64,000 bases of DNA. Source: Ignavibacteria bacterium RIFOXYC2_FULL_35_21 (lineage in GTDB: Bacteria > Bacteroidota > Ignavibacteria > Kapaibacteriales > UBA2268). The position numbers and the translations under genes are program-made. Where the stretch lies: the NCBI GenBank assembly GCA_001804705.1, contig MHAY01000060.1, positions 52,055-116,054 on the forward strand, given 5' to 3'. Below, piece by piece: positions 1-64,000 of this stretch. The notes under the pieces are model-generated. The model was not told the origin of the DNA. It saw nothing but the letters and a program-made list of their open reading frames with translations, and ran no database searches. Numbering within the stretch: the first letter of the stretch is position 1; the number at the start of each line of letters is the position of its first letter.

Positions 1-2
1 CA

Positions 3-170
3 TTATATGATAATTGTCATAAGAGGAAAGAAATTGATGATGATTATACTTGCAAACAAACACCTTGGAATATAATAAAAAATAAAAAAAATATTATTTG
101 CCAATATGGGATGGCTGCTCATTCATTTGGTTTATGGCAAAATGAATTACTAATAAAAAATGAATGCTAA
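3..170 (+). CDS. 3' end of an unidentified protein gene entering from the left edge (partial)
   Basis: Frame 3 is open from the window edge to TAA at 168-170. My translation ends ...CHKRKEIDDDYTCKQTPWNIIKNKKNIICQYGMAAHSFGLWQNELLIKNEC. No family recognised. Confidence 0.3.
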   Translation, partial: LYDNCHKRKEIDDDYTCKQTPWNIIKNKKNIICQYGMAAHSFGLWQNELLIKNEC

Positions 171-576
171 AAGTCTTTATGAAAATATTTTAAATTTGTG
201 GTGTAAAATTTTATGAAAATTGAGAATTGGAGGTAATAATGACATTTTCAATTCAGCAACAAAAAAGGTTAGGATGAAGAATTCTAGCTTTTTTTTTATT
301 ACATATCATCAGATAATAATTGATAGCCTTTTTTGAAAAAGTCCTATAAATAAGCGCTGGGTGGGATTTGCGGAACATTAAAAGAGTCTTCAAAAAAACA
401 GAGGTGTATTTTATATTTTTTATTTTAGAAAAAAATAATTTTTAAGTTTTGGTAATTTGTCCACACAAATCAAAATGTGTTGTGGAATGTTTGTTGTTTG
501 TATATTAAAATAATTTAATAATTTTGATTAATAAAAATTTTTATTATTATAATAAAAAGCATTCTAAAGGATAAGA

Positions 577-2022
577 ATGAGTATAGACCTCGCAGAATTA
601 ACTAAAGAACATTTTTACACAAAATGGGGCTTATTCTTTGGTTGTTTAACAGTATTAATAATCACAATTCCAATATTGATTTCAGCAAAATGTGAATTAC
701 TATTAGGGTCAATTATATCTATTGTATTATTACTAACGTGGTTCACAATTTGGTTAGTTTATCAAAACCTTTTCCCTAAAACAAAAAAGGACCAAAAAGG
801 AATTTATTTTATTATTTGTTCTGACAAAAATGAGAAAGAAAATAAAAACAAACTAGATAATAGATTAAATAATGATATTTTAAATAGAATGGATACAATT
901 ATTTCAAGATACCCTATATCAAGTAAAATTAAAATTCACATTTTAAATGACTACCAAAAAGATAAATTAACTACAATATTAAAAGATTACTCAAAAAAAT
1001 TAAGAGAATTAAACGAACATAATATTAATCAAATATTAAAATATAAGGAAATAAAAAAATTCTTTAAATTAAATAGTAAGATTAATGGTTCATATTTTAT
1101 ATGGGGTAATCTCAGATTTAGAAATTCTAACGAAGAACCAACATATATTCTACAAACTATTGATGGTCTTGTTTGTCATAAACCAACACCCTTGGATATT
1201 AAGAAAAGACTATCTGAAGAATTTAATAAAATACTCGTTCGAAAATTTGAAGTAAAAGAAAAAACAGAGGAACAAGGATTTGAAGCTTATTCAATTATTA
1301 ATTTATTTGGATTGTTATATATAATTGGAATTGCGACATTAATTTCTAGTGAATATGAATTGTCGAGAGACCTTCTTAAAATTGCTAAAGAGTTTCTTAA
1401 TAGAAATTTTAAACAAAGTGAAAATACTAATGAATTAAATAAAAAAATTATTGAAACATTATCTGAATCTCTATTAGAACTTGCTTACGAAAAAATTACT
1501 AATGATAAATATTCTGATGCTAAATCTATAAACGAAGAAAATTTAATTTTGATGCCAAATAATAATTATATTATTAATCAAAGGGTGGCTATAGAATTTT
1601 ATTTAAAGAATACTAACGAAGCATTAAAATTTAATGAAATACTAAAAACCAGTGATAACAATTACTGGTTATACAATAGAGGATTCTTATTAATGTCAAA
1701 TGGAAATTTTCAAGCTGCTTATAATATATATAGTAAATTGTCAGGTTCAAAATATTCAGGTGAAAAGGAATTTGTACAAAGTTGTATTATTAATGACGAA
1801 TTAATATTGAAAAAAAATCCAAAATATAAATACATTCATTTTATACTCGGGTTTCTATATTATAAAAAGTTAAAAAATATACCAGCAGCTTTGGAGCATT
1901 TTGAAGCATTTATAAACGCAGATAAATATAAAAAGTCCAATGATAATTACATGAAATATTTTATAAAAGATTCTAAAAAATATATTAAGGAAATAAAAGA
2001 ATATCTAGAAATAAAAAAATAA
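577..2022 (+). CDS. Hypothetical membrane-anchored protein: two N-terminal TM helices, a Lys/Asn-rich middle region, and a helical TPR-like C-terminal region
   Basis: 481-aa ORF with hydrophobic helices at about residues 17-37 and 41-62. The C-terminal third has Tyr/Ala/Leu-spaced helical repeats. No catalytic motif recognised. The DNA is very AT-rich. Confidence 0.55.
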   Translation: MSIDLAELTKEHFYTKWGLFFGCLTVLIITIPILISAKCELLLGSIISIVLLLTWFTIWLVYQNLFPKTKKDQKGIYFIICSDKNEKENKNKLDNRLNNDILNRMDTIISRYPISSKIKIHILNDYQKDKLTTILKDYSKKLRELNEHNINQILKYKEIKKFFKLNSKINGSYFIWGNLRFRNSNEEPTYILQTIDGLVCHKPTPLDIKKRLSEEFNKILVRKFEVKEKTEEQGFEAYSIINLFGLLYIIGIATLISSEYELSRDLLKIAKEFLNRNFKQSENTNELNKKIIETLSESLLELAYEKITNDKYSDAKSINEENLILMPNNNYIINQRVAIEFYLKNTNEALKFNEILKTSDNNYWLYNRGFLLMSNGNFQAAYNIYSKLSGSKYSGEKEFVQSCIINDELILKKNPKYKYIHFILGFLYYKKLKNIPAALEHFEAFINADKYKKSNDNYMKYFIKDSKKYIKEIKEYLEIKK

Positions 2023-2157
2023 TCCGTTACGATTTGGCTACGAATTATTGTGAAAACTAAGGTAAAAGAGTTATAAAATCATCTTTAAATAGAATCGGTA
2101 ATAAATTACTATATCTGAAACTTAGCATGAATACTAACTTTTCTGATTTTGTTTATC

Positions 2158-2204
2158 ACTGACTTCGGATCAGAGGGTTAGGGGTTCGAGTCCCTTCGGG
2201 TGTA
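2158..2204 (+). pseudogene. 3' half of tRNA-Arg(anticodon TCG), from anticodon arm to discriminator base; the 5' half is absent (probable att-site remnant)
   Basis: Anticodon stem is ACTGA/TCAGA with loop CTTCGGA (U33, anticodon TCG, G37). Variable loop is GGGTT. T arm is AGGGG-TTCGAGT-CCCTT. The 3' acceptor is CGGGTGT followed by A. The 26 nt upstream (tactaacttttctgattttgtttatc) cannot form an acceptor or D arm. Confidence 0.7.
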
Positions 2205-2223
2205 CGTTGTTGATATAAATTTA

Positions 2224-2253
2224 AGGGAGTGATGGGAAACACTCCCTTTTTTT
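2224..2253. terminator. Bidirectional intrinsic terminator hairpin
   Basis: AGGGAGTG-atgggaaa-CACTCCCT followed by a T6 run on the plus strand. On the minus strand it lies immediately after the stop of the 2252..3007 gene. Confidence 0.7.
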
Positions 2254-3007
2254 AACTTATACTTTTCTTTTTTCTTGATGTTATTATTTGAACTGCGATA
2301 ATTAATAGTGTTCCTACAATAATCAACAAGTGACCAGTTGTGTCATGTCCTGAAATAGCATGGGACTTTTCCGGTATTACTTCGGTTCGATGTTCTGTTG
2401 TTCCATGTTCATGTTTTTCAGCAGGTGAAGCACCATGAGCAGGCATTTTATTGGCAGCATTATAAATTCCTTCTACATAGTGCATAAACACAACATATTT
2501 TTCTACAAACTCTCTGCCAGCTTCGACATTATTCTCATCATAAGATTTTGCATTGAGCATTTCCTTAAATTTTTCCGAAACACCTTTTTGTATATGCTCG
2601 TTTAACATATTTAGTACTTCGGTGCCGGTTCCTGATTCGAGTGCCTTGTCAGAAGCCTGAATGGGCGGCTCAACTTCAGCATCTTCCTTGATACCTGTGT
2701 AAGGTGCCCCTTCACCCTGGCGATGGATTCTGACAAGTGTTTCAAAGAAATAATTATCAGCTAATTCCTGAGCTTTAGGATTTGTTTTCCTGACATCAAT
2801 TGTTTGCTGAAATGCTTTTTTAATAATTTCTTCAGCTTCCGGTTTGACCCAGATTAGAACAAGGTTAATATTTCCTGTTTTTAAAGCCTCTTTTGCTGAT
2901 ATTATTACAGGACCGCTTTTAGTGTCGCAATGAGAATAAGCATTTTGTACAGAAATAATAGTTGTAAAAAAAGTTATTAATACGATTATTTTAAATAACA
3001 TTTTCAT
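2252..3007 (-). CDS. Exported, C-terminally membrane-anchored protein with a His-rich tail (DUF6448-like; family name from memory)
   Basis: Signal peptide, then SHCDTKSGPV...LVLIWV...YFFETLVRIHRQGEGAPYTG. There are about 7 His in the 40 aa before a C-terminal TM helix. Confidence 0.5.
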   Translation of the reverse strand: MKMLFKIIVLITFFTTIISVQNAYSHCDTKSGPVIISAKEALKTGNINLVLIWVKPEAEEIIKKAFQQTIDVRKTNPKAQELADNYFFETLVRIHRQGEGAPYTGIKEDAEVEPPIQASDKALESGTGTEVLNMLNEHIQKGVSEKFKEMLNAKSYDENNVEAGREFVEKYVVFMHYVEGIYNAANKMPAHGASPAEKHEHGTTEHRTEVIPEKSHAISGHDTTGHLLIIVGTLLIIAVQIITSRKKKSIS

Positions 3008-3043
3008 TTTAATACTCCTAAATAAAATTTATAATATAATTAA

Positions 3044-3589
3044 TTAGCTACCTGCTAATTCATGTGCAATTTGATGAAATCTTTCATGCTCACCTGTCCC
3101 AACTTCTTCTTCTTCAACGCGATTAAAATCAAGAACAAGGCTTTCCTGAACCTCAGGCCGCAATACATTATCTGCCATATTGAAAAGAATTTCATTTTCT
3201 TTATAAATATGATTTCTTAAAAGGGTAATATAGCTTCTAAGATTTGATGCTAATTTCTCTGATTCGGATTTATCAAGTTCGTCATTATCCGATATAATTT
3301 CTGACATATACCGGATGAATTTTCTTCCTTCCTGGTGTTCGTAAAGCATAACACCAATGGGGCCAGAGTCGCCATCGAAGCCATTTTCAACAAGTTTTGG
3401 GAAAAGCAGCTTTTCTTCTTTGATATGATGGCATCCATCTGTGAAATGCTTCGAAAAATCTATGAATTTCCTGATTCTTCCGATATCAACCGTTCCGTTT
3501 GATGTTATATCATTAAGTAATTTTTCGGCTCCTGTGAGAGCGAGCATTACAACCTGATGTTCGTGTCTTAATATATCTGTTGCTGACAT
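3044..3589 (-). CDS. Hemerythrin-like (HHE cation-binding) domain protein
   Basis: ILRHEHQ, CHHIKEE, MLYEHQEG and HIYKENEILF are spaced like hemerythrin His/Glu iron ligands. Confidence 0.75.
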   Translation of the reverse strand: MSATDILRHEHQVVMLALTGAEKLLNDITSNGTVDIGRIRKFIDFSKHFTDGCHHIKEEKLLFPKLVENGFDGDSGPIGVMLYEHQEGRKFIRYMSEIISDNDELDKSESEKLASNLRSYITLLRNHIYKENEILFNMADNVLRPEVQESLVLDFNRVEEEEVGTGEHERFHQIAHELAGS

Positions 3590-3622
3590 TTTAAATCTCC
3601 ATTATAATATTAAAATTGATAA

Positions 3623-4240
3623 TTATGTTTTTTTATTATTCAAAAGAATTTGTAAAGTTTTAAAGAATTTTTCTCCGGTTTCGATTAGAGAGAATTTGTG
3701 TTTTGAGCGTTTCCATTTCAAGATGGTCAATCGGATAAAACCCTGAATCATAGCCGCCAAAGTATCGCTGTCAACATGTATAAATATTTGCCTCTTAATT
3801 CCCTCTTCGATTATATTTATTAAAGTTGTTTGTCTCTCCCTGATTGTCAATTTCAGTTCTTCGGAAAGCGAAGAATTATGTTCAAATATTTCTTCAGCCA
3901 TTAGAATCGAGACGAGTTCCGGATTTTGAGTAAATAAGTCCATATGAAAAAGAATGAAGGCTTTTAATTTTTTATCAGCCAATTCAATAGTGTTAAGAGT
4001 AATAAATAAATCTTTACTAAGAGATTTTATTCTTCTGAAAATACCATTAATAATTTCATCTTTACTTTTAAAATGCCGATAGATTGCCGCTTCGGAAATG
4101 CCTACCTTATTAGCCAGTTCCCGAATTGAAAGGGCAGAGTAACCATTATTATGGATAAGGGCGATTGCCTCATCAATTATCTGTTCCTGCCTTAATTCTG
4201 TTGATAATCTTTTCATAATACTATAATTTTTTATAAACAA
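3623..4240 (-). CDS. TetR/AcrR family transcriptional regulator
   Basis: N-terminal HTH motif LSIRELANKVGISEAAIYRHFKSKDEI. An alternative start at M9 (4216) is possible. Confidence 0.85.
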   Translation of the reverse strand: MFIKNYSIMKRLSTELRQEQIIDEAIALIHNNGYSALSIRELANKVGISEAAIYRHFKSKDEIINGIFRRIKSLSKDLFITLNTIELADKKLKAFILFHMDLFTQNPELVSILMAEEIFEHNSSLSEELKLTIRERQTTLINIIEEGIKRQIFIHVDSDTLAAMIQGFIRLTILKWKRSKHKFSLIETGEKFFKTLQILLNNKKT

Positions 4241-4333
4241 GATTAAGTTAGTTAACGTTAACTAACAAATATTATTTTAAATATTTATGAAATTGATGGT
4301 ATATGAGTCTAAAATCGAGGTTTTTGGTGAGTT

Positions 4334-5602
4334 TTAAGATAATTCGTCTTTATCGTTTTTATTATATACGATTAATCGGGCACCCGGTTGGTTAGTGATA
4401 TAATACCACAGCCACTCGAACATAACCCTGAACCTGTTTCTGAAATTAATGATAAACAAGATATGTAGGAAAGACCAAATTAGCCATGCTAAGAAACCAG
4501 AGAATTTAATTTTACCAAATAATGCAATTGCCTTGGCTTTACCTATTGTAGCAAGGCTTCCCCTGTCTTTGTATTGGAATGGTTTTATAGTATTCTGATA
4601 TTTTCGGTTTTCTATCATTTTTGCGACAAACCTTGCTTCCTGCATAGCTACGGGTGCTAAGCTGGGGAGAATATTACCATTTTTATCTTCGAAATGTGCA
4701 GAATCACCAATTACAAATACATTATCAATGCCTGGTATGGATAAATTATTATTTACAATAACCCTGCCTGATTTATCGAGTGGCAAACCAAGTGATTGCA
4801 GTAAGGGCGAGGCTTCATTTCCTGCCGCCCAAATTGCATTCCTGGTTTCTATTTTACCGGAAGTTAAATAAACATAATCATTATCTATATCTGTAACTCT
4901 TGTTTTTGTCAAAATCTGAACACCAAGTTTGATTAAAGTTTTATAAGTATAATCCGATAGGCCGGGTGGAAAAGAAGGTAGAAGTCTTTCGGATGATTCA
5001 ATCAAAAATACTTGTATATCATCATATTTAAGGATTGGAAAGTCGGGAAGCATTGTTTTACGTGCTATTTCCGCAACTGCTCCGGCAAGCTCAATGCCGG
5101 TTGGCCCGCCTCCAATAATTACGAAATTGAGATATTTCTTTGCCCCGGGTGTTCCATAAAGTCTTTCTGCATATTCGAAGGATTTAAGCACTTGTTCTCG
5201 GATTGATAATGCATCTTTAAGGCTTTTGATTCCGGGTGCATATTTTTCCCAGTTTTGATGGCCATAATAGGAATGTAATGCCCCTGGAGCTAGAATTAAA
5301 TAATCATACTGGAGTTCACCGTCTCTAAAATATATTGTTCTTAAGTTTATATCTATTCTTAAAGCTTCATCCATGATAACCTGAACGTTCTTCTGTCTTC
5401 TCAAGATAGAGCGTAACGGAATTGCAATATCGCCCGGTGAAAGAGCTGCAGTTGCAACCTGATATAACAAAGGTTGAAACAAATGATGATTTGTTTTATC
5501 AATTAAAATAATATCAACATTATCATTCTTTAAAGATTTGGCGGCTGTCAATCCGCCAAAGCCGCCTCCAATAATAATTACTCTTGGTTTAGATAACTGC
5601 AT
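4334..5602 (-). CDS. ndh: Type II NADH dehydrogenase (NDH-2) / FAD-dependent pyridine nucleotide-disulfide oxidoreductase
   Basis: Two Rossmann motifs (VIIIGGGFGGLTAA and VIIGGGPTGIELAG) and a C-terminal hydrophobic membrane-anchoring helix. Confidence 0.85.
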   Translation of the reverse strand: MQLSKPRVIIIGGGFGGLTAAKSLKNDNVDIILIDKTNHHLFQPLLYQVATAALSPGDIAIPLRSILRRQKNVQVIMDEALRIDINLRTIYFRDGELQYDYLILAPGALHSYYGHQNWEKYAPGIKSLKDALSIREQVLKSFEYAERLYGTPGAKKYLNFVIIGGGPTGIELAGAVAEIARKTMLPDFPILKYDDIQVFLIESSERLLPSFPPGLSDYTYKTLIKLGVQILTKTRVTDIDNDYVYLTSGKIETRNAIWAAGNEASPLLQSLGLPLDKSGRVIVNNNLSIPGIDNVFVIGDSAHFEDKNGNILPSLAPVAMQEARFVAKMIENRKYQNTIKPFQYKDRGSLATIGKAKAIALFGKIKFSGFLAWLIWSFLHILFIINFRNRFRVMFEWLWYYITNQPGARLIVYNKNDKDELS

Positions 5603-5692
5603 AAAATCATATATCAGACATTAATATCCGAATTAGACGTAAAATTCTTTAAATTGGTTCAAAATATCATAATATTTATTTAATTTTCACCC

Positions 5693-5854
5693 TCACCTTG
5701 CCGCTTCCCTGAAGTCTTTTGACATATCAATTAATTCATCAAGTATTTCGGTAGTGGATAATAGGTTATTCTGATACCTTTTCACAGCTTCGGCAAGCAT
5801 TTCGGAGAATCTTTTGCTCTGAATCAAATTCCTTTTTGCTTTTACTTTTATTAT
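5693..5854 (-). pseudogene. hsdR: Remnant of a type I restriction enzyme R subunit (hsdR) C-terminal region
   Basis: My minus-strand translation is DNKVKAKRNLIQSKRFSEMLAEAVKRYQNNLLSTTEILDELIDMSKDFREAAR*. This matches the conserved HsdR C-terminal pattern (..KFSEMLE..I..Y.NR.I....VI.ELI.LAK..RE). There is no upstream helicase or nuclease part. It is bounded by the IS element on one side and the ndh promoter region on the other. Confidence 0.55.
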
Positions 5855-5864
5855 CCTAAATGTT

Positions 5865-6415
5865 AGTAAAAACTATGCACTTCCAGTGCAAAACTTTAAG
5901 TTGCTACACATTTTTCGTAAGTTTGAAGAATGAGCAACGAATACAGATATGGGAGTCATACCGTATCGAGACTGACAGCCCATATAGTATGGTTAACGAA
6001 GTATCGATATAAGATTTTGACAGGCGATATACAAAAGCGATGTCATGATCTTATAAAACAAGTATGCGATAGTGAAGATGTTAAAATACTCAAAGGAGCG
6101 GTAAGTAAAGACCATGTACATATGTTGGTCGAATACAGACCATCGATGAGCGTCAGTGACTTTGTCAAAAGAGTAAAGGACAGAACATCGAGGATGCTTC
6201 AGATGGAGTACCCTGAATTGCGAAAAAGATATTGGGGAAGACACTTTTGGGCAATAGGATATGGAGTCTGGAGTACAGGTAATGTCACAGAAAAACTTGT
6301 TAAAGAATATTTGGAACATCATAAAGACCAATCAAATTATGAAAAAGAAAATATGATTTTAGAATAAAAATTTCATTTTACAAAAAACCTATGCACTTTC
6401 AGTGCATAGTGGTTC
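5865..6415 (+). mobile_element. IS200/IS605-family insertion sequence (tnpA only); ends approximate
   Basis: A Y1 transposase ORF is flanked by related subterminal hairpins: tatgcact-tcc-agtgca (5874-5890) and ctatgcact-ttc-agtgcatag (6389-6409). There are no terminal inverted repeats, as expected for this family. Confidence 0.8.
5930..6367 (+). CDS. tnpA: IS200/IS605 family Y1 (HUH) transposase TnpA
   Basis: 145 aa with HIVWLTKYRYKIL, an HUH motif in DHVHMLVEY, and a C-terminal Tyr-containing helix. Confidence 0.9.
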   Translation: MSNEYRYGSHTVSRLTAHIVWLTKYRYKILTGDIQKRCHDLIKQVCDSEDVKILKGAVSKDHVHMLVEYRPSMSVSDFVKRVKDRTSRMLQMEYPELRKRYWGRHFWAIGYGVWSTGNVTEKLVKEYLEHHKDQSNYEKENMILE

Positions 6416-6449
6416 AGTTTGAAATATAAAAACATTTATAATTATTGAA

Positions 6450-8414
6450 ATGCTAATAGTATCAAACCTATCAATACATTTTGCAAATAGATATCTTTTT
6501 GATGGCATTACTTTCTCGGTTAATCCCGGCGACAGGATTGGCTTGATTGGTAGGAATGGTTCGGGTAAGACAACACTCCTGAATATCATAGCAGGGTTGC
6601 AGCAGGCTGAAGAAGGTACAATTATCAAACCGAAAGAATATCGAATTGGCTACCTGCCACAGGAAGAGGATCCTTCCACTACGCTCAGGATGACAAGAAC
6701 TGTTAAAGATGAAGTATATTCATCTTTAGAAGATATTGATTCAATAGATTTGAGATTAATTGAAATCTCATTACAACTCGAAAACAGAACTGATATTGGC
6801 AGTGAATCATACAATAAACTTGTCCGTGAGCAAAGTGAGTTACATGAAAGATTTGTAGTTCTTGGCGGGCATAGCATTGAGGCTGAAATTGTGAGTGTAA
6901 TGAAGGGATTGGGCTTTGATGACTATGATTTATCAAGAAATGTGAGTGAATTGAGCGGCGGCTGGCAAATGAGAATTGAACTTGCAAAAATTTTACTAAG
7001 TAAACCTGACTGCATACTTCTCGATGAACCTACCAATCATCTGGATATTGATTCAATTATGTGGGTAGAATCCTTCTTAAGAAATTATAAAGGGTCTGTT
7101 TTGCTTGTTTCTCACGACAGAACATTCCTCGATTCCGTAACGAACAGAACCATCGAAATTTCAAACGGAAAAATTTATGACTTAAATAAATCATATACTG
7201 AATTTGTAAAGTTCCGTGATGAACAAAGAAGGCAACAGCTTAATGCTTTCAAAGGCCAACAAAGACAAATAGCTGAAACTGAAAAATACATCGAGCGTTT
7301 CAGGTACAAAGCAACACTTGCATCCCGGGTTCAATCAAAAATAAAGATGCTCGATAAAATAGAAAGAATCGAGATGGATGAAGAAGATATTTCATCAATA
7401 AGGTTTAAATTTCCCGATGCAACGCGTTCAGGAAGGCTCGTCACGGAGACAATAGGTTTAAGCAAAAGCTTCGGTGATAAAATTGTATTGAAAGATATAA
7501 ATATTTCGATTGAGCAAGGAGATAAAGTCGCATTTATTGGAAGAAACGGGGAAGGCAAGACAACTTTTTCAAAGATTCTTGCCGGTGTGGAATCTTATGA
7601 TGGAAATTTGAAGATTGGGTATAATGTTTCAATTGGATTTTATGAACAGCAACAAACAGAGTTTCTTGAAAAGGATTCGACGGTATTTGATATTATTGAT
7701 AAAGCGGCAACAGGTGATATTAGAACCCGGTTAAGACAATTGCTCGGGGCATTTTTATTTAGCGGAGAGGATATTTATAAGAAGGTAAAGGTTCTTTCGG
7801 GAGGAGAAAAATCAAGGCTTGCAATTGCAAAATTATTACTCCAACCGAGTAATTTTCTCATTCTGGATGAGCCGACTAATCATCTCGATATGGGTTCAAA
7901 AGATGTACTGAAACGGGCATTAATTGATTACAAAGGTACGCTTGTGATTGTTTCACATGACAGGGAATTTCTTCACGGACTGACAAACAGGACAGTATTA
8001 TTTAAGAATAAAAAATTGATTGATTATCCCGGGGATATATATGAATTTCTTGAAAAGCAGAAATTGGAATCTTTGAGGGAAGTTGAAATAAGTAATAAAG
8101 AAGTAAAATTATTTGAGGCATCTGAGAAAATAAGCGAGTCAAAAACTTACAGAGAAGGCCGGAAAAAGCTTCAGAGAGAAATGACTAAACTGAATAAAAG
8201 AATTACAAAGTGTGAAGCAGAAATAATGGAATTAGAGATTGACATTTTTGCTCTCGAGGATGAATTCTCAAATGCCGATTTTTATTTAGATATTAAATCA
8301 AGTCAAAAAAAACAGAAAGAATATAAAGAGAAGAAAGACAAATTGGAATTAAAGGTAGATGAATGGTCAAAACTTCATTTAGAGCTCGAGGATTTCCCAA
8401 AAAATTACTTATAG
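6450..8414 (+). CDS. ABC-F family ATPase (two ABC domains plus a C-terminal coiled coil; no TM domain)
   Basis: Walker A motifs GRNGSGKTT and GRNGEGKTT, signatures LSGGWQMR and LSGGEKSR, an inter-domain linker, and a Lys/Glu-rich C-terminal tail. Confidence 0.9.
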   Translation: MLIVSNLSIHFANRYLFDGITFSVNPGDRIGLIGRNGSGKTTLLNIIAGLQQAEEGTIIKPKEYRIGYLPQEEDPSTTLRMTRTVKDEVYSSLEDIDSIDLRLIEISLQLENRTDIGSESYNKLVREQSELHERFVVLGGHSIEAEIVSVMKGLGFDDYDLSRNVSELSGGWQMRIELAKILLSKPDCILLDEPTNHLDIDSIMWVESFLRNYKGSVLLVSHDRTFLDSVTNRTIEISNGKIYDLNKSYTEFVKFRDEQRRQQLNAFKGQQRQIAETEKYIERFRYKATLASRVQSKIKMLDKIERIEMDEEDISSIRFKFPDATRSGRLVTETIGLSKSFGDKIVLKDINISIEQGDKVAFIGRNGEGKTTFSKILAGVESYDGNLKIGYNVSIGFYEQQQTEFLEKDSTVFDIIDKAATGDIRTRLRQLLGAFLFSGEDIYKKVKVLSGGEKSRLAIAKLLLQPSNFLILDEPTNHLDMGSKDVLKRALIDYKGTLVIVSHDREFLHGLTNRTVLFKNKKLIDYPGDIYEFLEKQKLESLREVEISNKEVKLFEASEKISESKTYREGRKKLQREMTKLNKRITKCEAEIMELEIDIFALEDEFSNADFYLDIKSSQKKQKEYKEKKDKLELKVDEWSKLHLELEDFPKNYL

Positions 8415-11179
8415 AATTTTATAGCTTCTATGTTGACATCAGGCCTGATATTTCCTTTCCATTTGTTCACCAAAGCAACAAGAATTTTATAAATTTCAAT
8501 AATTATAATAATTGAAAATGTTGTGCACATAACAATCAACCATTCATTTGCAGATAGAGGTACCGTATCGAGTAAATTATTCATAACCGGAATTGCAACT
8601 GCAGAAATTTGCAAACCAATTGCAAGGACCATTACAGCAAGTAATGTAGGATTGCTAAATGGGTTGATACGGTCAATTCTGGTTCCGCCGGGATAAGGTA
8701 AGTTAGCAAACAAGGACCTGTCGAATGAACGTGAATTTTGAACGTTCCAAATCTGGAAAAAGGCTAAAACGCAAAATGCCATTGTCCTTGCTTTGTCATG
8801 TGAATTAGGATTTAATACAAGCTCAGCGTCAGGCAGGTAGTAATTGAACACAAGCAAGGTACCAATCATCATAATAAATCCGGAGATTATCATCTGATAG
8901 ACCATCCTTCTGTTTATTAATGGGCTCTCTTTTCTGCGAGGAAGGAATACCATTACATCGCCATGCTCCTTTTCAAAGGCAAGTGGGAAAGTTGATGTAC
9001 CATCTGTTACAAGGTTAATCCATAATAATTGTGCTGGAAGAACAGGCAAGGGAAAACCAAAAGCAACAGATACGGCAATTGTAAGTAAACCGCCAAAGCT
9101 GGTTGAGAGTATATATAATATAATATGCTGTAAATTTCTTAGAACAACTCTTCCTCTTCTGACAGCTTTAACGATTGTTGCAAAGTTATCATCAAAAAGA
9201 ACCATATGCGCTGATTCCTTTGCTACATCAGTTCCACTACCCATAGCCACACCGATGTCTGCCTGTTTCAATGCAGGCGCATCGTTAACACCATCGCCGG
9301 TCATTGCAACAATGTTTCCTCGTGCTTGCAATTGTTTTACTATTCTATATTTATGATGTGGAGCAACGCGGGCATAAACATCAATTTCAGGAACTTTATC
9401 AAATAATTCTTTATCGGTCATTTTATCAATTTCCAGCCCAGTGATTGCTACGGGTTTTGGTTTTCCTTTGCCTATTCCGACAGTTTTGGCTACTGATTGT
9501 GCTGTCTTTGCATGGTCACCGGTAATCATAACGACACGAATACCTGCATTGTGACATTTACTAACAGCTTCTACGGCTTCGGGCCTGACTGAGTCTTCGA
9601 TACCAGCAAATCCAATAAAAATCAAATTATTCAAATTATCGAGTGACAGAGGAAAGTTAATCGAATCATCGGAATATGCAAGGGCAAGAACCCTCAATCC
9701 TTTTTCAGAGAAAGCAAGGATAACATTATTCACATTATCCAAACTTAATGGAATTTTTGCCCCGTTAATATCAATCATTGAATTACATCTGTTTAATATT
9801 TTTTCCGGAGCTCCTTTAGCAAGTATATAATTTTTATCTTCTGAAACTACACTGACAGCCATTAATTGATTTTCGGATTCAAAAGGAATATCTATATTAA
9901 CCTGGAAATTGTTAGTGTTAAATCCAAGTTTCTTTGCAGCAATCATTAATGCTACTTCAGTAGGGTCACCGGTGATATCCCAGTCAGTTCCGTTTTCCTT
10001 AATTGCAGATTCGGTGCAGAGAGAACCAACTAATGCCGTAAGATTCAGAGCATAGTAATCATCGGCGAATACCTGTTCACCGCTATGTTGCGAAAATACC
10101 TGTCCTTCTCTTGAGTAGCCCGAACCAATGACATCAAAATATTCTCCACCGCTGTAAAGCCTAGTAACGGTCATTTGATTTTTTGTAAGAGTGCCTGTCT
10201 TGTCGGTACAAATGATATTAGTACTGCCGAGAGTTTCAACTGCCTTAAGTTTTTTTACAATGGCTTTTTGTTTTGCCATCTGCGACAGACCAATAGATAA
10301 TGTTATAGTAACAGCGACAGGTAATCCTTCGGGTATGGCTGAAACAGCTAAGCCGACAGAGGTGAGAAACATTGTTAGCCAATCATTTCCCCGAAGGTAG
10401 CCAACAAGAAAAATCACAACAACAATAACCATAATAGCTATGCTGATAAATTTGCCGAAAGCAGCCATCTGGATTCCCAGGGGAGATACTGTTTCTTCGG
10501 CTTCGGCTACCTTAACTGAAATTTTACCGAATTCTGTTTGATTACCAACAGCAGTAACGACTGCAACTCCTCTGCCTTTTTGGACAATAGTGCCTGAATA
10601 AAGCATTGTGAATCTGTCACCGAGAGGAGCATCCTTACTGATAATAGAGTTGGCGTTTTTTGTGATTGAAAAAGATTCGCCTGTCAGCATAGATTCATCA
10701 ATCAGCAGATTTTGAGAATCAATTAACCGTGCATCTGCCGGTACCCTGACACCGCTTTCAAGTATAATAATATCACCAACAACGACTTCAGTAGCAGCTA
10801 TTATTTGTTGTATTCCTTCTCTTATGACACGGGCAGTCGGTGCTGTCATTTTCATCAGGGCATTTAATGCGTCCGAAGCCCTGCGTTCCTGGATAAATCC
10901 GATTAGAGTATTAAGTATAACGACAGTAGCTATTACAAAAGTGTCTTTTAATTCTGCAAGAAAAGCATTTAATACGGCTGCGACAATCAGAATATAGATA
11001 ACCGGGTCGTTGAATTGCTCGAGCAATAATACCCATGCTGATTTTTCTTTAGTTGATATTAGTGTGTTGTCCCCATGTTTTTCCCTCATATCATTTATTT
11101 GATTCGATGATAGTCCGGTTTCCTGATTAACATTTAATGTTTTCAGGACAACATCACTTGATTGCGTATGCCAAAACAT
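8405..11179 (-). CDS. P-type ATPase, type IIA-like cation (Ca2+-type) transporter
   Basis: DKTGTLT phosphorylation site (ICTDKTGTLT), PEGLP in TM4, TGDHAKTA, and MTGDGVNDAPAL. Start placed at M34 (MFWHTQ..). The ORF track extends it to 11278. Confidence 0.85.
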   Translation of the reverse strand: MFWHTQSSDVVLKTLNVNQETGLSSNQINDMREKHGDNTLISTKEKSAWVLLLEQFNDPVIYILIVAAVLNAFLAELKDTFVIATVVILNTLIGFIQERRASDALNALMKMTAPTARVIREGIQQIIAATEVVVGDIIILESGVRVPADARLIDSQNLLIDESMLTGESFSITKNANSIISKDAPLGDRFTMLYSGTIVQKGRGVAVVTAVGNQTEFGKISVKVAEAEETVSPLGIQMAAFGKFISIAIMVIVVVIFLVGYLRGNDWLTMFLTSVGLAVSAIPEGLPVAVTITLSIGLSQMAKQKAIVKKLKAVETLGSTNIICTDKTGTLTKNQMTVTRLYSGGEYFDVIGSGYSREGQVFSQHSGEQVFADDYYALNLTALVGSLCTESAIKENGTDWDITGDPTEVALMIAAKKLGFNTNNFQVNIDIPFESENQLMAVSVVSEDKNYILAKGAPEKILNRCNSMIDINGAKIPLSLDNVNNVILAFSEKGLRVLALAYSDDSINFPLSLDNLNNLIFIGFAGIEDSVRPEAVEAVSKCHNAGIRVVMITGDHAKTAQSVAKTVGIGKGKPKPVAITGLEIDKMTDKELFDKVPEIDVYARVAPHHKYRIVKQLQARGNIVAMTGDGVNDAPALKQADIGVAMGSGTDVAKESAHMVLFDDNFATIVKAVRRGRVVLRNLQHIILYILSTSFGGLLTIAVSVAFGFPLPVLPAQLLWINLVTDGTSTFPLAFEKEHGDVMVFLPRRKESPLINRRMVYQMIISGFIMMIGTLLVFNYYLPDAELVLNPNSHDKARTMAFCVLAFFQIWNVQNSRSFDRSLFANLPYPGGTRIDRINPFSNPTLLAVMVLAIGLQISAVAIPVMNNLLDTVPLSANEWLIVMCTTFSIIIIIEIYKILVALVNKWKGNIRPDVNIEAIKFYK

Positions 11180-11414
11180 ATTATTAATACTTTTTTGCTT
11201 TTCTCTTATTTTAAAATGAATAATCATACAAGTTAATAAAAAATCAAATCTTTTAAAAACCTGATTTTTCAGTAACATTTAATAAGAAGAAAAGCTTGAA
11301 TTTGAGTTTTTTCTTAAATTTTTAATTATTGTAATTCAGATACTACAAAAATAAAAAAAAGGATGATAAAAGTCGAGGCATATTTACAGACATACCTTGA
11401 TTGATTAATATTTT

Positions 11415-12116
11415 TTAGAAAGTATTATAAATCAAATATACTCCTCCAAGAATCACAAGAATTCCGCAAATTCGCTTGATATATTTTGTAGTCTTGGAAT
11501 TTTCTGTCCAATTTAAATATTGCTGTACTTTCTTTGTTAATGTACCTGCCAGAACAATGACGAAAGCATGTCCCAGTGAAAATGCAACAAGTAAGCTGAT
11601 TGCTAAAATAATATCGGTTGACGAAACCTGGAATACAACACCAAGAATAGGTGCCATAAAAGCAAAGGTACAAGGTCCAAGACCAATTCCGAAAATAAGT
11701 CCAAGAATAAGAGCGGCAATCAATCCCTTGAATCTGGTACCGCTCATTTTAGCTCCATCCCATGGTAATCTTATTACGTCAAGCAAATAAAGACCAACAA
11801 CAAAAAATACAACTGCAACAATATAATTTCCTATTGAGCCGACATCTCCCATCAATCTGCCGAGAGAAAGAGTAATAATACCAATTAATGCAATTGTAAT
11901 TAAAATACCGATTGCAAAAACAAGAGATAAATTGAAAGTTCTTTTTAAAGTGATATCCCCTTGAGAACTTAAAAAACCAATTATTAAAGGAATACTAGAT
12001 AAATGGCAGGGGCTTAAAATTATACTTAATATGCCCCAACCCAAAGCAGATAAGGATGCCAACCAAAAATTCTGGTATAACAAATTACTCAGTGTATCAA
12101 ATAAATTTTCTATCAT
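11415..12116 (-). CDS. ccdA: CcdA/DsbD-family transmembrane thiol-disulfide electron transporter
   Basis: Six-TM protein with the two conserved membrane-embedded Cys motifs (LSPCHLSSIP and LGPCTFAFMAP). Confidence 0.8.
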   Translation of the reverse strand: MIENLFDTLSNLLYQNFWLASLSALGWGILSIILSPCHLSSIPLIIGFLSSQGDITLKRTFNLSLVFAIGILITIALIGIITLSLGRLMGDVGSIGNYIVAVVFFVVGLYLLDVIRLPWDGAKMSGTRFKGLIAALILGLIFGIGLGPCTFAFMAPILGVVFQVSSTDIILAISLLVAFSLGHAFVIVLAGTLTKKVQQYLNWTENSKTTKYIKRICGILVILGGVYLIYNTF

Positions 12117-12125
12117 TTTTATTTT

Positions 12126-12692
12126 CTAACTATTAATTTTTAATCCCTTGGATTGAAGAAATTTATCAATATCTTCTTCCGGGTAGTATCCTTCATGTCT
12201 GTGTATTTCCTTTTTATTGGCATCAAGGAATATCTGGGTTGGAATTAGTCTAATTCCATATTCAATGCTTTTATCTTTATACTCATCTTTCCAAACGTCA
12301 TAAAAGATGACTTTAAGTTGTTCATCATACTTTTTCTCAAGGGATTTCATAATAGGCTGCATTTTTTTGCAAGGAATACAATTTACTGAACCTAATTCAA
12401 TAAAAGTAACAATTGGATACTTTGGCGCGTCATTTGTAGAAACCTGTTCGCTACTTTTCGAACTAGTTTTGTTTTTTGAATCGGTTGCATTATTTAAATT
12501 GATATTCTTCTCCCCTTTTGCAGAACTAGCGATTGTATTATTCTCAGTGTTAGAGTTTGTTTCAGTTTTGTTTAACTCGGTTACTTCTGCAGTCTTTGTC
12601 TGAGTCTGAGGTTGTTGCTCTGATTCTTTATTATTACAACCTATTACTATAAACGAAAGTGCTAATAGTATAATTATTAAATTTAGTTTCAT
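12126..12692 (-). CDS. Thioredoxin-fold lipoprotein (CIPC active site) with a long Ser/Thr/Asn/Gln-rich linker
   Basis: Lipobox LSFIVIGC. The C-terminal domain reads VTFIELGSVNCIPCKKM...LIPTQIF. Start moved to M26 (12692), abutting the upstream stop. Paralog of 26674..27075. Confidence 0.75.
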   Translation of the reverse strand: MKLNLIIILLALSFIVIGCNNKESEQQPQTQTKTAEVTELNKTETNSNTENNTIASSAKGEKNINLNNATDSKNKTSSKSSEQVSTNDAPKYPIVTFIELGSVNCIPCKKMQPIMKSLEKKYDEQLKVIFYDVWKDEYKDKSIEYGIRLIPTQIFLDANKKEIHRHEGYYPEEDIDKFLQSKGLKINS

Positions 12693-12693
12693 A

Positions 12694-12933
12694 CTATTTT
12701 GCCTCCCCGAGCCATTGAAGAATCTGATTATCTTTTGGAATTGAGCCATAACTAACCACTTTATCATTCACAACCAAACCTGGAGTCATCATAATTCCGA
12801 ATTTCATTATTTCCTGAAGGTCGGTTATTTTTTCAATTGTGGCATCAATCTTGTTGATATTAACAATCTCTCTGACTTTTTTTTCAAGATTAACACATTT
12901 AGCACACCCGGTTCCTAAAATTTTGATATTCAT
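12694..12933 (-). CDS. Small glutaredoxin-like protein (redox-active disulfide protein 2 / MTH895-TM0996 type)
   Basis: 79 aa with MNIKILGTGCAKC...MMTPGLVVNDKVV. This is the typical small Trx-fold protein found next to ArsP-type permeases. Confidence 0.75.
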   Translation of the reverse strand: MNIKILGTGCAKCVNLEKKVREIVNINKIDATIEKITDLQEIMKFGIMMTPGLVVNDKVVSYGSIPKDNQILQWLGEAK

Positions 12934-12934
12934 T

Positions 12935-13342
12935 TCAATCTCCTAATATTTTTTTTATTTCATTAGTTATATATTTTTTAAATTTTTTAAAATCATTCTC
13001 ATAATCCCAAATCTTATCGAGATTTTTCCATTGAACTTCTTTTCCATTTATTTTTTTGCTGATTATAAGTGTTTGAGTGTCAAATTTATATTGTTCTTGA
13101 TAATGTCCATTCTTCGGTTGAAGAAAATCAAGAGATTTGAGAGTTATTGTACTATCTTTTAACTCTTTTTCAAAATATAATTCAACCGAATTCTTAATGA
13201 AGTCTTCAATTGTAAGGCAAGCATGACACCTTATAGTTGCATGGAAATATAAAATATCTATCTGTACATTTTTGACCTGAGCTTGCATATTAATTAAGCT
13301 CATTATAAATACAATAGCTACAATAATGATTTGTCTTTTCAT
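12935..13342 (-). CDS. Small exported CxxC protein (resembles proteins annotated as ArsF family in ars clusters; from memory, unverified)
   Basis: Signal peptide, then IDILYFHATIRCHACLTIE. About 135 aa. Paralog of 14951..15364. Confidence 0.45.
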   Translation of the reverse strand: MKRQIIIVAIVFIMSLINMQAQVKNVQIDILYFHATIRCHACLTIEDFIKNSVELYFEKELKDSTITLKSLDFLQPKNGHYQEQYKFDTQTLIISKKINGKEVQWKNLDKIWDYENDFKKFKKYITNEIKKILGD

Positions 13343-13587
13343 TAGCTGTTCACTCCTTTACTTAAATAAACCTTCAGTTCCTCAACCGTTGGCACTTTAC
13401 CGGAGAACAAAACCTTGTCATTGACAACTAATGCTGGAGTTCTCATAACACCAAATTGTGCAATTGTGTTTATATTTGACATTTTAAAGATGTCTGCCTT
13501 AATATTCAATTCATGCACGGCAGAACGAACTCTTTTTTCGAGAGTCTCACAATTTATGCAACCAGGCCCTAAAACAAGAATGTCCAT
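13342..13587 (-). CDS. Small glutaredoxin-like protein (redox-active disulfide protein 2 type), second copy
   Basis: MDILVLGPGCINC...VMRTPALVVNDKVLF. Start moved to M13 (13587). The stop overlaps the next start by 1 nt. Confidence 0.75.
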   Translation of the reverse strand: MDILVLGPGCINCETLEKRVRSAVHELNIKADIFKMSNINTIAQFGVMRTPALVVNDKVLFSGKVPTVEELKVYLSKGVNS

Positions 13588-13597
13588 TTCTTCACCT

Positions 13598-14890
13598 TTA
13601 AATAAGACCAAAAATAAATCCAACTATTGTTGAAAAAAATACGACTAATGACACATATATTACCGTCTTCTTAGTGCCAATTACACTTTTAATAACAAGC
13701 ATACTTGGTAAAGATAATGCAGGTCCAGCTAATAGCAAAGCAAGTGCAGGCCCCTTTCCCATACCTGAACCCATCAATCCCTGTAAAATCGGAACTTCCG
13801 TTAAAGTAGCAAAATACATAAAAGCGGCAATAATACTTGAAATGAAGTTAGCAAACAACGAATTACCTCCAACTAAATCTGATATCCACACTGAAGGAAT
13901 AATTCCTTCATGCCCGGGTCTGCCGAGCATAAATCCGGCAAAAAGGACACCAATGAACAGAAGCGGCATGATTTGCTTAGCAAATGTCCACGTAGATTCG
14001 AACCATTTCTTCAATTCGTCATTGCCGGTTATAGTGATATATGTTAAACCTAATATTGCTACTCCAAATGGAATACTTGGATTATCAAATATAAATACGG
14101 AAACAGCAACAATTGCCGCAATTGCTACTAATTTAATGATATTGGCTTTATACCACAGCGCCAATACAATACCGAATATTAAAGCTGCAACCGAAGTTAT
14201 TATCCATTTTGAACTATATACCGCAAACCAAAAACCTTCAACCGTATCGGGTTTAGCCCAGTTCGAAAACACCAGAATAATTATCATCAAACCAAAGAAT
14301 ATTATTGTTTGCCATAATGGTCGTGGTGTTTCCGGTTCGGGCAGTTCGGCGGCGGCTTCAATTTTTTTTATTTCTTCCTTCCTAAAAATAAACGCCATAA
14401 TCAAACCGATTACTATAGCAAAAGAAACGGCTCCAACTGTTCTTGCAACTGCAATTTCAATCCCAAGCACTTTCCCCGATAAAATTATAGCTAAAACATT
14501 AATTGCCGGACCAGAGTATAAAAATGCTATTGCCGGTCCCAAACCAGCACCCATCATATATATTCCTGTAAAAATAGGCAATACAGTACAAGAACACACC
14601 GCAAGAATACTTCCGGAAACTGAGCCAACACCATAAGCCATTTTTTTATTAGCTTTAGGTCCCAAATATTTCATCACTGAATTTTGACTTACAAAGACGC
14701 CAATTGCTCCTGCGATGTAAAATGCAGGCAGTAAACATAGAATTACATGTTCTTGGGCATACCATTTCATCAACTCTAAGGCTTCAAATATTGCCCCATC
14801 AAATCTTTGATTACCTATAGGTAAATTATAAAATAATATAAATGCCACTGCTAAATATATAAAAATTTTTATTTCTTTTTTCCATTCCAT
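13598..14890 (-). CDS. Multi-pass permease of the ArsP / UPF0718 (COG0701-like) type
   Basis: 430 aa with about 10 TM helices and a conserved CxC motif in a TM helix (SILAVCSCTVLPIF). It is followed by a small redox-active disulfide protein, the classic pairing. Confidence 0.65.
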   Translation of the reverse strand: MEWKKEIKIFIYLAVAFILFYNLPIGNQRFDGAIFEALELMKWYAQEHVILCLLPAFYIAGAIGVFVSQNSVMKYLGPKANKKMAYGVGSVSGSILAVCSCTVLPIFTGIYMMGAGLGPAIAFLYSGPAINVLAIILSGKVLGIEIAVARTVGAVSFAIVIGLIMAFIFRKEEIKKIEAAAELPEPETPRPLWQTIIFFGLMIIILVFSNWAKPDTVEGFWFAVYSSKWIITSVAALIFGIVLALWYKANIIKLVAIAAIVAVSVFIFDNPSIPFGVAILGLTYITITGNDELKKWFESTWTFAKQIMPLLFIGVLFAGFMLGRPGHEGIIPSVWISDLVGGNSLFANFISSIIAAFMYFATLTEVPILQGLMGSGMGKGPALALLLAGPALSLPSMLVIKSVIGTKKTVIYVSLVVFFSTIVGFIFGLI

Positions 14891-14950
14891 TTAATAATCT
14901 CCAAAGGTATTTTTGCTTACTTTATTTTCAAATAGGGTTCTGTTTATTAC

Positions 14951-15364
14951 TTACTTAATTGCTTCAGCAATACTTTTCTTCATTTCCTCTTCAAATTTCA
15001 TTTTATTACTTGTTCTTGCATAGTCTTTAACAATTGCAGAAACATCCACCGATGATTCATCCTGTCCAATTTTTGTAACAATAATGACAGTTTGCGATTT
15101 TGCATTGTATTTTGAAACTAAATCTATATTAGCAGAATCTGCTAACCGGATAACTTTAAATTCAATATTCTCGTTAGCAAAGTATTTAATCAAGACAGAA
15201 TCAACGTCTGCCTGAAGGGCATTACAGGCTCTTGCTTTACAGCAAGCAAGATTTGCTTTGAAATATAAAACTTCAATATATTTTTTGTTTTCTTGTGCTA
15301 AAGAAGTTTCAAATACTGAAATAACAGCCAAGAAAAGCAATAAAACTAATTTCTGCAAATTCAA
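14951..15364 (-). CDS. Small exported Cys-motif protein (ArsF-family-like), second copy
   Basis: Signal peptide, then YIEVLYFKANLACCKARACNAL. Same length and pattern as 12935..13342. Confidence 0.45.
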   Translation of the reverse strand: MNLQKLVLLLFLAVISVFETSLAQENKKYIEVLYFKANLACCKARACNALQADVDSVLIKYFANENIEFKVIRLADSANIDLVSKYNAKSQTVIIVTKIGQDESSVDVSAIVKDYARTSNKMKFEEEMKKSIAEAIK

Positions 15365-16093
15365 TTAATTTTCTCCTAATCTATCACAAAATGCTTTATA
15401 TACATTCTTTGCTCTTGACCTTTCAATTGCTTGTGTTTTCAAGTAATCCAGATTATTAATAACCATATCTAGTTTTGAGTATGGAAAACCCAATACTGCT
15501 TCTCCTGTCTTTACATCTGTTGCATCCCTGCATCCATAGCAACCGAAACTCATATTAATCATACCGCTCAAATATGGAATTACACATGCATCAACGCATA
15601 CAGCCTGTAAAATACTGGTGCTAAATTCAAGCCTTCCGCCATCCTCATTCAAATAAGCAAGAGCAAGCCACATCAACTTTTCTACTTCATCCTCAACTAT
15701 TATCACATCAGGAGTTTTATCGAAATTTTTCAATGGCTTCACAAGAACTGAATTAAATTTATTCTGCTCAATCCTTGGCATTGTTTCCATTACTTTCTGT
15801 CCAACTTCAAGTTCACGAAATATTCCATATCCTTGTAATATACTGCCGTTTTTTAACTGCTCTGTGAGTGGTTTAAGACCTAAAGCTGCTGCTGCCGCCG
15901 GACAAGCAATGTTATCTTTATTGATCGTTATTGATTTGCCATGTCGTGCTTCCATTACTGCCTGGCAAAACCGGCAGTCAATCTTATTAGACTGTTCAGA
16001 TTGATAATTTTCTTTGTAAAATTTTACACCTACCGGCAAGCCCGTTAATCCAATAGTGTTCATAACTTCTTCTGATATTTCTTTTAAGTTCAT
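15365..16093 (-). CDS. DUF169-family protein
   Basis: PVGVKFYKE, CRFCQAV, ACPAAAAALGL and FGCYGCRDATD match my memory of the DUF169 (COG2043) pattern. Function unknown. Confidence 0.6.
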   Translation of the reverse strand: MNLKEISEEVMNTIGLTGLPVGVKFYKENYQSEQSNKIDCRFCQAVMEARHGKSITINKDNIACPAAAAALGLKPLTEQLKNGSILQGYGIFRELEVGQKVMETMPRIEQNKFNSVLVKPLKNFDKTPDVIIVEDEVEKLMWLALAYLNEDGGRLEFSTSILQAVCVDACVIPYLSGMINMSFGCYGCRDATDVKTGEAVLGFPYSKLDMVINNLDYLKTQAIERSRAKNVYKAFCDRLGEN

Positions 16094-16094
16094 A

Positions 16095-16463
16095 TTAATT
16101 CCTTTTTTTATCTTCTTTGTCGCTACATATTATGTCATATCTATCAACACTTTTAACTTTCGCCAAATCTTCCTTTATCTCCTTCTCATTAGAGAACCAT
16201 CCAGGTAAAGAATCAATTATATTTTTTACGATTGTGTTTTCAATATCTTGTGAAATCCTGTAATTTATCCATTTTCCTTCTTTCTCATCTTCAATAAATC
16301 CTTCTTTTCTAAGATATGATAAATGGTTTGAAACAGTTGCAGTGGTTAAACCCAAAATCGAAGTAATTTCACAGACGCATAGCGGCTTCTGCAAAAGCAT
16401 CATCAATATCCGTACTCTATTTGGCTCGGACATCACTTTAAATAATTCTATTTTATCTCTCAT
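16095..16463 (-). CDS. arsR: ArsR/SmtB family metalloregulator (As(III)-type CVC site), second copy
   Basis: RILMMLLQKPLCVCEITSILGLTTATVSNHLSYLRKEGFI contains a winged HTH with the CVC motif. Confidence 0.85.
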   Translation of the reverse strand: MRDKIELFKVMSEPNRVRILMMLLQKPLCVCEITSILGLTTATVSNHLSYLRKEGFIEDEKEGKWINYRISQDIENTIVKNIIDSLPGWFSNEKEIKEDLAKVKSVDRYDIICSDKEDKKRN

Positions 16464-16480
16464 CTGTTTTTCTCATTTAT

Positions 16481-16504
16481 TCATTTAGCTAATCATCTAA
16501 ACGA
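16481..16504. promoter_or_regulatory. Candidate ArsR operator (imperfect inverted repeat) upstream of the second arsR
   Basis: TCATTTAG-N8-CTAAACGA (7 of 8 positions complementary), 18-41 nt upstream of the arsR start at 16463. Confidence 0.3.
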
Positions 16505-16691
16505 TAATTATGAAAATATATTTTGAATACCAAATGATTTCTAAAAAATATTTGCTTCTAAACAAGGAAATTTGAGGTTGTGTCAAGATAAAAATAAATA
16601 AACACCCAAAGTGGTAAAATGAAAATCGGAAAATATTTTTTATAATACCTGATTCTATGTTTGAAAACACCTATTGACTCATCTCGCATAT

Positions 16692-17234
16692 TCATTTTAA
16701 TTTTTTTTCTAGAACATTTTGAATCTCTTCTTCTATTCCAGTTATATATCCCATCCTTTGCCAGGTAATTTCTCCTTTCTCATTGAAAAGAATATAATGA
16801 GGTTTATCATTAACATTCATAGCTCTTTTGAAATCGCTGTTCTCATCAAGATAAATATCAAACAGCCAACCTTTTCCCTTTGCCAAGGGAGCAACTTTTT
16901 TGCTGCTTCTCGAATCGTCAATACTTATTGCGATCACTTTAAGACTAAATTTATCCTGCAATTCGCTATAATTATCAGCTAATCCATCCAGGGCTTTCAA
17001 GCTTGGACTACAGCAGGATCCAAAAAAGACAATAAGTAATGGATTCTGATCACTTGCCAGATATTTGGTGTCAATACTTTCTCCTTTCAGGTTCTTTATT
17101 TTTACAGAAGGGATTGAATTAATTTGTGAAAAAACCTTATTAAAAAGAATTAACAACACTACAATTATTGAAAATGATATAGTACGAATTTTCTTTGACA
17201 ATTTTAACTTCATATTTTTCTTTATAGTATTCAA
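16692..17234 (-). CDS. TlpA/redoxin-like exported thioredoxin-fold protein with a non-canonical CCSPS site
   Basis: Signal/anchor helix. PLLIVFFGSCCSPSLKAL aligns with the WCGPC region of TlpA-type proteins, with Trp replaced by Cys and the resolving Cys replaced by Ser. Confidence 0.6.
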   Translation of the reverse strand: MNTIKKNMKLKLSKKIRTISFSIIVVLLILFNKVFSQINSIPSVKIKNLKGESIDTKYLASDQNPLLIVFFGSCCSPSLKALDGLADNYSELQDKFSLKVIAISIDDSRSSKKVAPLAKGKGWLFDIYLDENSDFKRAMNVNDKPHYILFNEKGEITWQRMGYITGIEEEIQNVLEKKLK

Positions 17235-17242
17235 TAAATATT

Positions 17243-17386
17243 TTATACAATACTACCTTTATCTATATGAATCCTTACATTACCATAATTAGAAGCAACA
17301 GGACTATGCGTTACCATAGCAATAGTTATTTGATTCTCGATATTAATCTGTTTCAAAACTTCTAATATTTCAATTGCTGATTTCAT
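17243..17386 (-). pseudogene. Remnant of an ABC ATPase 3' end (47 codons), a paralogous copy of the end of gene 21581..22249
   Basis: My translation is MKSAIEILEVLKQINIENQITIAMVTHSPVASNYGNVRIHIDKGSIV*. The intact gene ends ...SIEILEVLKRINIENQITIAMVTHSPTASKYGNIRIHIDKGSIVN*. By hand alignment, nt 17247-17374 match 21588-21715 at about 113/128 with no gaps. There is no Walker A/B part. Confidence 0.8.
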
Positions 17387-17413
17387 AATTTTTATTAAAT
17401 CCGATATAAAAGC

Positions 17414-18682
17414 CTAAAAATAAAATCTTGCCCAAATATCTAATTTTCCTTCGTATTGTTTGCTGCCATATTCGGTATTATCACTACCAACTAAAAAAGT
17501 GGGCCATAGTATAAATTCAAAGTTTGTGACTGGTTTATAACTTAAAGGCATGCCAATTATAAAGCTATTATCATTTAAATTATAAATTGTATATAAAGCA
17601 GGAGTGAAGTCAACCCAGTTAAACGGCTCCGGCAACGATATTTTTAGGTATAAGTAATCCTGCATTAGGTTTGATGAAGTAAAATAATTTTTATTCATAT
17701 TAAGTGCTTCTGATACGGAAATATTATTTCCCGATGAAATTGCATTCAAAAGAAATTTGTTGTATTCCTCATATTCTTTTAGCATTAATCCAGCATCATT
17801 ATGATAATATTCTAAAATAAATGTCATATTTAACTCATTCAACCATCTTATACCGATTAAATAAGAAGAACCACTGATTTTTTCAAGCATTAAGATACTA
17901 TCTGAAACAGTATACTTTGAATGATTATCGAACAAACTGTATTCACAATGAATTTCTAAACTTGGAAAAATGTTTCTTGAGAAATCTAATCCGATTTTCG
18001 ATGAATTTGCTTTGCTGTAATAACTCATTAAATCAATATCAGTATCCCATAATAGAAAATATAATTTTACTGCTAAATCAGTGTATTCAAGTTCGGATAT
18101 TTTATTATTAATCGTTTTTATCGAAGGTATAACAATTAAGTCAATAGCCATATTATTAATAAAGTCGCTTTGAAAGCTTTTGGAATATTGAAGATTAATA
18201 GAAAAAATACCGGACTTTGCGAGTTCAGGATTTTCCGGGTCTTTTACAGAATTGACATAACCGACAGGATTAAAGGCATATCCTTTGCCCCAATTAAGCA
18301 TTTTTTTGCCTATGATAGCATCCATATTTTGGAATAAGCTAATATTTCCATACATTTCAAATAAATTTATATCAAACTGATTGTCATTATAATATTCGGA
18401 ATGGGTTTTAATGTGAAAGCCTAAATCTTTTGTTTGATAGTCGCCATTAAGATATAATTCCATTCTGTATGATGATAAAACATCTGATAAATCCTGATTA
18501 TAAAACATTAAATTATATATAGGAGAACTTTTTCTGGTTTTATTTAATGAATATTTACTATCAAGATTCCCGCTTAATTTTAATGTTTCGACTTCACTTA
18601 ATACAAAGCTGCTATCATAGTCTTGCGCTGATAATATAGTAATCATTAATATGGAATATATAAAAATAAAAAAAGTCTTCAT
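17414..18682 (-). CDS. Predicted outer-membrane beta-barrel protein, family unknown
   Basis: Signal peptide, alternating amphipathic Tyr/Asn/Ser-rich strands, and a C-terminal ...IWARFYF aromatic terminus typical of OM barrels. Confidence 0.5.
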   Translation of the reverse strand: MKTFFIFIYSILMITILSAQDYDSSFVLSEVETLKLSGNLDSKYSLNKTRKSSPIYNLMFYNQDLSDVLSSYRMELYLNGDYQTKDLGFHIKTHSEYYNDNQFDINLFEMYGNISLFQNMDAIIGKKMLNWGKGYAFNPVGYVNSVKDPENPELAKSGIFSINLQYSKSFQSDFINNMAIDLIVIPSIKTINNKISELEYTDLAVKLYFLLWDTDIDLMSYYSKANSSKIGLDFSRNIFPSLEIHCEYSLFDNHSKYTVSDSILMLEKISGSSYLIGIRWLNELNMTFILEYYHNDAGLMLKEYEEYNKFLLNAISSGNNISVSEALNMNKNYFTSSNLMQDYLYLKISLPEPFNWVDFTPALYTIYNLNDNSFIIGMPLSYKPVTNFEFILWPTFLVGSDNTEYGSKQYEGKLDIWARFYF

Positions 18683-19416
18683 TTTCTTAAGCCTTCTAAT
18701 TTTGACATATAATTAATAGTAAAAACTTCATCCTGAAATTTTCTTGGATTAACTTTTATGTATATCATTTTTGAAAAGTATCCCTTATACAGTGGACTTG
18801 TTGTTTCAAGTATTGAAGGCCTTTTCAACCCATTACTAAAATCTTTTACTTCCTTAAATTCAAGCGTTTTTATTAGCATCCCACCCGCAGAATAGCATTC
18901 TATTTTTGTTAATATCTCATCTTTGGTTGCCCACATTTTTAATTTATCATAAGCGACGGTTTGGTTCTTTGCCTTTAAGTCCAGGATATATCCTTTTTCG
19001 TTTTTATCCGCTTTAATAACATTATATTCGGCGTTATAATCAACTTGCATTATATCGGCATTATTGAATACTCCGCCGGTAATTGACTGCAGGCTGGTAA
19101 TACGAATCGGCTTGCCGACATTGGGTATATAAAGCCACATATTATCTCCGACTCTTAAAGTTGTTCTGCCTTTTTCACTTGCAGGTGAAAGGAAAAGCAT
19201 AGCCACTTTATCCTTATCCTTTTTTACTGTATAAACATTAAATTCTTTTGTCTTTCCATCAGGATAAATATCAATTAATTTTCGATATGCTTCATAACTT
19301 GCAGGCATAAGTTTATCATCTATTCTTTTCAACAACTCATCGCCGCTTTGTGCAAAAAGCAAAAATGTTGTTGAGAAAAGAAATATTAGCAATAAGGTTG
19401 TTTTGTAGATTTTCAT
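18679..19416 (-). CDS. LolA-like outer membrane lipoprotein-sorting-type periplasmic protein
   Basis: Signal peptide, then GDELLKRIDDKL...KVAMLFLSPASEKGRTTLRVGDNMWLYIPNVGKPIRI...GGVFNNADI. This is the pattern of LolA_like proteins that accompany FtsX-type ABC permeases. Confidence 0.65.
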   Translation of the reverse strand: MKIYKTTLLLIFLFSTTFLLFAQSGDELLKRIDDKLMPASYEAYRKLIDIYPDGKTKEFNVYTVKKDKDKVAMLFLSPASEKGRTTLRVGDNMWLYIPNVGKPIRITSLQSITGGVFNNADIMQVDYNAEYNVIKADKNEKGYILDLKAKNQTVAYDKLKMWATKDEILTKIECYSAGGMLIKTLEFKEVKDFSNGLKRPSILETTSPLYKGYFSKMIYIKVNPRKFQDEVFTINYMSKLEGLRK

Positions 19417-19434
19417 AATTATTATCTCAATTTA

Positions 19435-20685
19435 TTAAACATGTCTTAATGCTTCAACCGGTTCCATTTTCGATGCCTTGATTGCCGGCTGTAAGCTTGC
19501 AAATGCCGAAATAATAATAACAATTAGCAATGTAAATAAAATTTCAGCAATTGGTATTTGAGGAGCAAGTGTAAGTTCCATCATGCCAAAAGTAAAGTTC
19601 AATTTAAATGCACTTATTATCAATAATATTAATGCGCCAAAAATATTGCCGGCAATAGCGCTGAAAAAGCCAAGAGTAAGACCTTCGCTCAAGAAAAGTA
19701 AAAGGATTTTCCCCGGCAATGTACCGATTGATGCAATTGTTCCGATTTCTCCAATCCTTTCGTAAACTGACATCATCATAACATTTAAAATGCTGATTAA
19801 AACAATTGATATTAGAACAATCCTAATAGTTATTATTAATAATGATACTATCTTTGATATACTTGCAAAAGGAGATAATTCTTCCCAAGTGTGAATTTCA
19901 AAGTTTTGATTAGTTGAATTTTTTCCATCTATTTTTAAAATATCTTTTTTCAATTTTTTTACTACGCTGTTCAATTTATTAAAATTATTCAGTTTTACAG
20001 CAATTTCAGTAATATCTCTGTTTCCAATTCTTAATATGGATTTTGCATCATCAATATGAATATATCCGTCTTTACCTTGTGGACCAAGAATGTTTTCCGA
20101 GATTCCTGAAATTCTAAAGTTCATACCATTAACCGAACCATCTTTATTAGTCGCGATTATGACAACATCGTCTCCGACTTTTAAATTCATTCCATCTGCA
20201 ATATTAAGTGGAATTACTACCGAACCCGGTTTAACAAAAGTATTTGGTTCGGAATTTCCTTTTTCTATTCTTTTTACAAGTCCTGGACAAGTTTTACTTT
20301 CGTTTTCGGGATTTACTGCAGTTAATTTTAAATTAGTTGTTTGAGTAAAATTACTTATCATAGCACCAAATTTAATCCTTTGGGAATATGCTTTTACTTC
20401 GGGATTGTTAGATAATAATTTCTCTATTCGTTTTAAATCTTTTTCAGGGATAGTAATATCCAAGGGTAAATTATCTATTGAGCTTACATATCCTTTTTTA
20501 TGTATTTGGATGTCTCCAAGATTAGATTCAGTTAGAATTCCGATAATCTCCTTGTTAAAAGAATTACCGATACCGCTGAAAATTATGACTAAAGCTACGC
20601 CCATAGTAATTAAAGAAGATGTTAATAACGTTCTGCGCTTATATCTCATGATATTTCGTATTGCTAATTTTATTATGGTTTTCAT
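19435..20685 (-). CDS. ABC transporter permease, FtsX/MacB/LolC type (module 2)
   Basis: N-terminal TM helix, a periplasmic domain of about 250 aa, three C-terminal TM helices, and a C-terminal ..PAIKASKMEPVEALRH motif. Confidence 0.85.
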   Translation of the reverse strand: MKTIIKLAIRNIMRYKRRTLLTSSLITMGVALVIIFSGIGNSFNKEIIGILTESNLGDIQIHKKGYVSSIDNLPLDITIPEKDLKRIEKLLSNNPEVKAYSQRIKFGAMISNFTQTTNLKLTAVNPENESKTCPGLVKRIEKGNSEPNTFVKPGSVVIPLNIADGMNLKVGDDVVIIATNKDGSVNGMNFRISGISENILGPQGKDGYIHIDDAKSILRIGNRDITEIAVKLNNFNKLNSVVKKLKKDILKIDGKNSTNQNFEIHTWEELSPFASISKIVSLLIITIRIVLISIVLISILNVMMMSVYERIGEIGTIASIGTLPGKILLLFLSEGLTLGFFSAIAGNIFGALILLIISAFKLNFTFGMMELTLAPQIPIAEILFTLLIVIIISAFASLQPAIKASKMEPVEALRHV

Positions 20686-21399
20686 TTAATTGTACTCCCT
20701 AAGTGTTGCATTCGTATTTTCTTGTACTGTGATAATTAGCCCGTCTTCAAGTGTATAAATGATTTCTGCTTCTTTCATAATCTTGGGGTCATGGGTAGCA
20801 AAAATAAAAGTAGTACTGAATTCATCTTTCATATTCCTCATTAACTCTAATACTTTGAAGGCAGTAATATGGTCGAGATTCGCTGTCGGTTCGTCTGCCA
20901 ACACCAGTTTCGGTTCCGTTACAAGCGCTCTTGCAATAGCTACTCTTTGCTTCTGTCCACCGGAAAGCTGGGCGGGGTACTTATCTTTTTGATCCAGCAT
21001 TCCGACTTTTTCAAGCAAGGCATTTATTTTTTGCTTTCGAATTTCTAACGGGACATTTTGCACCATTATCAGAGGATATTCAACGTTTTCATATACTGAA
21101 AGAACAGGAATGAGGTTGAAATTTTGAAAAATAAAACCGATATTTTTTCCCCTAAATTTTGCTAAGGACTTCCTGTCCATATTGTTGATTTCTGTTCCCG
21201 CCACAAACACTTTCCCTTCGGTTGATTTGTCTATACAGCCGATTAGATTAAGTAATGTAGTCTTTCCACTGCCCGAAGGCCCAATAAATGATACAAAGAG
21301 TCTTGTAGTTATTGAGAAATTTATACCATTTAATGCAGGGACGGTAATTTCTCCCATCTTATATAACTTTTTTACATCCTGAAAATTAATTAAGTCCAT
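20686..21399 (-). CDS. ABC transporter ATP-binding protein, MacB/LolD type (module 2)
   Basis: [39 protein letters not shown] and the H-loop ATHD. Confidence 0.9.
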
Positions 21400-21500
21400 A
21401 AATATATCTCCTTGTAATTTATTTAAATATTATTATGGTTATTAGACAATGAAATATTCATAAGGTTTAATTTAATATTTGATTTCATATCTCACTTCTA

Positions 21501-21570
21501 TCACTTGCAAACATCCTGTGTACTTAAAGTTCCGGCTTCCAGATTTTTAAAATATTTCTTTTGGATTCAC
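21501..21570 (-). pseudogene. acr3: Remnant of an acr3 3' end (last 22 codons plus stop)
   Basis: Ungapped colinear match of 21501-21570 to 24302-24371, about 55/70 by hand count, with the stop codon at the same position. It reads IQKKYFKNLEAGTLSTQDVCK*, against [21 protein letters not shown] in the intact acr3. Confidence 0.7.
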
Positions 21571-21580
21571 TTAGCAGTAT

Positions 21581-22249
21581 TTAATTCACAATACTTCCTT
21601 TATCTATATGAATCCTAATATTACCATATTTAGAAGCCGTGGGACTATGCGTTACCATAGCAATAGTTATTTGATTCTCGATATTGATTCTTTTTAAAAC
21701 TTCCAAAATTTCAATAGATAAGGCAGGGTCAAGATTGCCAGTAGGTTCGTCTGCTAAAATCAGATTAGGCTTGTTTACTAAGGCTCTCGCAATTGCTACT
21801 CTTTGCTGTTGACCTGCGGATAGCTCTTTAGGTAAATGATTCATTCTATCTTTTAAACCAACTGTTTCAAGTAAATGAATGGCATAATCACTTTTAGTTC
21901 TTTCTCCGTTTTGATTCAAAGATAAAGGAATAAGTACGTTGTTTAGTACAGACAAATATGGAATCAAACTGAAATTTTGCATAACAAAACCTATATGCTT
22001 GCTTCTGATGCCGGCTAATACATTATCAGAAGCAGAATGGAGTTCATGTTTCTGAAATTTGATTGAACCTGCTGTTGGTCTTAATAATCCGGCAAGTAAC
22101 AGCAATAGAGTCGTTTTGCCTGAGCCGGAAGGTCCGGTGATTGTAACAAAATCACCTTGATTGAATCCTAAGTTAATATCCTTAATCGCTTCTACGATAC
22201 CATCTTTATGTTTGTAAAATTTCGATAATCCTTTTGTTTCTATTAACAT
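21581..22249 (-). CDS. ABC transporter ATP-binding protein, MacB/LolD type (module 1)
   Basis: [40 protein letters not shown] and VTHS. Confidence 0.9.
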   Translation of the reverse strand: MLIETKGLSKFYKHKDGIVEAIKDINLGFNQGDFVTITGPSGSGKTTLLLLLAGLLRPTAGSIKFQKHELHSASDNVLAGIRSKHIGFVMQNFSLIPYLSVLNNVLIPLSLNQNGERTKSDYAIHLLETVGLKDRMNHLPKELSAGQQQRVAIARALVNKPNLILADEPTGNLDPALSIEILEVLKRINIENQITIAMVTHSPTASKYGNIRIHIDKGSIVN

Positions 22250-22250
22250 T

Positions 22251-23468
22251 TTAAGCCTCCTGCATAATTTTATATGGTTCTATTTTACCTGCTAAATATG
22301 CAGGAATTAAAGAACCTAAAAGAGAAATAAGTAATGATATTAAAACTGACCAAAGCAAGAATATTGGTATAGGTTCAATATTCAAACCCGCTAACTGTGG
22401 TCCGAGTATTACACCTGATAAAGTACCGATAATATAACCCAATATACCGCCAATAATTCCGAGTATAGAAGCTTTAAGTAAAAGCATCTCATAAATTCTG
22501 CCCTTTGTGAAGCCAATCATTCTATAAGTTCCCAATTCTTTCTTTCTTTCATTAACATTTGCCCAGATAGAATTTCCTATTGAAATACCTCCGACAAAAA
22601 GAATTATAATTAGGAAAATAATTGAAATTTTATTCATTAATTGATTTGTCTTTATTTGCGTTGAAACAATTTGATTGATGGTAGTTATTTTAGTATCGGG
22701 TAGTATATTCCTTAATTTACCAAGCAATCCATCGCTTATTGCATTACAACAACCCATAATTTCAATGACACTCACCTGGTTTTCAATGCCGGTCAATTTC
22801 TGTACAGCATGTAAATGTGCAAATATCCTATCGTCGTCAATTGTACCTGTTTCGCCCAACACATTGAAAACTTTAAAATCACTACCGAGAATATTGACAT
22901 TTTCACCTTGTCTTAATTTCAAAGTAGTAGCAATATTAGACCCGACAATACATTCATTTTGTTGCAAAGTTTCAATTGGTTTTCTTTGAAGACGAACATC
23001 TTCATAACCGTGTGATTTATTAGCAGCGCTTGTGTCACAGGTTGCTTTCAATGCTTGTCCTGATAAACCTGAAGTTTGCCAAACGGGTTTTGAAATAATT
23101 TCATTAGAAGGCAATATACCAGTCAAAACAACGCTTTGGTTGTTGATTTTAATCCTACGAGTCAGTTTTGGAGATATATTATCTACTCCCTGTAATGTTG
23201 AAGTTCTAATCTTTTCGACATAATCTTCAGGAAAAGTTGGAGCATCTATATCTGCCGAGTAATAGTTATCAATGCTGGTTCCCTGAGGCAACACTAAAAT
23301 ATTAGCACCAAGATTATCGAGGTTGACAGCTACAGCTTTTTCTGAAACAACAGCAACAGAGCGAATACCTACTATCACTCCGATTCCAAGAGTAATTGCT
23401 AATAGTGCCGTTATCAATTGAGATTTTCGATGCCATATCTCTATTAACACTAATTTATAAATTTTCAT
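22251..23468 (-). CDS. ABC transporter permease, FtsX/MacB/LolC type (module 1)
   Basis: Same 1+3 TM topology with a large periplasmic loop. The C-terminal motif is PAYLAGKIEPYKIMQEA. Confidence 0.85.
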   Translation of the reverse strand: MKIYKLVLIEIWHRKSQLITALLAITLGIGVIVGIRSVAVVSEKAVAVNLDNLGANILVLPQGTSIDNYYSADIDAPTFPEDYVEKIRTSTLQGVDNISPKLTRRIKINNQSVVLTGILPSNEIISKPVWQTSGLSGQALKATCDTSAANKSHGYEDVRLQRKPIETLQQNECIVGSNIATTLKLRQGENVNILGSDFKVFNVLGETGTIDDDRIFAHLHAVQKLTGIENQVSVIEIMGCCNAISDGLLGKLRNILPDTKITTINQIVSTQIKTNQLMNKISIIFLIIILFVGGISIGNSIWANVNERKKELGTYRMIGFTKGRIYEMLLLKASILGIIGGILGYIIGTLSGVILGPQLAGLNIEPIPIFLLWSVLISLLISLLGSLIPAYLAGKIEPYKIMQEA

Positions 23469-23500
23469 ATTTGAATGTCCTTGTTAAATATCGTAATAAA

Positions 23501-24241
23501 TTATTTGCAGACTTTACCACTACTGGGAGGACAACAACCGCTACTGACCTTTTTATTTGCTGCTTCAACTAAGCTTTTGGCTTCGGTGATCCCGTTGAAC
23601 ATAGATGAAATCTGACCTTGTGCATTGATAACATATGTTATAGGAAATGAGGCATTTTTATCAAATTTGAATTTATTGATAAATGTTTTTTCATTTTTAT
23701 CATCAATATCCAGATTAATAATTGTGGCTTTATCTTTCAAACTCTTACAGGCTGATTGGCAGGCATCTAATTGCTTTTTACTATTCGAGTCAAATTGTTT
23801 TGAAAAGATAACGAATACAGAATTACCTTCATAAATTGCCTTTAAAACATCTTCTTCTTTAGGCGAAGGAACCATATTAACAAGTTGTTCTGGCGTCAGA
23901 TTTTGGGTGGGAGCACCTCCTGCAACAAACCCGTTGGTTGCAATTACCAATATAAGTGGAGTTGGAGCTCCTGCTAAACGATAAGTTTGTACAAGTTTAT
24001 GATTAGCAATGCTTGTTCTATCTAATTCTAATACAGTAGATTTAGAAATAGACTTTTGAGCTTTTTCTGCCAGATTCATGGCTTCCTTAGTGTTGGGATT
24101 ACCTCTTTCAGTAACTACAAGGAATACGATTTTACCATTCTTGTTTGCATTCTCAATGTCTTGCTTTGTATCAGCCAAGGATACAAATAGGTTCGCAAAA
24201 AATAATGTTGCGATTAGAACGGAAATGCTTAAATTTTTCAT
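23501..24241 (-). CDS. Exported protein with two thioredoxin-like domains lacking CxxC and a C-terminal GCCPPSSGKVCK tail
   Basis: Signal peptide. Two Trx-fold-like halves (GKIVFLVVTE...TPLILVIATNG and NSVFVIFSK...FPITYVINAQG). The final 12 aa carry a vicinal Cys pair plus a third Cys. Confidence 0.5.
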   Translation of the reverse strand: MKNLSISVLIATLFFANLFVSLADTKQDIENANKNGKIVFLVVTERGNPNTKEAMNLAEKAQKSISKSTVLELDRTSIANHKLVQTYRLAGAPTPLILVIATNGFVAGGAPTQNLTPEQLVNMVPSPKEEDVLKAIYEGNSVFVIFSKQFDSNSKKQLDACQSACKSLKDKATIINLDIDDKNEKTFINKFKFDKNASFPITYVINAQGQISSMFNGITEAKSLVEAANKKVSSGCCPPSSGKVCK

Positions 24242-24301
24242 GTGATTCTCCTAAAAATTATTTTTAAATTCTTTTATATTATAATCATTTATTTCATTCA
24301 A

Positions 24302-25384
24302 TTAAATGCGAAAATCCTGAGCAATCATAGTATCGGCTTCCTGATTTTTAAAATATTTCTTTTGGAACCACAATGCAACATTGACTAATGCAATCAGAGC
24401 CGGTACCTCAACTAATGGTCCTATTACTGCCGCAAATGCTTCACCTGAATTTATTCCGAATACTGCAACTGCTACTGCAATAGCTAATTCAAAATTGTTG
24501 CTTGCAGCCGTGAATGATAATGTAGCAGTTTTGGAATAATCTGCTCCAACTTTTTTACCCATATAAAATGAGACAAAAAACATTATAACGAAGTAAAGTA
24601 AAAGTGGTATCGCTATTCTTATTACATCAAAAGGTATTCTGACAATAAATTCCCCTTTTAAAGAAAACATTACGAATATTGTAAATAGCAAAGCTATCAA
24701 TGTAATGGGACTTATTTTAGGAATAAACTTTTTATGATACCATTCTTTGTTTTTGAATTTAATTAAAGTAAATCTGGTAAGGATGCCTGCAATGAAAGGG
24801 ATACCCAGATAAATAAATACACTTTCTGCTATTTGACCTATTGTAATATCTACCTTGAATGATTGCAGTCCGAGCCATTTTGGCAAAACTGTAATAAAAA
24901 CATAAGCATAAACGGAAAAAAACAGTACCTGGAAAATTGAGTTGAAAGCAACCAAACCTGCGGCATATTCTGTATCACCTTTGGCAAGCTCGTTCCATAC
25001 AATTACCATAGCAATACATCTTGCGAGTCCAATCAATATCAAACCAACCATGTAATGCGGATAGTCCTGAAGAAACAGAATTGCAAGAAAGAACATTAGG
25101 ATTGGACCGACAATCCAGTTTTGTACGAGTGATAATCCGAGAATTTTGAAATTCTTAAACACATCGCCCAGTTCTTCATATCTGACTTTGGCAAGCGGGG
25201 GATACATCATTAAAATTAGTCCCACGGCGATTGGAATGTTTGTAGTTCCCGATTGAAATTGGTTCCAGAAACCAACTATACCCGGGAATAAATAACCTGA
25301 CAATACACCTATAGCCATTGCAATGAATATCCACAATGTCAGGTATCTATCGAGAAAGCTAAGTTTTTGTGATATATTTTCCAT
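24302..25384 (-). CDS. acr3: ACR3-family arsenite efflux permease
   Basis: [22 protein letters not shown], and GLARCIAMV (containing the conserved Cys). Start placed at M12 (25384), just after the upstream stop. Confidence 0.9.
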
Positions 25385-25394
25385 TTTAATACTA

Positions 25395-26642
25395 TTATTT
25401 GTTAAACAGTTTTCCACCCATTAAATAAAAATATGCAGTTGCCCAATTTGCCAATAAAGTTGCAACACCGAAAATCAGCATACCAACACTGAACATAGCC
25501 CATGCTGATAAAATATTTCCAATAATACAACCGGTTGCAATTCCTGCACCAACTCCTATTAGAAATCCACCTAATGCCGCAATCAATATTTGACTTGGTT
25601 CCTTTGGTAAAAGTTTCGTTTGACCGGACATTAACCCGGATATAAATGCTCCAATTATAGTTCCTATTGAAAGTAGAATTAGCCATACACTGAGTTTCTT
25701 CGGTTCATATTTTGGAACGGCGACAGAAGGAATTTGAGCTGACTTTGTCTGTATGTATGTTATTGTACTATTAATATTAGTCTGTGCTTTGGGTTGAGGC
25801 TTCTGATAAATGAATCTTACATTATTATCAACAATTGCCTGATAAATATGATTAACACCATGCGTTACACCAAGAGGATAATTCCTGCCAACAGGCAATG
25901 ATGAGAGCCAAGCCAACATAGCAATTACTCCGATTGCAATACCAGTCTGCCAGGGTTTCCAGGATTTTGTAAATATCTTGTTAAATTGAAATTTGTCCTT
26001 TATGGTATTTTTTGTTCTTGTTTTCTTTTTTGAATTAATATAAATCAAAACAATAGTCAGCAGAAAAAACATTAAAACCAGCAGCCAGTACGGTAAACCT
26101 AATAACGAGTGCAGGGTAATTGCATTATCATTTTCACCATTTATAACGAAGCTAAGAAGAAATTTGTTGAATCCCTCCAGGGGGCCAAAATCAGCAAAAG
26201 AAATCCCAATTGGTATTGTTAAAAGTGCGGCAATGGAGTTAATATTTCCTGTTGCTCCTTTATACATACAACCGCTAATGCAGCCACCTCCTAAGACAGT
26301 GCCAACACCAAAAATTAATCCGCCAACTAATGCACTGAGCCAGATTAATTTTTTTGGAGCTAATTGTATGACACCTAAACTCTCAAAAATTGCAAACAGA
26401 ATCATTGATGTAAGAATTGCTATCCAGAATCCAAATAGTTTCTTAGAATCCCGCATAATGATTACTTCGCTCATAGCAGATGAACCGCACAGGTCACCCT
26501 TTTGGAGAGCAAATCCAAATAAGAAGCCAACTCCAATAGATAGGATAACCCATAATTCAGTTGCAACAGCAAGAATAACAACAGCTATAAAAAACAATGC
26601 AGAAATTGTTAATAATAATTTTAGATTATTTAATTGTCTCAT
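25395..26642 (-). CDS. YeeE/YedE-family (sulfur-compound transporter-like) membrane protein, full two-half fusion
   Basis: 415 aa with about 9-10 TM helices. Cys-containing re-entrant motifs are [21 protein letters not shown] and ATGCIIGN. Confidence 0.7.
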
Positions 26643-26673
26643 AAAAATAATCCCTTTATTTTAAGTTTATATT

Positions 26674-27075
26674 TTATTTGCATATTAAACCTCTCGACTG
26701 CAATAAAATATGTATGCTGTCTTCAGAAAAAAATCCCTCATGTCTATAAAACTCAATATTGGCTGAATCAAGAAATACCTGGGTAGGCATTAACCTTATT
26801 TTATATTGTTCCGCTTCTTCTCTGTTTTTTATTACATCAATGAATTTCACAAGTATTTGGCTACCATATTTTTTTTGAATTGAATCCATTACAGGTCTCA
26901 TGTTTTGGCAAGGGATACAACTCACAGAACCAAGTTCAATAAATGTTACTTTCGTAATTGTATCTATTGGATTAATATTGTTATCACTAATATTGTCAGA
27001 GTTATTACAAGATGAAATAAGGAAACACAATATTAAAACCAATAATACTATAAATATTTTGCTCTTATTTTTCAT
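26674..27075 (-). CDS. Thioredoxin-fold lipoprotein (CIPC active site), paralog of 12126..12692
   Basis: Lipobox FLISSC, then VTFIELGSVSCIPCQNM...LMPTQVF. Confidence 0.75.
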   Translation of the reverse strand: MKNKSKIFIVLLVLILCFLISSCNNSDNISDNNINPIDTITKVTFIELGSVSCIPCQNMRPVMDSIQKKYGSQILVKFIDVIKNREEAEQYKIRLMPTQVFLDSANIEFYRHEGFFSEDSIHILLQSRGLICK

Positions 27076-27469
27076 TATAAATAAGGTTATTTAATTCCAC
27101 AGTTTCGATGTAATCAATTATTTCATCCACTTTATCTACTGTTACAGGAGTTTTCCCCTTTACTATTCCAAAATCGGTTGTATTAATGTGTTTAAAGGTT
27201 GTTATTCCTTTATCCTTTAGAATTTCTTCTGCACAATTGATAGGACATCCATCAAGGACTACAAATCTTGAGTACTCTTGTTTGGATTGTTCTGTAAATT
27301 TTTCGTCTATTGCAAATCTTGCAAGGCACAGCATTTTAGATTTACCTCTTTGCATTAGTTTACGGGCAACCAAATCTGAATATGCACCTGTGTTTGATGC
27401 CCCTGAACAAGCGACGATTCCAACTTTTCCATCTTCCATTTTTAATCTTTCTGTATCATTTATTATCAA
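27065..27469 (-). CDS. DGC-domain (putative zinc-binding) protein
   Basis: VACSGASNTGAYSDLVARKL...MLCLA...VVLDGCPINCAEEILKDKGI contains the eponymous D-G-C motif and conserved Cys. The start may be M11 (27439). Confidence 0.7.
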   Translation of the reverse strand: MIINDTERLKMEDGKVGIVACSGASNTGAYSDLVARKLMQRGKSKMLCLARFAIDEKFTEQSKQEYSRFVVLDGCPINCAEEILKDKGITTFKHINTTDFGIVKGKTPVTVDKVDEIIDYIETVELNNLIYNEK

Positions 27470-27512
27470 AAATCATATTCAGACTTATATAAACAAATGT
27501 TATAATCTATAA

Positions 27513-28451
27513 TTATGAATCTAAATTTATTTGCCATGTTAACATAATGCCAAAAGAATATGAGTTAGTCAATTGTTTGCCATTATAATATTTATAAAAA
27601 GGATAATCATAATTACAGGAAATATAAAAATTATCAATTTTATAACTAAGCTGTGGAGAGGCAACAAATACTAAACCACCCGAGTCTTCAATAATACTTC
27701 CGTTATATCTGTCTTTACCTCTATACTCATTTCTCAATTCTAAAATGCCGACAAGGTTATTGAAAATAGATTTTGATATATAGAACGAAGAGAAAATTGA
27801 ATAACCGTATAAATAATCGTGTTTGTTAATGGCATTGATTTCAGCCCTGTTTATCAGGAACAAATGCAAACCTTCGTTCTTAAATCCTTTGTGTAAAAAA
27901 GAGTGGAATAAAATCCCATAAGCACCGGTTGAAGGTAAAATATTCTGTGGTACGTTAGCTTCACTAAAGTTAACAGGCACTCTGGCGCCAATACCTGCCG
28001 TATATTCAAGCTCTTTTACCCTGCTGTTATACAGATTGTATTTAACAGATGTATTGAGATGTGAAAACCCCGAACTTTCTAATTTATAATAATAATAATC
28101 CTGCATTTTTTGGAGGAAATAACCCGACTCTAATTCCAAAGTTAAATCTTCTGTTAAGCCATAGCCGGTATTGAATCCGATATAATTAAATTTATATTCT
28201 TTTACTAATCCCGGTTCGGTTATGATGTCACCTGAATAGTATTTATTGCCATAACCATTCATAAAAAATACTGATGTCCGAAGATTGTTTTCTTTCAGAA
28301 CTCCCAGATTTGCCGAACCACCTAATGGTGTCAGACCACCCACTGCAGCACCTCCCATACATCCACACTGTGAATATAGGCTGTAACCGCATAAAAATAT
28401 AATTGTAATAAAAACACTAATTTTCATCATTATACTCTTCAATAATTTCAA
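27513..28451 (-). CDS. Predicted outer-membrane beta-barrel protein with an N-terminal QCGCMGG motif
   Basis: Signal peptide (..GYSLYS), then CGC directly after the predicted cleavage site. The rest has Tyr/Gly/Asn-rich alternating strands. Family unknown. The start may be M8/M9. Confidence 0.45.
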   Translation of the reverse strand: MKLLKSIMMKISVFITIIFLCGYSLYSQCGCMGGAAVGGLTPLGGSANLGVLKENNLRTSVFFMNGYGNKYYSGDIITEPGLVKEYKFNYIGFNTGYGLTEDLTLELESGYFLQKMQDYYYYKLESSGFSHLNTSVKYNLYNSRVKELEYTAGIGARVPVNFSEANVPQNILPSTGAYGILFHSFLHKGFKNEGLHLFLINRAEINAINKHDYLYGYSIFSSFYISKSIFNNLVGILELRNEYRGKDRYNGSIIEDSGGLVFVASPQLSYKIDNFYISCNYDYPFYKYYNGKQLTNSYSFGIMLTWQINLDS

Positions 28452-28920
28452 TCATATAATCTAGCCATTCATAATCAGGATTTACAATAGTCCCAACGAT
28501 TTTGTCCCGGTGCAATATAAATAAGCATGGAGTAGTAGGAATTTCGAATCTTTTATAGTATCCGCTCGGTTCTTGCATATTATGGTCAATTCCATATAAA
28601 GCAGTTTTATTGCTATCAATCTGTGCCGATTCAAAAATATTAAATATTATTGGCAAGTTTTCTTTGCAATCATCGCAAAAAGAAGTTGCAAATACAACGA
28701 AAGTATATTCGCCATCTTTTATATGTTCTTTTAATTTTAGTATTTTTTTATCGGATGAATTATAAAAATTAACATTAATATCCCATCCACTCTTTGTTCT
28801 CCATTCCATCCAAGAGGTTTTACCTAAAATTATTGGTTCTTCAATTTTTTGTGTTTTCTGTAAATTTGAACAAGATATACAAATAATGAAAATGATTAAT
28901 ATTAAAATAGTTCTCTTCAT
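28417..28920 (-). CDS. TlpA-like thioredoxin-fold lipoprotein (CDDC active site)
   Basis: Lipobox IICISC, then FVVFATSFCDDCKENLP. Start moved to M10 (28920), adjacent to the arsM stop. Confidence 0.7.
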   Translation of the reverse strand: MKRTILILIIFIICISCSNLQKTQKIEEPIILGKTSWMEWRTKSGWDINVNFYNSSDKKILKLKEHIKDGEYTFVVFATSFCDDCKENLPIIFNIFESAQIDSNKTALYGIDHNMQEPSGYYKRFEIPTTPCLFILHRDKIVGTIVNPDYEWLDYMIEIIEEYNDEN

Positions 28921-28921
28921 T

Positions 28922-29737
28922 TTAATTAATATTTTTTTCTGCAACAACTGTTATGCTGACAATGGGATTTAGATTCTTCCTGAACTCATCAATTTCGTTC
29001 AAATCCAGATAATTCATCAATACGCTCGATGGAATTTTAATATTTTTTTCTTTAACAATCTGAATATTTGAGAAGCCTGATGATTTTATAATATCCATAT
29101 ATTCATTTTTTTGCATTGCTCCTGCTACACATCCTGCATACATTTCTGCGGCTGACTGTAATTTCTCAGGTAGAACGGCATTCAGTACAATATCAGAGAT
29201 GCAAAACCTTCCGCCACTTTTGAGTACTCTGAATATTTCCGAAAAAGCCTTTTCCTTGTTCGGAACAAGATTAAGAACACAGTTGCTGATTATTAAATCT
29301 ATTGTATTGTTATCAACCGGTAAATTTTCTATTTCTCCAAGCCTGAACTCGACATTATCATAATTTAGTTTTTTGCAATTTTCGCGAGCTTTGTCAAGCA
29401 TATCCTGAGTCATATCAACTCCTATTACTCTGCCAGTTTCCCCAACATATCTTCTTGCTATGAATACATCGTTTCCTGCGCCGGAACCTAAATCGAGAAC
29501 TGTTTCACCATTTTGAATTTTAGCAAACTCTGTTGGCAAACCGCATCCCAAGCCTAAATCAGCTTCGTTAAAATATCCATCAATTCCTTTATAATCGTCA
29601 CTCATAACCGTATAATCTATAGTATAGGGACCACATCCGCAGCAACATCCTGACTCTGAATTTTGCTTATCAGCTTCTCTTGCAATTTGTCCGTATTTTT
29701 CTTTTACAATTTCCTTTATTTCATCATCTGTTCTCAT
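28922..29737 (-). CDS. arsM: Arsenite S-adenosylmethionine methyltransferase
   Basis: N-terminal VKEKYGQIA, a Cys cluster SGCCCGCG, the SAM motif VLDLGSGAGNDVF, and conserved downstream Cys (SNCVLNL, YAGCVAGA). Confidence 0.9.
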   Translation of the reverse strand: MRTDDEIKEIVKEKYGQIAREADKQNSESGCCCGCGPYTIDYTVMSDDYKGIDGYFNEADLGLGCGLPTEFAKIQNGETVLDLGSGAGNDVFIARRYVGETGRVIGVDMTQDMLDKARENCKKLNYDNVEFRLGEIENLPVDNNTIDLIISNCVLNLVPNKEKAFSEIFRVLKSGGRFCISDIVLNAVLPEKLQSAAEMYAGCVAGAMQKNEYMDIIKSSGFSNIQIVKEKNIKIPSSVLMNYLDLNEIDEFRKNLNPIVSITVVAEKNIN

Positions 29738-30159
29738 TTGCCACCTATTATATAATGTTTATAAAAATTATTAAATTCTTTCATAATTAAATCTCTAACT
29801 TCCCTATACTTATTCAGAGTATCTTCTTCATTTCCTTTAAATGAATAGGGGTCTTCAAATCCTATGTGCAATCTTTGTTTAACATTTCCTGTGAATATAG
29901 GGCATGTCTCTTTAGCATTATCACATACTGTAATTACATAATCAAAATTTTCATTAACATATTGTTCAACTGATTCAGGATATTGTTTACTTATATCAAT
30001 TCCAATTTCATTCATAACTTGGACAGCTTTTGAGTTTATTCTTGATGCAGGTTCTGTTCCTGCAGAGAAAACATCAAGAGTGTTATCGATTGATTTCAGA
30101 AATCCTTCTGCCATTTGACTGCGGCAAGAGTTGCCTGTACATAAAATTAGTATCTTCAT
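29734..30159 (-). CDS. arsC: Arsenate reductase, LMW-PTPase / thioredoxin-coupled type
   Basis: P-loop LCTGNSCRSQMAEG plus the Cys pair in VCDNAKETCP. Confidence 0.9.
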   Translation of the reverse strand: MKILILCTGNSCRSQMAEGFLKSIDNTLDVFSAGTEPASRINSKAVQVMNEIGIDISKQYPESVEQYVNENFDYVITVCDNAKETCPIFTGNVKQRLHIGFEDPYSFKGNEEDTLNKYREVRDLIMKEFNNFYKHYIIGGK

Positions 30160-30194
30160 ATCATATTATATTAATTAAGTAAAATTGTTATTTA

Positions 30195-30223
30195 GATTCT
30201 GAACCAAGTTCAGAATGACAATC
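30195..30223. repeat. Short palindromic repeat, family B copy (GATTCTGAAC-caa-GTTCAGAATGACAATC)
   Basis: A 10-bp stem hairpin in the 77-nt arsR-arsC spacer. Related copies are at 40779-40804 (inverted) and 41023-41052. Confidence 0.6.
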
Positions 30224-30236
30224 AGTTTTGATTTAT

Positions 30237-30581
30237 TTAAATATTACAAATCTTGTTTCTATCTACAATTTCGAGTTTCCGTTTATCGGCTTTTATTCTT
30301 GCTTCATCATTAAACCATTCAGGCAGTAGCTTCATTAGTTTCCTGACCTGGAGATTTTCAGCTTTGTCATTTAGTTTGTAATCAACCCACTTGCCGTTCT
30401 TTTCATCGAGTATAAATCCGGCTTCCCGTAATAGGGAAAGGTGCTTCGATACAGTTGAATTTGCAAGGTTCAGAACTGCCCTTATTTCGCAAACACACAT
30501 TGGGCTGTCTTCGAGCATCTTAAGAATGCGAAGCCTGTTTGAATCCGATAAAGCTTTAAATATTTTAACATAATTTCTCAT
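30237..30581 (-). CDS. arsR: ArsR/SmtB family metalloregulator (CVC As(III) site), first copy
   Basis: RILKMLEDSPMCVCEIRAVLNLANSTVSKHLSLLREAGFI. Confidence 0.9.
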   Translation of the reverse strand: MRNYVKIFKALSDSNRLRILKMLEDSPMCVCEIRAVLNLANSTVSKHLSLLREAGFILDEKNGKWVDYKLNDKAENLQVRKLMKLLPEWFNDEARIKADKRKLEIVDRNKICNI

Positions 30582-30596
30582 ATTTTCACTTTCTCA

Positions 30597-30616
30597 TTTC
30601 GTTATTTGACGAAATA
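30597..30616. promoter_or_regulatory. Candidate ArsR operator: perfect 7-bp inverted repeat
   Basis: ATTTCGT-tatttg-ACGAAAT, 16-35 nt upstream of the arsR start codon (30581). Confidence 0.4.
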
Positions 30617-30684
30617 TAAAAATAAATGTTTCAATAAAAAAATTATTTTTGAATTATATTGAAATTTGATTTTGTGTTATTATT

Positions 30685-31359
30685 TCAAACACCTCTTTTA
30701 TTCGGTTCCCAGATGTATTTATGGATTTGAAGTTGAAGCCGGGCAGGTATTCCGCTTTTGAGAAGCCATTTTGCGAGTGTATCGGGTTCAACAATGTTGA
30801 ATGCAGGCGAGAATAAAATATTTTCAGTTATTTTGAATAATTGATATTTTTCAATTATAACCACAGCCCAGTCAAAATCAGATTTATCGGCGATAACAAA
30901 TTTAATCTCATCTTTTTTGGTAATGTATTTTAAATTTTCAAATTTATTCAATTTGGCCATACCAGAAGCAGGGCATTTCAAGTCCATAATTTTTATTACC
31001 CTACTGTCAACATTTGAAATATCAACTGCACCACTTGTTTCAAGTGCAACAGAGTATTTTTGTGTACATAAAATTTTCATCAAATAAATTACATTTTCCT
31101 GGTGTAAAGGTTCTCCGCCTGTGATTTGAATGAAATTGCAATTGTAGGATTTTATGATTTTCATAATTTTCTCAATTTCCATTGAATTTCCTTCACCTTT
31201 AAATTTTAAAGCATAAGGAGTATCGCACCATTTGCACCTTAGCTTACAGCCTTGCAAACGAACAAACACACAGGGTAAACCTGCTCTTGTTCCTTCCCCC
31301 TGTATTGAGTAAAATATTTCTGATATATTTAGTTCTAATTTTTTATTATTCAAGCTCAT
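30685..31359 (-). CDS. queE: 7-carboxy-7-deazaguanine synthase (radical SAM)
   Basis: EIFYSIQGEG, CVFVRLQGCKLRCKWCDTPY and ITGGEPL. Confidence 0.85.
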   Translation of the reverse strand: MSLNNKKLELNISEIFYSIQGEGTRAGLPCVFVRLQGCKLRCKWCDTPYALKFKGEGNSMEIEKIMKIIKSYNCNFIQITGGEPLHQENVIYLMKILCTQKYSVALETSGAVDISNVDSRVIKIMDLKCPASGMAKLNKFENLKYITKKDEIKFVIADKSDFDWAVVIIEKYQLFKITENILFSPAFNIVEPDTLAKWLLKSGIPARLQLQIHKYIWEPNKRGV

Positions 31360-31489
31360 ATAAAATCTTTTATGACAGTATTAAAATGTTGTTTAGGATT
31401 ATTATTCAAATTATAAAATCATTCAAAATAAGTTAAAAATTTATTATATTTATATAAATTGTAAAGAGTTAATTAAATAATAAAATAGA

Positions 31490-34264
31490 ATGAAAAGAAA
31501 ATTACTAATTTTTTCAATTCTAATAACATTATTATCATCTGTTTTTCTTATATATTATATAAAGAATAACAGGTCTGAATATTATTTAAATGGAGAAAAT
31601 CTTTATAATATAAGGTTATCTAAGGCAGAACGCGCCTTTTTCCATGCGGATTATGAATTTATGAAAATCCGTAATCCTTTTACTAATTCCATACCTGAAA
31701 ATGCAAGGCAAAGGGAACTTGAATTTACTAAAAATATCCCAACCAGAGAATCAGTTGGAAATAATAAAAGTAATTCATTGCTTTCTCAAAACTGGGTATC
31801 CATGGGTCCAAATAATGTTTCAGGAAGAATGCTTGCAATTGAATTTGATATAAATAATGAAAATATCATACATGCAGGTAGTGCTTCAGGAGGGATATGG
31901 AAATCAATTGACAAAGGAATGTCATGGGTTAAAACAAGTTCCCCGGGAGAAACTCAAAGTGTAACTTGTATAGCTCAAGATACCAGAATTGGGAAAAACA
32001 ATATTTGGTTTTACGGAACAGGGGAATTGCTAAGTACAACCGATAGGAGGATAACTACATCAATCAGAACAATAGGTTTGGGAAACGGTATTTATAAATC
32101 AACTGATAACGGTTCGACATGGCAACCTTTATCTTCAACTCAAAGTGCGATTTCAGGAAAATTGAGCGAGGTATTCCAGGGTGTATGGAATATCAAAGTA
32201 GATGCGACTCGGAATAATGAAGATATTATATATGCAGCTTGTTATGGTGCAATTATGAGGAGTAGTGATACCGGTCTTTCATGGTCTAAAGTGCTTGGTG
32301 ATTTAGATAAAAAATCATTTTCAACAGATATTGCAATATTAACAAATGGAGTCATGTATGCAGCCTTAAGTTCATTTACAACATCAGGAAAGAGGCCAAA
32401 AGAAACCGGTATCTGGAAATCAACAAATGGTATTGATTGGATTAATATCACTCCAACTAATTTTCCAAATGATACCAGGATAATCAAACTTGCCCTTGCT
32501 CCATCGAATCAGAATATATTATATGTGGTTACTGAAGTGCCTCAGTATTCCAAATCGGTTCAGGCATTTTATCCTTCATACCACGGATTTTGGAAATACA
32601 CAGATAATCCATCAACCGGACAAGGGACCTGGGATAAGAGGACTTACTATCTACCCGGTAAAGGAACGGATAATTATGATAATAATAGCTTGAATTCGTT
32701 GGGGGGATATGCTCTTGTTATTAAAGTTAAACCGGATGATGAAAATGTTGTTTTTCTCGGAGGTACCAGCCTTTTCAGAACTACAAACGGATTCATTGAC
32801 TCAACTACGAATTTAAATATTGGTGGTTACCCCTATTATTGGACTGATAAAGAACTACACCCTGATATGCATGGAATGGCTTTTCTCCCATCAAATCCGA
32901 ACATATTATTTATATCAAATGACGGTGGGATTCAGGTTACAGATAATTGTTTAAGTAATAATGTTGAATGGAGATATTTAACCAATGGATTAATTACAAC
33001 TCAATTTTATTCAATAGCAATGGACCATAGCGGATATCAAGACGGACTATTATTCGGTGGTTTGCAGGATAATGCATCACAGGTTATGAATTCCGAAGAC
33101 CCTTATCGGCCATGGAAAACTGTTTATGGAGGGGATGGAATGTCAACAGCTATTGTGAACAATGGAGATTTTCTGATTGGTTCGATTTATTATGGTTCCA
33201 TATTTACAACTGATAAAGAAGGTAATAACTTTGTATATCAAAAACCATGGTTTTTAAACTGGTCTGATTTTTCATTTTATACTTATTTTACTCTCGATGC
33301 GGATAATTCCAAAACCCTATATTTAGCCGCTAAAAATAATATCTGGAGGAAAGATGATATTACAATATCAGCTTTTGATACAAGTAAGGTTAATATAGGA
33401 TGGGAAGAAATTTCAAAAAATAAAATAAGTTCATCAGCCTATATCACTGCACTCGAAGCAGACTCCTCAAGATTATATATTGGTACGAGTAATGGTAAAG
33501 TTTATAGATTAGATGAACCCGGGGGTAACAATAATTCACCATTTGAAATAACCGGAAAAGAATTTCCCTTTAATGGATTTGTCTCTTGTATCGAAATGGA
33601 CCCTGATGATTCAGATAAAGCATTTGTTGTTTTTTCAAACTATAGTGTATTAAGTATTTTTTATACAACAGACGGAGGTGTAAGCTGGACAAAACAGGGT
33701 GGGAACCTTGAAGGGAATCCTATAACAGGTACCTTGGGGCCATCAGTCAGGTATGTTAAAATCCTCAGATACCATGGTTCTACTATTTATTTTGCGGGTA
33801 CAAGTACCGGACTATATTCTACAACAGAACTTGCCGGTTCTAATACTGTTTGGGTGAAAGAAGCTGCTAATTCTATAGGCAATGTTATTGTTGATTATAT
33901 TGATGCCAGAAGCAGTGACGGATTGGTAGCAGTTGCAACCCAGGGTAGCGGGATTTATACGGCTTATTTTTCTACAACCGGAAAAAATAATCAGGACGAA
34001 GAAAATTACTTTTCTTTAAATCAGAATTATCCTAATCCGGCAAATGATTATACTGATATAAAATTTTCTCTAAATGAAGATGGATTTACACAAATTAAAC
34101 TTTATGATTTGAACGGAAATTATAAAAAACATGTTATCAGTTCATTTTTGTCAAGTGGAAATCATAGTATAAAACTAAATGTGTCGAATCTGGAAGCTGG
34201 TACATATTATTATACTCTTGAATCGGGTAATAAAAAACAAACAAGAAAAATGATTGTTCTTTAA
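31490..34264 (+). CDS. Secreted BNR/Asp-box repeat beta-propeller protein (sortilin-Vps10/GH74-like) with a T9SS C-terminal sorting domain
   Basis: N-terminal signal/anchor. Repeated S-x-D-x-G-x-T/S-W motifs (SIDKGMSW, STDNGSTW, SSDTGLSW, TTDGGVSW). The C-terminus YPNPANDYTDIKFSL...GTYYYTLESGNKKQTRKMIVL is the T9SS type. Confidence 0.75.
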   Translation: MKRKLLIFSILITLLSSVFLIYYIKNNRSEYYLNGENLYNIRLSKAERAFFHADYEFMKIRNPFTNSIPENARQRELEFTKNIPTRESVGNNKSNSLLSQNWVSMGPNNVSGRMLAIEFDINNENIIHAGSASGGIWKSIDKGMSWVKTSSPGETQSVTCIAQDTRIGKNNIWFYGTGELLSTTDRRITTSIRTIGLGNGIYKSTDNGSTWQPLSSTQSAISGKLSEVFQGVWNIKVDATRNNEDIIYAACYGAIMRSSDTGLSWSKVLGDLDKKSFSTDIAILTNGVMYAALSSFTTSGKRPKETGIWKSTNGIDWINITPTNFPNDTRIIKLALAPSNQNILYVVTEVPQYSKSVQAFYPSYHGFWKYTDNPSTGQGTWDKRTYYLPGKGTDNYDNNSLNSLGGYALVIKVKPDDENVVFLGGTSLFRTTNGFIDSTTNLNIGGYPYYWTDKELHPDMHGMAFLPSNPNILFISNDGGIQVTDNCLSNNVEWRYLTNGLITTQFYSIAMDHSGYQDGLLFGGLQDNASQVMNSEDPYRPWKTVYGGDGMSTAIVNNGDFLIGSIYYGSIFTTDKEGNNFVYQKPWFLNWSDFSFYTYFTLDADNSKTLYLAAKNNIWRKDDITISAFDTSKVNIGWEEISKNKISSSAYITALEADSSRLYIGTSNGKVYRLDEPGGNNNSPFEITGKEFPFNGFVSCIEMDPDDSDKAFVVFSNYSVLSIFYTTDGGVSWTKQGGNLEGNPITGTLGPSVRYVKILRYHGSTIYFAGTSTGLYSTTELAGSNTVWVKEAANSIGNVIVDYIDARSSDGLVAVATQGSGIYTAYFSTTGKNNQDEENYFSLNQNYPNPANDYTDIKFSLNEDGFTQIKLYDLNGNYKKHVISSFLSSGNHSIKLNVSNLEAGTYYYTLESGNKKQTRKMIVL

Positions 34265-34277
34265 TAGTAAAAATAAT

Positions 34278-35204
34278 ATGAGAACATTATCTTTATTTTT
34301 TAGTGCAGACAGAACCTACCTTGCAGTCATAGAAGAATTCAAAAAAGGTTTGAGGTTAATTCACGTTAATTCAACCGGGCAGAGGATTGATTTATTTAAT
34401 GCTAAGGAAGAACTATTAAAAGTTGGTATCGATGAATTTAATAGTCTATTGAAATTTCTGCCAGAAAAAATCGAACAGCTTGTTATTACTCTTCCTGCCG
34501 AGCACGTACTTGTCTCTAAATTTCCCGGGAATGAGAATATTTCGATGAGTGATTTAAGGAAACTCGTTGAATTGGAAATCAAACAGAATTTTCCACAGTT
34601 CAATTATCAGGATTTTACTTCGACCGTAGTTCCGATTTTACCGGGAATGGATAAGAAACAAATGCTGATGGGAATCATTATTCCTAAAGATATTTATGCA
34701 ACCTGCAAAAAACTTCTTGAGCCTTTTGAGTTGCCAATAAAGCATGTTGAAATCAGCCAGCTTAACACACATTCTGCGTTTATTTATAATTATCCCGAAC
34801 ATTCGGATAAAGCTGTAGCTTTTTTTGGAATTAAAAAGAGATTTATTGATATTAGTGTGATAAAAGACAGAAAACCACTATACTATAATCTTGTTTCTTA
34901 CAAAGACCATGAGTCAATCTGTGATATATGCCATTCCGAATTTACAAGGATTGTTTCCGAATATATTGAGAAAATAGATTATGCATATTTTTTCGGATAT
35001 TCTTTGACAAAGGAAATACTTGATAAAGCAAAACAGGAACTTTCGTCAAGTGTCGAACATGTCGGCAGATTGAATGCCTTTAGGATGATGACCGCTAATA
35101 TCAGTGAAAGAGAGAGATATTACTGTTCACGGACTGCCCATATATATCCTCCTTGTATAGGAGCCTGCATACCTTCTTTTCATAAAAGGATTAAACTCGT
35201 ATAA
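34278..35204 (+). CDS. Hypothetical protein
   Basis: ORF with an ATG at 34278 (the track starts at a TTG at 34254). The stop overlaps the rsmD start (TAATG). No motif recognised. Confidence 0.45.
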   Translation: MRTLSLFFSADRTYLAVIEEFKKGLRLIHVNSTGQRIDLFNAKEELLKVGIDEFNSLLKFLPEKIEQLVITLPAEHVLVSKFPGNENISMSDLRKLVELEIKQNFPQFNYQDFTSTVVPILPGMDKKQMLMGIIIPKDIYATCKKLLEPFELPIKHVEISQLNTHSAFIYNYPEHSDKAVAFFGIKKRFIDISVIKDRKPLYYNLVSYKDHESICDICHSEFTRIVSEYIEKIDYAYFFGYSLTKEILDKAKQELSSSVEHVGRLNAFRMMTANISERERYYCSRTAHIYPPCIGACIPSFHKRIKLV

Positions 35205-35767
35205 TGCGTATAATAACAGGATATCTAAAGGGAAGGCTCATTAAAGAAAATGTTCCTTCATTTATCAGGCCAACAACCGATAAGGTGAGAGAAGCAATTT
35301 TTAATATTCTCGATAATTATTTTGTATATGAAGATTTGTTTGTTGCAGATATTTGTGCCGGGACCGGTATGCTGGGATTTGAAGCCCTTAGCAGAGGTTG
35401 TAAAAATTGTTTCTTTGTGGATAAGGACATTCATTCAATTCGGTTTATAAATTCATTAGCCGAGACATTTAAAATAAGTAAAGAAAAATATTCTATACAA
35501 AAAAGTGATGCTCTTAAATTTTTGGAATCCTGTATAAAAACTAAACCTGAATTAAAATTCGATTTGATATTTACCGACCCACCTTATAAAGCGAATTTTT
35601 TGAATCAGATGGTAAGAATAATTTATGATGGGAATCTTTTAAAATCCGGCGGAATTTTTGTTGCCGAACATGATGATACTGAAATAATTTTAGTTCCAAT
35701 GGATTGGAATAAAATTGTAGATAAAAATTATGGAAATACAAGGATTGAGATGTATAGGATGGGATGA
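35204..35767 (+). CDS. rsmD: 16S rRNA (guanine966-N2)-methyltransferase
   Basis: MRIITG..KGR, RPTTDKVREAIFNIL and the DPPY motif (LIFTDPPY). Confidence 0.85.
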   Translation: MRIITGYLKGRLIKENVPSFIRPTTDKVREAIFNILDNYFVYEDLFVADICAGTGMLGFEALSRGCKNCFFVDKDIHSIRFINSLAETFKISKEKYSIQKSDALKFLESCIKTKPELKFDLIFTDPPYKANFLNQMVRIIYDGNLLKSGGIFVAEHDDTEIILVPMDWNKIVDKNYGNTRIEMYRMG

Positions 35768-35835
35768 ATTTTTGTTTTAAGGCCACATTGAAAAATGGAA
35801 AGCCAAAGAAAAAAAACTATAATAACACACACCCT

Positions 35836-35855
35836 ACCCCCTCTTGATAGAGGGG
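35836..35855. terminator. Hairpin between the convergent rsmD and ALDH genes; a member of palindromic repeat family A
   Basis: CCCCCTCT-tgat-AGAGGGGG (8-bp GC-rich stem), preceded by ACCCTA. Confidence 0.55.
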
Positions 35856-35881
35856 GAATCAGAGCAAGGTTTAAATCAAAA

Positions 35882-37363
35882 TCAATAATTATCTATCTGG
35901 GCTCTCTGCAATTTTCCTGAAAAATCAATATATACGGTTTTCCATTCTGTGAATATGTCAAATACAGTCCAGCCTCCTTCACGATGACCATTTCCCGTGC
36001 CTTTAACGCCACCGAATGGCATGTGTGCCTCTGCTCCGATTGTCGGGCTGTTGATATATGTAATACCAGCTTCGATGTCTCGCATACCAATACATGCTTC
36101 ACCAATATCATTTGTATATAATGAAGATGACAAACCGTATTGTACGCCATTAGCGAGTTCCAATCCATGTTCGAATGAATCGGCTTTGCTGACAGCAAGC
36201 ACAGGACCGAAAATTTCCTCCTGAAAGATTGTCATATCTATTGTGATGTCTGCTATTATTGTCGGTTTGTAGAAAGAACCTTTTGCCAAATCTCCTTCAG
36301 TTGCCCTTTCGCCGCCAAGAACTAATCTGCCGCCTTCTTTGACAGCAATTTTAACGTAATTATCAATTTCTTTCAAGGCTGTCTCATGAATAACCGGACC
36401 AACCTGGGTGCCTTCTTTCAAGCCATCACCTAATTTAAGTTTTCCGGCTTTGGCTACAAGCATGTTAATGAACTTTTCGTAAATATCTTTGTGAATAATC
36501 AATCTTGAAGTTGCTGTACACCTTTGTCCTGTTGTACCGAAAGCACCCCACAACACACCTTCAATCGCTGAATCCAAATCGGCTGAAGGCATTACAACCT
36601 GCGGATTTTTTCCGCCCATTTCGAGAGAACATTTTTTATTTGTCCTTCCGCAAATTTCACCGATTTGTAAACCAATTCCTGTTGAACCGGTAAATCCGAT
36701 GAGATTGACATCCGGATGTTCCACAATCATATTCCCCATGCTCCCTTTACCGAGAATAACATTGAAAACACCTGGAGGAATGCCCGCTTCTTCGAGTATT
36801 TCGGCAAATATAACCCCAGAGTGGGGTGAATCTTTTGATGGCTTATATACTACTGTATTTCCAGCAGCAAGTGCGGGTAGAATTTTCCAGGAAGGAACGG
36901 CAACAGGGAAATTCCATGCAGTGATTATTCCACAAACTCCGATTGGAACTCTGAATGAAAGATTGAATTTATTCATCATTTCGCTTGGTGCAGTATGACC
37001 GAAAAGCCTTCTCGTTTCGGAAGCGGCATAGTATGCAGTATCAATAGCTTCCTGAACATCGCCTTCGGTTTCAAAAGTTGGTTTTCCCATTTCGCGGGTC
37101 ATAATTCTACCAAGCTCCTTTTTTCTTCGGCTGAAAATATCTCCTGCTTTACGCAAAATATCACCACGCTTGGGTGCGGGTATAAGCCGCCATGATTTGA
37201 AAGCTGCTTTAGCTGCAGAAACAGCATCATCCACATCTTCCTGTCCTGATAATGGAAATTTGCCGATTATGTCATTATGATTGGCAGGATTAATATTATC
37301 GAATGTCTGCCCACTCTTAGCTGTTCCCCATTGACCATTAATGTAATTTTTAAATTCTTGCAT
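35882..37363 (-). CDS. NAD(P)-dependent aldehyde dehydrogenase
   Basis: 493 aa with the catalytic-region motifs LEMGGKNP and FGTTGQRCTA. Confidence 0.9.
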   Translation of the reverse strand: MQEFKNYINGQWGTAKSGQTFDNINPANHNDIIGKFPLSGQEDVDDAVSAAKAAFKSWRLIPAPKRGDILRKAGDIFSRRKKELGRIMTREMGKPTFETEGDVQEAIDTAYYAASETRRLFGHTAPSEMMNKFNLSFRVPIGVCGIITAWNFPVAVPSWKILPALAAGNTVVYKPSKDSPHSGVIFAEILEEAGIPPGVFNVILGKGSMGNMIVEHPDVNLIGFTGSTGIGLQIGEICGRTNKKCSLEMGGKNPQVVMPSADLDSAIEGVLWGAFGTTGQRCTATSRLIIHKDIYEKFINMLVAKAGKLKLGDGLKEGTQVGPVIHETALKEIDNYVKIAVKEGGRLVLGGERATEGDLAKGSFYKPTIIADITIDMTIFQEEIFGPVLAVSKADSFEHGLELANGVQYGLSSSLYTNDIGEACIGMRDIEAGITYINSPTIGAEAHMPFGGVKGTGNGHREGGWTVFDIFTEWKTVYIDFSGKLQRAQIDNY

Positions 37364-37600
37364 TTGAATTACTCCTTGTTATTAATACTTTTTATTTTTT
37401 TCATTCTGAAAAATATTATTAAAAGAATATAAAAAATATGTATTTTGCGTTTTATTATTTATTATGCAAAGACCTATACTAATTTTAGAAAGACAAAATT
37501 ACAATCATTAATATTGAAAAAAAATTAGAGTTTTAGATATGTAATTTAAATATACATAGATTTTTAAGTGATTATTGAAAATTAACAACATTAACAAGCT

Positions 37601-38155
37601 ATGAAAACATTATATTCAGTTATAATCATTTTATTATTTTTTGGAATAAGCCTAAAAGCCCAGTTCAGGCCAATTGATACATTAACCGGAAAGGTTGTCC
37701 ATTACACAGGAGTATATGCAGGAGCCGCATCAATATTAGAAGACAAGCTATTCGGATTTTCGCTTCATGGAGAATATGAATATAGAATGGTAAAATCATC
37801 TTTTGGTTTTGGATTAGCATTACAAATGCTTTTTTCGGATATGACTGAGATTGGCGTCGGCTTCCCGGTTTACTGGCATGGAATAACAAGCATGAATTTG
37901 AGATTCAGTCTTACTCCGGGGGTAACTATTACTAAGAGAGTGATATATTCAAGGATTGGTCCCGGAACATCTGAATTTGAAGAAACAAAAAACACAACAA
38001 ACTTTTTTGTTCGTGCAGGTTTAGGGTGGGAGACGTTTATTTACAGAGATGCAGACCCTGTGCTGGTTTTGACACCAATTCTCAGCTTTGATATTATAAG
38101 CGAAAGTGAAGTGTATATGGGTATAGGGGCTAGTCTAAGCTGGATTATATATTAA
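37601..38155 (+). CDS. Small predicted outer-membrane beta-barrel protein
   Basis: Signal peptide, alternating Gly/aromatic strands, and an aromatic C-terminus (..LSWIIY). Confidence 0.45.
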   Translation: MKTLYSVIIILLFFGISLKAQFRPIDTLTGKVVHYTGVYAGAASILEDKLFGFSLHGEYEYRMVKSSFGFGLALQMLFSDMTEIGVGFPVYWHGITSMNLRFSLTPGVTITKRVIYSRIGPGTSEFEETKNTTNFFVRAGLGWETFIYRDADPVLVLTPILSFDIISESEVYMGIGASLSWIIY

Positions 38156-38180
38156 AAAAATAAATTTTTATGAGGCTCAA

Positions 38181-38615
38181 ATGAAAATAAAATTACTACG
38201 ATTCACTTTGTTATTTTATTTCTTTTCATTCTCTCTTTTTGCACAGTCTTATGATTTTGGGAAAATAAAAATAATATCGGGCTTTGACCCTGCTGTTGCT
38301 TTTTCTGAAGAAACGAAAAGTTATCTCGATGCTTTAGTTACTTACTTATATGCTAATCCTGCTTTTCAAGTCAAGGTAACAGGACATTCTGATAATACAA
38401 GTACATTAGAGCAGAATGACAAATTATCTATTGAAAGAGCTAAGATGGTTACCGATTATATATTGTCGAAAGGGATAACAAAGGATAGAATCATCGAGAA
38501 AGGGGAAGGTGCAAAAATGCCGATTGTCCCCAATGATTCACCTGAAAATAGGGCATTGAATAATAGAGTGGAAATTAGTGTTATACATTCTTCTACGGAT
38601 TCGTCAAACGAATAA
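38181..38615 (+). CDS. OmpA-family peptidoglycan-binding domain protein
   Basis: Signal peptide, then VTGHSDNT...LSIERAKMV...NRALNNRVEISV. Confidence 0.8.
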   Translation: MKIKLLRFTLLFYFFSFSLFAQSYDFGKIKIISGFDPAVAFSEETKSYLDALVTYLYANPAFQVKVTGHSDNTSTLEQNDKLSIERAKMVTDYILSKGITKDRIIEKGEGAKMPIVPNDSPENRALNNRVEISVIHSSTDSSNE

Positions 38616-38617
38616 AA

Positions 38618-40708
38618 ATGAAACCTTTAAAAGTTGCTATTCTTTGGCATTATCACCAGCCGTATTATGATAAAGACGGTGAGTTGATTCTTCCATGGGT
38701 AAGACTACATAGCGTGAAAGATTATTGGGACCTTCCCGAATTGTTCCACGAATATCCTGATGTGAAACAGACTGTAAACCTTGTGCCATCCCTGAGTATG
38801 CAGATTGATGATTATATTAACGGCAAAACATTCGATAAGATTCAAAGGCTCACTAATATTAATCCTTCTGAATTGACTGAATCAAATAAGAGAGAAATAT
38901 TAAGATTGTTTTTTCTTTGCAACGAAGAAAATATGATTTTTCCATATCCCCGCTATCGGGAGCTTTACGAACAAGCTCAGAATAAAGATGAAGCTATTAA
39001 TAAATTTACAGGGCAGGATTGGTTTGATTTGCAGGTCTGGTACAATCTGACCTGGTTCGGATATTTTTCCAAGGAGAGGAAACCAATCAAAAGGCTGTTG
39101 AAGAAGGGTAGGGGTTTTTCGGAAATAGAAAAAAAACTGGTTATGGAAATGCAGATTGATGTGCTGAAGCAAATTAACAGCCAAATGAAAATGCTACATT
39201 CATTGGAGCAAATTGAATTAAGCTGTACTCCACTTTATCACCCGATTTTGCCTTTACTGTGTGACACACATTCTGCAAAACAAGCAATGCCTGAGATTAA
39301 CTTACCCGAAAATAATTTTGCTTTTCCTGAAGATGCAAAAGCTCAAATCAATGGAGCTATAAATTATTATGAGAGTCAATTAGGCATCAAACCCAAAGGA
39401 ATGTGGCCCTCGGAAGGTTCTATTTCGGACGAGGTTTTGAGATTAATGATTGGAGGCGGATTGGAGTGGACTGCAAGCGATGAGGGTGTACTTGCGGCTT
39501 CAAATGCTGAAAATTATGATTATACTGAAAAATATTTCCCAAGGAAATACATTGCTGATAATGGTGAAATTGCTATCCTGTTCAGAGACCACACGCTATC
39601 CGATGCGATTGGATTTTTGTATTCCAGGTGGAATCCGCATGATGCGGCGAGGGATTTTATCGGAAGACTGGAAGGAATAAGAAATGATCTGATAAATAAG
39701 AGGGGAGAGGATTGCCTTAAATATGCAGTTGTACCGATAATACTCGATGGAGAGAATTGCTGGGAATTTTATCAGTATAACGGATTACCATTTCTGAAAG
39801 CACTTTTTGAGCAATTATCAAATTCTGAAACAATCGAGACTGTTACTTGTTCAACAGCCACAGCAAACGAGAATCTCGATTATTTGCCTCCTATTAAAGC
39901 AGTAAGAGCTGGGTCGTGGATTAACGCAGATTTCAATATCTGGATGGGGCATGAAGAACACCGTAAGGCTTGGTCTATGCTCGCGAAAGCAAGGCAAAAG
40001 GTAGAAGAAAAACAATCAGAACATGATGTGCAAAAATTGAATGAAGTGATGAAGGAAATATATATAGCCGAAGGCTCTGACTGGTTCTGGTGGTATGGCG
40101 ATACTCACATTGCAGAGAATAAGAGTGATTTTGATGTTCTGTTCCGTTGGCATATTGGAAACATTTACAAACTGCTCGGTGAGGAAATTCCAAAGGATGT
40201 TGAGGTACCTATTGGTAAAGAATATGAAGTTGTAAAAGTAGTAAAGCAGGAGGGACCGGTAACACCTTCGATTGACGGTAAAATCAGTGCTGAAGATGAG
40301 TGGATTAAAGCAGGTTATTATGATGCCCAAAGCTCAATGACGGCTATGCATCAGGTAGGAGAACTACTCCAAAAACTCTGGTATGCTAATGATAATAACA
40401 ATATTTATCTTAGGTTTGACCTTGTTAAAGCACTCGATGAGGATGATTCTATAGAAGTTCAGTTTCTGAATCCGAAAAATTTTCAATTAATAATCAGAAA
40501 AAATATTTTTGAAATAAAATCAGATGATGCCATAAAACTAAATCAATTTTCATACTCTAATTACGAAATTGTTGAACTATCATTTTCAAAATCAACATTT
40601 ATCAGTGACAATACATCCGAAATAAAGCTTGAGCTGACAATACAGACTAAAACAAAAGAAGGAGATATCTGTTATCCGAGACAAGGGAGTCTGGAATTAT
40701 TGATGTAA
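38618..40708 (+). CDS. Glycoside hydrolase family 57 enzyme (alpha-amylase / alpha-glucanotransferase type)
   Basis: The N-terminal WHYHQPYY motif, the DGENCWE catalytic-region motif, and WFWWYGD. Confidence 0.85.
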   Translation: MKPLKVAILWHYHQPYYDKDGELILPWVRLHSVKDYWDLPELFHEYPDVKQTVNLVPSLSMQIDDYINGKTFDKIQRLTNINPSELTESNKREILRLFFLCNEENMIFPYPRYRELYEQAQNKDEAINKFTGQDWFDLQVWYNLTWFGYFSKERKPIKRLLKKGRGFSEIEKKLVMEMQIDVLKQINSQMKMLHSLEQIELSCTPLYHPILPLLCDTHSAKQAMPEINLPENNFAFPEDAKAQINGAINYYESQLGIKPKGMWPSEGSISDEVLRLMIGGGLEWTASDEGVLAASNAENYDYTEKYFPRKYIADNGEIAILFRDHTLSDAIGFLYSRWNPHDAARDFIGRLEGIRNDLINKRGEDCLKYAVVPIILDGENCWEFYQYNGLPFLKALFEQLSNSETIETVTCSTATANENLDYLPPIKAVRAGSWINADFNIWMGHEEHRKAWSMLAKARQKVEEKQSEHDVQKLNEVMKEIYIAEGSDWFWWYGDTHIAENKSDFDVLFRWHIGNIYKLLGEEIPKDVEVPIGKEYEVVKVVKQEGPVTPSIDGKISAEDEWIKAGYYDAQSSMTAMHQVGELLQKLWYANDNNNIYLRFDLVKALDEDDSIEVQFLNPKNFQLIIRKNIFEIKSDDAIKLNQFSYSNYEIVELSFSKSTFISDNTSEIKLELTIQTKTKEGDICYPRQGSLELLM

Positions 40709-40720
40709 TTCAACTTCAAA

Positions 40721-40741
40721 TTCTGAATTCTGAATTCTGAA
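40721..40741. repeat. Tandem heptamer TTCTGAA x3
   Basis: Three perfect adjacent copies directly after the GH57 stop. The unit equals the stem core of repeat family B. Confidence 0.8.
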
Positions 40742-40744
40742 TTA

Positions 40745-40870
40745 TTTTTTTTACTACAAAGCCCACAAAGAAAAGAAAGTCATTCTGAATATATTTCAGA
40801 ATCCATTTTCTGAACAGGATTAAAAAGATTAAAGGATTACAGGATTTTTTACCACAAAGCCCAAAAAGAA
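40745..40870. repeat. Direct repeat pair T(6-8)-ACYACAAAGCCCAMAAAGAA (40745-40772 and 40845-40870) enclosing a family B hairpin
   Basis: ttttttttactacaaagcccacaaagaa versus ttttttaccacaaagcccaaaaagaa, read by eye. Confidence 0.6.
40779..40804. repeat. Palindromic repeat, family B copy (inverted orientation)
   Basis: GTCATTCTGAA-tatat-TTCAGAATCC. Confidence 0.6.
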
Positions 40871-40966
40871 TTTTTGTGATATAGAGCCAAAACGTGCATT
40901 TTGTTCATCTGGAGCAGGTTTGACAGAGTTTTCATTTTTTCAATTTTGAATTTTGTTATGGATAAC

Positions 40967-40999
40967 AAAAATCCCCCGAACCCCCTTTGAAAAAGGGGG
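40967..40999. repeat. Palindromic repeat, family A copy
   Basis: aaaaATCCCCCGAA-CCCCCTTT-gaa-AAAGGGGG. Confidence 0.65.
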
Positions 41000-41022
41000 C
41001 AGTTGATGTGGGTTGTGGATAT

Positions 41023-41052
41023 GGATTCTTCGACAGGCTCAGAATGACAATC
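41023..41052. repeat. Repeat family B copy with a degenerate stem
   Basis: GGATTCTTCGACAGGCTCAGAATGACAATC shares its GGATTCT... and ...TCAGAATGACAATC ends with 30195-30223. Confidence 0.5.
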
Positions 41053-41071
41053 TGTGGTTTTGTGGAAAATT

Positions 41072-41108
41072 AAAAATCCCCCTGAATCCCCCTTTTTTAC
41101 AAAGTGGG
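41072..41108. repeat. Palindromic repeat, family A copy (degenerate)
   Basis: aaaaATCCCCCTGAA-TCCCCCTTTTTTACAAAGTGGGA has the same ATCCCCC-nnAA leader as the copies at 40967 and 49723. Confidence 0.5.
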
Positions 41109-41112
41109 AAAT

Positions 41113-41547
41113 TTATTTCACAGCAATCATTGAAATTTCGATATGGGCACCCATTGGCAGGGCGGCTACCTGTATGGTTTCGCGTGCAGGGAAATCTGCA
41201 GTAAAAAATGAAGCATATACTTTATTGACAGGATTGAATTCTTTCATATCAGTCAAGTATATAGTTGTTTTTACGATATTTTCAAAAGTACAGTCTGCGG
41301 CTTCGAGAACGTTTTTTAAATTATTCAGAATAATTTCAGCTTCCTTGGCGGCACCACCTTCGGCGATTTTGCCTGTGGCAGTATCGAGTGCAATCTGCCC
41401 TGATAAATAAATTGTACTGCCGAACTTGATTGCCTGGCTGTAAGGACCAATGGGCTTTGGTGCTTTCTCTGAGAAAATTACTTTTTTGTCTTTTGCTGTT
41501 AAATTTAAAGACATAAACAAGCATAATATAAAAATAAAATATTTCAT
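41113..41547 (-). CDS. ridA: RidA (YjgF/L-PSP) family enamine/imine deaminase with an N-terminal Sec signal peptide
   Basis: MKYFIFILCLFMSLNLTA signal, then APKPIGPYSQAI..G..IYLSGQIALD...ARETIQVAALPMGAHIEI. Confidence 0.85.
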   Translation of the reverse strand: MKYFIFILCLFMSLNLTAKDKKVIFSEKAPKPIGPYSQAIKFGSTIYLSGQIALDTATGKIAEGGAAKEAEIILNNLKNVLEAADCTFENIVKTTIYLTDMKEFNPVNKVYASFFTADFPARETIQVAALPMGAHIEISMIAVK

Positions 41548-41561
41548 TTTTCCTCTATGAA

Positions 41562-42854
41562 TTATGATTTAGACATTTCTGTAATTGCTTCGACAAGAAT
41601 GTCGAGGTCTTTTGTTGACGTATAAACATGAGGTGTTACACGCACACCTTTGATGTTTTCCCAGTCAATCGGCGTTGTATGTATCTTGTATTTACTGAGT
41701 AATGTACTTTCGATGTCAGCAGGTTTCATACCGTCAATTGAAAAGATAGCCAAAGCACAAGAATAATTCTCTTTTAGAGAAGTCTGGAGCTTTACTCTAT
41801 CCAATTTTACCACTTTACTTGCCCAATAATTTTTAAGGAAACGCAAGCGTTCTTCTTTTCTTTTTGTAGTTATTGAATTATGGAAATTAATCGCACTTCC
41901 AATGGCATGTTCGGCAGGAAATGAGCGTGTGCCAAGTGTTTCAAATTTTCTGATGTCTTCACTTTCAGGTTTATCATTCGGGTAGAGGGGCCAGATTGTT
42001 TTGATTTTATTTTTCTTAACGTAGAGCATACCTGTTCCGAAGGGGGCACATAGCCATTTGTGGAGGCTGGTACCGAGAAAATCGCAATTCAAATCATCAA
42101 TTCTGAAATCAATATGAGCGAAAGTGTGAGCAGCATCAACAATCACATCAATACCAAGCTTATGTGCCTCATCAGCTATTTTTCTCGAAGGAAGAATCTG
42201 TCCGCTCCAGTTAATCATGTGAGTGATGTTAACTGCTTTGGTTTTTGAAGTGAATGTATTTTTGAACTGATTTACAATTTCATCATCATTTTCAAGTGGG
42301 AGATTCAGGTTTACCCATTTTATAATTATGCCGTCTCGTTTTTCCCTTTGTTTCCATGCATTAATCACATTAGGATAGTCCTGCTTTGTAAGGACAACTT
42401 CATCACCTTTGGATAAATTTAAACCGAAGATAACCATATCGAGTGCTTCTGTAGTATTTCTACATATTGAGACTTCCTCGATTGAAGTACCGGCTAAGTT
42501 TGCAAGGCGTTTTCTAAGCATTTCACGCCCCTGGTCAAGAATACGCCACATATAGTAAGATGGTCCCTCGTTGCACATACGATTAAAATTATCAAATGCA
42601 TCCTGAACGACTTTTGGCTGAGGACTGACACCTCCATTATTCAGGTTGATGATATTAGGATTGACAGTATAAGACTGCTGAACCCAAGCCCAGAAATCCT
42701 CATCCTGAGCTGAATCCTCGGGGGATAATCCCATAAAGTTGTTGTAAGCACTTTCGACGGAATCTTTTGCTTTTGCCGGGAAATAAGAAAAAAATGGTGC
42801 TGCTGTCAGGAAAACTCCAAGATACCTGACAAAGTCTCTCCTTTGGAATTGCAT
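41562..42854 (-). CDS. Class V aminotransferase-fold PLP enzyme (cysteine desulfurase / isopenicillin-N epimerase-like) with a twin-arginine signal
   Basis: N-terminal MQFQRRDFVRYLGVFLTAAPFF...AKA (Tat motif RRxFV). The PLP-lysine region is SLHKWLCAPFGTG. Confidence 0.75.
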   Translation of the reverse strand: MQFQRRDFVRYLGVFLTAAPFFSYFPAKAKDSVESAYNNFMGLSPEDSAQDEDFWAWVQQSYTVNPNIINLNNGGVSPQPKVVQDAFDNFNRMCNEGPSYYMWRILDQGREMLRKRLANLAGTSIEEVSICRNTTEALDMVIFGLNLSKGDEVVLTKQDYPNVINAWKQREKRDGIIIKWVNLNLPLENDDEIVNQFKNTFTSKTKAVNITHMINWSGQILPSRKIADEAHKLGIDVIVDAAHTFAHIDFRIDDLNCDFLGTSLHKWLCAPFGTGMLYVKKNKIKTIWPLYPNDKPESEDIRKFETLGTRSFPAEHAIGSAINFHNSITTKRKEERLRFLKNYWASKVVKLDRVKLQTSLKENYSCALAIFSIDGMKPADIESTLLSKYKIHTTPIDWENIKGVRVTPHVYTSTKDLDILVEAITEMSKS

Positions 42855-42987
42855 ATTTACCTCAATAATGTTTGGCAGATTTTTTGAAATGCAATAATAG
42901 AAATTTTTAGTGATAAGACAAATTAAATTGAAAAATTTTCTTTAAATAGTCATTGTTTTTGCATAAATTTTATTTATTCAAAATCAA

Positions 42988-43995
42988 TTGTTTCAGAGAT
43001 TTAATAAAACATTGAATAAAAAGCGAGACATAGAACTAATCATAATTTCTTACAATTCATGTAAAATGACTCTCAATTGTATTGAATCAATCATTAATAC
43101 AACGGATGGCCTGGATATTGGAATCACGGTAGTTGACAATGGTTCTATGGATGATACTGTCATAGAGGTAATTAATAAATATCCACATGTAAAAATAATA
43201 TCCAATGATGAGAATCTCGGATATGCTGCTGCTGTCAACGCTGGAGCCAAATCCTCGGGGGCTAAAATCATTATCATATCAAATAATGATGTGATTTATC
43301 ATGAAAAAACGATTAACAAACTTATTTCATATTTAGAAAATAATCCTGAAACCGCTGTAACAGGCCCACAGCAGATGTATCCCGACGGCAGTTGGGAATA
43401 CAGCTATGGGAGGCTACCGGGAATAATACTTGGATTAAAAAATCTTTTTCTTATTACTTCAATTCAACAGAATTGGCAAAGATTAAGATGGAGGAAGAAA
43501 AATAAAGGTTTGAAACCTAAGAATACACAATATGTTGATGGTGCAGTCATGGCAGTCAGGAAAAATGTTTTTGACAGCCTGAAAGGATTTGATGAGGATT
43601 ATTTTTTCTATACCGAAGAAGCGGATTTTTGTAAAAGAGTTAAGGACAAAGGATTAAAAGTAAAGTTTATTCCTGATGCAGTTGTAACTCACATAAGAGG
43701 AGGAAGCTCGACAAGGATGGGTTATGATGAAAACAAGGTTCAGACATTTATAACAAGTAAATTCATTTATTGCGACAAGCATTTTTCACCTCTAAGGACA
43801 AGAATTTATGCGAGTTTGGAAATTGTGCATAATTATTCAATGATATTAATGTGGAAACTGATAAATTTGTTTTTCACAAAGGGTAAAAAACATTATATTC
43901 AATCGAAGATTAAAGTATATAAGATTTTAGCTAAAACATGGAAAAATGTTTTTGCCAAATATTTAGATAAAGAATTATTAATAGAAAACAAATAA
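42988..43995 (+). CDS. Family 2 glycosyltransferase
   Basis: IELIIISYNS, VVDNGSMDDT and DEDYFFYTEEADFC (DxD/ED region). The track start is a TTG, so the true start is uncertain. Confidence 0.8.
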   Translation: MFQRFNKTLNKKRDIELIIISYNSCKMTLNCIESIINTTDGLDIGITVVDNGSMDDTVIEVINKYPHVKIISNDENLGYAAAVNAGAKSSGAKIIIISNNDVIYHEKTINKLISYLENNPETAVTGPQQMYPDGSWEYSYGRLPGIILGLKNLFLITSIQQNWQRLRWRKKNKGLKPKNTQYVDGAVMAVRKNVFDSLKGFDEDYFFYTEEADFCKRVKDKGLKVKFIPDAVVTHIRGGSSTRMGYDENKVQTFITSKFIYCDKHFSPLRTRIYASLEIVHNYSMILMWKLINLFFTKGKKHYIQSKIKVYKILAKTWKNVFAKYLDKELLIENK

Positions 43996-44023
43996 CAATT
44001 TATAAATTACTTTAGAAGATAAA

Positions 44024-45067
44024 ATGAAAACAAAGACAGAAGAAAAAAGCCCGGTTGTCGAACAGACTATTCCGGAAGAAAAGCTGAAAGCAGTAAATTT
44101 TGCAATGGAACAGATAGAGAAACAACATGGCAAAGGTTCAATCATGCGGCTAAGCGATAAGAATATAGTGCAGGTTTCTGCTATTCCAACCGGATGTTTT
44201 TCCTTTGATGCCGCTATTGGCATTGGTGGAGTGCCTCGTGGCAGGATTACTGAAATATTCGGTCCCGAATCATCAGGAAAAACAACAGTTTGTTTGCATG
44301 TGATTGCCGAAGCACAGAAGCTGGGTGGAATTGCAGCATTTATTGATACGGAACATGCCTTAGATGCCAATTATGCAAAGAGGATTGGAGTTGACCTGAA
44401 CAATCTTCTTTTATCTCAGCCTGAATTTGGCGAACAGGCACTTGAAATCGTTGATACACTTGTGCGAAGCGGTGCAATTGATGTGATTGTTATTGACTCA
44501 GTTGCAGCATTAACTCCGAGAGTTGAGATTGAAGGCGATATGGGTGATGCACAGATGGGCTCACAAGCGAGGCTGATGTCGCAGGCAATGAGGAAACTGC
44601 AGGCGGCTATCGGTAAATCGAATACCTGTGTCATGTTCACTAACCAATTAAGAAGCAAGATTGGTGTTGTGTATGGTAATCCCGAAACCACAACCGGCGG
44701 CAATGCGTTGAAATTTTATGCTTCTGTACGAATTGACATCAGAAGGAAAGAGATTATCAAGGAAGGACAGGAAATTATCGGGAACAGGGTAAAAGTTAAA
44801 ATTGTGAAAAACAAGATTGCACCTCCTTTTAAGGAAGTTGAATTTGACATTCTATATAATGAAGGCATTTCGAAAATCGGTGATTTGATTGATACTGCAA
44901 CCGAATATGGCATAGTAACAAAGAGCGGTTCATGGTACACGTTCAAAGGCGAAAGAATGCAAGGCAGGGAAGGTTTGAAGAAAGTGCTTGTTGAAGACCC
45001 TAAACTTTTAGAAGAACTTGAAACTCAGGTGAAAACTTCTTTGAATATGCCGGCTGAAAATAAATAA
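44024..45067 (+). CDS. recA: Recombinase RecA
   Basis: Walker [19 protein letters not shown], and the L2-loop region [30 protein letters not shown]. Confidence 0.97.
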
Positions 45068-45310
45068 TGTGGTTGATTATTCTAATATATTAATTCATTT
45101 TACGAAATAATTATTATTTTTATAATTTTCAATTTTCAATATTGAATTTTCAATCAATTTTAAAATTTCCAATGTTTAAATAGAAAAGAACATTACGGCA
45201 TTAATACAATTTACCATTTAAAAGAAGTAAAAATTTGAAATTGATAATTTGATTCAGCTACACAATTAATATGTAGCGTTATATGAGTAATTATCAAACT
45301 GCAAAAAAAC

Positions 45311-45955
45311 ATGAATGATGAACTCAGGATAATATCTGTTAAGAGCAAAAAGAACGGGCAGAGCTGTATTATTTGCCTAAATGACGGAGAATTATTCGAA
45401 TGTTCTTATGATTTGGTACTGAAGTATAAATTAGGCAGTGGTAGTAATATACCTCCTGATTTATTACAAGAGCTTAAGAAAGAACAAAGAATATATGTTG
45501 CAAAGCAATCTGCATACAATTATGTTTCATACAAACCGAGAACTGAAAAACAAATCAGGCAAAAACTAAGAGATAAGATGTTTGAAAAAGATGAGGCAGA
45601 CCTTGCATTAGAGTTCCTGATGAAGTTTGACCTTGTTGATGATGCAAAGTATGCAAAACAGTTCATTACTGATTATTTAAAAAGGAAATCTTCGGGTAAA
45701 TCAAAGTTAATGTCCGAATTGATAATTAAAGGAATAGACAAATCAATAGCTCAACAAGCTTTGGAAGAGTACTACCCACATACAGAAACCTTAGAATTAG
45801 CACTAAAAGCAACGAAAAAAAAATTAAGACTAATACGTCATAAACCAAAAGAAAAACAAAAGGAATCATTAATAAGGTTTTTACAGTCTGCGGGTTTTGA
45901 CTGGGACATAATCAGGAAAGTTTTAAAAGAAATTCAATTTGGTGATGATGAATGA
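45311..45955 (+). CDS. recX: RecX-like regulatory protein
   Basis: Positioned downstream of recA. It has three-helix repeat-type sequence (ALEFLMKFDLVDDAKYAKQFI...). The stop overlaps the next start. Confidence 0.7.
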   Translation: MNDELRIISVKSKKNGQSCIICLNDGELFECSYDLVLKYKLGSGSNIPPDLLQELKKEQRIYVAKQSAYNYVSYKPRTEKQIRQKLRDKMFEKDEADLALEFLMKFDLVDDAKYAKQFITDYLKRKSSGKSKLMSELIIKGIDKSIAQQALEEYYPHTETLELALKATKKKLRLIRHKPKEKQKESLIRFLQSAGFDWDIIRKVLKEIQFGDDE

Positions 45956-47457
45956 ATAGAATAATTAGAATAAATATTTTTCTTTTTTACTTAATAATTT
46001 TTTCTTTAAGAGCTAATTCTGGCCCTAATCCCGATTCGATGAATACCTGCAAAGAAAGGTTACCAAACGAAATTAACAGCTACCAGCCTGTGTTGGTGCC
46101 GCTTCTTACACCTGATGGTAGGAGAATTTATTATGACAGGAAATGGCATCCAAAAAACATTAATAGTACTAATGATCAAGATGATATATGGTATTCCGAC
46201 AGGATATCTCAAGGAATTTGGTCTGAGCCAAAGAATTTGACAGAGCTAAATACATTTGATTCGGATGTGTTATTTTGGATTTCCCCCGATGGTAGAATAG
46301 GGCTTGTTTATGGGATATATTCAGATAAACATATTCAGAAAAAACAAGGTTTTTCCTTTTCTGAATATGACGGAAATAATTGGTCGAAACCTGAATCATT
46401 AAATATTAAAAATTTCTATAATGATTCATTGCATTTTTATGCTAATCTTTCTGCTGACGGAAAAATTCTAATCATGTCTGTCAGCCGTAAAGATGCCGTT
46501 GGAGGATTGGATTTATATGTTTCATTTTTAAATGAGAAAACCCAAGAATGGTCTGCACCGTTGAATATGGGCAAGGAAATTAATACAAAGGGGAATGAAG
46601 AAACACCATATCTGGCTTATGATAACAAAACATTATACTTTTCTTCCAATGGTTATAAAGGTGAGGGTGAGCAGGATTTGTATTTTTCGAGACGTCCGGA
46701 TGATAGCTGGAAAAGATGGAGCAAACCTCAGAATCTGGGGAAAGGTATTAATACAAAATTTGGTGAACAGGGAATATGTCTTACAGCTCTTGGAGATTCA
46801 GCGATTATCGTTTCTTATGATAGTGTGAGCAAAAGAAAAGGTTTATATTGGATTTGCCTTCCAAAAGAAGCCCAACCGGAGCCTTATACTATCGTATCAG
46901 GAGATATTAATATTAAGAATAATAATGATAAAATTACTGATGTAAATATTTTCGTTAATGATCTCCCTGAACAAAAAATCAGAATCGGATTATTGAAAAA
47001 TTATTCAATCGTTATACCGGAAAAGAAAATATATAAAATTCGTGTCGAAGCTGAAAATTTCAGCACCGGTTCATTTGAGTTTGATTCAAGAGATATTAAA
47101 TGGCCTCAGATAATAAAATATGATTTCAATCTTGAACAGATAAAAAATATAAATGAAAAATTTATTATTTATTTTGATACCGATTCTTATGAATTGAATG
47201 AAGAAAATAAAAAAATTATAGATGAATTTTATAAAGAGTATAGAAAGAATAAAATTCAGATTTCTGGTTATGCAGATGAAACAGGTACGGAAGATTATAA
47301 TATGATATTATCCATGAAAAGAGCAAAACAAGTAAGGGATTATTTAGTTAATAAGGGCTTGAAAATAAAAAATATTCAAATAAATGCTATGGGAGAAAAA
47401 GAACCAATATCCGAAGACTACAGTAAAAACCGCAGAGTAGAAATAATAATTAAATGA
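45952..47457 (+). CDS. OmpA-family protein with an N-terminal TolB-like (PD40/WD40-like) beta-propeller region
   Basis: Signal peptide, repeated ..SPDG..I.F/..LSADGK.. propeller motifs, and a C-terminal OmpA domain (ISGYADETGTEDYNMILSMKRAKQV...NRRVEIII). Confidence 0.75.
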   Translation: MNRIIRINIFLFYLIIFSLRANSGPNPDSMNTCKERLPNEINSYQPVLVPLLTPDGRRIYYDRKWHPKNINSTNDQDDIWYSDRISQGIWSEPKNLTELNTFDSDVLFWISPDGRIGLVYGIYSDKHIQKKQGFSFSEYDGNNWSKPESLNIKNFYNDSLHFYANLSADGKILIMSVSRKDAVGGLDLYVSFLNEKTQEWSAPLNMGKEINTKGNEETPYLAYDNKTLYFSSNGYKGEGEQDLYFSRRPDDSWKRWSKPQNLGKGINTKFGEQGICLTALGDSAIIVSYDSVSKRKGLYWICLPKEAQPEPYTIVSGDINIKNNNDKITDVNIFVNDLPEQKIRIGLLKNYSIVIPEKKIYKIRVEAENFSTGSFEFDSRDIKWPQIIKYDFNLEQIKNINEKFIIYFDTDSYELNEENKKIIDEFYKEYRKNKIQISGYADETGTEDYNMILSMKRAKQVRDYLVNKGLKIKNIQINAMGEKEPISEDYSKNRRVEIIIK

Positions 47458-47647
47458 TTGAAATATTTTATACTTTGATACTCAACCAACCAAACAATAA
47501 AAGGTTATTATATTAACAAATTTCAAGTAATATTTTCAAAATCTGTAATAGTTTAGTAATTTGCAATTTTACTATAAATTATTGTATTGTTAATACGATA
47601 CAAATTTTGATTGTTCAATTTAATTGAGAATAATAAGACGAATAAAC

Positions 47648-48991
47648 ATGAAATCAAAATTTACTTCTCCAATATTTTCAATAATAATCTTACTGACAAT
47701 AATATTGGTTTCCTGCAAAAATGAGGAAACTGTAGAGTTGCCGTCAAAACAAGATTATGGAATAAAAATTTTTAGGCTCTCAAAATTGGAATTTTCAATA
47801 GGTGATACAATTGAAGTTTATGGAAAGAATTTTGGTGAAACCAAAGTTAATAGTGTACTTGTTTTTGATGGTACAGAAGTTTCTGACGAAGGTTACATAA
47901 GCTGGAATGATAGTACTATCAAAGTGATAGTACCCAAGGATGCTATCAATTTATCAGCAGAAACCGGTTTGGTGAATTTATCGTTATCAAATATTGGCAA
48001 AATATATATCATAAATAAAGAAAGCAATTCATTAAGCTATGAAGTTCTAAGACCCTGGTATGTAAGTGTAATAAGTTATTTTGTTCAGATTTCGTTACTA
48101 ATCACTGTGGTTTTTATATACCTGAAAATCAACAAGATGTGGAAACGTAAACATGAGCGGGAAGTGGCAGAGAGCCAATCTTTGGTCGGTTTATCTATTT
48201 ATATTGCAAATTGTGTTTTATGGGTATGTTACTACGCATTTGTTCAATTTGATGATAAGAGTCTTGCCGATACATCTATATATATTTTTGAGGGTTCTAT
48301 ATTTTTCTTAATAGGTACGGGAATTTTTGTAAAGGGCCAGAGAAGGCTTGGTTTGTGGAACTTGATTAAGCAAGCTTTGAGGTTGGAACGTAAAGAAGCA
48401 GACTATTTATTGAAGAAATGGTTCCGTCCTGCTAATGCAGAAGCCATCATTGGAATCTTACACCAGATAGCAATGATTGATGAAGAATATGACCCGAAGG
48501 AAGAGGAATTAATTAAAGCATTCGCTAAGGAATGGAATATTGATTACAATCCTGCTAAATTGAATCTTGAAAGACACAAGGGTACTGAGGATAATTATAT
48601 CCGTTTGAGAAAAACAGTAGAAAAATATCTTGACCGCGAACCGCCATTAGAACAGGTTGCACAGTTGAAGGATATGATTACTACTATGATACAGGCTGAC
48701 GAAAAAATAACTTATGAAGAAGAAATGATTAGTTCTGAACTCCTCCCGATGATAGAAAATTACCTTAAAGGAGATGAAGGAACAATACAATATCTTGTAC
48801 TAATTGTTCCGCAAAGTTCAGAGCAGGAAGATTCGATTGCCGAACTTCTGCCAAATGCCGAAAAGATTTATACATCAGGCGGGATGGCATATATGATTGA
48901 TTCTTTTTATTCAAAGAAGTTTGCCGAAATGGTTTGTAATCAGTACAGGGAAATTAATTACTTTACTATTGTCAAAACACCTGATACTTAA
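47648..48991 (+). CDS. Lipoprotein-signal membrane protein: IPT/TIG-like domain, 3 TM helices, a TerB-like helical domain, and an unknown C-terminal domain
   Basis: Lipobox ILVSC, then IGDTIEVYGKNFG..VLVFDG (IPT-like). Three hydrophobic helices at about residues 150-240. IIGILHQIAMIDEEYDPKEEELI is TerB-like. All domain calls are by eye. Confidence 0.45.
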   Translation: MKSKFTSPIFSIIILLTIILVSCKNEETVELPSKQDYGIKIFRLSKLEFSIGDTIEVYGKNFGETKVNSVLVFDGTEVSDEGYISWNDSTIKVIVPKDAINLSAETGLVNLSLSNIGKIYIINKESNSLSYEVLRPWYVSVISYFVQISLLITVVFIYLKINKMWKRKHEREVAESQSLVGLSIYIANCVLWVCYYAFVQFDDKSLADTSIYIFEGSIFFLIGTGIFVKGQRRLGLWNLIKQALRLERKEADYLLKKWFRPANAEAIIGILHQIAMIDEEYDPKEEELIKAFAKEWNIDYNPAKLNLERHKGTEDNYIRLRKTVEKYLDREPPLEQVAQLKDMITTMIQADEKITYEEEMISSELLPMIENYLKGDEGTIQYLVLIVPQSSEQEDSIAELLPNAEKIYTSGGMAYMIDSFYSKKFAEMVCNQYREINYFTIVKTPDT

Positions 48992-49037
48992 GAACTGTAC
49001 TTGAATTGAAATATTCAATTTTAAAAAATGAAAAAAA

Positions 49038-51095
49038 ATGATAAGATATAGAAATATTATAAGAAAAATCCTCGAAGTAATTTTATATATTTTTATTTTT
49101 TTCTCTATACTTAACTATACTTATTCTCAAATAAGATATTATATTATCAATTCTCAGGGAACAAGGACAGTTCATACATCTGAAGTTCTAAATAATATCA
49201 CTTATCTTCCTTTATCGCAAATATCGCCTGCAATTTTTCCGGCAGGAAGATATGAAGACTCCAAAGGCGAGATAAAATTCAAAGATGGAATTATAAAAAT
49301 AACGCCATTATCATTTTATATTGTGCTTGAGAAAGGTAATAAGATAAGTGCAGCTCAGATGCATATACCTGCAATTGTAATAAATTCTCAATTATATGTT
49401 CCGGCAATTTCCTTTTTTAAATGTCTTGAAGCTCTAAACATTTTTTCAATTACACAAAGAAATGAGACATTTTATTTCAGAAGTAAAGCTGATACAACTA
49501 ATCTTGGAGAATTACCCTTGCAGGATATAATAAATAATCAAATTATACAAGAATCCGCTGCTTCCCAAAAGTTTAAACCTGAGATAATCAAAAAAACAAT
49601 CCCCATAACTTTTAAAAAATATTTTTTTGAGGGTAATGAAAAACTAAAAAGTGGATTAATTTCACTTAAAGCATTAAATGATAGAAGAAGCAAGATAAGT
49701 GAAGGAGATGTTATTGAAAAAGAAATCCCCCTTAATCCCCTTTTGAAAAAGGGGGAAATAAAGGAGGAAAAAAATGAGAAAATTGAAAAGCCTGTTTTTA
49801 AAGGGTCTATCAAACCTATTGATAAAAAATACCCTCCTAATCTTTACGTTTTGCCTCAAAATCTAATCAGGAAAGAATTGGAAGAAAGACAGGAAGAAGA
49901 TACCTTAAAAAAAAATGATTTGGACGAGAATTACGACAGAGAATTAAAAAATGAACTATTTGCTTCGACATCTTTGTTTTCAATGTATTCACTCCCTCAG
50001 TTTATTAAAATCACAACTGAATTATCCGGTGATACTTTAATTATTCACCTGGTAGCAGATAGTTATATTGAAGCATACCAGGCGCCCGATTGTTCAGGAA
50101 AAAATCTTATCTTAAGAATCAATGATGCCGTTAATGCAATTGATGAATTCAATGATTTGGATGGTATTAAAAGTATAAAAACAGAAAAAATAAGAGATAT
50201 ACTTGTTTACAGAATTACAACCGGATCTAACATTATCAGCTGTAATTCTAAGAGAAACGGCTCAAAAGAAATTATATACAGTATCAATGTACAGTCATCA
50301 AAAAAACCTGAAATCATCAATACTCCACCCATTGAAAAGAATGAGATTGAAATTAAAAATGAAGGCGGATTTGAGAATGAAAAACGGAAATGGGCATTGG
50401 ATGTAATAATACTTGATCCCGGTCATGGCGGCGAAGACCCGGGTGCAATCAGTGTGAATGGGTATAAAGAGAAAGATTTTACTCTCAAAATCGCAAAAAA
50501 AGTCAGAGATTTATTAAATGAAAATATGCCTGCTACAAAAGTTGTGATGACAAGGACTGATGATACATTTATAGAACTGTATAGAAGGGGGCAAATTGCA
50601 AATATAAGCAAAGGAAAGATTTTTGTTAGTATTCATCTTAATTCTGCGGCTAAAAAACCCAGCACAGCAAATGGTTTTGAGACTTATATATTGAGGCCCG
50701 GCAGGAATGATGATGCTGTAAGAGTTGCTAATTTTGAAAACTCTGTTATCAAGCTGGAAAAAAAGACAGAGAAATACAAAAACCTAACAGGAGAAGAATT
50801 GATTATTGCAACTATGGCTCAGAGTGCCTTTGTAAAGTTCAGTGAGCTTTTGGCAAAGATATTACAGTCAGAGGTTGAAAAAACTACACCGATGAAGAAC
50901 AGGGGAGTTAATCAGGCTGGATTTTATGTACTTGTCGGAGCCTCGATGCCGAATGTTTTATTTGAAGCGGCATTTCTGTCAAACCAGGAAGATGAAGATT
51001 ATGTAAATACTGAAAAAGGTATTGATGCAATAGCACAGGGAATCTATAATGCTATTTCCCGATATGCAGAAGAGTATGAGAGGATATGTAAATAG
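49038..51095 (+). CDS. N-acetylmuramoyl-L-alanine amidase (AmiC-like) with a long low-complexity linker
   Basis: The C-terminal catalytic domain has VIILDPGHGGEDPGA, FVSIHLNS and EAAFLSNQED. Confidence 0.85.
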   Translation: MIRYRNIIRKILEVILYIFIFFSILNYTYSQIRYYIINSQGTRTVHTSEVLNNITYLPLSQISPAIFPAGRYEDSKGEIKFKDGIIKITPLSFYIVLEKGNKISAAQMHIPAIVINSQLYVPAISFFKCLEALNIFSITQRNETFYFRSKADTTNLGELPLQDIINNQIIQESAASQKFKPEIIKKTIPITFKKYFFEGNEKLKSGLISLKALNDRRSKISEGDVIEKEIPLNPLLKKGEIKEEKNEKIEKPVFKGSIKPIDKKYPPNLYVLPQNLIRKELEERQEEDTLKKNDLDENYDRELKNELFASTSLFSMYSLPQFIKITTELSGDTLIIHLVADSYIEAYQAPDCSGKNLILRINDAVNAIDEFNDLDGIKSIKTEKIRDILVYRITTGSNIISCNSKRNGSKEIIYSINVQSSKKPEIINTPPIEKNEIEIKNEGGFENEKRKWALDVIILDPGHGGEDPGAISVNGYKEKDFTLKIAKKVRDLLNENMPATKVVMTRTDDTFIELYRRGQIANISKGKIFVSIHLNSAAKKPSTANGFETYILRPGRNDDAVRVANFENSVIKLEKKTEKYKNLTGEELIIATMAQSAFVKFSELLAKILQSEVEKTTPMKNRGVNQAGFYVLVGASMPNVLFEAAFLSNQEDEDYVNTEKGIDAIAQGIYNAISRYAEEYERICK
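49723..49757. repeat. Palindromic repeat, family A copy embedded in frame in the amidase CDS
   Basis: aaATCCCCCTTAA-TCCCCTTTTGAAAAAGGGGGAA is translated as EIPLNPLLKKGEI. The intergenic copy at 41072 translates to KIPLNPPF in the spurious ORF 41013..41204. Confidence 0.65.
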
Positions 51096-51963
51096 ATTTG
51101 GCGACTGAATCCTTTTTGTTGAAAATCATAAATTTATTTGTTGTGGAATTATCAGGAGTAAAGTAATCTAATTGGTCTGAGAATTGTGGCTGTTGAGATG
51201 AGGCAATCATTTCAGCTACTCCTATTGAATAGCCACCGGGTTTCAGGATTGTGTTGCCATCGAAGAAAATCCTTCCAAAGTTTGCAGTATATGACTTACC
51301 ATTATATAAACCTTCGAGTCTCTGACGAAGTATCTTTGATTGATAAATACCTCTTTCATTCAACAGTATATCTTTGTTCGCATCGAAATCTTCAGTTTTC
51401 GCAAAAGCAAAAATACGTGCCGGTTCTTTATCTACCACCATAACGGGTGTACCTCTTTTAACCATAGAATATAGCTTCTCACCATCTTCTCTGCTGATTC
51501 TGATACAACCATGTGAGGAAGGTGCTTTACCAAGTCTCCAGTAATAGGAGTTACCTTTAAGCCCATGGAAGCCAATATTGCCGTTGAAACCAATCCAGTT
51601 GATTAGCTCAGCATTTTCGAATTGCTTTGATATGGCAATTGGAGATTTCGACTGAACTGTATAGATGCCTGTTGGTGTGTCTTTGCCTTTTTCAAGACGG
51701 TTTGTCCCGGATGAAACTTTGAAACTAATCGAACTGTCGTTCCGAAAAATAATTTCAACATTCTGATTTTTCAGGGAGAGTTTTATGTAGTAATCGCATA
51801 ATAAAAAAATTGTATCCCGTATAGGCAAATGTGAGAACTGAAGAGGTGTACCCACTATTTGTTTATTGCATTTAAAATATTCATTTTGTACGAAACCAGG
51901 TGTTAGCAGACAAACAGATAGTATAAAGATTACAGGAACTAATATTAAAAACTTTATATTCAA
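51052..51963 (-). CDS. L,D-transpeptidase (YkuD) family protein
   Basis: Signal peptide, with catalytic motif SHGCIRIS preceded by GFHG. Confidence 0.8.
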   Translation of the reverse strand: MNIKFLILVPVIFILSVCLLTPGFVQNEYFKCNKQIVGTPLQFSHLPIRDTIFLLCDYYIKLSLKNQNVEIIFRNDSSISFKVSSGTNRLEKGKDTPTGIYTVQSKSPIAISKQFENAELINWIGFNGNIGFHGLKGNSYYWRLGKAPSSHGCIRISREDGEKLYSMVKRGTPVMVVDKEPARIFAFAKTEDFDANKDILLNERGIYQSKILRQRLEGLYNGKSYTANFGRIFFDGNTILKPGGYSIGVAEMIASSQQPQFSDQLDYFTPDNSTTNKFMIFNKKDSVAKSIYISSHTLLHIGK

Positions 51964-52072
51964 TTTAATTTTTTCAAATGTTATTACTTATTTTTGATTG
52001 CATAAAAAAAGCGGAGCTAAATTAAGAGATATGCGAGATTAATACAAAAGATAATTAAAAGTAATTAAAAAA

Positions 52073-53062
52073 ATGCCAAGAAAACAAAAAATATGTGTCA
52101 TTAGGACAGACAGATTAGGGGATATGGTTTTAACACTTCCAATGTGTAAGGCACTGAAGGAGAATTGTGTTGAATCCGAGATTACTTTGATTGCAAGAAG
52201 ATATGTCGAGCCTTTGCTTGAAAATTGCACGGTAATTGATAGAATATTTTATATTGATGACTATAAAAATGGTATAAAAGAAATATTCAAGAATAATAAA
52301 TTTGACGTTGTTTATTTTCCAAGGCCCAGACTGAATGAGTGTTTTGCCGCTTATATGAATAAAATACCATTAAGAGTAGGTACTGCATATCGTTATTATT
52401 CTTTATTATTTAACCATAAAGTTTATGACCACAGGAAAACTGCAGAATTTCATGAAGCAGAATATAACACAAGGCTTGTAGCTTCTGTATTAAAGAAAAA
52501 GCTTAAGACTGAGTTGGTAAAGCCAATTGTTAATAAAGATGCAAATGATTTTGTAAGGAATGTTTTAAATCAAAAAGGCATTTTAAATAGTGATTATATA
52601 ATCCTTCATCCGGGAAGCGGTGGTTCTGCTTATAATTGGAAAGCAGAGAATTTCGGGAAAGCCGGGAATGTCATAAGTCAAGAAACTGGGTTGACAGTTG
52701 TTATAACAGGAACACCAGAGGAATCAAGTTTGTGTAACGCAGTTAGTCAAAACTGCTCAAATTCAATTAATCTTTGCGGTATTTTTGATTTAAAGCAATT
52801 GATTGCAATTATTTCAAATGCAAAATTGCTGCTCGTTAATTCTACAGGTGTCTTACATATAGCTGCAGCTCTTGATGTTCCTGTTTTAGGCTTATATCCT
52901 AATTCTCCGCATATTTCTGCTAAAAGGTGGGGGCCATATTCCAAAATGTCAAGAATTGTTAGTCCACCGATAAGTAACGATAAAAAATTGAGAGACAATA
53001 TGGATTTAATAAGTGTTGAAGAAGTAGTGAAAAAGGGTTTAGAATTATTACGTAGCCATTAA
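52073..53062 (+). CDS. Family 9 glycosyltransferase (LPS heptosyltransferase-like)
   Basis: ICVIRTDRLGDMVLTLP at the N-terminus, and C-terminal NSTGVLHIAAAL..PVLGLY. Confidence 0.8.
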   Translation: MPRKQKICVIRTDRLGDMVLTLPMCKALKENCVESEITLIARRYVEPLLENCTVIDRIFYIDDYKNGIKEIFKNNKFDVVYFPRPRLNECFAAYMNKIPLRVGTAYRYYSLLFNHKVYDHRKTAEFHEAEYNTRLVASVLKKKLKTELVKPIVNKDANDFVRNVLNQKGILNSDYIILHPGSGGSAYNWKAENFGKAGNVISQETGLTVVITGTPEESSLCNAVSQNCSNSINLCGIFDLKQLIAIISNAKLLLVNSTGVLHIAAALDVPVLGLYPNSPHISAKRWGPYSKMSRIVSPPISNDKKLRDNMDLISVEEVVKKGLELLRSH

Positions 53063-53818
53063 TAATATTTTTTCAACTTCCACTATATCTTCTTTTGTAT
53101 CAACCCCAATGAGATTTATGTCAGTTTCAACACAAAGATATTTTGCACCATGCTCTAAAAGCCGCAATTGTTCGAGCTTTTCGGCTTGTTCCAATTTTGA
53201 TGGACTGAGATTGGCAAAGTTTAGTAATGATTCTTTTCTGTAAGCATAAATACCGATATGTTTCCAATAATTATTATTGTTGAGCCATGATTCAGGCATT
53301 GTATCTCTTACATGAGGAACAGGACTTCTCGAAAAGTATAAGGCGTAATTATTATTATCAATGACAACCTTAACAACTGAGGGATCGAATAACTCATCAT
53401 TAGTATTGATTTTTTTTATTAATGTTCCGACATCAGCATTCGATAAAGCAAATTGATTGATGAGTAAATCAATAACATCAGCCTTTATGAGCGGTTCATC
53501 CCCTTGCAGGTTTAATATAATATCTGCATCTTCTTTCAAAGATTGATATGTAAATGCAATTCTATCCGAACCACTCTGAATATTTTTTGGAGTTAATAAA
53601 TACTCAGCCCCAATATTTTTACACATATCGCAAATTCTTTCATCATCGGTGGCAATAATTACTCTGCTTAAATAGACGGATTTTTTTGCAGATTCCCAAA
53701 CCCATTGCAGGAGAGGTTTGCCTGCAATATTAATTAAAGGTTTACCCGGCAGCCTTGTGGAATCATACCTTGCCGGGATAATGCAGATTGCTTTCTTATT
53801 GAATTTATTTTCGTCCAT
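53048..53818 (-). CDS. kdsB: 3-deoxy-manno-octulosonate cytidylyltransferase
   Basis: IIPARYDSTRLPGKPL, ATDD, NLQGDEP and HIGIYAYR. Confidence 0.9.
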   Translation of the reverse strand: MDENKFNKKAICIIPARYDSTRLPGKPLINIAGKPLLQWVWESAKKSVYLSRVIIATDDERICDMCKNIGAEYLLTPKNIQSGSDRIAFTYQSLKEDADIILNLQGDEPLIKADVIDLLINQFALSNADVGTLIKKINTNDELFDPSVVKVVIDNNNYALYFSRSPVPHVRDTMPESWLNNNNYWKHIGIYAYRKESLLNFANLSPSKLEQAEKLEQLRLLEHGAKYLCVETDINLIGVDTKEDIVEVEKILLMAT

Positions 53819-53835
53819 AATAATTTAGAATATAT

Positions 53836-54780
53836 TTAAAATGGTGTCCACTTAAAGCTGACAAAAGGGACAATGTAAGGAATTGTGAAAAAAGTTATTC
53901 CGAAATCGGATGAAAAGCTTGAATTACAAAGCCTGAAACCCAGCAGTACACCGCTGTTTGTAGGTTTGGCTACATTACTGTTCCAAATCTCACCGATTAA
54001 ATGCAGGTCATGCCTCTTTGTGATTCTAGTATCTAATCCTAAGCCAATACCGAAGGAACCATCCTCATATATTAAATCAATTCGGTTATTTCCAAAATAT
54101 ATGTCATAAAAATCCTTGCTTCCCATCTTAGCAAATACCATTGCAGTCAGCTTCGACCTGCTCAACTCAACAGTTCCAACACCATATAGATGCACAAAAC
54201 GGTTATAACTATTTACATAAGCAAGATTATATCCAAGAGCCAAAGTCATTTTCCTGGCAACATCTTCAAATTCCATAGACAATAAAGTAAGCTTAACATT
54301 TAAAGCAGAAATTTGCTGACTTGATGATATACCCGGAAGGAAAGAATGGCCTGCGGTAACAGACAGTATATCTCCCACTCCTGCACCTGCATAGAAAAAC
54401 ATCAATTCATATAATCCTATAAAATGGTTGCTGCTAATCGGGTCGGCAGTGGGTAAGAGATAAACACTGTGGCTGTGCCTGTATTGCTCTTCTTTTGGTG
54501 TTATTTCGACAATTTGATTGGCAAATATAATAGCATTTCCAACTTCGGTTTTTAATTTAATTCCCTCACCATCTTTAGGGTCGTTGACCATTTCAATGAC
54601 ATATCCTGATAATACATCCCCATTAGCTAAACGCAGGATATACTCTAATTCTCTGTTTGGGAGAATACCCTTCAATATGTCATCGGCACAATAGACATTT
54701 TGAAAAAAAAGAAAAAATAAAGAAACAAATATCGAATATCTGATAATTTTCAAGTTTCCTCCTGAAAAATAATTTTCCAA
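53836..54780 (-). CDS. Hypothetical exported protein, probably an outer-membrane beta-barrel
   Basis: Signal-like N-terminus and Gly/aromatic alternating C-terminal half, ending ..SFKWTPF. Confidence 0.4.
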   Translation of the reverse strand: MENYFSGGNLKIIRYSIFVSLFFLFFQNVYCADDILKGILPNRELEYILRLANGDVLSGYVIEMVNDPKDGEGIKLKTEVGNAIIFANQIVEITPKEEQYRHSHSVYLLPTADPISSNHFIGLYELMFFYAGAGVGDILSVTAGHSFLPGISSSQQISALNVKLTLLSMEFEDVARKMTLALGYNLAYVNSYNRFVHLYGVGTVELSRSKLTAMVFAKMGSKDFYDIYFGNNRIDLIYEDGSFGIGLGLDTRITKRHDLHLIGEIWNSNVAKPTNSGVLLGFRLCNSSFSSDFGITFFTIPYIVPFVSFKWTPF

Positions 54781-54813
54781 AATAAGAAAAATTGCATTAT
54801 TCCCGATTTTTTA

Positions 54814-55893
54814 TTATTGTTTATTTTCCCTTAAGCTTTTCAGGGCGAGCTGGCCACAAGCGGCATCAATGTCCAAACCGCTCGAAGTTCGTTGGAATGA
54901 TTGAACATCCAACTTTAACAATTCTTTTCTAAACCACTGAATTTTCCCCTTGGATGCCGGTTTTAACTCTGATGCAAATCCCGTTGGATTTGTGAATTCA
55001 ATTGTGTGGAAGGGAATTAAGTTAATCTTTGCAGGAACTCTTTTAGCAAGCTTAGCAAGACGCTTGATGTCTTCGGGCCTGTCGTTTAATCCTTCAAAAA
55101 GTATATATTCAAACGTAACAGGCGTTTTTGTCTTTCTATAATAATATTCGATAGATTCAATTAATTCATCGAATTTCCACTTTCCGGCCGAAGGCATTAG
55201 TTTCTTTCTTAAATCTTGTGTAGGAGCATGTAGGGAAAGAGCAAGCTTAACGGGAAGATTATCATCGGCAAGCTGAATTATTTTTGGAATAATGCCTGCT
55301 GTTGAAATTGTGAGCTTCTTTTTCTTAATCAACTGAATTTCAGGATTTGTTAAAATCTCAACAGCTTTTTTTACATTTTCATAATTGAGGAGAGGCTCGC
55401 CCATACCCATAAATACTATGTTAGTAAGCTTCGAGCCAATTTGCTTCTCAACGGCTAAAACCTGGTCAACTATTTCGGAAGCAGAAAGATTTCGTTTGAA
55501 TTTTAGCTTGCCTGTCGCACAGAATGTGCAATTCAGTGAACAGCCTGCCTGGGACGAAATACACAATGTCCGCCTGTTTTTTTTTGCCTCATCTGTGTAT
55601 TCGCAAGGGATGAGGACAGATTCAATGGCTGAACCGTCTTTCAGTTCAAAAAGAAATTTAATAGTGCCATCAGATGAATGTTGCGATTTAGAGCTATTAA
55701 AAGAAGAAATATCAAAATCATTTGTGAGTTTCTGACGTAATGATTTAGGTAAGTTTGCAATTTCATCGAATGTTGCAACACGTTGAACATATATTTTCTG
55801 GAATATCTGATTGGCTCTGTATTTGGGCTCACTTACAGAAACAAGATAATCCTGCAATTCGGGAATAGTCAGATTTTTTATATTTCTTTTCAA
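54814..55893 (-). CDS. rlmN: 23S rRNA/tRNA (adenine-C2)-methyltransferase, radical SAM
   Basis: YRANQIF, radical SAM cluster motif GCSLNCTFCATG, MGMGEPL, and the C-terminal DIDAACGQL. Confidence 0.9.
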   Translation of the reverse strand: MKRNIKNLTIPELQDYLVSVSEPKYRANQIFQKIYVQRVATFDEIANLPKSLRQKLTNDFDISSFNSSKSQHSSDGTIKFLFELKDGSAIESVLIPCEYTDEAKKNRRTLCISSQAGCSLNCTFCATGKLKFKRNLSASEIVDQVLAVEKQIGSKLTNIVFMGMGEPLLNYENVKKAVEILTNPEIQLIKKKKLTISTAGIIPKIIQLADDNLPVKLALSLHAPTQDLRKKLMPSAGKWKFDELIESIEYYYRKTKTPVTFEYILFEGLNDRPEDIKRLAKLAKRVPAKINLIPFHTIEFTNPTGFASELKPASKGKIQWFRKELLKLDVQSFQRTSSGLDIDAACGQLALKSLRENKQ

Positions 55894-56017
55894 GTTATTT
55901 TACTTTAATTAAAATTCGTTATAACAATTGTCTATCTGATTCAGTAACCAACGCTGATACGATGGTAAACAAAAATATGATAAAAAATGAATAGAACTTA
56001 ATATTTTATTTGATTAT

Positions 56018-56140
56018 CCACTATCTTTAGATAGTGGAGGTTTCTTGGTAAGGACACGGCATGCCGTATCCCTACACATTCTTTTTGGGATAAATCCCTA
56101 CATATGGTGACGAACTCTCACCACTACTTGAAAGTAGTGG
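56018..56140. repeat. Cluster of three palindromes in the rlmN-leuS spacer
   Basis: CCACTATCT-tt-AGATAGTGG (56018-56037), GGACACGGCATGCCGTATCC (56052-56071), and CCACTACTT-ga-AAGTAGTGG (56121-56140). The two outer hairpins are related to each other. Confidence 0.6.
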
Positions 56141-56164
56141 CTATTCATTTTATATCTATTTAAC

Positions 56165-56189
56165 TATGTCGGGAGTTACTCCTGACATA
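56165..56189 (-). terminator. Strong hairpin 8 nt downstream of the leuS stop (candidate terminator; no clear U-tract)
   Basis: TATGTCGGGAG-tta-CTCCTGACATA forms an 11-bp stem with one G-T pair. Confidence 0.35.
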
Positions 56190-56196
56190 AACATAA

Positions 56197-58746
56197 TCAA
56201 ACAATAAAATTAATAAGTTTATTCGGGACGAAAATAACTTTTTTTATGGTTTTACCTTCGATGAATTTTTGTACTTTATCATCTTTAAGAGCCATTTGCT
56301 GAATTTCTTCTTGTTCGAGGCCAGGTGCAACATACAGCTTTGCTCTTATCCTACTTTGTACCTGAACAACAAATTCAATTTGTTTCTTAGCGGCTTTTAA
56401 TTCATCAAATTCAGGAAAATTTCGAAGAACGATAGAATCATTATGTCCCAGTATTTGCCAAAGTTCCTCGGCAATATGAGGAGCGAATGGAGAGAGGCAG
56501 AGGATAAACTTTTCCATAGCTTCTCTGGGCTTGATTTCGTATTTAGTAAACTCATTAACGAAAATCATCATCTGTGAGACAGCAGTATTGAAGTGAAGTT
56601 CTTCGATGTCATCGCTTACTTTTTTTATCGTGTAATGAAGGATTTGCTCCTGCTCCAGCGAAAGCCGAACATCTTTTACATTTACCGAAAGAGTGCCATT
56701 ATCCTCAACAATCATTCTCCAGACACGGCTGAGAAAACGGTTCACACCTTCAATCCCGCTTTTTGACCAGGGTTTTGCATCCTGAAGGGGACCGAGGAAC
56801 ATTTCGAACATTCTCAGGGAATCTGTACCAAATTCCTCCACTACATCATCAGGATTTATAACATTCCCGAGAGATTTCGACATCTTTCTTCCATCCTCGC
56901 CGATAATCAGCCCCTGATGAAAAAGTTTTTTAAATGGTTCAATTGTTGAAACATAGCCATAATCATACAGAAGTTTATGCCAGAACCTCGCATACAGAAG
57001 ATGAAGAACAGCATGTTCGGCACCACCAACATACAAATCCACTCCATCCGGTTGCATCCAGTATTTTTCTTTTTCCTTACTACAGAAAATATCATCATTA
57101 TTAGGGTCAATATATCTGAGATAATACCAGCAGGAACCTGCCCATTGGGGCATTGTATTTGTCTCAAACCTTCCTTTTTTACCGGTTTTTTTATCAATGA
57201 AATTTACCCATGATTCAACTTTAGCAAGTGGAGATTCCCCGGTGCCGGATGGCTTAAAATCAGGGACATCGGGAAGCATTAAGGGTAGTTCATCCAATTC
57301 GAGATTTCGTTTTGTTCCATCCTCAAAAAACATAATGGGTATCGGTTCGCCCCAATACCTTTGTCTGGAAAACAGCCAATCACGAAGTTTGTATTGAATT
57401 TTTCTACATCCTATTTTTTTTGATTCAAGCCATTCTATTGTTTTATCAAATGCTTTTTTTGTCGGTAAATCATTAATAGAAAACTCATTATTTAAAGAAT
57501 TAACAGCGGCGCCTTCATCAACATAAGCAGACTCCTGAATATCCCATTCAGAGCCATCTGCGGGTGCAACAACTTTTATTATCGGCAGTCCGAAAGTTTT
57601 TGCAAATTCATGGTCTCTTTCGTCATGTCCGGGTACTGCCATAATTGCACCGGTGCCATAATGAGATAGGACATAATCGGCTATCCATATCGGTATATCA
57701 GTATTTGTAGCAGGATTTATTGCATAAGCACCTGTGAATATACCTGTCTTTACTTTGTTCAATTCTGTTCTTTCGAGGTCGCTTTTCATCGAGGCCGAAT
57801 ATATGTAAGCATCAACTTCCCGAGCTTTATCTTTGTTGGTGATTATTTTGACTAATTCATGTTCCGGAGCTAATACCATGTAGGTAGCTCCGAAGACAGT
57901 ATCAGGCCTTGTTGTAAATACGGCGATGGATTCATTAATACCTTTTATTCTAAATTGAATTTCAGCACCTTCGCTTCTGCCAATCCAGTTTTTTTGCATT
58001 TCTTTTGTTGAGTGGGGCCAGTCAACGAGTTCAAGGTCATCCAGAAGCCGTTGAGCATAAGCAGTAATTCGTATCAACCACTGCTTCATAGGTTTTCGCT
58101 CTACAGTATATCCCTTTTCCCGCCATTCGTCACATTCTTCATTTGCAAGGACAGTACCAAGTTCTTCGCACCAGTTAACAGGAATCATCGCTATGTAAGC
58201 AAGTCTCTTACTGTCAATATATTCGTCAATTTCCTTTCTTGTTTTCAAACCTGATGGTATTGGAAGCTCACCTACATGCCTTGCTTTATTCAGATTCTCA
58301 TCGAACCATGAATTGTATATTTGCAGGTACATCCACTGTGTCCATTTATAATATCCGGGGTCAGTAGTATTAATTATCCTTGACCAGTCATAGCCGAAGC
58401 CAAGCATATTAAGTTGATTTTGAAATATTTCAATATTATTATTAGTTGCTACATAAGGGTGAATACCTGTCTGCATACTATATCTTTCGGTAGGTAAGCC
58501 AAATGCATCAAAACCCATCGGATGAAGAACATTAAATCCCTTCATTCTTTTGTAACGGGCAATTATATCAGTTGCAGTGTAGCCTTCGGGATGGCCTATA
58601 TGTAGTCCTTGTCCGCTTGGATAAGGAAACATATCGAGTATGTAAAACTTTGGTTTGGAATAATCCTCTACGACTTTATATATTTTATTATCTTTCCAAA
58701 ATTCCTGCCACTTTTCTTCTATATCTTTGAAGGGATAAGATGCCAT
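56197..58746 (-). CDS. leuS: Leucine--tRNA ligase
   Basis: HIGH-type motif ([10 protein letters not shown]) and KMSKS (RKMSKSLGN). 849 aa with an editing-domain insertion. Confidence 0.97.
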
Positions 58747-58919
58747 CTTACATTATTTAAACTTAATAATAAATACAAACTACAAAGTTACGAAAAGGTT
58801 ATGAAATTTTAACTTATGAAGTTTTATAGCAGTTCCATAATTCAATTTCTTTTTTTTACTTCTAATTTTTATTATTTTTATAAATATTAATTTTGTTATA
58901 AAAATCAGATGTAATTAGT

Positions 58920-59483
58920 ATGAAAAAAAAGTTACTGAGTTTGTTCGTTTTTTCAATATTAATAATAATATTATCATCTTGCAGAGAAAATAATAAGGCA
59001 CAAAAAGGGGATACGATTGAAAAAACACCATTAGAGTATAACGAATACATTATTGGCGAGCATAATAAAATAATGGTAAAAATGCTTGATTTTTCAAAAG
59101 CATTTAATGCAGGGGATGGCAGACGAATGGAGCATACACTGAACCTATTGCAAAAACAGATTGAATCTTCAATAGCAATGATGTCCAAACTTGAACCTTA
59201 TAAAGGGGATGATACATACAAAGAAGCTGCAATGGAATTATTCGAATTTTACGATTCAATTTCGGGTGATGAATTCGAAGAGATGATTGAAATTCAACAA
59301 AAGAAGGGGAGCCAGACAATCGAGGATAATAAGAGAATGAATGAACTGAATAGGGTTATAGCTGAGAGAGAAGCTATTCTTGATAAAAATTTATCCCAGG
59401 CTCAACGTGCTTTTGCCGAAAAACATTCTGCACAGATGCAAAAAAACCGGCTTCAGGATTCGATTAATAAAATGAATAAATAA
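58920..59483 (+). CDS. Hypothetical lipoprotein (tandem paralog 1)
   Basis: Lipobox ILSSC. Helical with TPLEYNEYIIGEHNKIMVKMLDFSKAF. Confidence 0.5.
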   Translation: MKKKLLSLFVFSILIIILSSCRENNKAQKGDTIEKTPLEYNEYIIGEHNKIMVKMLDFSKAFNAGDGRRMEHTLNLLQKQIESSIAMMSKLEPYKGDDTYKEAAMELFEFYDSISGDEFEEMIEIQQKKGSQTIEDNKRMNELNRVIAEREAILDKNLSQAQRAFAEKHSAQMQKNRLQDSINKMNK

Positions 59484-59581
59484 ATCGGATAAAAATCATT
59501 AATTTTGAAGCAGGGAATTGAAAATTATGTTATCATTCTTCTCTTCTTTTATTTAAAGTTGTAAAATTCTGGAAATTAATT

Positions 59582-60178
59582 ATGAAAAAAGTTATAAAAA
59601 TTTTATCGGTAATTTGTTTACTGGTATGGATTATTTCAATTCAGTCCTGTAATGATAAAAAAAGTCAAAAGAAGGCCATTCAACAGGTTACGAAGCTAAC
59701 TCCTGTTGAATACAATGATTCTATTATAGGATTCCAGGAGAAAGTAATTAAAAAGGTGCTCGACTTTTCCCAAAATTTTCAGATGCTCGATACTGTTCAA
59801 AGAGAATCGAAACTTAATGAAATAATTTTTGAGATTGATAATTCACTTTCACTATTAAATCAACTCCCGCCTTTTTATGGAAATTCAAGATTAAAGAATG
59901 CCGCAATTACATGGCTCAATTTTTATAAATCCGCTTTTGATAAAGAATACAGAGAAATTATAAAAATTTCAAAAAAGCCGGAAGCCGAAATAACCGAGAA
60001 TGATATCATTCGCATGAACGATTTATCCCAAAGCGTTGCCGACAGGGAACTTCAGGTTCATAAGGATTTTGAAACCATTCAACAGGAATTTTACAAACAG
60101 TTTGATATTCAGGGCAGACAAAACGAGCTTAACAGTAAAATTGAAAAGATTGAAAAAGAAAAACATAAACCGAAATAA
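59582..60178 (+). CDS. Hypothetical lipoprotein (tandem paralog 2)
   Basis: Lipobox SIQSC. TPVEYNDSIIGFQEKVIKKVLDFSQNF is colinear with the preceding gene. Confidence 0.5.
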   Translation: MKKVIKILSVICLLVWIISIQSCNDKKSQKKAIQQVTKLTPVEYNDSIIGFQEKVIKKVLDFSQNFQMLDTVQRESKLNEIIFEIDNSLSLLNQLPPFYGNSRLKNAAITWLNFYKSAFDKEYREIIKISKKPEAEITENDIIRMNDLSQSVADRELQVHKDFETIQQEFYKQFDIQGRQNELNSKIEKIEKEKHKPK

Positions 60179-60324
60179 ATTCTTTACATATTTTTGGCAT
60201 TATTTTTTATAATATTTTAAAGTATGTTTATTTGACTATTGTTTGTAAAAGTAATAAAATCAAATACTTTTCCGTCATATAGTGCAAATAAAATTAATAT
60301 AATATTATTTATAGGTGGGGGAAT

Positions 60325-62868
60325 ATGAGAAAACTTTCTATTATTTTATGTTTGATATTATTCAGCAGTTCTGCATTTTCGGCAGGACAGAAATTCAGGA
60401 CCGGAGTGTTTCTCCATTATACCATTGGCGAAAGAATATGGGGACCAAACGGAAGCAGTACAAGCATACCCAACGAAATTCATCTTTATAACAACTCTCA
60501 TGGCTTTATTGGGCAGGATACTTTTAAGCTGATTGAAGAAATATTTCCTGCAGATGAACAAAACAACGAATGGTACCGTTGGAGGGAGATATTTGAAAAC
60601 ACAAGGTCAACTGCCGACATCAGGCCTTATATTGATGCAAATAAGATAATAATGATAAAAACGAATTATCTTTCATCCGAAATGCCCTCTTGGGAAAACC
60701 CCGAAGATACGGTTGACCCGACAATCAAGTCTGTGTATAATTACAAGCGGCACTGGCGAAAAATAATTGACAAAATGAGAGAGAACAGCGATAAATTTTT
60801 TATTATCTGGACAAATGCTCCTCTTGCGGCTTCCACAGACGAGCAGGCTCTTTTATCGCATTATTTTTGCAAATGGGCGAAAGATACTTTAGCTACAGGG
60901 AAAGACCCATTATTCGGAAAGTTTCCTATAAATGTCTATGTGTTTGATTACTTCCATAAGCTAACAGACGCAAATTCAAAATGGAAATTAAAAACAATTT
61001 ATTCTGCTGTCGATAATGTCAATTATCCTAATTCTGCCGCTACTGCTCTTATAGCACCGGCATTAGTCCAGGAAAGCTTTAATGCTATTCTTATATTTGA
61101 AAATTATTTTAACCCGGATATGATTTCGATTCCTATTCTTGTTTCTCCAAATGATACTGCTACTAATGTAGCACAAAATATTACCTTAAGGTGGCGGAAG
61201 GTGCAATATGCAACAAGATACTCAGTACAGATTGCTTTAGATACGGGTTTCACCAGCATTATTGAGTCTGATAATAGTGTCATTGATACATTCTATACCG
61301 CCGGCAGTCTTTATTATAACAAAAAGTATTATTGGAGAGTCAAATGTTATAATTACGGTGGAGCTACAAACTGGTCAACGAGGAGAAGCTTTACGACAAT
61401 AATAGCTCCTCCCGGTGTTCCCGGATTAATTCAGCCAAACGATGAGAAAACAAATGCACCTGTCTTCCTGTATTTCACATGGTCACAATCTGCACCTGCC
61501 GCAGAGAAATACCGTTTCCAGCTCGCAAAAAATTCTAATTTTTCAAATATGGTTGTGGACAGTCAAAATATAAAAGTTACATCAATACTTGTGTTGAACA
61601 AACTTGATTCGACAACTACATATTATTGGCGTGTCAAAGGTATTAATATCGGAGGTGAAAGCTTTTGGTCGGAAGTATGGAGTTTTACAACCATATCTGC
61701 TATACCGGCTAATGTAACTTTGATACAGCCGCAGGATTTTACAAATAATATCGCATTAAACCCGGTCTTTAAATGGAACAGTTCGGCAAGAGCAACAAGA
61801 TATATATTTCAATTAGCGAGTGATAATTCATTCAATAATATTGTTAATAATGACAGTGCCGTTACTGACACTTCGCACACTATCACGCCTGATTTATTAA
61901 ATGACATGACTTATTATTGGAGAGTAAAATCTGTCAATGGTACGGGAGGCAGTCTTTGGTCACAAGTATGGGCATTTCATACTATAAAAGCCGCTCCCGA
62001 TGCCCCTGATTATGTATATCCATCAGAAGGTGAAATAAATGTGCCGGTAAAACCTAAATTTGTTTGGAGCGTTTCAACCAGAGCAGAAAGATATTCATTC
62101 CAGGTGGCACACGATGCTTCATTCACGAATAATGTCTATGACAATGTAATCGTACAAGACACATTTTACGTTGGGGATGTAGAGTTGCAAAGGAATCAAG
62201 TTTATTGGTGGAGATTGAAGGCAATTAATTATGCCGGAGAAAGCGAATGGACATCGAGTGCAAGCTTTACAATATTAGTGATGCCGCCGGCAACCACATT
62301 ATTGTTTTCACCGGGAAAAGGCGATACTGCAGTTCCGGCTTATACGACTTTTGTTTGGGATGCTACTCCCGGAGCTGAAACCTATATATTACAGGTGTCA
62401 AAGGATTATAGATTCCAGGTGATGATTCTTGTTAAATCCGGTTTAACCGATACAACATATACTTTAACTTCTCCACTCGATAATTCAAAGGAGTATTTCT
62501 GGAGAGTCAAAGCAGTAAATGCCGGAGGAGAGGGTTCATGGTCTGCTTATGCGAATTTCTTTACCGAAGAATTCACATCAGTTGACGATGATTTTTCAAA
62601 TAACCATATTACTGTTTCACCTAATCCATTTAGTAATTCTTTTACCTTGAAATTCAATTTAACAGAACCTGAAGTTGTTACCGGTTCTCTGTATGGTATA
62701 AATGGACAGGAAATCTGCACAATCGTTAATAAATGGTTTGAAGAAGGGGAACATAATTTAAATATCAATGCAAATACCCTGATGGAAATTTCAGGGGAAG
62801 GTATGTTAATTTGTAAGCTGAGAATAGGTAATAAAACAAAAACTATCAAATTAGTCAGGCAACGATAA
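60325..62868 (+). CDS. Secreted protein: an N-terminal domain of about 260 aa, six tandem repeats of about 95 aa (FN3-like beta-sandwich), and a T9SS C-terminal sorting domain
   Basis: Signal peptide. A six-fold motif W..(A/T).RY..Q(I/L/V)A.D..F......(Y)YWRVK..N..G.S.WS....F.T is encoded by about 61130-62570. The C-terminus reads SPNPFSNSFTLKFNL... Confidence 0.7.
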   Translation: MRKLSIILCLILFSSSAFSAGQKFRTGVFLHYTIGERIWGPNGSSTSIPNEIHLYNNSHGFIGQDTFKLIEEIFPADEQNNEWYRWREIFENTRSTADIRPYIDANKIIMIKTNYLSSEMPSWENPEDTVDPTIKSVYNYKRHWRKIIDKMRENSDKFFIIWTNAPLAASTDEQALLSHYFCKWAKDTLATGKDPLFGKFPINVYVFDYFHKLTDANSKWKLKTIYSAVDNVNYPNSAATALIAPALVQESFNAILIFENYFNPDMISIPILVSPNDTATNVAQNITLRWRKVQYATRYSVQIALDTGFTSIIESDNSVIDTFYTAGSLYYNKKYYWRVKCYNYGGATNWSTRRSFTTIIAPPGVPGLIQPNDEKTNAPVFLYFTWSQSAPAAEKYRFQLAKNSNFSNMVVDSQNIKVTSILVLNKLDSTTTYYWRVKGINIGGESFWSEVWSFTTISAIPANVTLIQPQDFTNNIALNPVFKWNSSARATRYIFQLASDNSFNNIVNNDSAVTDTSHTITPDLLNDMTYYWRVKSVNGTGGSLWSQVWAFHTIKAAPDAPDYVYPSEGEINVPVKPKFVWSVSTRAERYSFQVAHDASFTNNVYDNVIVQDTFYVGDVELQRNQVYWWRLKAINYAGESEWTSSASFTILVMPPATTLLFSPGKGDTAVPAYTTFVWDATPGAETYILQVSKDYRFQVMILVKSGLTDTTYTLTSPLDNSKEYFWRVKAVNAGGEGSWSAYANFFTEEFTSVDDDFSNNHITVSPNPFSNSFTLKFNLTEPEVVTGSLYGINGQEICTIVNKWFEEGEHNLNINANTLMEISGEGMLICKLRIGNKTKTIKLVRQR

Positions 62869-62897
62869 CAATATTTGAGTTTTATTGTTTGTATTTT

Positions 62898-62931
62898 TGA
62901 GCGGAGTGATATGGCGCTTCGCTCATTTTTT
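62898..62931 (+). terminator. Intrinsic terminator after the T9SS repeat protein gene
   Basis: TGAGCGGA-gtgatatggcgc-TTCGCTCA (one G-T pair) followed by a T6 run. Confidence 0.7.
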
Positions 62932-62965
62932 ATTGATATAATAATTAAATTTTTAATTTTTAAAG

Positions 62966-64000
62966 ATGGTAGATAAAAATCTTATAAGATTTATAATAAT
63001 CATTCTGATTTTTTTTGCACATTCCATTCATTCTTTTTCCAGGCAGAGAATTAATGAGATATACCTTGATAAAAAGGAAGTGTTTGATTCGACTCAAAGC
63101 GACTGGTTCTTTGCCGCACCATTAGCTAATTCATTGCACATTTTAACAAGGGATTATGTTATCGAAGATGAACTATTGTTCGATAAAGATGACGAGCTTG
63201 ACTTTGATGCTATCAATGAAACAGAGAGAAACCTGCGGTTAATAAAGCTTTTCACAAATGTAAAAATCGAAATTGATACCATTAATGATTATTTATGCAA
63301 TGTTAATATAATTGCACAAGACAGGTGGTCAACTAATCCCAGTATTTTATTCGGGACAGGGGGCAACCAGACAAATTGGGGCGGGAAAATTGAAGAACAT
63401 AATCTTATCGGAACAGGAACAAACATTTTAATTGAAGCCCTACACCGTTCCGAAAACGATATAGGCTGGCAGGGTAGAGTAGAGTTATACCAAAGAAGAC
63501 TTTTCAGAACAGAGTTCAGTTTATTGGGAAGTCTTTTAGCCCATAAATACAGGACAGAACAGGATTTGTCATTTTATAAGCCATTCAGAACTTTATCAAC
63601 AGAATGGTCTTATGGATTTATCGGGAAAAATCACTTTGGCAATGATTTTGAATATATAAACAATCATTATAATTTGATGCAGTTCCATGAAAGAAATGTT
63701 ATTGCATGGCTTTCCCGTTCGTGGAGGAGGAGAGACCGTGTGTTTGCAACTTTTGCTCTTGAATTGAATGATGTCAACAGAGGCGATACGAATTTTCGCA
63801 GGGCTTATGATAATTCAGGAAGAATTTTTCTTGCTTTCTCATCTGTTTCTGAAGATTATATTAAAACGAATAACCTGAATCAATGGCAGGATGAAGACTT
63901 GCCAATTGGAGGCTGGGGGACAGCAATTCTAGGAAGAACATTTGCCTACAAGCCTGGTGGTGATGGTTTGTATTACGTAGCAGGCCAGGGTGAGAAATCT
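62966..64000 (+). CDS. 5' part of an Omp85/BamA-TamA-like outer-membrane protein gene (partial; runs off the right edge)
   Basis: ATG at 62966, with the frame open for 345 codons to the window end (not in the ORF track because no stop is reached). It has an N-terminal hydrophobic signal. WSTNPSILFGTGGNQTNWGGKIEEHNLIGTGTNILIEA resembles the start of surface-antigen barrels. Confidence 0.5.
   Translation, partial: MVDKNLIRFIIIILIFFAHSIHSFSRQRINEIYLDKKEVFDSTQSDWFFAAPLANSLHILTRDYVIEDELLFDKDDELDFDAINETERNLRLIKLFTNVKIEIDTINDYLCNVNIIAQDRWSTNPSILFGTGGNQTNWGGKIEEHNLIGTGTNILIEALHRSENDIGWQGRVELYQRRLFRTEFSLLGSLLAHKYRTEQDLSFYKPFRTLSTEWSYGFIGKNHFGNDFEYINNHYNLMQFHERNVIAWLSRSWRRRDRVFATFALELNDVNRGDTNFRRAYDNSGRIFLAFSSVSEDYIKTNNLNQWQDEDLPIGGWGTAILGRTFAYKPGGDGLYYVAGQGEKS

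Follow-up and report, generated by a model that had tools for sequence, protein, structure and literature searches.

Two unrelated MacB/Lol-type ABC machines within one arsenic-resistance gene string of an Ignavibacteria genome

The ars string and the genes of its two ABC modules

Two unrelated MacB/Lol-type ABC machines, here termed module 1 and module 2 (Table 1), are encoded in an arsenic-resistance (ars) gene string of an Ignavibacteria genome. Within the window, by which we mean the whole 64,000-nucleotide stretch of DNA analysed, this string comprises 27 minus-strand genes at 8405-31359, and the six genes that a sequence-only reading had described in it were all found where they had been placed, all on the minus strand. 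The ars setting claimed there is likewise genuine. The ACR3 gene lies 60 nt upstream of module 1, and the string also encodes an arsenite methyltransferase (352 bits against a cutoff of 263), an ArsC of the LMW-PTP type, an ArsP-type permease and an ArsE/ArsF-like pair, with two ArsR/SmtB regulators in the window. Downstream of module 2, positions 12935-14890 (ArsP-type, then ArsE- and ArsF-family) are an organoarsenical-type sub-cluster. In addition, the island encodes a DsbD_TM protein, several thioredoxins made as signal-peptide proteins or lipoproteins, and further proteins with vicinal cysteine motifs and a signal peptide or N-terminal membrane anchor. A search of the string's 27 genes and of ten other large ORFs in the window found no HlyD/MFP or TolC/OEP domain, in line with their claimed absence.

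Table 1. Features of the ars string that bear on the two modules, in order of position in the window
Feature	Position	Strand	Evidence
ArsF-family protein	12935-13342	-	ArsF family, 92.5 bits (cutoff 60)
ArsE-family thioredoxin-like protein	13342-13623	-	redox_disulf_2/ArsE family, 95 bits (cutoff 62)
ArsP-type permease (PF03773)	13598-14890	-	ArsP_1, E 5e-68
Outer-membrane beta-barrel, 422 aa (module 2), predicted	17414-18682	-	AlphaFold2 and Foldseek; AlgE/porin-like 18-strand type
LolA_like periplasmic carrier, 245 aa (module 2)	18679-19416	-	PF17131, E 1e-37, 130 bits (cutoff 30)
Perm2, LolC/E/F-like permease, 416 aa (module 2)	19435-20685	-	MacB_PCD, E 1.7e-12; FtsX, E 2.6e-12
ATP2, LolD-like ABC ATPase, 237 aa (module 2)	20686-21399	-	ABC_tran, E 6e-34; LolD 217 bits, below cutoff
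ATP1, LolD/MacB-like ABC ATPase, 222 aa (module 1)	21581-22249	-	ABC_tran, E 5e-35; LolD 210 bits, below cutoff
Perm1, type VII ABC permease, 405 aa (module 1)	22251-23468	-	MacB_PCD, E 1.5e-9; FtsX, E 1.1e-20
Secreted thioredoxin-fold protein, 246 aa (module 1, gene 1)	23501-24241	-	signal peptide; PF13848
ACR3 arsenite efflux permease	24302-25417	-	TIGR00832, 460 bits (cutoff 283)
Probable outer-membrane barrel, 312 aa	27513-28451	-	signal peptide; alternating beta-strand-like sequence

Features common to both modules bear out much of the earlier description. By Kyte-Doolittle analysis, both permeases have the 1+3 topology with a large periplasmic domain that had been claimed for them (one TM segment, a loop of ~245 residues, three TM segments). 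The two ATPases, 42% identical to each other and with Walker A, signature, Walker B and H-loop intact, are LolD/MacB-like as proposed: the best NCBIfam match of each is LolD (TIGR02211), at a score below its 308-bit equivalog cutoff, and they are therefore LolD-like, not LolD. The sequence-only reading overlooked three points: the 246-aa gene just upstream of Perm1, which fell outside the coordinates it covered, the conserved cysteine motifs, and the evolutionary independence of the modules.

Module 1 (21581-24241) comprises three genes, strictly conserved as a set: the 246-aa gene, Perm1 and ATP1, the last starting 1 nt after Perm1 ends. The 246-aa protein has a thioredoxin fold of the PDI b-domain-like type and a Cys-rich C-terminal tail, SSGCCPPSSGKVCK, of the form GCCP...C; it has no CxxC active site, its motifs being CxxxC and the tail. 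Twelve of 20 members of its family match PF13848 (Thioredoxin_6; best E 5e-9), and every one of its homologues is named 'hypothetical' in the databases. In a set of 62 distinct homologues, conservation reaches 98%, 76% and 73% at the cysteine columns of the tail and 95% at the internal C161. Four cysteines lie in the periplasmic domain of Perm1, C144 and C173 singly and C240-C241 as a vicinal pair (MGCCNAISDG), and all are 100% conserved in 75 distinct sequences (63-93% identity); C173 is not kept in the 50%-cluster representative P0308. The predicted model of Perm1 (pLDDT 55) is too poor to judge clustering of the four cysteines, and its sequence matches to PDB relatives are confined to the TM region. 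A tentative accessory of module 1 is the 312-aa probable barrel, whose mature N-terminus reads Q-C-G-C (Q-C-C in relatives) and whose family matches the outer-membrane barrel family PF13557 in five of nine members (best E 2e-6). It occurs in only 13 module 1 loci, in several of them directly upstream of the 246-aa gene, and module 1 has no obligatory outer-membrane partner.

In module 2 (17414-21399), Perm2 has full-length PDB matches to LolF (E 5e-16) and LolE (E 2e-14) and scores 107 bits against lolCE (TIGR02212), below the 362-bit cutoff; as a single permease gene it presumably yields a homodimer. The LolA-like protein that had been claimed to follow is confirmed by PF17131 and by a match to the LolA-superfamily protein NE2245 (PDB 3buu, E 1e-22); it has a signal peptide without a lipobox and is 59-81% identical across phyla. 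The 422-aa protein, whose gene overlaps that of the carrier by 4 nt, has a signal peptide, a C-terminus ending in ...WARFYF, 1355 homologues at E <= 0.001 (typically ~424 aa) and no match in a Pfam/NCBIfam search. Its AlphaFold2 model (mean pLDDT 80, pTM 0.76) is an all-beta barrel, in keeping with the barrel first proposed from the sequence, and the best Foldseek match in the PDB is the 18-stranded alginate exporter AlgE (E 1.6e-11, TM 0.53), followed by MOMP, chitoporin and OccD/K porins. No conserved cysteine was found in any module 2 protein; what is conserved is H62, H210, H265 and H415 in Perm2 and eight internal methionine positions in the carrier.

Distribution and candidate cargo of module 2

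Module 1 is absent from 80 genome loci with module 2, and module 2 is absent from 88 loci with module 1. The explanation preferred here, on which as a whole our confidence is evenly poised, is that these are two independent type VII (MacB/FtsX-fold) ABC modules, neither with a membrane-fusion protein. As judged from sequence comparison, module 1 would be a dedicated component of anaerobe ars islands, and module 2 would be a self-contained, horizontally mobile, Lol-like cassette, added to this operon in the window's lineage alone.

The module 2 cassette, spread over more than ten phyla, keeps the order ATP2-Perm2-LolA_like-barrel in 60 of the 62 loci whose upstream sequence is long enough, and the barrel gene follows the carrier gene in all loci long enough to show it. 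Homology to LolDF-LolA suggests that homodimeric Perm2 would take a hydrophobic cargo out of the inner membrane and pass it to the soluble LolA_like carrier, for delivery to the AlgE-like barrel. That the cargo is hydrophobic is probable, and for the window's clade the best guess is clearance of membrane-partitioning organoarsenicals, because the cassette is there repeatedly coupled to ArsP-type permeases, ACR3 and ArsR.

It is a real possibility, if one we would place somewhat short of even, that module 2 is unrelated to arsenic. It would then be a mobile cassette of general envelope function, its cargo for export or insertion being a lipid, a lipoprotein or a hydrophobic molecule akin to a metallophore, and chance or co-mobilisation would have brought it to metal-resistance islands. 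Such a role suits the ~68 of 80 loci (~85%) that have no ars gene within 10 kb, the full-length Lol likeness of Perm2, the lack of conserved cysteines, and neighbours that are extremely variable, the commonest being a TonB-dependent receptor (13 loci), NifX-like proteins, a SlipAM-like barrel, Fur and ECF sigma factors. The window's copy, moreover, is edged by the two largest local gaps (181 nt before ATP2, 179 nt after the barrel) and looks like an insert, and the LolA_like proteins that are paired with MMPL transporters in Porphyromonas and Prevotella are strongly induced by iron limitation (PMC10434189). The 12 ars-linked loci are harder to accommodate, as they amount to roughly ten times a chance rate that is our estimate (~1-2% per 20-kb window of sequence) and not a measured control. 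In varied arrangements and in different phyla, these copies run in the same direction as ArsP-type or ACR3 genes, and some are translationally coupled to them; at one locus (L007) the ArsP-type gene and the first gene of the cassette share 10 nt, and at another (L001) ACR3 lies 168 nt upstream. On the cassette tree they are also concentrated in certain clades, chiefly the window's own (7 of 9 members) and its sister (3 of 5). Most of the window's clade is embedded in ArsP-type/ACR3/ArsR strings, with a PadR regulator bearing an N-terminal Cys motif and split PF03773 permease genes directly downstream, and the TonB-dependent receptor, Fur, ECF sigma factor and NifX-like neighbours belong to other clades. 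The idea of a hitch-hiking exporter, raised in the sequence-only reading, is apt for the module 2 family overall, but the cassette is not a pure hitch-hiker, and in the window's clade its cargo may be an organoarsenical.

Linkage of module 1 to ars genes and its candidate role

For module 1, the dedicated ars component of the two-module explanation, a metagenome scan gave 417 confirmed stretches. A homologue of the 246-aa gene lies directly upstream of Perm1 in all 64 loci with room for one, and ATP1 follows Perm1 in every related locus long enough to show it. Thirty loci are well flanked, with 3 kb or more of sequence upstream and 3.5 kb or more downstream, and in 29 of them ArsC, ArsM, ACR3 or an ArsP-type permease is encoded next to the module; the sole exception has an ArsR-family gene directly upstream, and the linkage is kept through at least four different gene orders. 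Since module 1 loci are 63-93% identical, part of this linkage could be inherited and not re-selected. A co-occurrence survey of the kind proposed with the sequence-only reading divides the modules, 29 of 30 for module 1 against only 12 of 80 for module 2. That reading held that an arsenical role would be refuted by a family found mostly outside ars contexts and with a non-arsenic substrate: most module 2 members do lie outside such contexts, although no non-arsenic substrate is known for them, and for module 1 the opposite pattern is clear. No description of module 1, as an arsenic gene or otherwise, was found in the literature.

Trivalent arsenicals bind vicinal dithiols and S3 sites, such as those of ArsD (CCxxxxC), ArsR and ArsA, and the substrates of MacB and LolCDE are periplasmic or lie in the outer leaflet. 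The invariant periplasmic cysteines of Perm1 and the GCCP...C tail of its partner fit a periplasmic role in which trivalent arsenicals are handled through thiols, and the thiol-bound arsenical first proposed for the whole set suits module 1. Dithiol or trithiol sites of module 1 would capture such arsenicals, whether periplasmic or in the inner membrane's outer leaflet, the cargo being As(III), or MAs(III) from ArsM, expelled by ACR3 or the ArsP-type permease. The arsenical might then pass between the flexible CC...C tail of the tandem thioredoxin-fold partner and the Cys site of Perm1, with ATP-driven mechanotransmission giving the transfer its direction, while DsbD/CcdA and the periplasmic thioredoxins of the island could keep the thiols reduced. 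In some islands the outer-membrane barrel with the N-terminal QCC is a possible exit.

An unlikely alternative is that module 1 is not an arsenic transporter and serves another thiophilic metal (Hg, Cd, Cu, Sb), or that it works in the periplasm in redox control or repair, shielding thiol proteins there or reducing them again under metalloid stress, in the manner of the FtsX-ABC and thioredoxin sets attached to Ftr1/P19 iron uptake. Its nearest annotated homologue does lie in a copper/heavy-metal island (HMA-DUF2318-FtsX-ABC, the string in which the Pelobacter homologue sits): the DUF2318-linked FtsX permease can be aligned with the whole of Perm1 (27% identity, E 5e-46), with CSGC at the position of the GCC. 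Across the wider superfamily (298 representatives at E <= 1e-30) the di-Cys at this site recurs as CC, CxC or CxxC, and CxxC dominates. The ArsR/SmtB family senses many metals, and its regulators, like the cysteine motifs, would also suit Hg, Cd, Sb or Cu; 11 loci have a pair of HgcA-like and HgcB-like genes 1-3 kb downstream of module 1, and the thioredoxin fold of the partner would suit a redox device. Yet the neighbours are specifically ArsC, ArsM and ACR3 in the 29 of 30 loci, both ArsR proteins of the window carry the As(III)-type CVC motif, the partner lacks a CxxC active site, and DUF2318, Ftr1 and P19 genes are absent from the window's string.

That both modules instead form one relay carrying an arsenical to the outer membrane, as the sequence-only reading supposed, is highly improbable: the seven genes do share one strand of one ars string with short gaps, and module 2 would supply a carrier and a barrel to a module 1 that mostly lacks an outer-membrane partner of its own, but the modules share no other locus among 168 related loci, the ars operons of relatives with Perm1 91% and 81% identical end in module 1 with no module 2 after it, module 2 is complete with its own ATPase and permease, the 181-nt gap lies between the two, and module 2 has no conserved cysteines with which to take over a thiol-bound cargo.

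Relation to known transport systems

Taken as two independent modules, the machines resemble different known systems. Module 2 shares with LolCDE/LolDF-LolA-LolB a LolD-like ATPase, a permease similar over its full length to LolF and LolE, a soluble periplasmic carrier of the LolA superfamily and the lack of a membrane-fusion protein. However, all three of these proteins score far below the Lol equivalog cutoffs, its carrier is PF17131 LolA_like and not LolA proper, its predicted outer-membrane partner is an AlgE-like barrel of ~18 strands where Lol has the lipoprotein LolB, and the cassette is accessory and mobile whereas Lol is housekeeping. MacAB-TolC is matched by both permeases in the MacB periplasmic core domain and the FtsX four-helix TM fold, and by analogy with MacB both would act on periplasmic-side substrates through mechanotransmission; in both modules, however, the ATPase is a separate polypeptide, and genes for a HlyD-type adaptor and TolC are absent from the window's string and related loci.

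Module 1 has its closest counterparts in the Ftr1/P19-attached (FetMP, Campylobacter cj1658-cj1665) and DUF2318-linked FtsX systems, which also have a secreted thioredoxin-fold partner and metal-handling loci, the DUF2318-linked permease adding full-length homology to Perm1 and a di-Cys at the same periplasmic site. Among the Campylobacter genes, cj1661-65 are those we take to encode FtsX and thioredoxin proteins; a co-regulation list for cj1658-65 has been published (PMC6338021). Unlike these systems, Perm1 has a vicinal CC and two extra cysteines on a 40-residue insert, and module 1 has a single permease gene, a Cys-tailed PDI-b-like partner, no DUF2318, Ftr1 or P19, and ars rather than iron or copper neighbours. 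A further comparative-genomics case is the SAO locus of anaerobes, in which ABC transporter subunits with CC or Cys-Sec motifs accompany an ArsP-family efflux permease, a thioredoxin-like protein and a protein with a C-terminal CC, and for which Haft and Gwadz propose heavy-metal or organometallic trafficking in metabolism, not resistance (bioRxiv 10.1101/2022.07.06.499078). A Cys-motif ABC transporter with an ArsP-family permease and a thioredoxin-like protein is common to both, but the permease of the SAO locus is an importer of the MetI type, accompanied by substrate-binding proteins, where the present one is of the FtsX/MacB type, and no selenocysteine variants were seen here.

Finally, module 2 pairs an inner-membrane transporter with a PF17131-type carrier, as do operons of an MMPL/RND protein, a LolA_like protein and hypothetical proteins in Porphyromonas (PG1178-1181) and Prevotella (PMC10434189) and the fused MMPL-LolA-like protein TOL_3187 of Thalassolituus (PMC6304351). 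These differ in being regulated by iron limitation or alkane growth and in having a proton-driven MMPL energiser where module 2 has an ABC transporter; the role proposed for such pairs is the movement of hydrophobic molecules across the periplasm (PMC10434189, PMC6304351).

Anatomy of the arsenic gene string

Modules 1 and 2 lie next to each other in a single unbroken string of 25 minus-strand genes, or 27 genes if the radical-SAM gene and the P-type ATPase gene on its same-strand flanks are counted (table). Because the exact proteins of the region recur as identical copies in the MAGs Ignavibacteria bacterium GWB2_35_12 and GWA2_35_8, the host is taken to be a diderm of the FCB group. The sequence-only reading had described two MacB/LolCDE-type ABC exporters with a LolA-like carrier and an outer-membrane barrel, and had joined them into one possible arsenical relay; its anatomy stands, and its single relay is not supported. 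Every gene it listed is present, both permeases (Perm1 and Perm2) carry MacB_PCD and FtsX domains above the Pfam cutoff, and both show the hydropathy pattern of a 1+3 transmembrane topology with a periplasmic loop of ~245 residues. The ATPases have intact catalytic motifs and are LolD/MacB-like in the sense that LolD is their best NCBIfam match, at scores below the equivalog cutoff (TIGR02211 cutoff 307.75; 210 bits for ATP1 of module 1 and 216.7 bits for ATP2 of module 2). The carrier matches PF17131 LolA_like at E 1e-37 and has a signal peptide and no lipobox, and the 422-aa protein, whose structure was predicted with AlphaFold2 from a 20-sequence alignment, is modelled as a beta-barrel (pLDDT 80, pTM 0.76).

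Features of the gene string, in order of transcription, and of related loci (positions in the window unless a locus is named)
Gene	Feature	Position	Strand	Remarks
1	radical-SAM protein		-	flank
2	ArsR		-	CVC motif
3	LMW-PTP ArsC		-	
4	arsenite methyltransferase		-	352 bits, cutoff 263
5	thioredoxin-like lipoprotein		-	
6	312-aa protein without own Pfam match	27513-28451	-	secreted; mature N-terminus Q-C-G-C
7	DGC-domain protein	within 25395-27469	-	
8	thioredoxin lipoprotein	within 25395-27469	-	
9	YeeE/TsuA-like thiosulfate or sulfur transporter	within 25395-27469	-	
10	ACR3		-	460 bits, cutoff 283
11	246-aa protein	23501-24241	-	module 1
12	Perm1	22251-23468	-	module 1
13	ATP1	21581-22249	-	module 1
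14	ATP2	20686-21399	-	module 2
15	Perm2	19435-20685	-	module 2
16	LolA_like carrier	18679-19416	-	module 2
17	422-aa protein	17414-18682	-	module 2
18	membrane-anchored AhpC/TSA-like protein		-	SCCSP motif
19	second ArsR		-	CVC motif
20	DUF169 protein	within 12935-16093	-	
21	ArsF-like protein 1	within 12935-16093	-	ACC motif
22	PF03773 ArsP-type permease	within 12935-16093	-	
23	ArsE-family thioredoxin-like protein	within 12935-16093	-	95 bits, cutoff 62
24	second ArsF-like (ArsF-family) protein	within 12935-16093	-	92.5 bits, cutoff 60
25	thioredoxin		-	
26	DsbD_TM/CcdA		-	
27	957-aa P-type ATPase	8405-11278	-	Cation_ATPase_N and Cation_ATPase_C domains
	unbroken string, 25 genes	11415-30581	-	
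	string with same-strand flanks, 27 genes	8405-31359	-	
	481-aa ORF	577-2022	+	no Pfam match
	PadR gene, L005	6253-6645		ars-clade cassette
	PadR gene, L006	6764-7156		ars-clade cassette
	PadR gene, L008	895-1239		ars-clade cassette
	PadR gene, L035	2776-3165		ars-clade cassette

Several features of the island deserve mention in their own right. The P-type ATPase that closes the string is of type II (Ca/Mg-like) and not of the expected heavy-metal P1B type. Genes 20 to 24 form an arsEF-like sub-cluster of organoarsenical type behind its own ArsR, and the PF03773 permease within it has SaoE and SO_0444 Cu/Zn efflux as its best NCBIfam matches, both below cutoff. A trio of genes (YeeE/TsuA-like, thioredoxin lipoprotein and DGC) sits between arsM and acr3, and in 14-21 of the module 1 loci rhodanese-like and DGC proteins are found again; the YeeE/TsuA, DGC and rhodanese-like genes hint at sulfur chemistry in these islands, for example of thioarsenicals or persulfides. 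At the edge of the window, positions 1-2000, which span the 481-aa ORF, have a G+C content down to 0.23 versus 0.34 window-wide. A promoter and terminator scan of positions 11000-30800 gave counts no different from those of shuffled sequence (120 vs 103 +/- 10 and 7 vs 9.4) and is thus uninformative on operon boundaries.

Distribution and arsenic linkage of the two modules

Module 1 travels with arsenic resistance. Homologues of Perm1 that are 63-93% identical occur in MAGs of Ignavibacteria, Kapabacteria, Bacteroidota/Bacteroidales, Deltaproteobacteria and Planctomycetota; in all four loci whose context was looked up, ArsR, a ~250-aa protein, the permease and the ATPase stand in a string, followed directly in three of them by ArsC-ArsM-ACR3 or ArsR-ArsP-ACR3. 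A metagenome scan confirmed 417 stretches, 80 of which were retrieved. In the pooled set, 30 loci extend 3 kb or more upstream and no less than 3.5 kb downstream; 29 of them carry ArsC, ArsM, ACR3 or an ArsP-type permease, and the sole exception (L081) has an ArsR-family gene directly upstream. Likewise, a homologue of the 246-aa gene accompanies the permease in all 64 loci with room for it upstream. Since the linkage persists through at least four gene orders, with module 1 at the start, in the middle or at the end of the operon, selection rather than mere inheritance can be argued for, though the loci are related. Module 1 is a strong candidate for a new ars determinant, within the type VII ABC systems.

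Module 2, by comparison, is a portable unit complete in itself. When one genome per GTDB species was scanned, 114 loci were confirmed; the 80 that were retrieved come from Elusimicrobia, Ignavibacteria, Bacteroidota, Chlorobi, Bdellovibrionales and KSB1; further hosts include Calditrichota, Marinimicrobia, Cloacimonadota, Edwardsbacteria, Desantisbacteria and others. Of 62 loci with 3.5 kb or more of upstream sequence, 60 keep the order ATPase-permease-LolA_like-barrel on one strand. Thirteen cassettes are 0.15-1 kb longer (L026, L037, L042, L046, L051, L053, L059, L066, L069, L076, L078, L079 and L080), and those inspected have a small extra gene between permease and carrier, Nitro_FeMo-Co/NifX-like in five and encoding a 133-aa protein in three. 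Outside the four cassette genes the neighbourhoods are extremely variable: a TonB-dependent receptor is near in 13 loci, usually directly upstream, ACR3 in 9 and ArsR in 8, and other recurrent neighbours are NifX-like proteins, a SlipAM-like barrel, ABC-2 permeases, Fur, ECF sigma factors, PadR and split PF03773 permease genes. Ars genes lie within 10 kb in 12 of the 80 loci, an enrichment of about ten-fold over a chance rate of ~1-2% per random 20-kb window that is itself an unmeasured estimate from typical ars copy number and genome size.

The arsenic interpretation of the sequence-only reading is partly supported, the linkage being consistent for module 1 and, for module 2, seen in a minority of loci, mainly of certain clades. 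That reading also offered an alternative, namely that the exporter merely hitch-hiked into the locus, and for module 2 this is quite possible. The variable neighbourhoods favour it, and the arsenic linkage within the clade of the window speaks against it: in a neighbour-joining tree of concatenated carrier, permease and barrel, the ars-linked copies fall mainly in that clade, where they make up 7 of 9 members, and in its sister clade, with 3 of 5; three more lie elsewhere. Within the clade of the window these associations are tight and varied, as in L007, where the first cassette gene and an ArsP-type gene share a 10-nt overlap, in L001, where ACR3 ends 168 nt upstream of the cassette, and in L005 and L006, where an ArsP-type permease, an OsmC-like protein and PadR precede it. 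Several members of the window's clade have a PadR with an N-terminal cysteine motif directly upstream, and several have two half-size PF03773 permease genes directly downstream. The PadR motifs (GCDCH, MCDKNKCGH and CKSKCCC) suggest that these regulators may be thiol or metalloid sensors. Module 2 is best described as a Lol-like cassette that is widespread and uncharacterised and whose arsenic link is clade-specific. In the window, the two widest gaps of the neighbourhood, of 181 and 179 nt, lie on either side of it, and relatives with a 91% or 81% identical Perm1 have module 1 closing the ars operon; these bracketing gaps and the relatives lacking module 2 indicate that it was inserted behind module 1 in this lineage only.

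Proteins and proposed mechanisms

Perm1, which reaches 34 bits against the lolCE cutoff of 362 (TIGR02212), has exactly four cysteines. C144, C173 and a vicinal pair within MGCCNAISDG (C240-C241) all lie in the periplasmic loop, and none of them varies among 75 distinct Perm1 sequences; the 50%-cluster representative P0308 lacks C173. Solved structures match Perm1 by sequence search in the transmembrane region only, and its AlphaFold2 model, from a 16-sequence alignment, is poor (pLDDT 55, pTM 0.33). The 246-aa partner has a signal peptide, replaced by a lipobox in part of its relatives, a thioredoxin fold of PDI-b-like type (PF13848 matched by 12 of 20 members) and always a Gly/Ser-rich C-terminal tail of the type GGCCPGGSxxGCxK, whose cysteines are conserved at 98%, 76% and 73%; C161 is conserved at 95%. 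Selenocysteine variants of the CC motifs were not found, the Perm1 columns being 100% Cys and TGA ending 2 of 74 tail genes, with no plausible read-through.

Perm1 also has more distant kin. A profile search of 1.84 billion representatives returned 298 proteins at E <= 1e-30, and most of ~100 full-length superfamily representatives have CC, CxC or CxxC at the GCC site; among representatives P0308-P0457 the flavours are GCC, CxC (e.g. ECLC) and CxxC (e.g. ALCNTCPIEE). Because the superfamily shares this di-Cys site, Perm1 can be placed as a branch with CC plus two extra cysteines in a large uncharacterised group of di-Cys FtsX permeases; the ABC and thioredoxin genes that accompany Ftr1/P19 iron uptake presumably belong to this group too. 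As to plasmid carriage, PLSDB holds no close relative, its sole match being an FtsX-like permease on pPRO1 of Pelobacter propionicus (full-length, 27% identity, E 5e-46). This homologue stands in a string HMA-DUF2318-FtsX-ABC inside a metal-resistance island, and its CSGC aligns with the GCC of Perm1. Co-regulation of cj1658-65 is listed in PMC6338021.

Other proteins of the island with a signal peptide or an N-terminal membrane anchor carry vicinal cysteines as well, for example the 312-aa protein (QCGC), the AhpC-like protein (SCCSP) and ArsF-like protein 1 (ACC), and DsbD/CcdA and the thioredoxin lipoproteins could keep such periplasmic thiols reduced. The 312-aa family, in which 5 of 9 members match the outer-membrane barrel family PF13557 and the mature N-terminus of relatives is Q-C-C-S-A-G-N-P, is represented in 13 module 1 loci, where it is often the immediate upstream neighbour of the 246-aa gene. 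To judge from these sequences, the 312-aa protein (here the QCC barrel) may be an outer-membrane partner of module 1 with a periplasm-facing dithiol. A 132-aa lipoprotein with an SSSCGCT motif, found in seven module 1 loci, is another secreted Cys-motif protein tied to the module, and in the closest relatives (L168 8113-8802; L169 8497-9183) the gene that immediately precedes the 246-aa gene encodes a DUF1573 protein.

Functional statements on both modules are drawn from anatomy and gene context and are for that reason all inferences. Known binding sites for trivalent arsenicals are vicinal dithiols and S3 sites, an example of the latter being CCxxxxC in ArsD. Module 1 would most likely work on the periplasmic face, capturing trivalent arsenicals from the periplasm or from the outer leaflet of the inner membrane and moving them between the tail of the partner and the cysteine site of the permease, with ATP powering the movement through MacB-type mechanotransmission; the outcome might be delivery to a carrier, transit to the QCC barrel or simple removal of arsenicals from membrane or periplasmic targets. 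It is also possible that module 1 serves another metal or redox repair. In favour of such a role, HgcA-like and HgcB-like proteins adjoin it, within ars islands, in 11 loci (L107, L108, L113, L115, L121, L122, L124, L148, L150, L157 and L165); the former is a 343-aa protein with the HgcA cap-helix motif NVWCAAGKG and a C-terminal transmembrane domain, encoded 1.1-3 kb downstream of the Perm1 homologue and followed in seven loci by the latter, a 99-aa 2x[4Fe-4S] ferredoxin ending in SCC. The HgcA motif is absent from the window, and the consistent company of ars genes speaks for arsenicals.

Module 2 has no conserved cysteine in any of its proteins. In a PDB search Perm2 proves to be a homologue of LolF and LolE from end to end; it scores 107.5 bits for lolCE, below the equivalog cutoff, and has four conserved histidines. 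The carrier, which has no Pfam or NCBIfam match to the LolA family proper, has as its closest solved relative NE2245 (PDB 3buu, "uncharacterized LolA superfamily protein", E 1e-22). Across the carrier and 68 relatives, methionine is kept at positions 37, 73, 93, 123, 161, 180, 217 and 237 (72-100% conservation), and where the alignment with 3buu covers these positions, that structure mostly has Leu, Ala or Arg; a Met-rich cavity of this kind would be compatible with a pliable hydrophobic pocket as well as with soft-metal binding. No LolB was found in the cassette, the gene after the carrier encoding the 422-aa barrel with its SPase I signal and predicted AlgE-like fold. The barrel has no Pfam or NCBIfam family match, and its best PDB match by Foldseek is AlgE, the 18-stranded alginate exporter (E 1.6e-11, TM only 0.53, 8-9% identity), with porins scoring almost as well. 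Its homologues number 1355 at E <= 0.001, are typically ~424 aa long and share ~45-66% identity across phyla; two family members have a precomputed match to the Wzi family PF14052.

Module 2 would most likely work like LolDF-LolA on a hydrophobic cargo, with the barrel replacing LolB. Our best guess at this cargo, for the clade of the window only, would be the organoarsenicals expelled by ArsP-type permeases; the cassette family as a whole may serve other cargos. A single relay built from both modules is contradicted by their evolutionary independence, module 2 being absent from all module 1 loci examined. A looser joint reading is that module 1, in some islands with the QCC barrel, would be a new ars determinant acting as an ATP-driven periplasmic thiol relay that passes trivalent arsenicals outward, and that module 2 of the ars clade would be a second step after an ArsP-type permease, expelling hydrophobic organoarsenicals across the outer membrane; we put this forward tentatively and think it rather unlikely to hold as a whole.

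Significance and comparison with known systems

ACR3, ArsB, ArsAB, ArsP, ArsJ and ArsK deliver metalloid into the periplasm. To our knowledge, bacterial arsenic resistance as known ends at the cytoplasmic membrane, and we know of nothing dedicated to the metalloid once it is periplasmic. Were module 1 to act on arsenicals, arsenic resistance would gain its first type VII ABC system, together with the first evidence of a periplasmic or envelope detoxification stage in arsenic-methylating anaerobes, for example those of rice paddies, aquifers and digesters. The pathway, so far taken to stop at the inner membrane with ACR3, ArsB or ArsP, would then extend into the envelope. More broadly, Perm1 offers a handle on the larger uncharacterised di-Cys FtsX superfamily, including the poorly understood ABC and thioredoxin part of the Ftr1/P19 loci. 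Likewise, the widespread and uncharacterised design of module 2, in which a Lol-like ABC is joined to a LolA_like carrier and an AlgE-like barrel, would be a candidate for a new path by which hydrophobic molecules reach or cross the outer membrane with neither LolB nor TolC nor an adaptor. A full-text literature search, with subscription journals mostly outside its coverage, turned up no paper that treats either module as an ars component, an absence that is not proof; its sole mention of FtsX in arsenic papers was an unrelated up-regulated gene of Xanthomonas, and in the same search a 2018 review of ars gene distribution (PMC6205960) showed zero occurrences of "ABC transporter".

Among established systems, a sensor or BceAB-like signalling role of the permeases can be rejected, as they have 4 rather than 10 transmembrane segments and no histidine kinase alongside. 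From LolCDE and LolDF the modules differ in that both ATPases and both permeases fall short of the respective Lol cutoffs, the carrier of module 2 is LolA_like and not LolA proper, and a predicted AlgE-like barrel stands where Lol has LolB. LolA_like proteins paired with MMPL transporters are reported to be induced by iron limitation in Porphyromonas and Prevotella (PMC10434189). With MacAB-TolC both window permeases have MacB_PCD and FtsX in common; as the sequence-only reading had noted, however, a HlyD-type adaptor is absent, here from the 27-gene string, 10 other large ORFs of the window and the annotated related loci, and the string and those ORFs have no OEP/TolC match, the barrel resembling AlgE and porins rather than TolC. 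The permease of module 1 is homologous to that of the DUF2318/P19-associated FtsX ABC systems and has its di-Cys motif at the same conserved site, although the window string and the annotated module 1 loci contain no DUF2318, Ftr1 or P19 genes. With known ars operon components module 1 shares a consistent co-location with arsR, arsC, acr3 or arsM across lineages and gene orders. Finally, the nearest published concept to these islands is the SAO locus, in which CC or Cys-Sec motifs occur in a MetI-type ABC importer that is accompanied by an ArsP-family exporter (Haft and Gwadz, bioRxiv 10.1101/2022.07.06.499078).

Follow-up and report, generated by a model that had tools for sequence, protein, structure and literature searches.

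What is the role of a cysteine-tailed, predicted exported protein that is encoded between an arsenite efflux gene and an ABC permease gene? The question is raised by one gene, here called X, in a stretch of 64,000 nucleotides from an Ignavibacteria genome (the window). X is an open reading frame of 246 amino acids with an ATG start on the minus strand (23501..24241, including the stop codon), as read from the ORF list and the translation. The opposite, plus strand of this interval has stops throughout. An AGGAG sequence is located 7 nt 5' of the ATG. The gene for the arsenite efflux permease ACR3 (24302..25417, minus strand; Pfam SBF, E 2.4e-62) is directly upstream of X, with a spacer of 60 nt, and the gene for a MacB-type permease (22251..23468, minus strand) follows after 32 nt. 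These measurements agree with the preliminary description, which had placed X between the two genes with spacers of about 30-60 nt. No terminator-like site was found when the intergenic gaps between acr3, X, and the permease gene were scanned.

The minus-strand gene string that contains X is headed by an arsR gene of the CVC type (30237..30581, minus strand), which reads ...SPMCVCEIRAVL... in translation. The gene order in the window is arsR-arsC-arsM-...-acr3-X, and these genes are co-oriented. The window island also carries a homolog of the YeeE/YedE sulfur transporters that is restricted to the window's lineage. Among 30 distinct loci found with X as the seed, 26 have an ars gene within 10 kb of X (arsR in 24, acr3 in 23, arsC in 13, and arsM in 7), and four have no ars gene near X and its partner genes. 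The ars-operon setting claimed earlier for X is confirmed by both the window and these loci. Locus L010, which has full flanks and no ars neighbours, adjoins molybdopterin genes. In relatives, arsR is usually directly upstream of X, and 18 of the 25 distinct ArsR sequences in this position have a CxC motif. Some of the adjacent ArsRs read YCLCGTC (C-x-C-x-x-C), which is the cysteine spacing of the As(III) site in the R773 ArsR, Cys32/34/37 (PMC12607644). A divergent family member at locus L122, which is not accompanied by the ABC genes, is also within an ars island.

The permease encoded after X is a type VII (MacB/LolC-fold) ABC membrane subunit. It contains the Pfam domains MacB_PCD and FtsX, and its best Foldseek matches are LolCDE, MacB, HrtBA, and YbbAP. 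The ABC ATPase gene that follows (21581..22249, minus strand) encodes intact Walker A (GPSGSGKTT), signature (LSAGQQQR), and Walker B (LILADEP) motifs. The permease has three periplasmic cysteines, C144, C240, and C241, which are present in 26 of 26 sequences, with the motif IEIMGCC[NS]AISDGLL. In the permease model (pLDDT 66) they are within or at the edge of two low-confidence loops, residues 126-157 and 241-245.

The permease gene directly follows X in all 30 distinct X-seeded loci, which include those from a locus scan with a 16-sequence alignment as the query. The ATPase gene comes after the permease gene in 28 of them, and the remaining two are cut by contig ends. In an independent metagenome scan seeded with the permease, X is directly upstream of the permease gene in 60 of the 61 loci with room to show X and downstream in the 61st. 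Metagenomes contain more than 587 pairs of X and permease sequences. The three genes, here called the trio, are separated by 3-46 nt or overlap in relatives. Trio loci come from MAGs of Ignavibacteria, Kapabacteria, Bacteroidota, Zixibacteria, and Eisenbacteria. The trio is rare, occurring in 3 of 401 genomes sampled in the phylum. Five family members with His-rich tails or fewer than three tail cysteines (P0119, P0127, P0138, P0143, and P0149) were looked up, and none has the ABC genes downstream. The conserved core of the X-seeded and permease-seeded loci includes no outer-membrane, adaptor, or membrane-fusion component, and the genes that flank the trio in these loci include no conserved candidate for a substrate. 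The acr3 gene is absent within 10 kb of the trio in L002 and L010. It is the type VII ABC pair, and not ACR3, that is the obligate partner of X. The preliminary description had linked X to both; its ABC permease adjoins X at every locus of the two scans, and ACR3 is not obligatory.

In the AlphaFold2 model of X (pLDDT 88.4, pTM 0.78), residues 25-121 and residues 127-228 each form a beta-alpha-beta-alpha-beta-beta-alpha unit, and the tail is modelled with low confidence. The first thioredoxin-like domain (23879..24169, minus strand) has no CxxC and has P95 at the cis-Pro position, based on the order of secondary structure in the model. The second (23558..23863, minus strand), defined by hhalign and AlphaFold2, carries C161 and C165 on helix alpha-1. 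The two halves of X are homologous to one another: when aligned with hhalign, the N-half matches the C-half with a probability of 99.1% (E 1e-18). X has five cysteines, C161 and C165 (a CxxxC within a helix), C236, C237, and C245, and CxxC is absent from the whole sequence. Conservation was counted over 255 distinct family members. P95 is kept in all 255, E184 of domain 2 in 252, C161 in 199 (78%), and C165 in 105 (41%). The conserved surface positions of the folded domains are P95, E184, N80, G104, and G209; the conserved T44, P95, and N103-G104 mark the canonical thioredoxin active-site surface. A Sco-like CxxxC copper site was rejected: C161 and C165 are at the middle to end of helix alpha-1, off the thioredoxin active-site position, and the second of them is found in the minority of members given above.

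All of the top 50 Foldseek matches of X have a thioredoxin fold. The best matches (E about 2e-6 to 1e-4, probability 1.00) are redox-inactive proteins with tandem thioredoxin folds, namely PDI bb', calsequestrin, P. furiosus PDO, and the AhpF N-terminal domain. The TM-scores between X and these proteins are only about 0.3, with 10-17% identity, so the domain orientation of X differs from theirs. These relatives are eukaryotic ER or cytoplasmic proteins without a tri-cysteine tail, whereas X is predicted to be exported and has one. The sole sequence-level PDB match is a b-type domain of PDIA5 (E 0.008). Pfam and NCBIfam scans of X returned nothing above threshold. Their sub-threshold matches are thioredoxin-like or ResA-like, including Thioredoxin_6 and Thioredoxin_8; for example, Thioredoxin_8 matches residues 141-192 with 20.6 bits against a cut-off of 27. 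PF13848 is given for some X homologs in a precomputed Pfam column and is 'faint' in contig look-ups. A search for a curated family, a named protein, or a solved relative of X matched none. X consists of two duplicated, redox-inactive thioredoxin folds and a disordered tri-cysteine arm. The two thioredoxin-like halves without CxxC had been proposed before, and the model, Foldseek, hhalign, and the sequence agree on them.

The C-terminal tail comprises residues 229-246, ANKKVSSGCCPPSSGKVCK (23504..23557, minus strand), and contains C236, C237, and C245. It is predicted to be flexible, with pLDDT values of 46-57. X ends in the disordered stretch SSGCCPPSSGKVCK, and its C-terminus reads ...KKVSSGCCPPSSGKVCK. 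The family comprises 671 representative clusters, all uncharacterised, with 42 close homologs of X. At least three tail cysteines are present in 234 of the 255 distinct members (92%), so the tail cysteines of X are not due to chance. They are spaced either as CC-x3..11-C (mode 7) or as C-x3-5-C-x3-5-C. The second arrangement occurs in 78 of the 234 tri-cysteine tails, and the vicinal pair is dispensable. On a family tree built from the protein body, with the tail left out, there are at least 42 switches between the two arrangements. This indicates that the number of thiols is selected and a rigid motif is not. Across the family the tail is enriched in G, K, C, S, A, and P, and the arm is basic. 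His-containing tail variants are found in P0119, P0138, and P0149. Sorting signals of the MYXO-CTERM, GlyGly-CTERM, and T9SS types do not explain the tail, which has no hydrophobic segment or C-terminal domain. At the level of sequence, the conserved feature of the tail is three thiols and not the vicinal pair. The CC...C motif emphasised in the preliminary description is therefore conserved in its three thiols and not in its vicinal pair. Lack of conservation of the tail cysteines in homologs, which that description named as a ground for refutation, is not what the family shows.

A Sec signal peptide is predicted at residues 1-23, MKNLSISVLIATLFFANLFVSLA (24173..24241, minus strand), with cleavage before DT. 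A basic n-region, a hydrophobic core, and a small-x-small site are recognisable in the N-terminus, MKNLSISVLIATLFFANLFVSLA|DT. This region is a lone N-terminal helix with low pLDDT in the AlphaFold2 model. Export was called by a sequence heuristic, with no trained predictor. By this heuristic, 250 of the 252 homologs whose N-terminus could be used have a hydrophobic leader, and the leaders are of the signal-peptidase-I type in about 204 homologs and lipobox-like in up to 46. These features bear out the signal peptide described earlier. X is predicted to be exported, with a soluble-type signal in most family members and a lipoprotein-type signal in some. A role for X as Lol-type lipoprotein cargo was rejected, as the lipobox is missing from most members. 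The source genome is 97.75% complete, and neither DsbB nor VKOR was found in it, which makes free periplasmic thiols plausible.

X is not recognisably related to ArsD. Both have a thioredoxin fold without a redox CxxC, a feature that is generic to the thioredoxin superfamily. ArsD homology of X was rejected on three grounds. A Pfam scan of X at E<=0.01 gave no match to PF06953 (ArsD). When all PDB sequences were searched at E<=10 with a profile built from 42 homologs of X, four chains matched, with no ArsD among them. The top 50 Foldseek matches include no ArsD either. The likeness to ArsD suggested in the preliminary description does not extend beyond the generic fold; structure prediction did recover thioredoxin folds. 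No ArsD was found in the source genome. ArsD binds As(III) through Cys12/13/18, and its hand-over to ArsA requires ATP hydrolysis (PMC12607644). The three cysteines of ArsD, including a vicinal pair, are on a loop after beta-1, and those of X are on the disordered C-terminal tail. ArsD is cytoplasmic with ArsA as its partner, whereas X is predicted to be exported, has two thioredoxin domains, and is paired with a type VII ABC.

The suggestion that a CC...C arrangement has the geometry for As(III) binding has precedent, both in ArsD and in the Acidithiobacillus ferrooxidans ArsR. In the latter, Cys95/96/102 form an S3 As(III) site in which a vicinal CC is joined by a third cysteine, a few residues further along, near a flexible C-terminus (PMC12607644). 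Some of the ArsRs encoded directly upstream of X end in ...SGGCCP(K), which is near the ...SGCCPP of X. The A. ferrooxidans protein is a cytoplasmic DNA-binding repressor of unrelated fold that acts as a sensor, whereas X is proposed to be a carrier.

Each of the four type VII ABCs of E. coli has a periplasmic partner of its own (PMC12646458). Like LolA (with LolCDE), EnvC (with FtsEX), MacA (with MacB), and TesA (with YbbAP), X is predicted to be exported and is paired with a MacB-fold permease and an ATPase. As for these partners, cytoplasmic ATP turnover would be expected to act on X via the periplasmic domain of the permease (PMC12646458). Pfam and NCBIfam scans gave no match of X to LolA, EnvC, MacA, or TesA, and by Foldseek its tandem thioredoxin folds with a thiol tail are unlike any known type VII partner fold. 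The new elements relative to known type VII systems are cysteine triads on both partners and ArsR control.

The periplasmic mercury relay offers a parallel. Mercury is passed between cysteine pairs by ligand exchange among MerP (CxxC), MerT (a vicinal CC), and the C-terminal CC tail of MerA. The relay and the system proposed for X share a soft metal, a periplasmic and a membrane protein, and a flexible C-terminal cysteine tail. They differ in that the mercury proteins have other folds, import the metal for reduction, are not ATP-driven, and have no ABC.

Based on these results, X may act outside the cytoplasm as a thiol-arm partner of the permease, and As(III)/Sb(III) would be exchanged between X and the permease's cysteine triad, driven by ATP through mechanotransmission. 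The probability of this reading is roughly 0.5. ArsR would control a type VII ATPase-permease pair with X as its dedicated extracytoplasmic partner. The three-thiol arm would bind As(III) in the trigonal S3 manner of ArsD, ArsR, and ArsA, and probably Sb(III) in the same way; the number of cysteines and the gene context suggest such binding. The metalloid would then be swapped between the arm and the periplasmic cysteine triad of the permease by thiol ligand exchange. Binding and hydrolysis of ATP would reshape the periplasmic domain, leading to the loading or unloading of X. As an outcome, periplasmic arsenite arriving from ACR3 or from the environment would be kept off envelope thiols. The binding, the direction of transfer, and the destination of the metalloid are what we infer in this model. 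Transfer may run from X to the permease, as in the preliminary description, or from the permease to X, as from LolCDE to LolA. MacB/Lol-fold ABCs operate via periplasmic mechanotransmission, and we know of no transmembrane substrate path in them. Together with the lack of an outer-membrane exit in the conserved core, this leaves delivery to an ABC exporter as only one direction among several. Arsenite is able to leave the periplasm unaided via porins in the form of As(OH)3. As a whole, the earlier interpretation of X is partly supported.

The known type VII ABCs act on proteins or lipids via periplasmic partners (PMC12646458). The ABC of the trio could perform mechanotransmission on an arsenic-damaged envelope protein or lipid, with the cysteines serving as a disulfide tether or a structural metal site. 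A fold like PDI b-b', which is a peptide-binding scaffold, would suit this role, as would the conserved residues at the canonical active-site surface (T44, P95, and N103-G104). FtsEX-EnvC, LolCDE-LolA, and YbbAP-TesA are models for such repair, extraction, or remodelling of protein or lipid. However, exactly three thiols per partner with free spacing fit soft-metalloid coordination better than disulfides, because an odd number leaves one unpaired. The genome has no DsbB or VKOR for disulfide formation, and no candidate substrate gene is conserved next to the trio; we consider an envelope substrate unlikely. It is also rather unlikely that X is a passive thiol decoy that soaks up periplasmic arsenite or methylarsenite, protecting thiol proteins of the envelope, with no hand-off, the ABC serving, for example, in turnover or release of loaded X. 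An exported protein with a flexible multi-thiol tail, encoded inside an ars regulon, is what a decoy would look like, and the core conserved with X has no outer-membrane exit. A stoichiometric sponge, however, leaves the strict coupling of X, permease, and ATPase (30/30 and 61/61 loci) unexplained, and it accounts neither for the permease's own invariant cysteine triad nor for the conserved surfaces of the folded domains (P95, E184, N80, G104, and G209).

The identity of the ligand is a separate matter. The trio could handle another thiophilic element (Sb(III), Bi, Hg(II), Cd(II), Pb(II), or Cu(I)) and be found in ars islands only via ArsR/SmtB regulation and the clustering of resistance islands. 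Many soft metals are sensed by ArsR/SmtB regulators, S3 sites suit Pb(II) and Sb(III) too, the tails of P0119, P0138, and P0149 contain His, and L010 is without ars neighbours. Set against this are the arsenic-specific neighbours (arsC in 13, arsM in 7, and acr3 in 23 of the 30 loci) and the arsenite-type CxC(xxC) motifs of the adjacent ArsRs. The variants P0119, P0127, P0138, P0143, and P0149 are not followed by this ABC, and a different element is distinctly improbable. A further reading is that X is a sulfane-sulfur carrier like SoxY, in which a persulfide on the tail turns periplasmic arsenite into thioarsenicals or an insoluble sulfide. The SoxY carrier arm is C-terminal and Gly-rich with one cysteine, and the Gly-rich cysteine arm of X resembles it. 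The YeeE/YedE homolog in the window island and the anoxic groundwater and sediment origin of the hosts would also be in keeping with sulfur chemistry. However, X has three cysteines to the single one of SoxY, rhodanese, TusA, and Sox genes are not conserved with the trio, and YeeE is confined to the window's lineage. This makes a sulfur carrier highly improbable.

To our knowledge, arsenic detoxification has been described almost wholly as cytoplasmic chemistry and inner-membrane efflux, and the fate of arsenite in the diderm periplasm is essentially unaddressed. A full-text literature search returned no paper that joins arsenic with a MacB/FtsX-type ABC or that describes a periplasmic thiol arsenite chaperone. 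The X family, with no name and no solved relative among its 671 clusters, provides a concrete candidate for envelope-side arsenic handling, and X is a good candidate for a chaperone that handles arsenite outside the cytoplasm, which would be the first of its kind. The broader proposal, which we put forward tentatively, is that X, the permease, and the ATPase make up an unrecognised three-gene arsenic determinant. It would perform an ATP-powered periplasmic hand-off in which a type VII ABC, through mechanotransmission, loads or strips As(III)/Sb(III) on the swinging tri-thiol arm of its tandem-thioredoxin partner. Type VII ABCs are known from efflux, lipoprotein sorting, cell division, and lipid hydrolysis. 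With X, these machines gain a fifth type of periplasmic partner and a metalloid setting. If the proposal is true, X would be the first metalloid chaperone of the thiol type to be placed outside the cytoplasm, and the trio would be the first case of a type VII ABC devoted to an inorganic substrate. Should the thiol relay prove real, the three genes could be used as a compact module to engineer tolerance or capture of arsenic or antimony, and they could also be a marker gene set for the cycling of arsenic by communities in anoxic groundwater.

Every carrier of X is an uncultured MAG or a metagenome contig, and the locus scan turned up none in culture. A tblastn search of X against 72,556 plasmids gave no match. 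None of the sequence words of the X locus was found in the listed metatranscriptomes. The locus was found only in DNA runs, from groundwater and soil metagenomes, and its hosts come from anoxic groundwater and sediment.

The 246-aa open reading frame X occupies the minus strand at 23501-24241, and the plus strand of this interval is closed, with no open frame. The arsenite efflux gene acr3 (24302-25417; Pfam SBF, E 2e-62) is 60 nt upstream of X. A gene for a permease with MacB_PCD and FtsX Pfam domains (22251-23468) is 32 nt downstream and is followed by an ABC ATPase gene (21581-22249). AGGAG precedes the X start codon (ATG) by 7 nt, and no terminator-like hairpin was found between the acr3, X and permease genes. 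The gene string that includes X has a CVC-type arsR at its head, then arsC and arsM. The module of X, permease and ATPase is present once in its own genome (G000). The protein begins with MKNLSISVLIATLFFANLFVSLA followed by DTKQD and ends in KKVSSGCCPPSSGKVCK. Its five cysteines are C161 and C165, which form a CxxxC, and C236, C237 and C245; no CxxC is present.

The order X, permease, ATPase is found in 30/30 distinct X-seeded loci among those listed, in two of which the ATPase is cut off by the contig end. These loci come from contigs with first-search homologs and from a scan of GTDB-species genomes; they span Ignavibacteria, Kapabacteria, Bacteroidota, Zixibacteria and Eisenbacteria, and every one is a MAG. 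An independent, permease-seeded metagenome scan covered the best 80 of 587 confirmed matches, 61 of which have at least 800 nt of upstream room. X is directly upstream of the permease in 60 of these 61 loci; at the remaining one (L113) it lies just downstream, past the ATPase and an arsR. The spacers within the trio are mostly 3-46 nt, and otherwise the genes overlap. The conserved core of the trio loci contains no adaptor or outer-membrane gene. By gene order, the true partner of X is the ABC pair.

The preliminary description placed X between acr3 and the permease. The ABC pair is constant, but acr3 is not obligatory for the trio: 23/30 of the X-seeded loci listed have an acr3 homolog no more than 10 kb away, and two loci (L002 and L003) read arsR-X-permease-ATPase with no acr3 nearby. 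At least one ars gene is present in 26/30 (arsR in 24, acr3 in 23, arsC in 13 and arsM in 7). One clear exception to this context, with full flanks, is a Chitinophaga MAG locus (L010:7372-12672), where the trio follows moeB/moaE/moaC-moaB-like molybdopterin genes and no ArsR or other ars gene occurs within 10 kb. X is very probably (about 0.9) a dedicated exported partner of a type VII ABC system within an ars regulon.

The permease is a type VII ABC membrane subunit, and its top structural matches are LolCDE, MacB, Spr0694-0695, HrtBA and YbbAP. Its periplasmic cysteines C144 and C240-C241 are invariant in 26 distinct permease sequences, the pair within IEIMGCC[NS]AIS[DE]GLL. In the permease model, which is of moderate quality (pLDDT 66), C144 falls within residues 126-157, a loop of about 30 residues modelled with low confidence, and C240-C241 is at a strand end, where another low-confidence loop (241-245) begins ahead of a helix. 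The Walker A, signature and Walker B motifs of the ATPase are all intact. [quoted passage not shown] Gene context and export signal place X in the class of type VII ABC periplasmic partners, but no known partner has its fold.

The AlphaFold2 model of X, built on 42 homologs, has a pLDDT of 88.4 and a pTM of 0.78. In this confident model the leader is a helix; two beta-alpha-beta-alpha-beta-beta-alpha units follow, at residues 25-121 and 127-228, and then a low-confidence tail (229-246; pLDDT 46-57). The halves align to each other (hhalign probability 99.1%, E 1e-18, 97 columns) and, judged from this alignment, are a true internal duplication. Foldseek matches in the PDB are proteins with tandem thioredoxin folds (calsequestrin, Eps1p, P. 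furiosus PDO, PDI b-b' and the AhpF N-terminal domain), with E of about 2e-6 to 1e-4 and TM-scores of just ~0.3. Pfam and NCBIfam give just sub-threshold thioredoxin-like matches, and source databases label the homologs "hypothetical protein". X had been proposed as an exported analogue of ArsD. The likeness is one of concept, but X is not a member of the ArsD family: defining ArsD features are absent, ArsD is outside the top 50 Foldseek matches in the PDB, and no ArsD turns up when all PDB sequences are searched with a profile, which matches only a PDIA5 b-type domain (E 0.008).

A word-indexed search finds 42 relatives of X, in MAGs of Ignavibacteria, Kapabacteria and Bacteroidota. When 1.84 billion representatives were searched exhaustively with a profile, 671 clusters passed E<=1e-3, and 491 of these also passed E<=1e-10. 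The module is sporadic, occurring in 3/401 genomes sampled across the phylum and in 0/6 other sampled genomes of the host's family; scan counts are samples, to be read as "at least" values, and all carriers are uncultured. Among 255 pooled distinct full-length members, P95 (the cis-Pro position of domain 1) is present in 255/255 and E184 in 252/255, and G104, G209, N80, D181 and N206 are each kept in at least 85%. C161 is present in 199/255 and C165 in just 105/255. By a sequence heuristic, 250/252 assessable N-termini carry a hydrophobic leader, about 204 of signal-peptidase-I type and up to 46 with a lipobox-like Cys.

The tail cysteines are conserved in homologs, a check that the preliminary description had asked for. 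At least three occur in 234/255 members (92%), an undercount, since in P0160 and some others the triad precedes a Ser/Thr-rich extension. The three thiols of the proposed CC...C motif are kept, but the vicinal pair is dispensable: CC-x3..11-C, with x7 as the mode, accounts for 156 tails, and C-x3-5-C-x3-5-C, as in GCGPGCGPAGCGK, for 78. On an approximate FastTree tree of the folded body only, there are at least 42 switches between the two arrangements, compared with a mean of 65 after shuffling. Tail residues are mostly Gly, Lys, Cys, Ser, Ala and Pro. The constant cysteine number, variable arrangement and export leader argue, at the level of sequence, that three thiols on the flexible basic arm of an exported protein are the selected feature. 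A three-thiolate (S3) site for a soft metalloid would be expected to show such selection, and a rigid structural motif would not.

Three thiolates bind As(III) in ArsD (Cys12/13/18), R773 ArsR (Cys32/34/37) and A. ferrooxidans ArsR (Cys95/96/102), and ArsD-to-ArsA transfer requires ATP hydrolysis (PMC12607644). The arm of X would bind As(III) or Sb(III) and exchange it with the cysteine triad of the permease, and the ATP cycle would open or close the permease site, powering transfer. The odds of this full thiol relay are about even. DsbB (PF02600), VKOR (PF07884) and ArsD (PF06953) are absent from the 97.75% complete host genome, which probably has no standard route to disulfide formation in the periplasm. 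Thiols in the periplasm of this host could plausibly be free, since the genome is without DsbB and VKOR and the island around X is rich in exported CxxC thioredoxins. In the literature covered by the search, no paper ties arsenic to a MacB/FtsX-type ABC system or describes an X-like protein.

Another vicinal Cys pair occurs in the same island, in a TlpA-like exported thioredoxin (16692-17234, minus strand) where SCCSPS replaces WCxPC. A predicted outer-membrane protein (27513-28451, minus strand) has a CGC motif straight after its signal peptide (YSQCGCMGG), and its homologs lie near the trio in two other genomes (L007:1261-2193 and L012:6960-8135). This protein is outside the conserved core and is a candidate for the outer-membrane end of a thiol relay.

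A CxC motif (ELCVC, CICGD or YCLCGTC) is present in 18/25 distinct ArsRs directly upstream of X. The YCLCGTC form shares its C-x-C-x-x-C spacing with the ligands of R773 ArsR (PMC12607644). Several of the non-CxC ArsRs have C-terminal cysteine pairs instead. Two ArsRs directly upstream of X (L022:9445-9831 and L026:9437-9838) have one alpha-3 Cys only (ELCVSD) and end in ...RASGGCCPK or ...RSGGCCP, closely resembling the X end ...SSGCCPP. These tails may be C-terminal As(III) sensing sites of the A. ferrooxidans ArsR kind.

Five members selected as lacking the triad (P0119, P0127, P0138, P0143 and P0149) form the variant sample, and the type VII ABC pair of the trio follows none of them (0/5). 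The tails of P0119 and P0138 have one or two Cys and several His, and that of P0149 has three Cys and several His (HDYDHEHGEDCNH, CSHGSCGHQH and CSHGCCGHHH, at L118, L120 and L117, respectively). These three may be versions with other metal specificity. The L117 member is placed after a Mem_trans/SBF-like permease. P0143 ends in GCGCGSH and P0127 in HAHTGSCCPR. At L122 and L123 the variant is again in an ars island, with the order ArsP-arsR-acetyltransferase-arsC-acr3-...-DsbD_2-Thioredoxin_3-ArsP_1 permease-X variant-tail-less X paralog. The divergent paralog pair (L122:6624-9861, and L123), one with the HAHTGSCCPR tail and a lipobox and the other tail-less, comes after a DsbD_2 gene, a gene for a small Thioredoxin_3 protein and one for an ArsP_1-family permease of 447 aa; a type VII ABC system is absent there. 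Membrane permeases of more than one type may serve as partners of the X family. From these five variants, the wider family still appears linked to arsenic loci and membrane permeases, and tri-Cys tails appear to go together with the tri-Cys ABC system, a hint rather than a rule at n=5.

P0190 (376 aa, from the representative library) has an extra N-terminal duplicated Cys-rich module (GCTCECDLTLKDCQEKDPDCTTRP / GCPCGCGFTLESCEREDPECTTRP), which has no Pfam match, before its two Trx domains. A Lentimicrobiaceae MAG locus carries a second, weaker X-like ORF (L018:4130-4996; phmmer score 99) downstream of the trio, past a weak arsC-like ORF.
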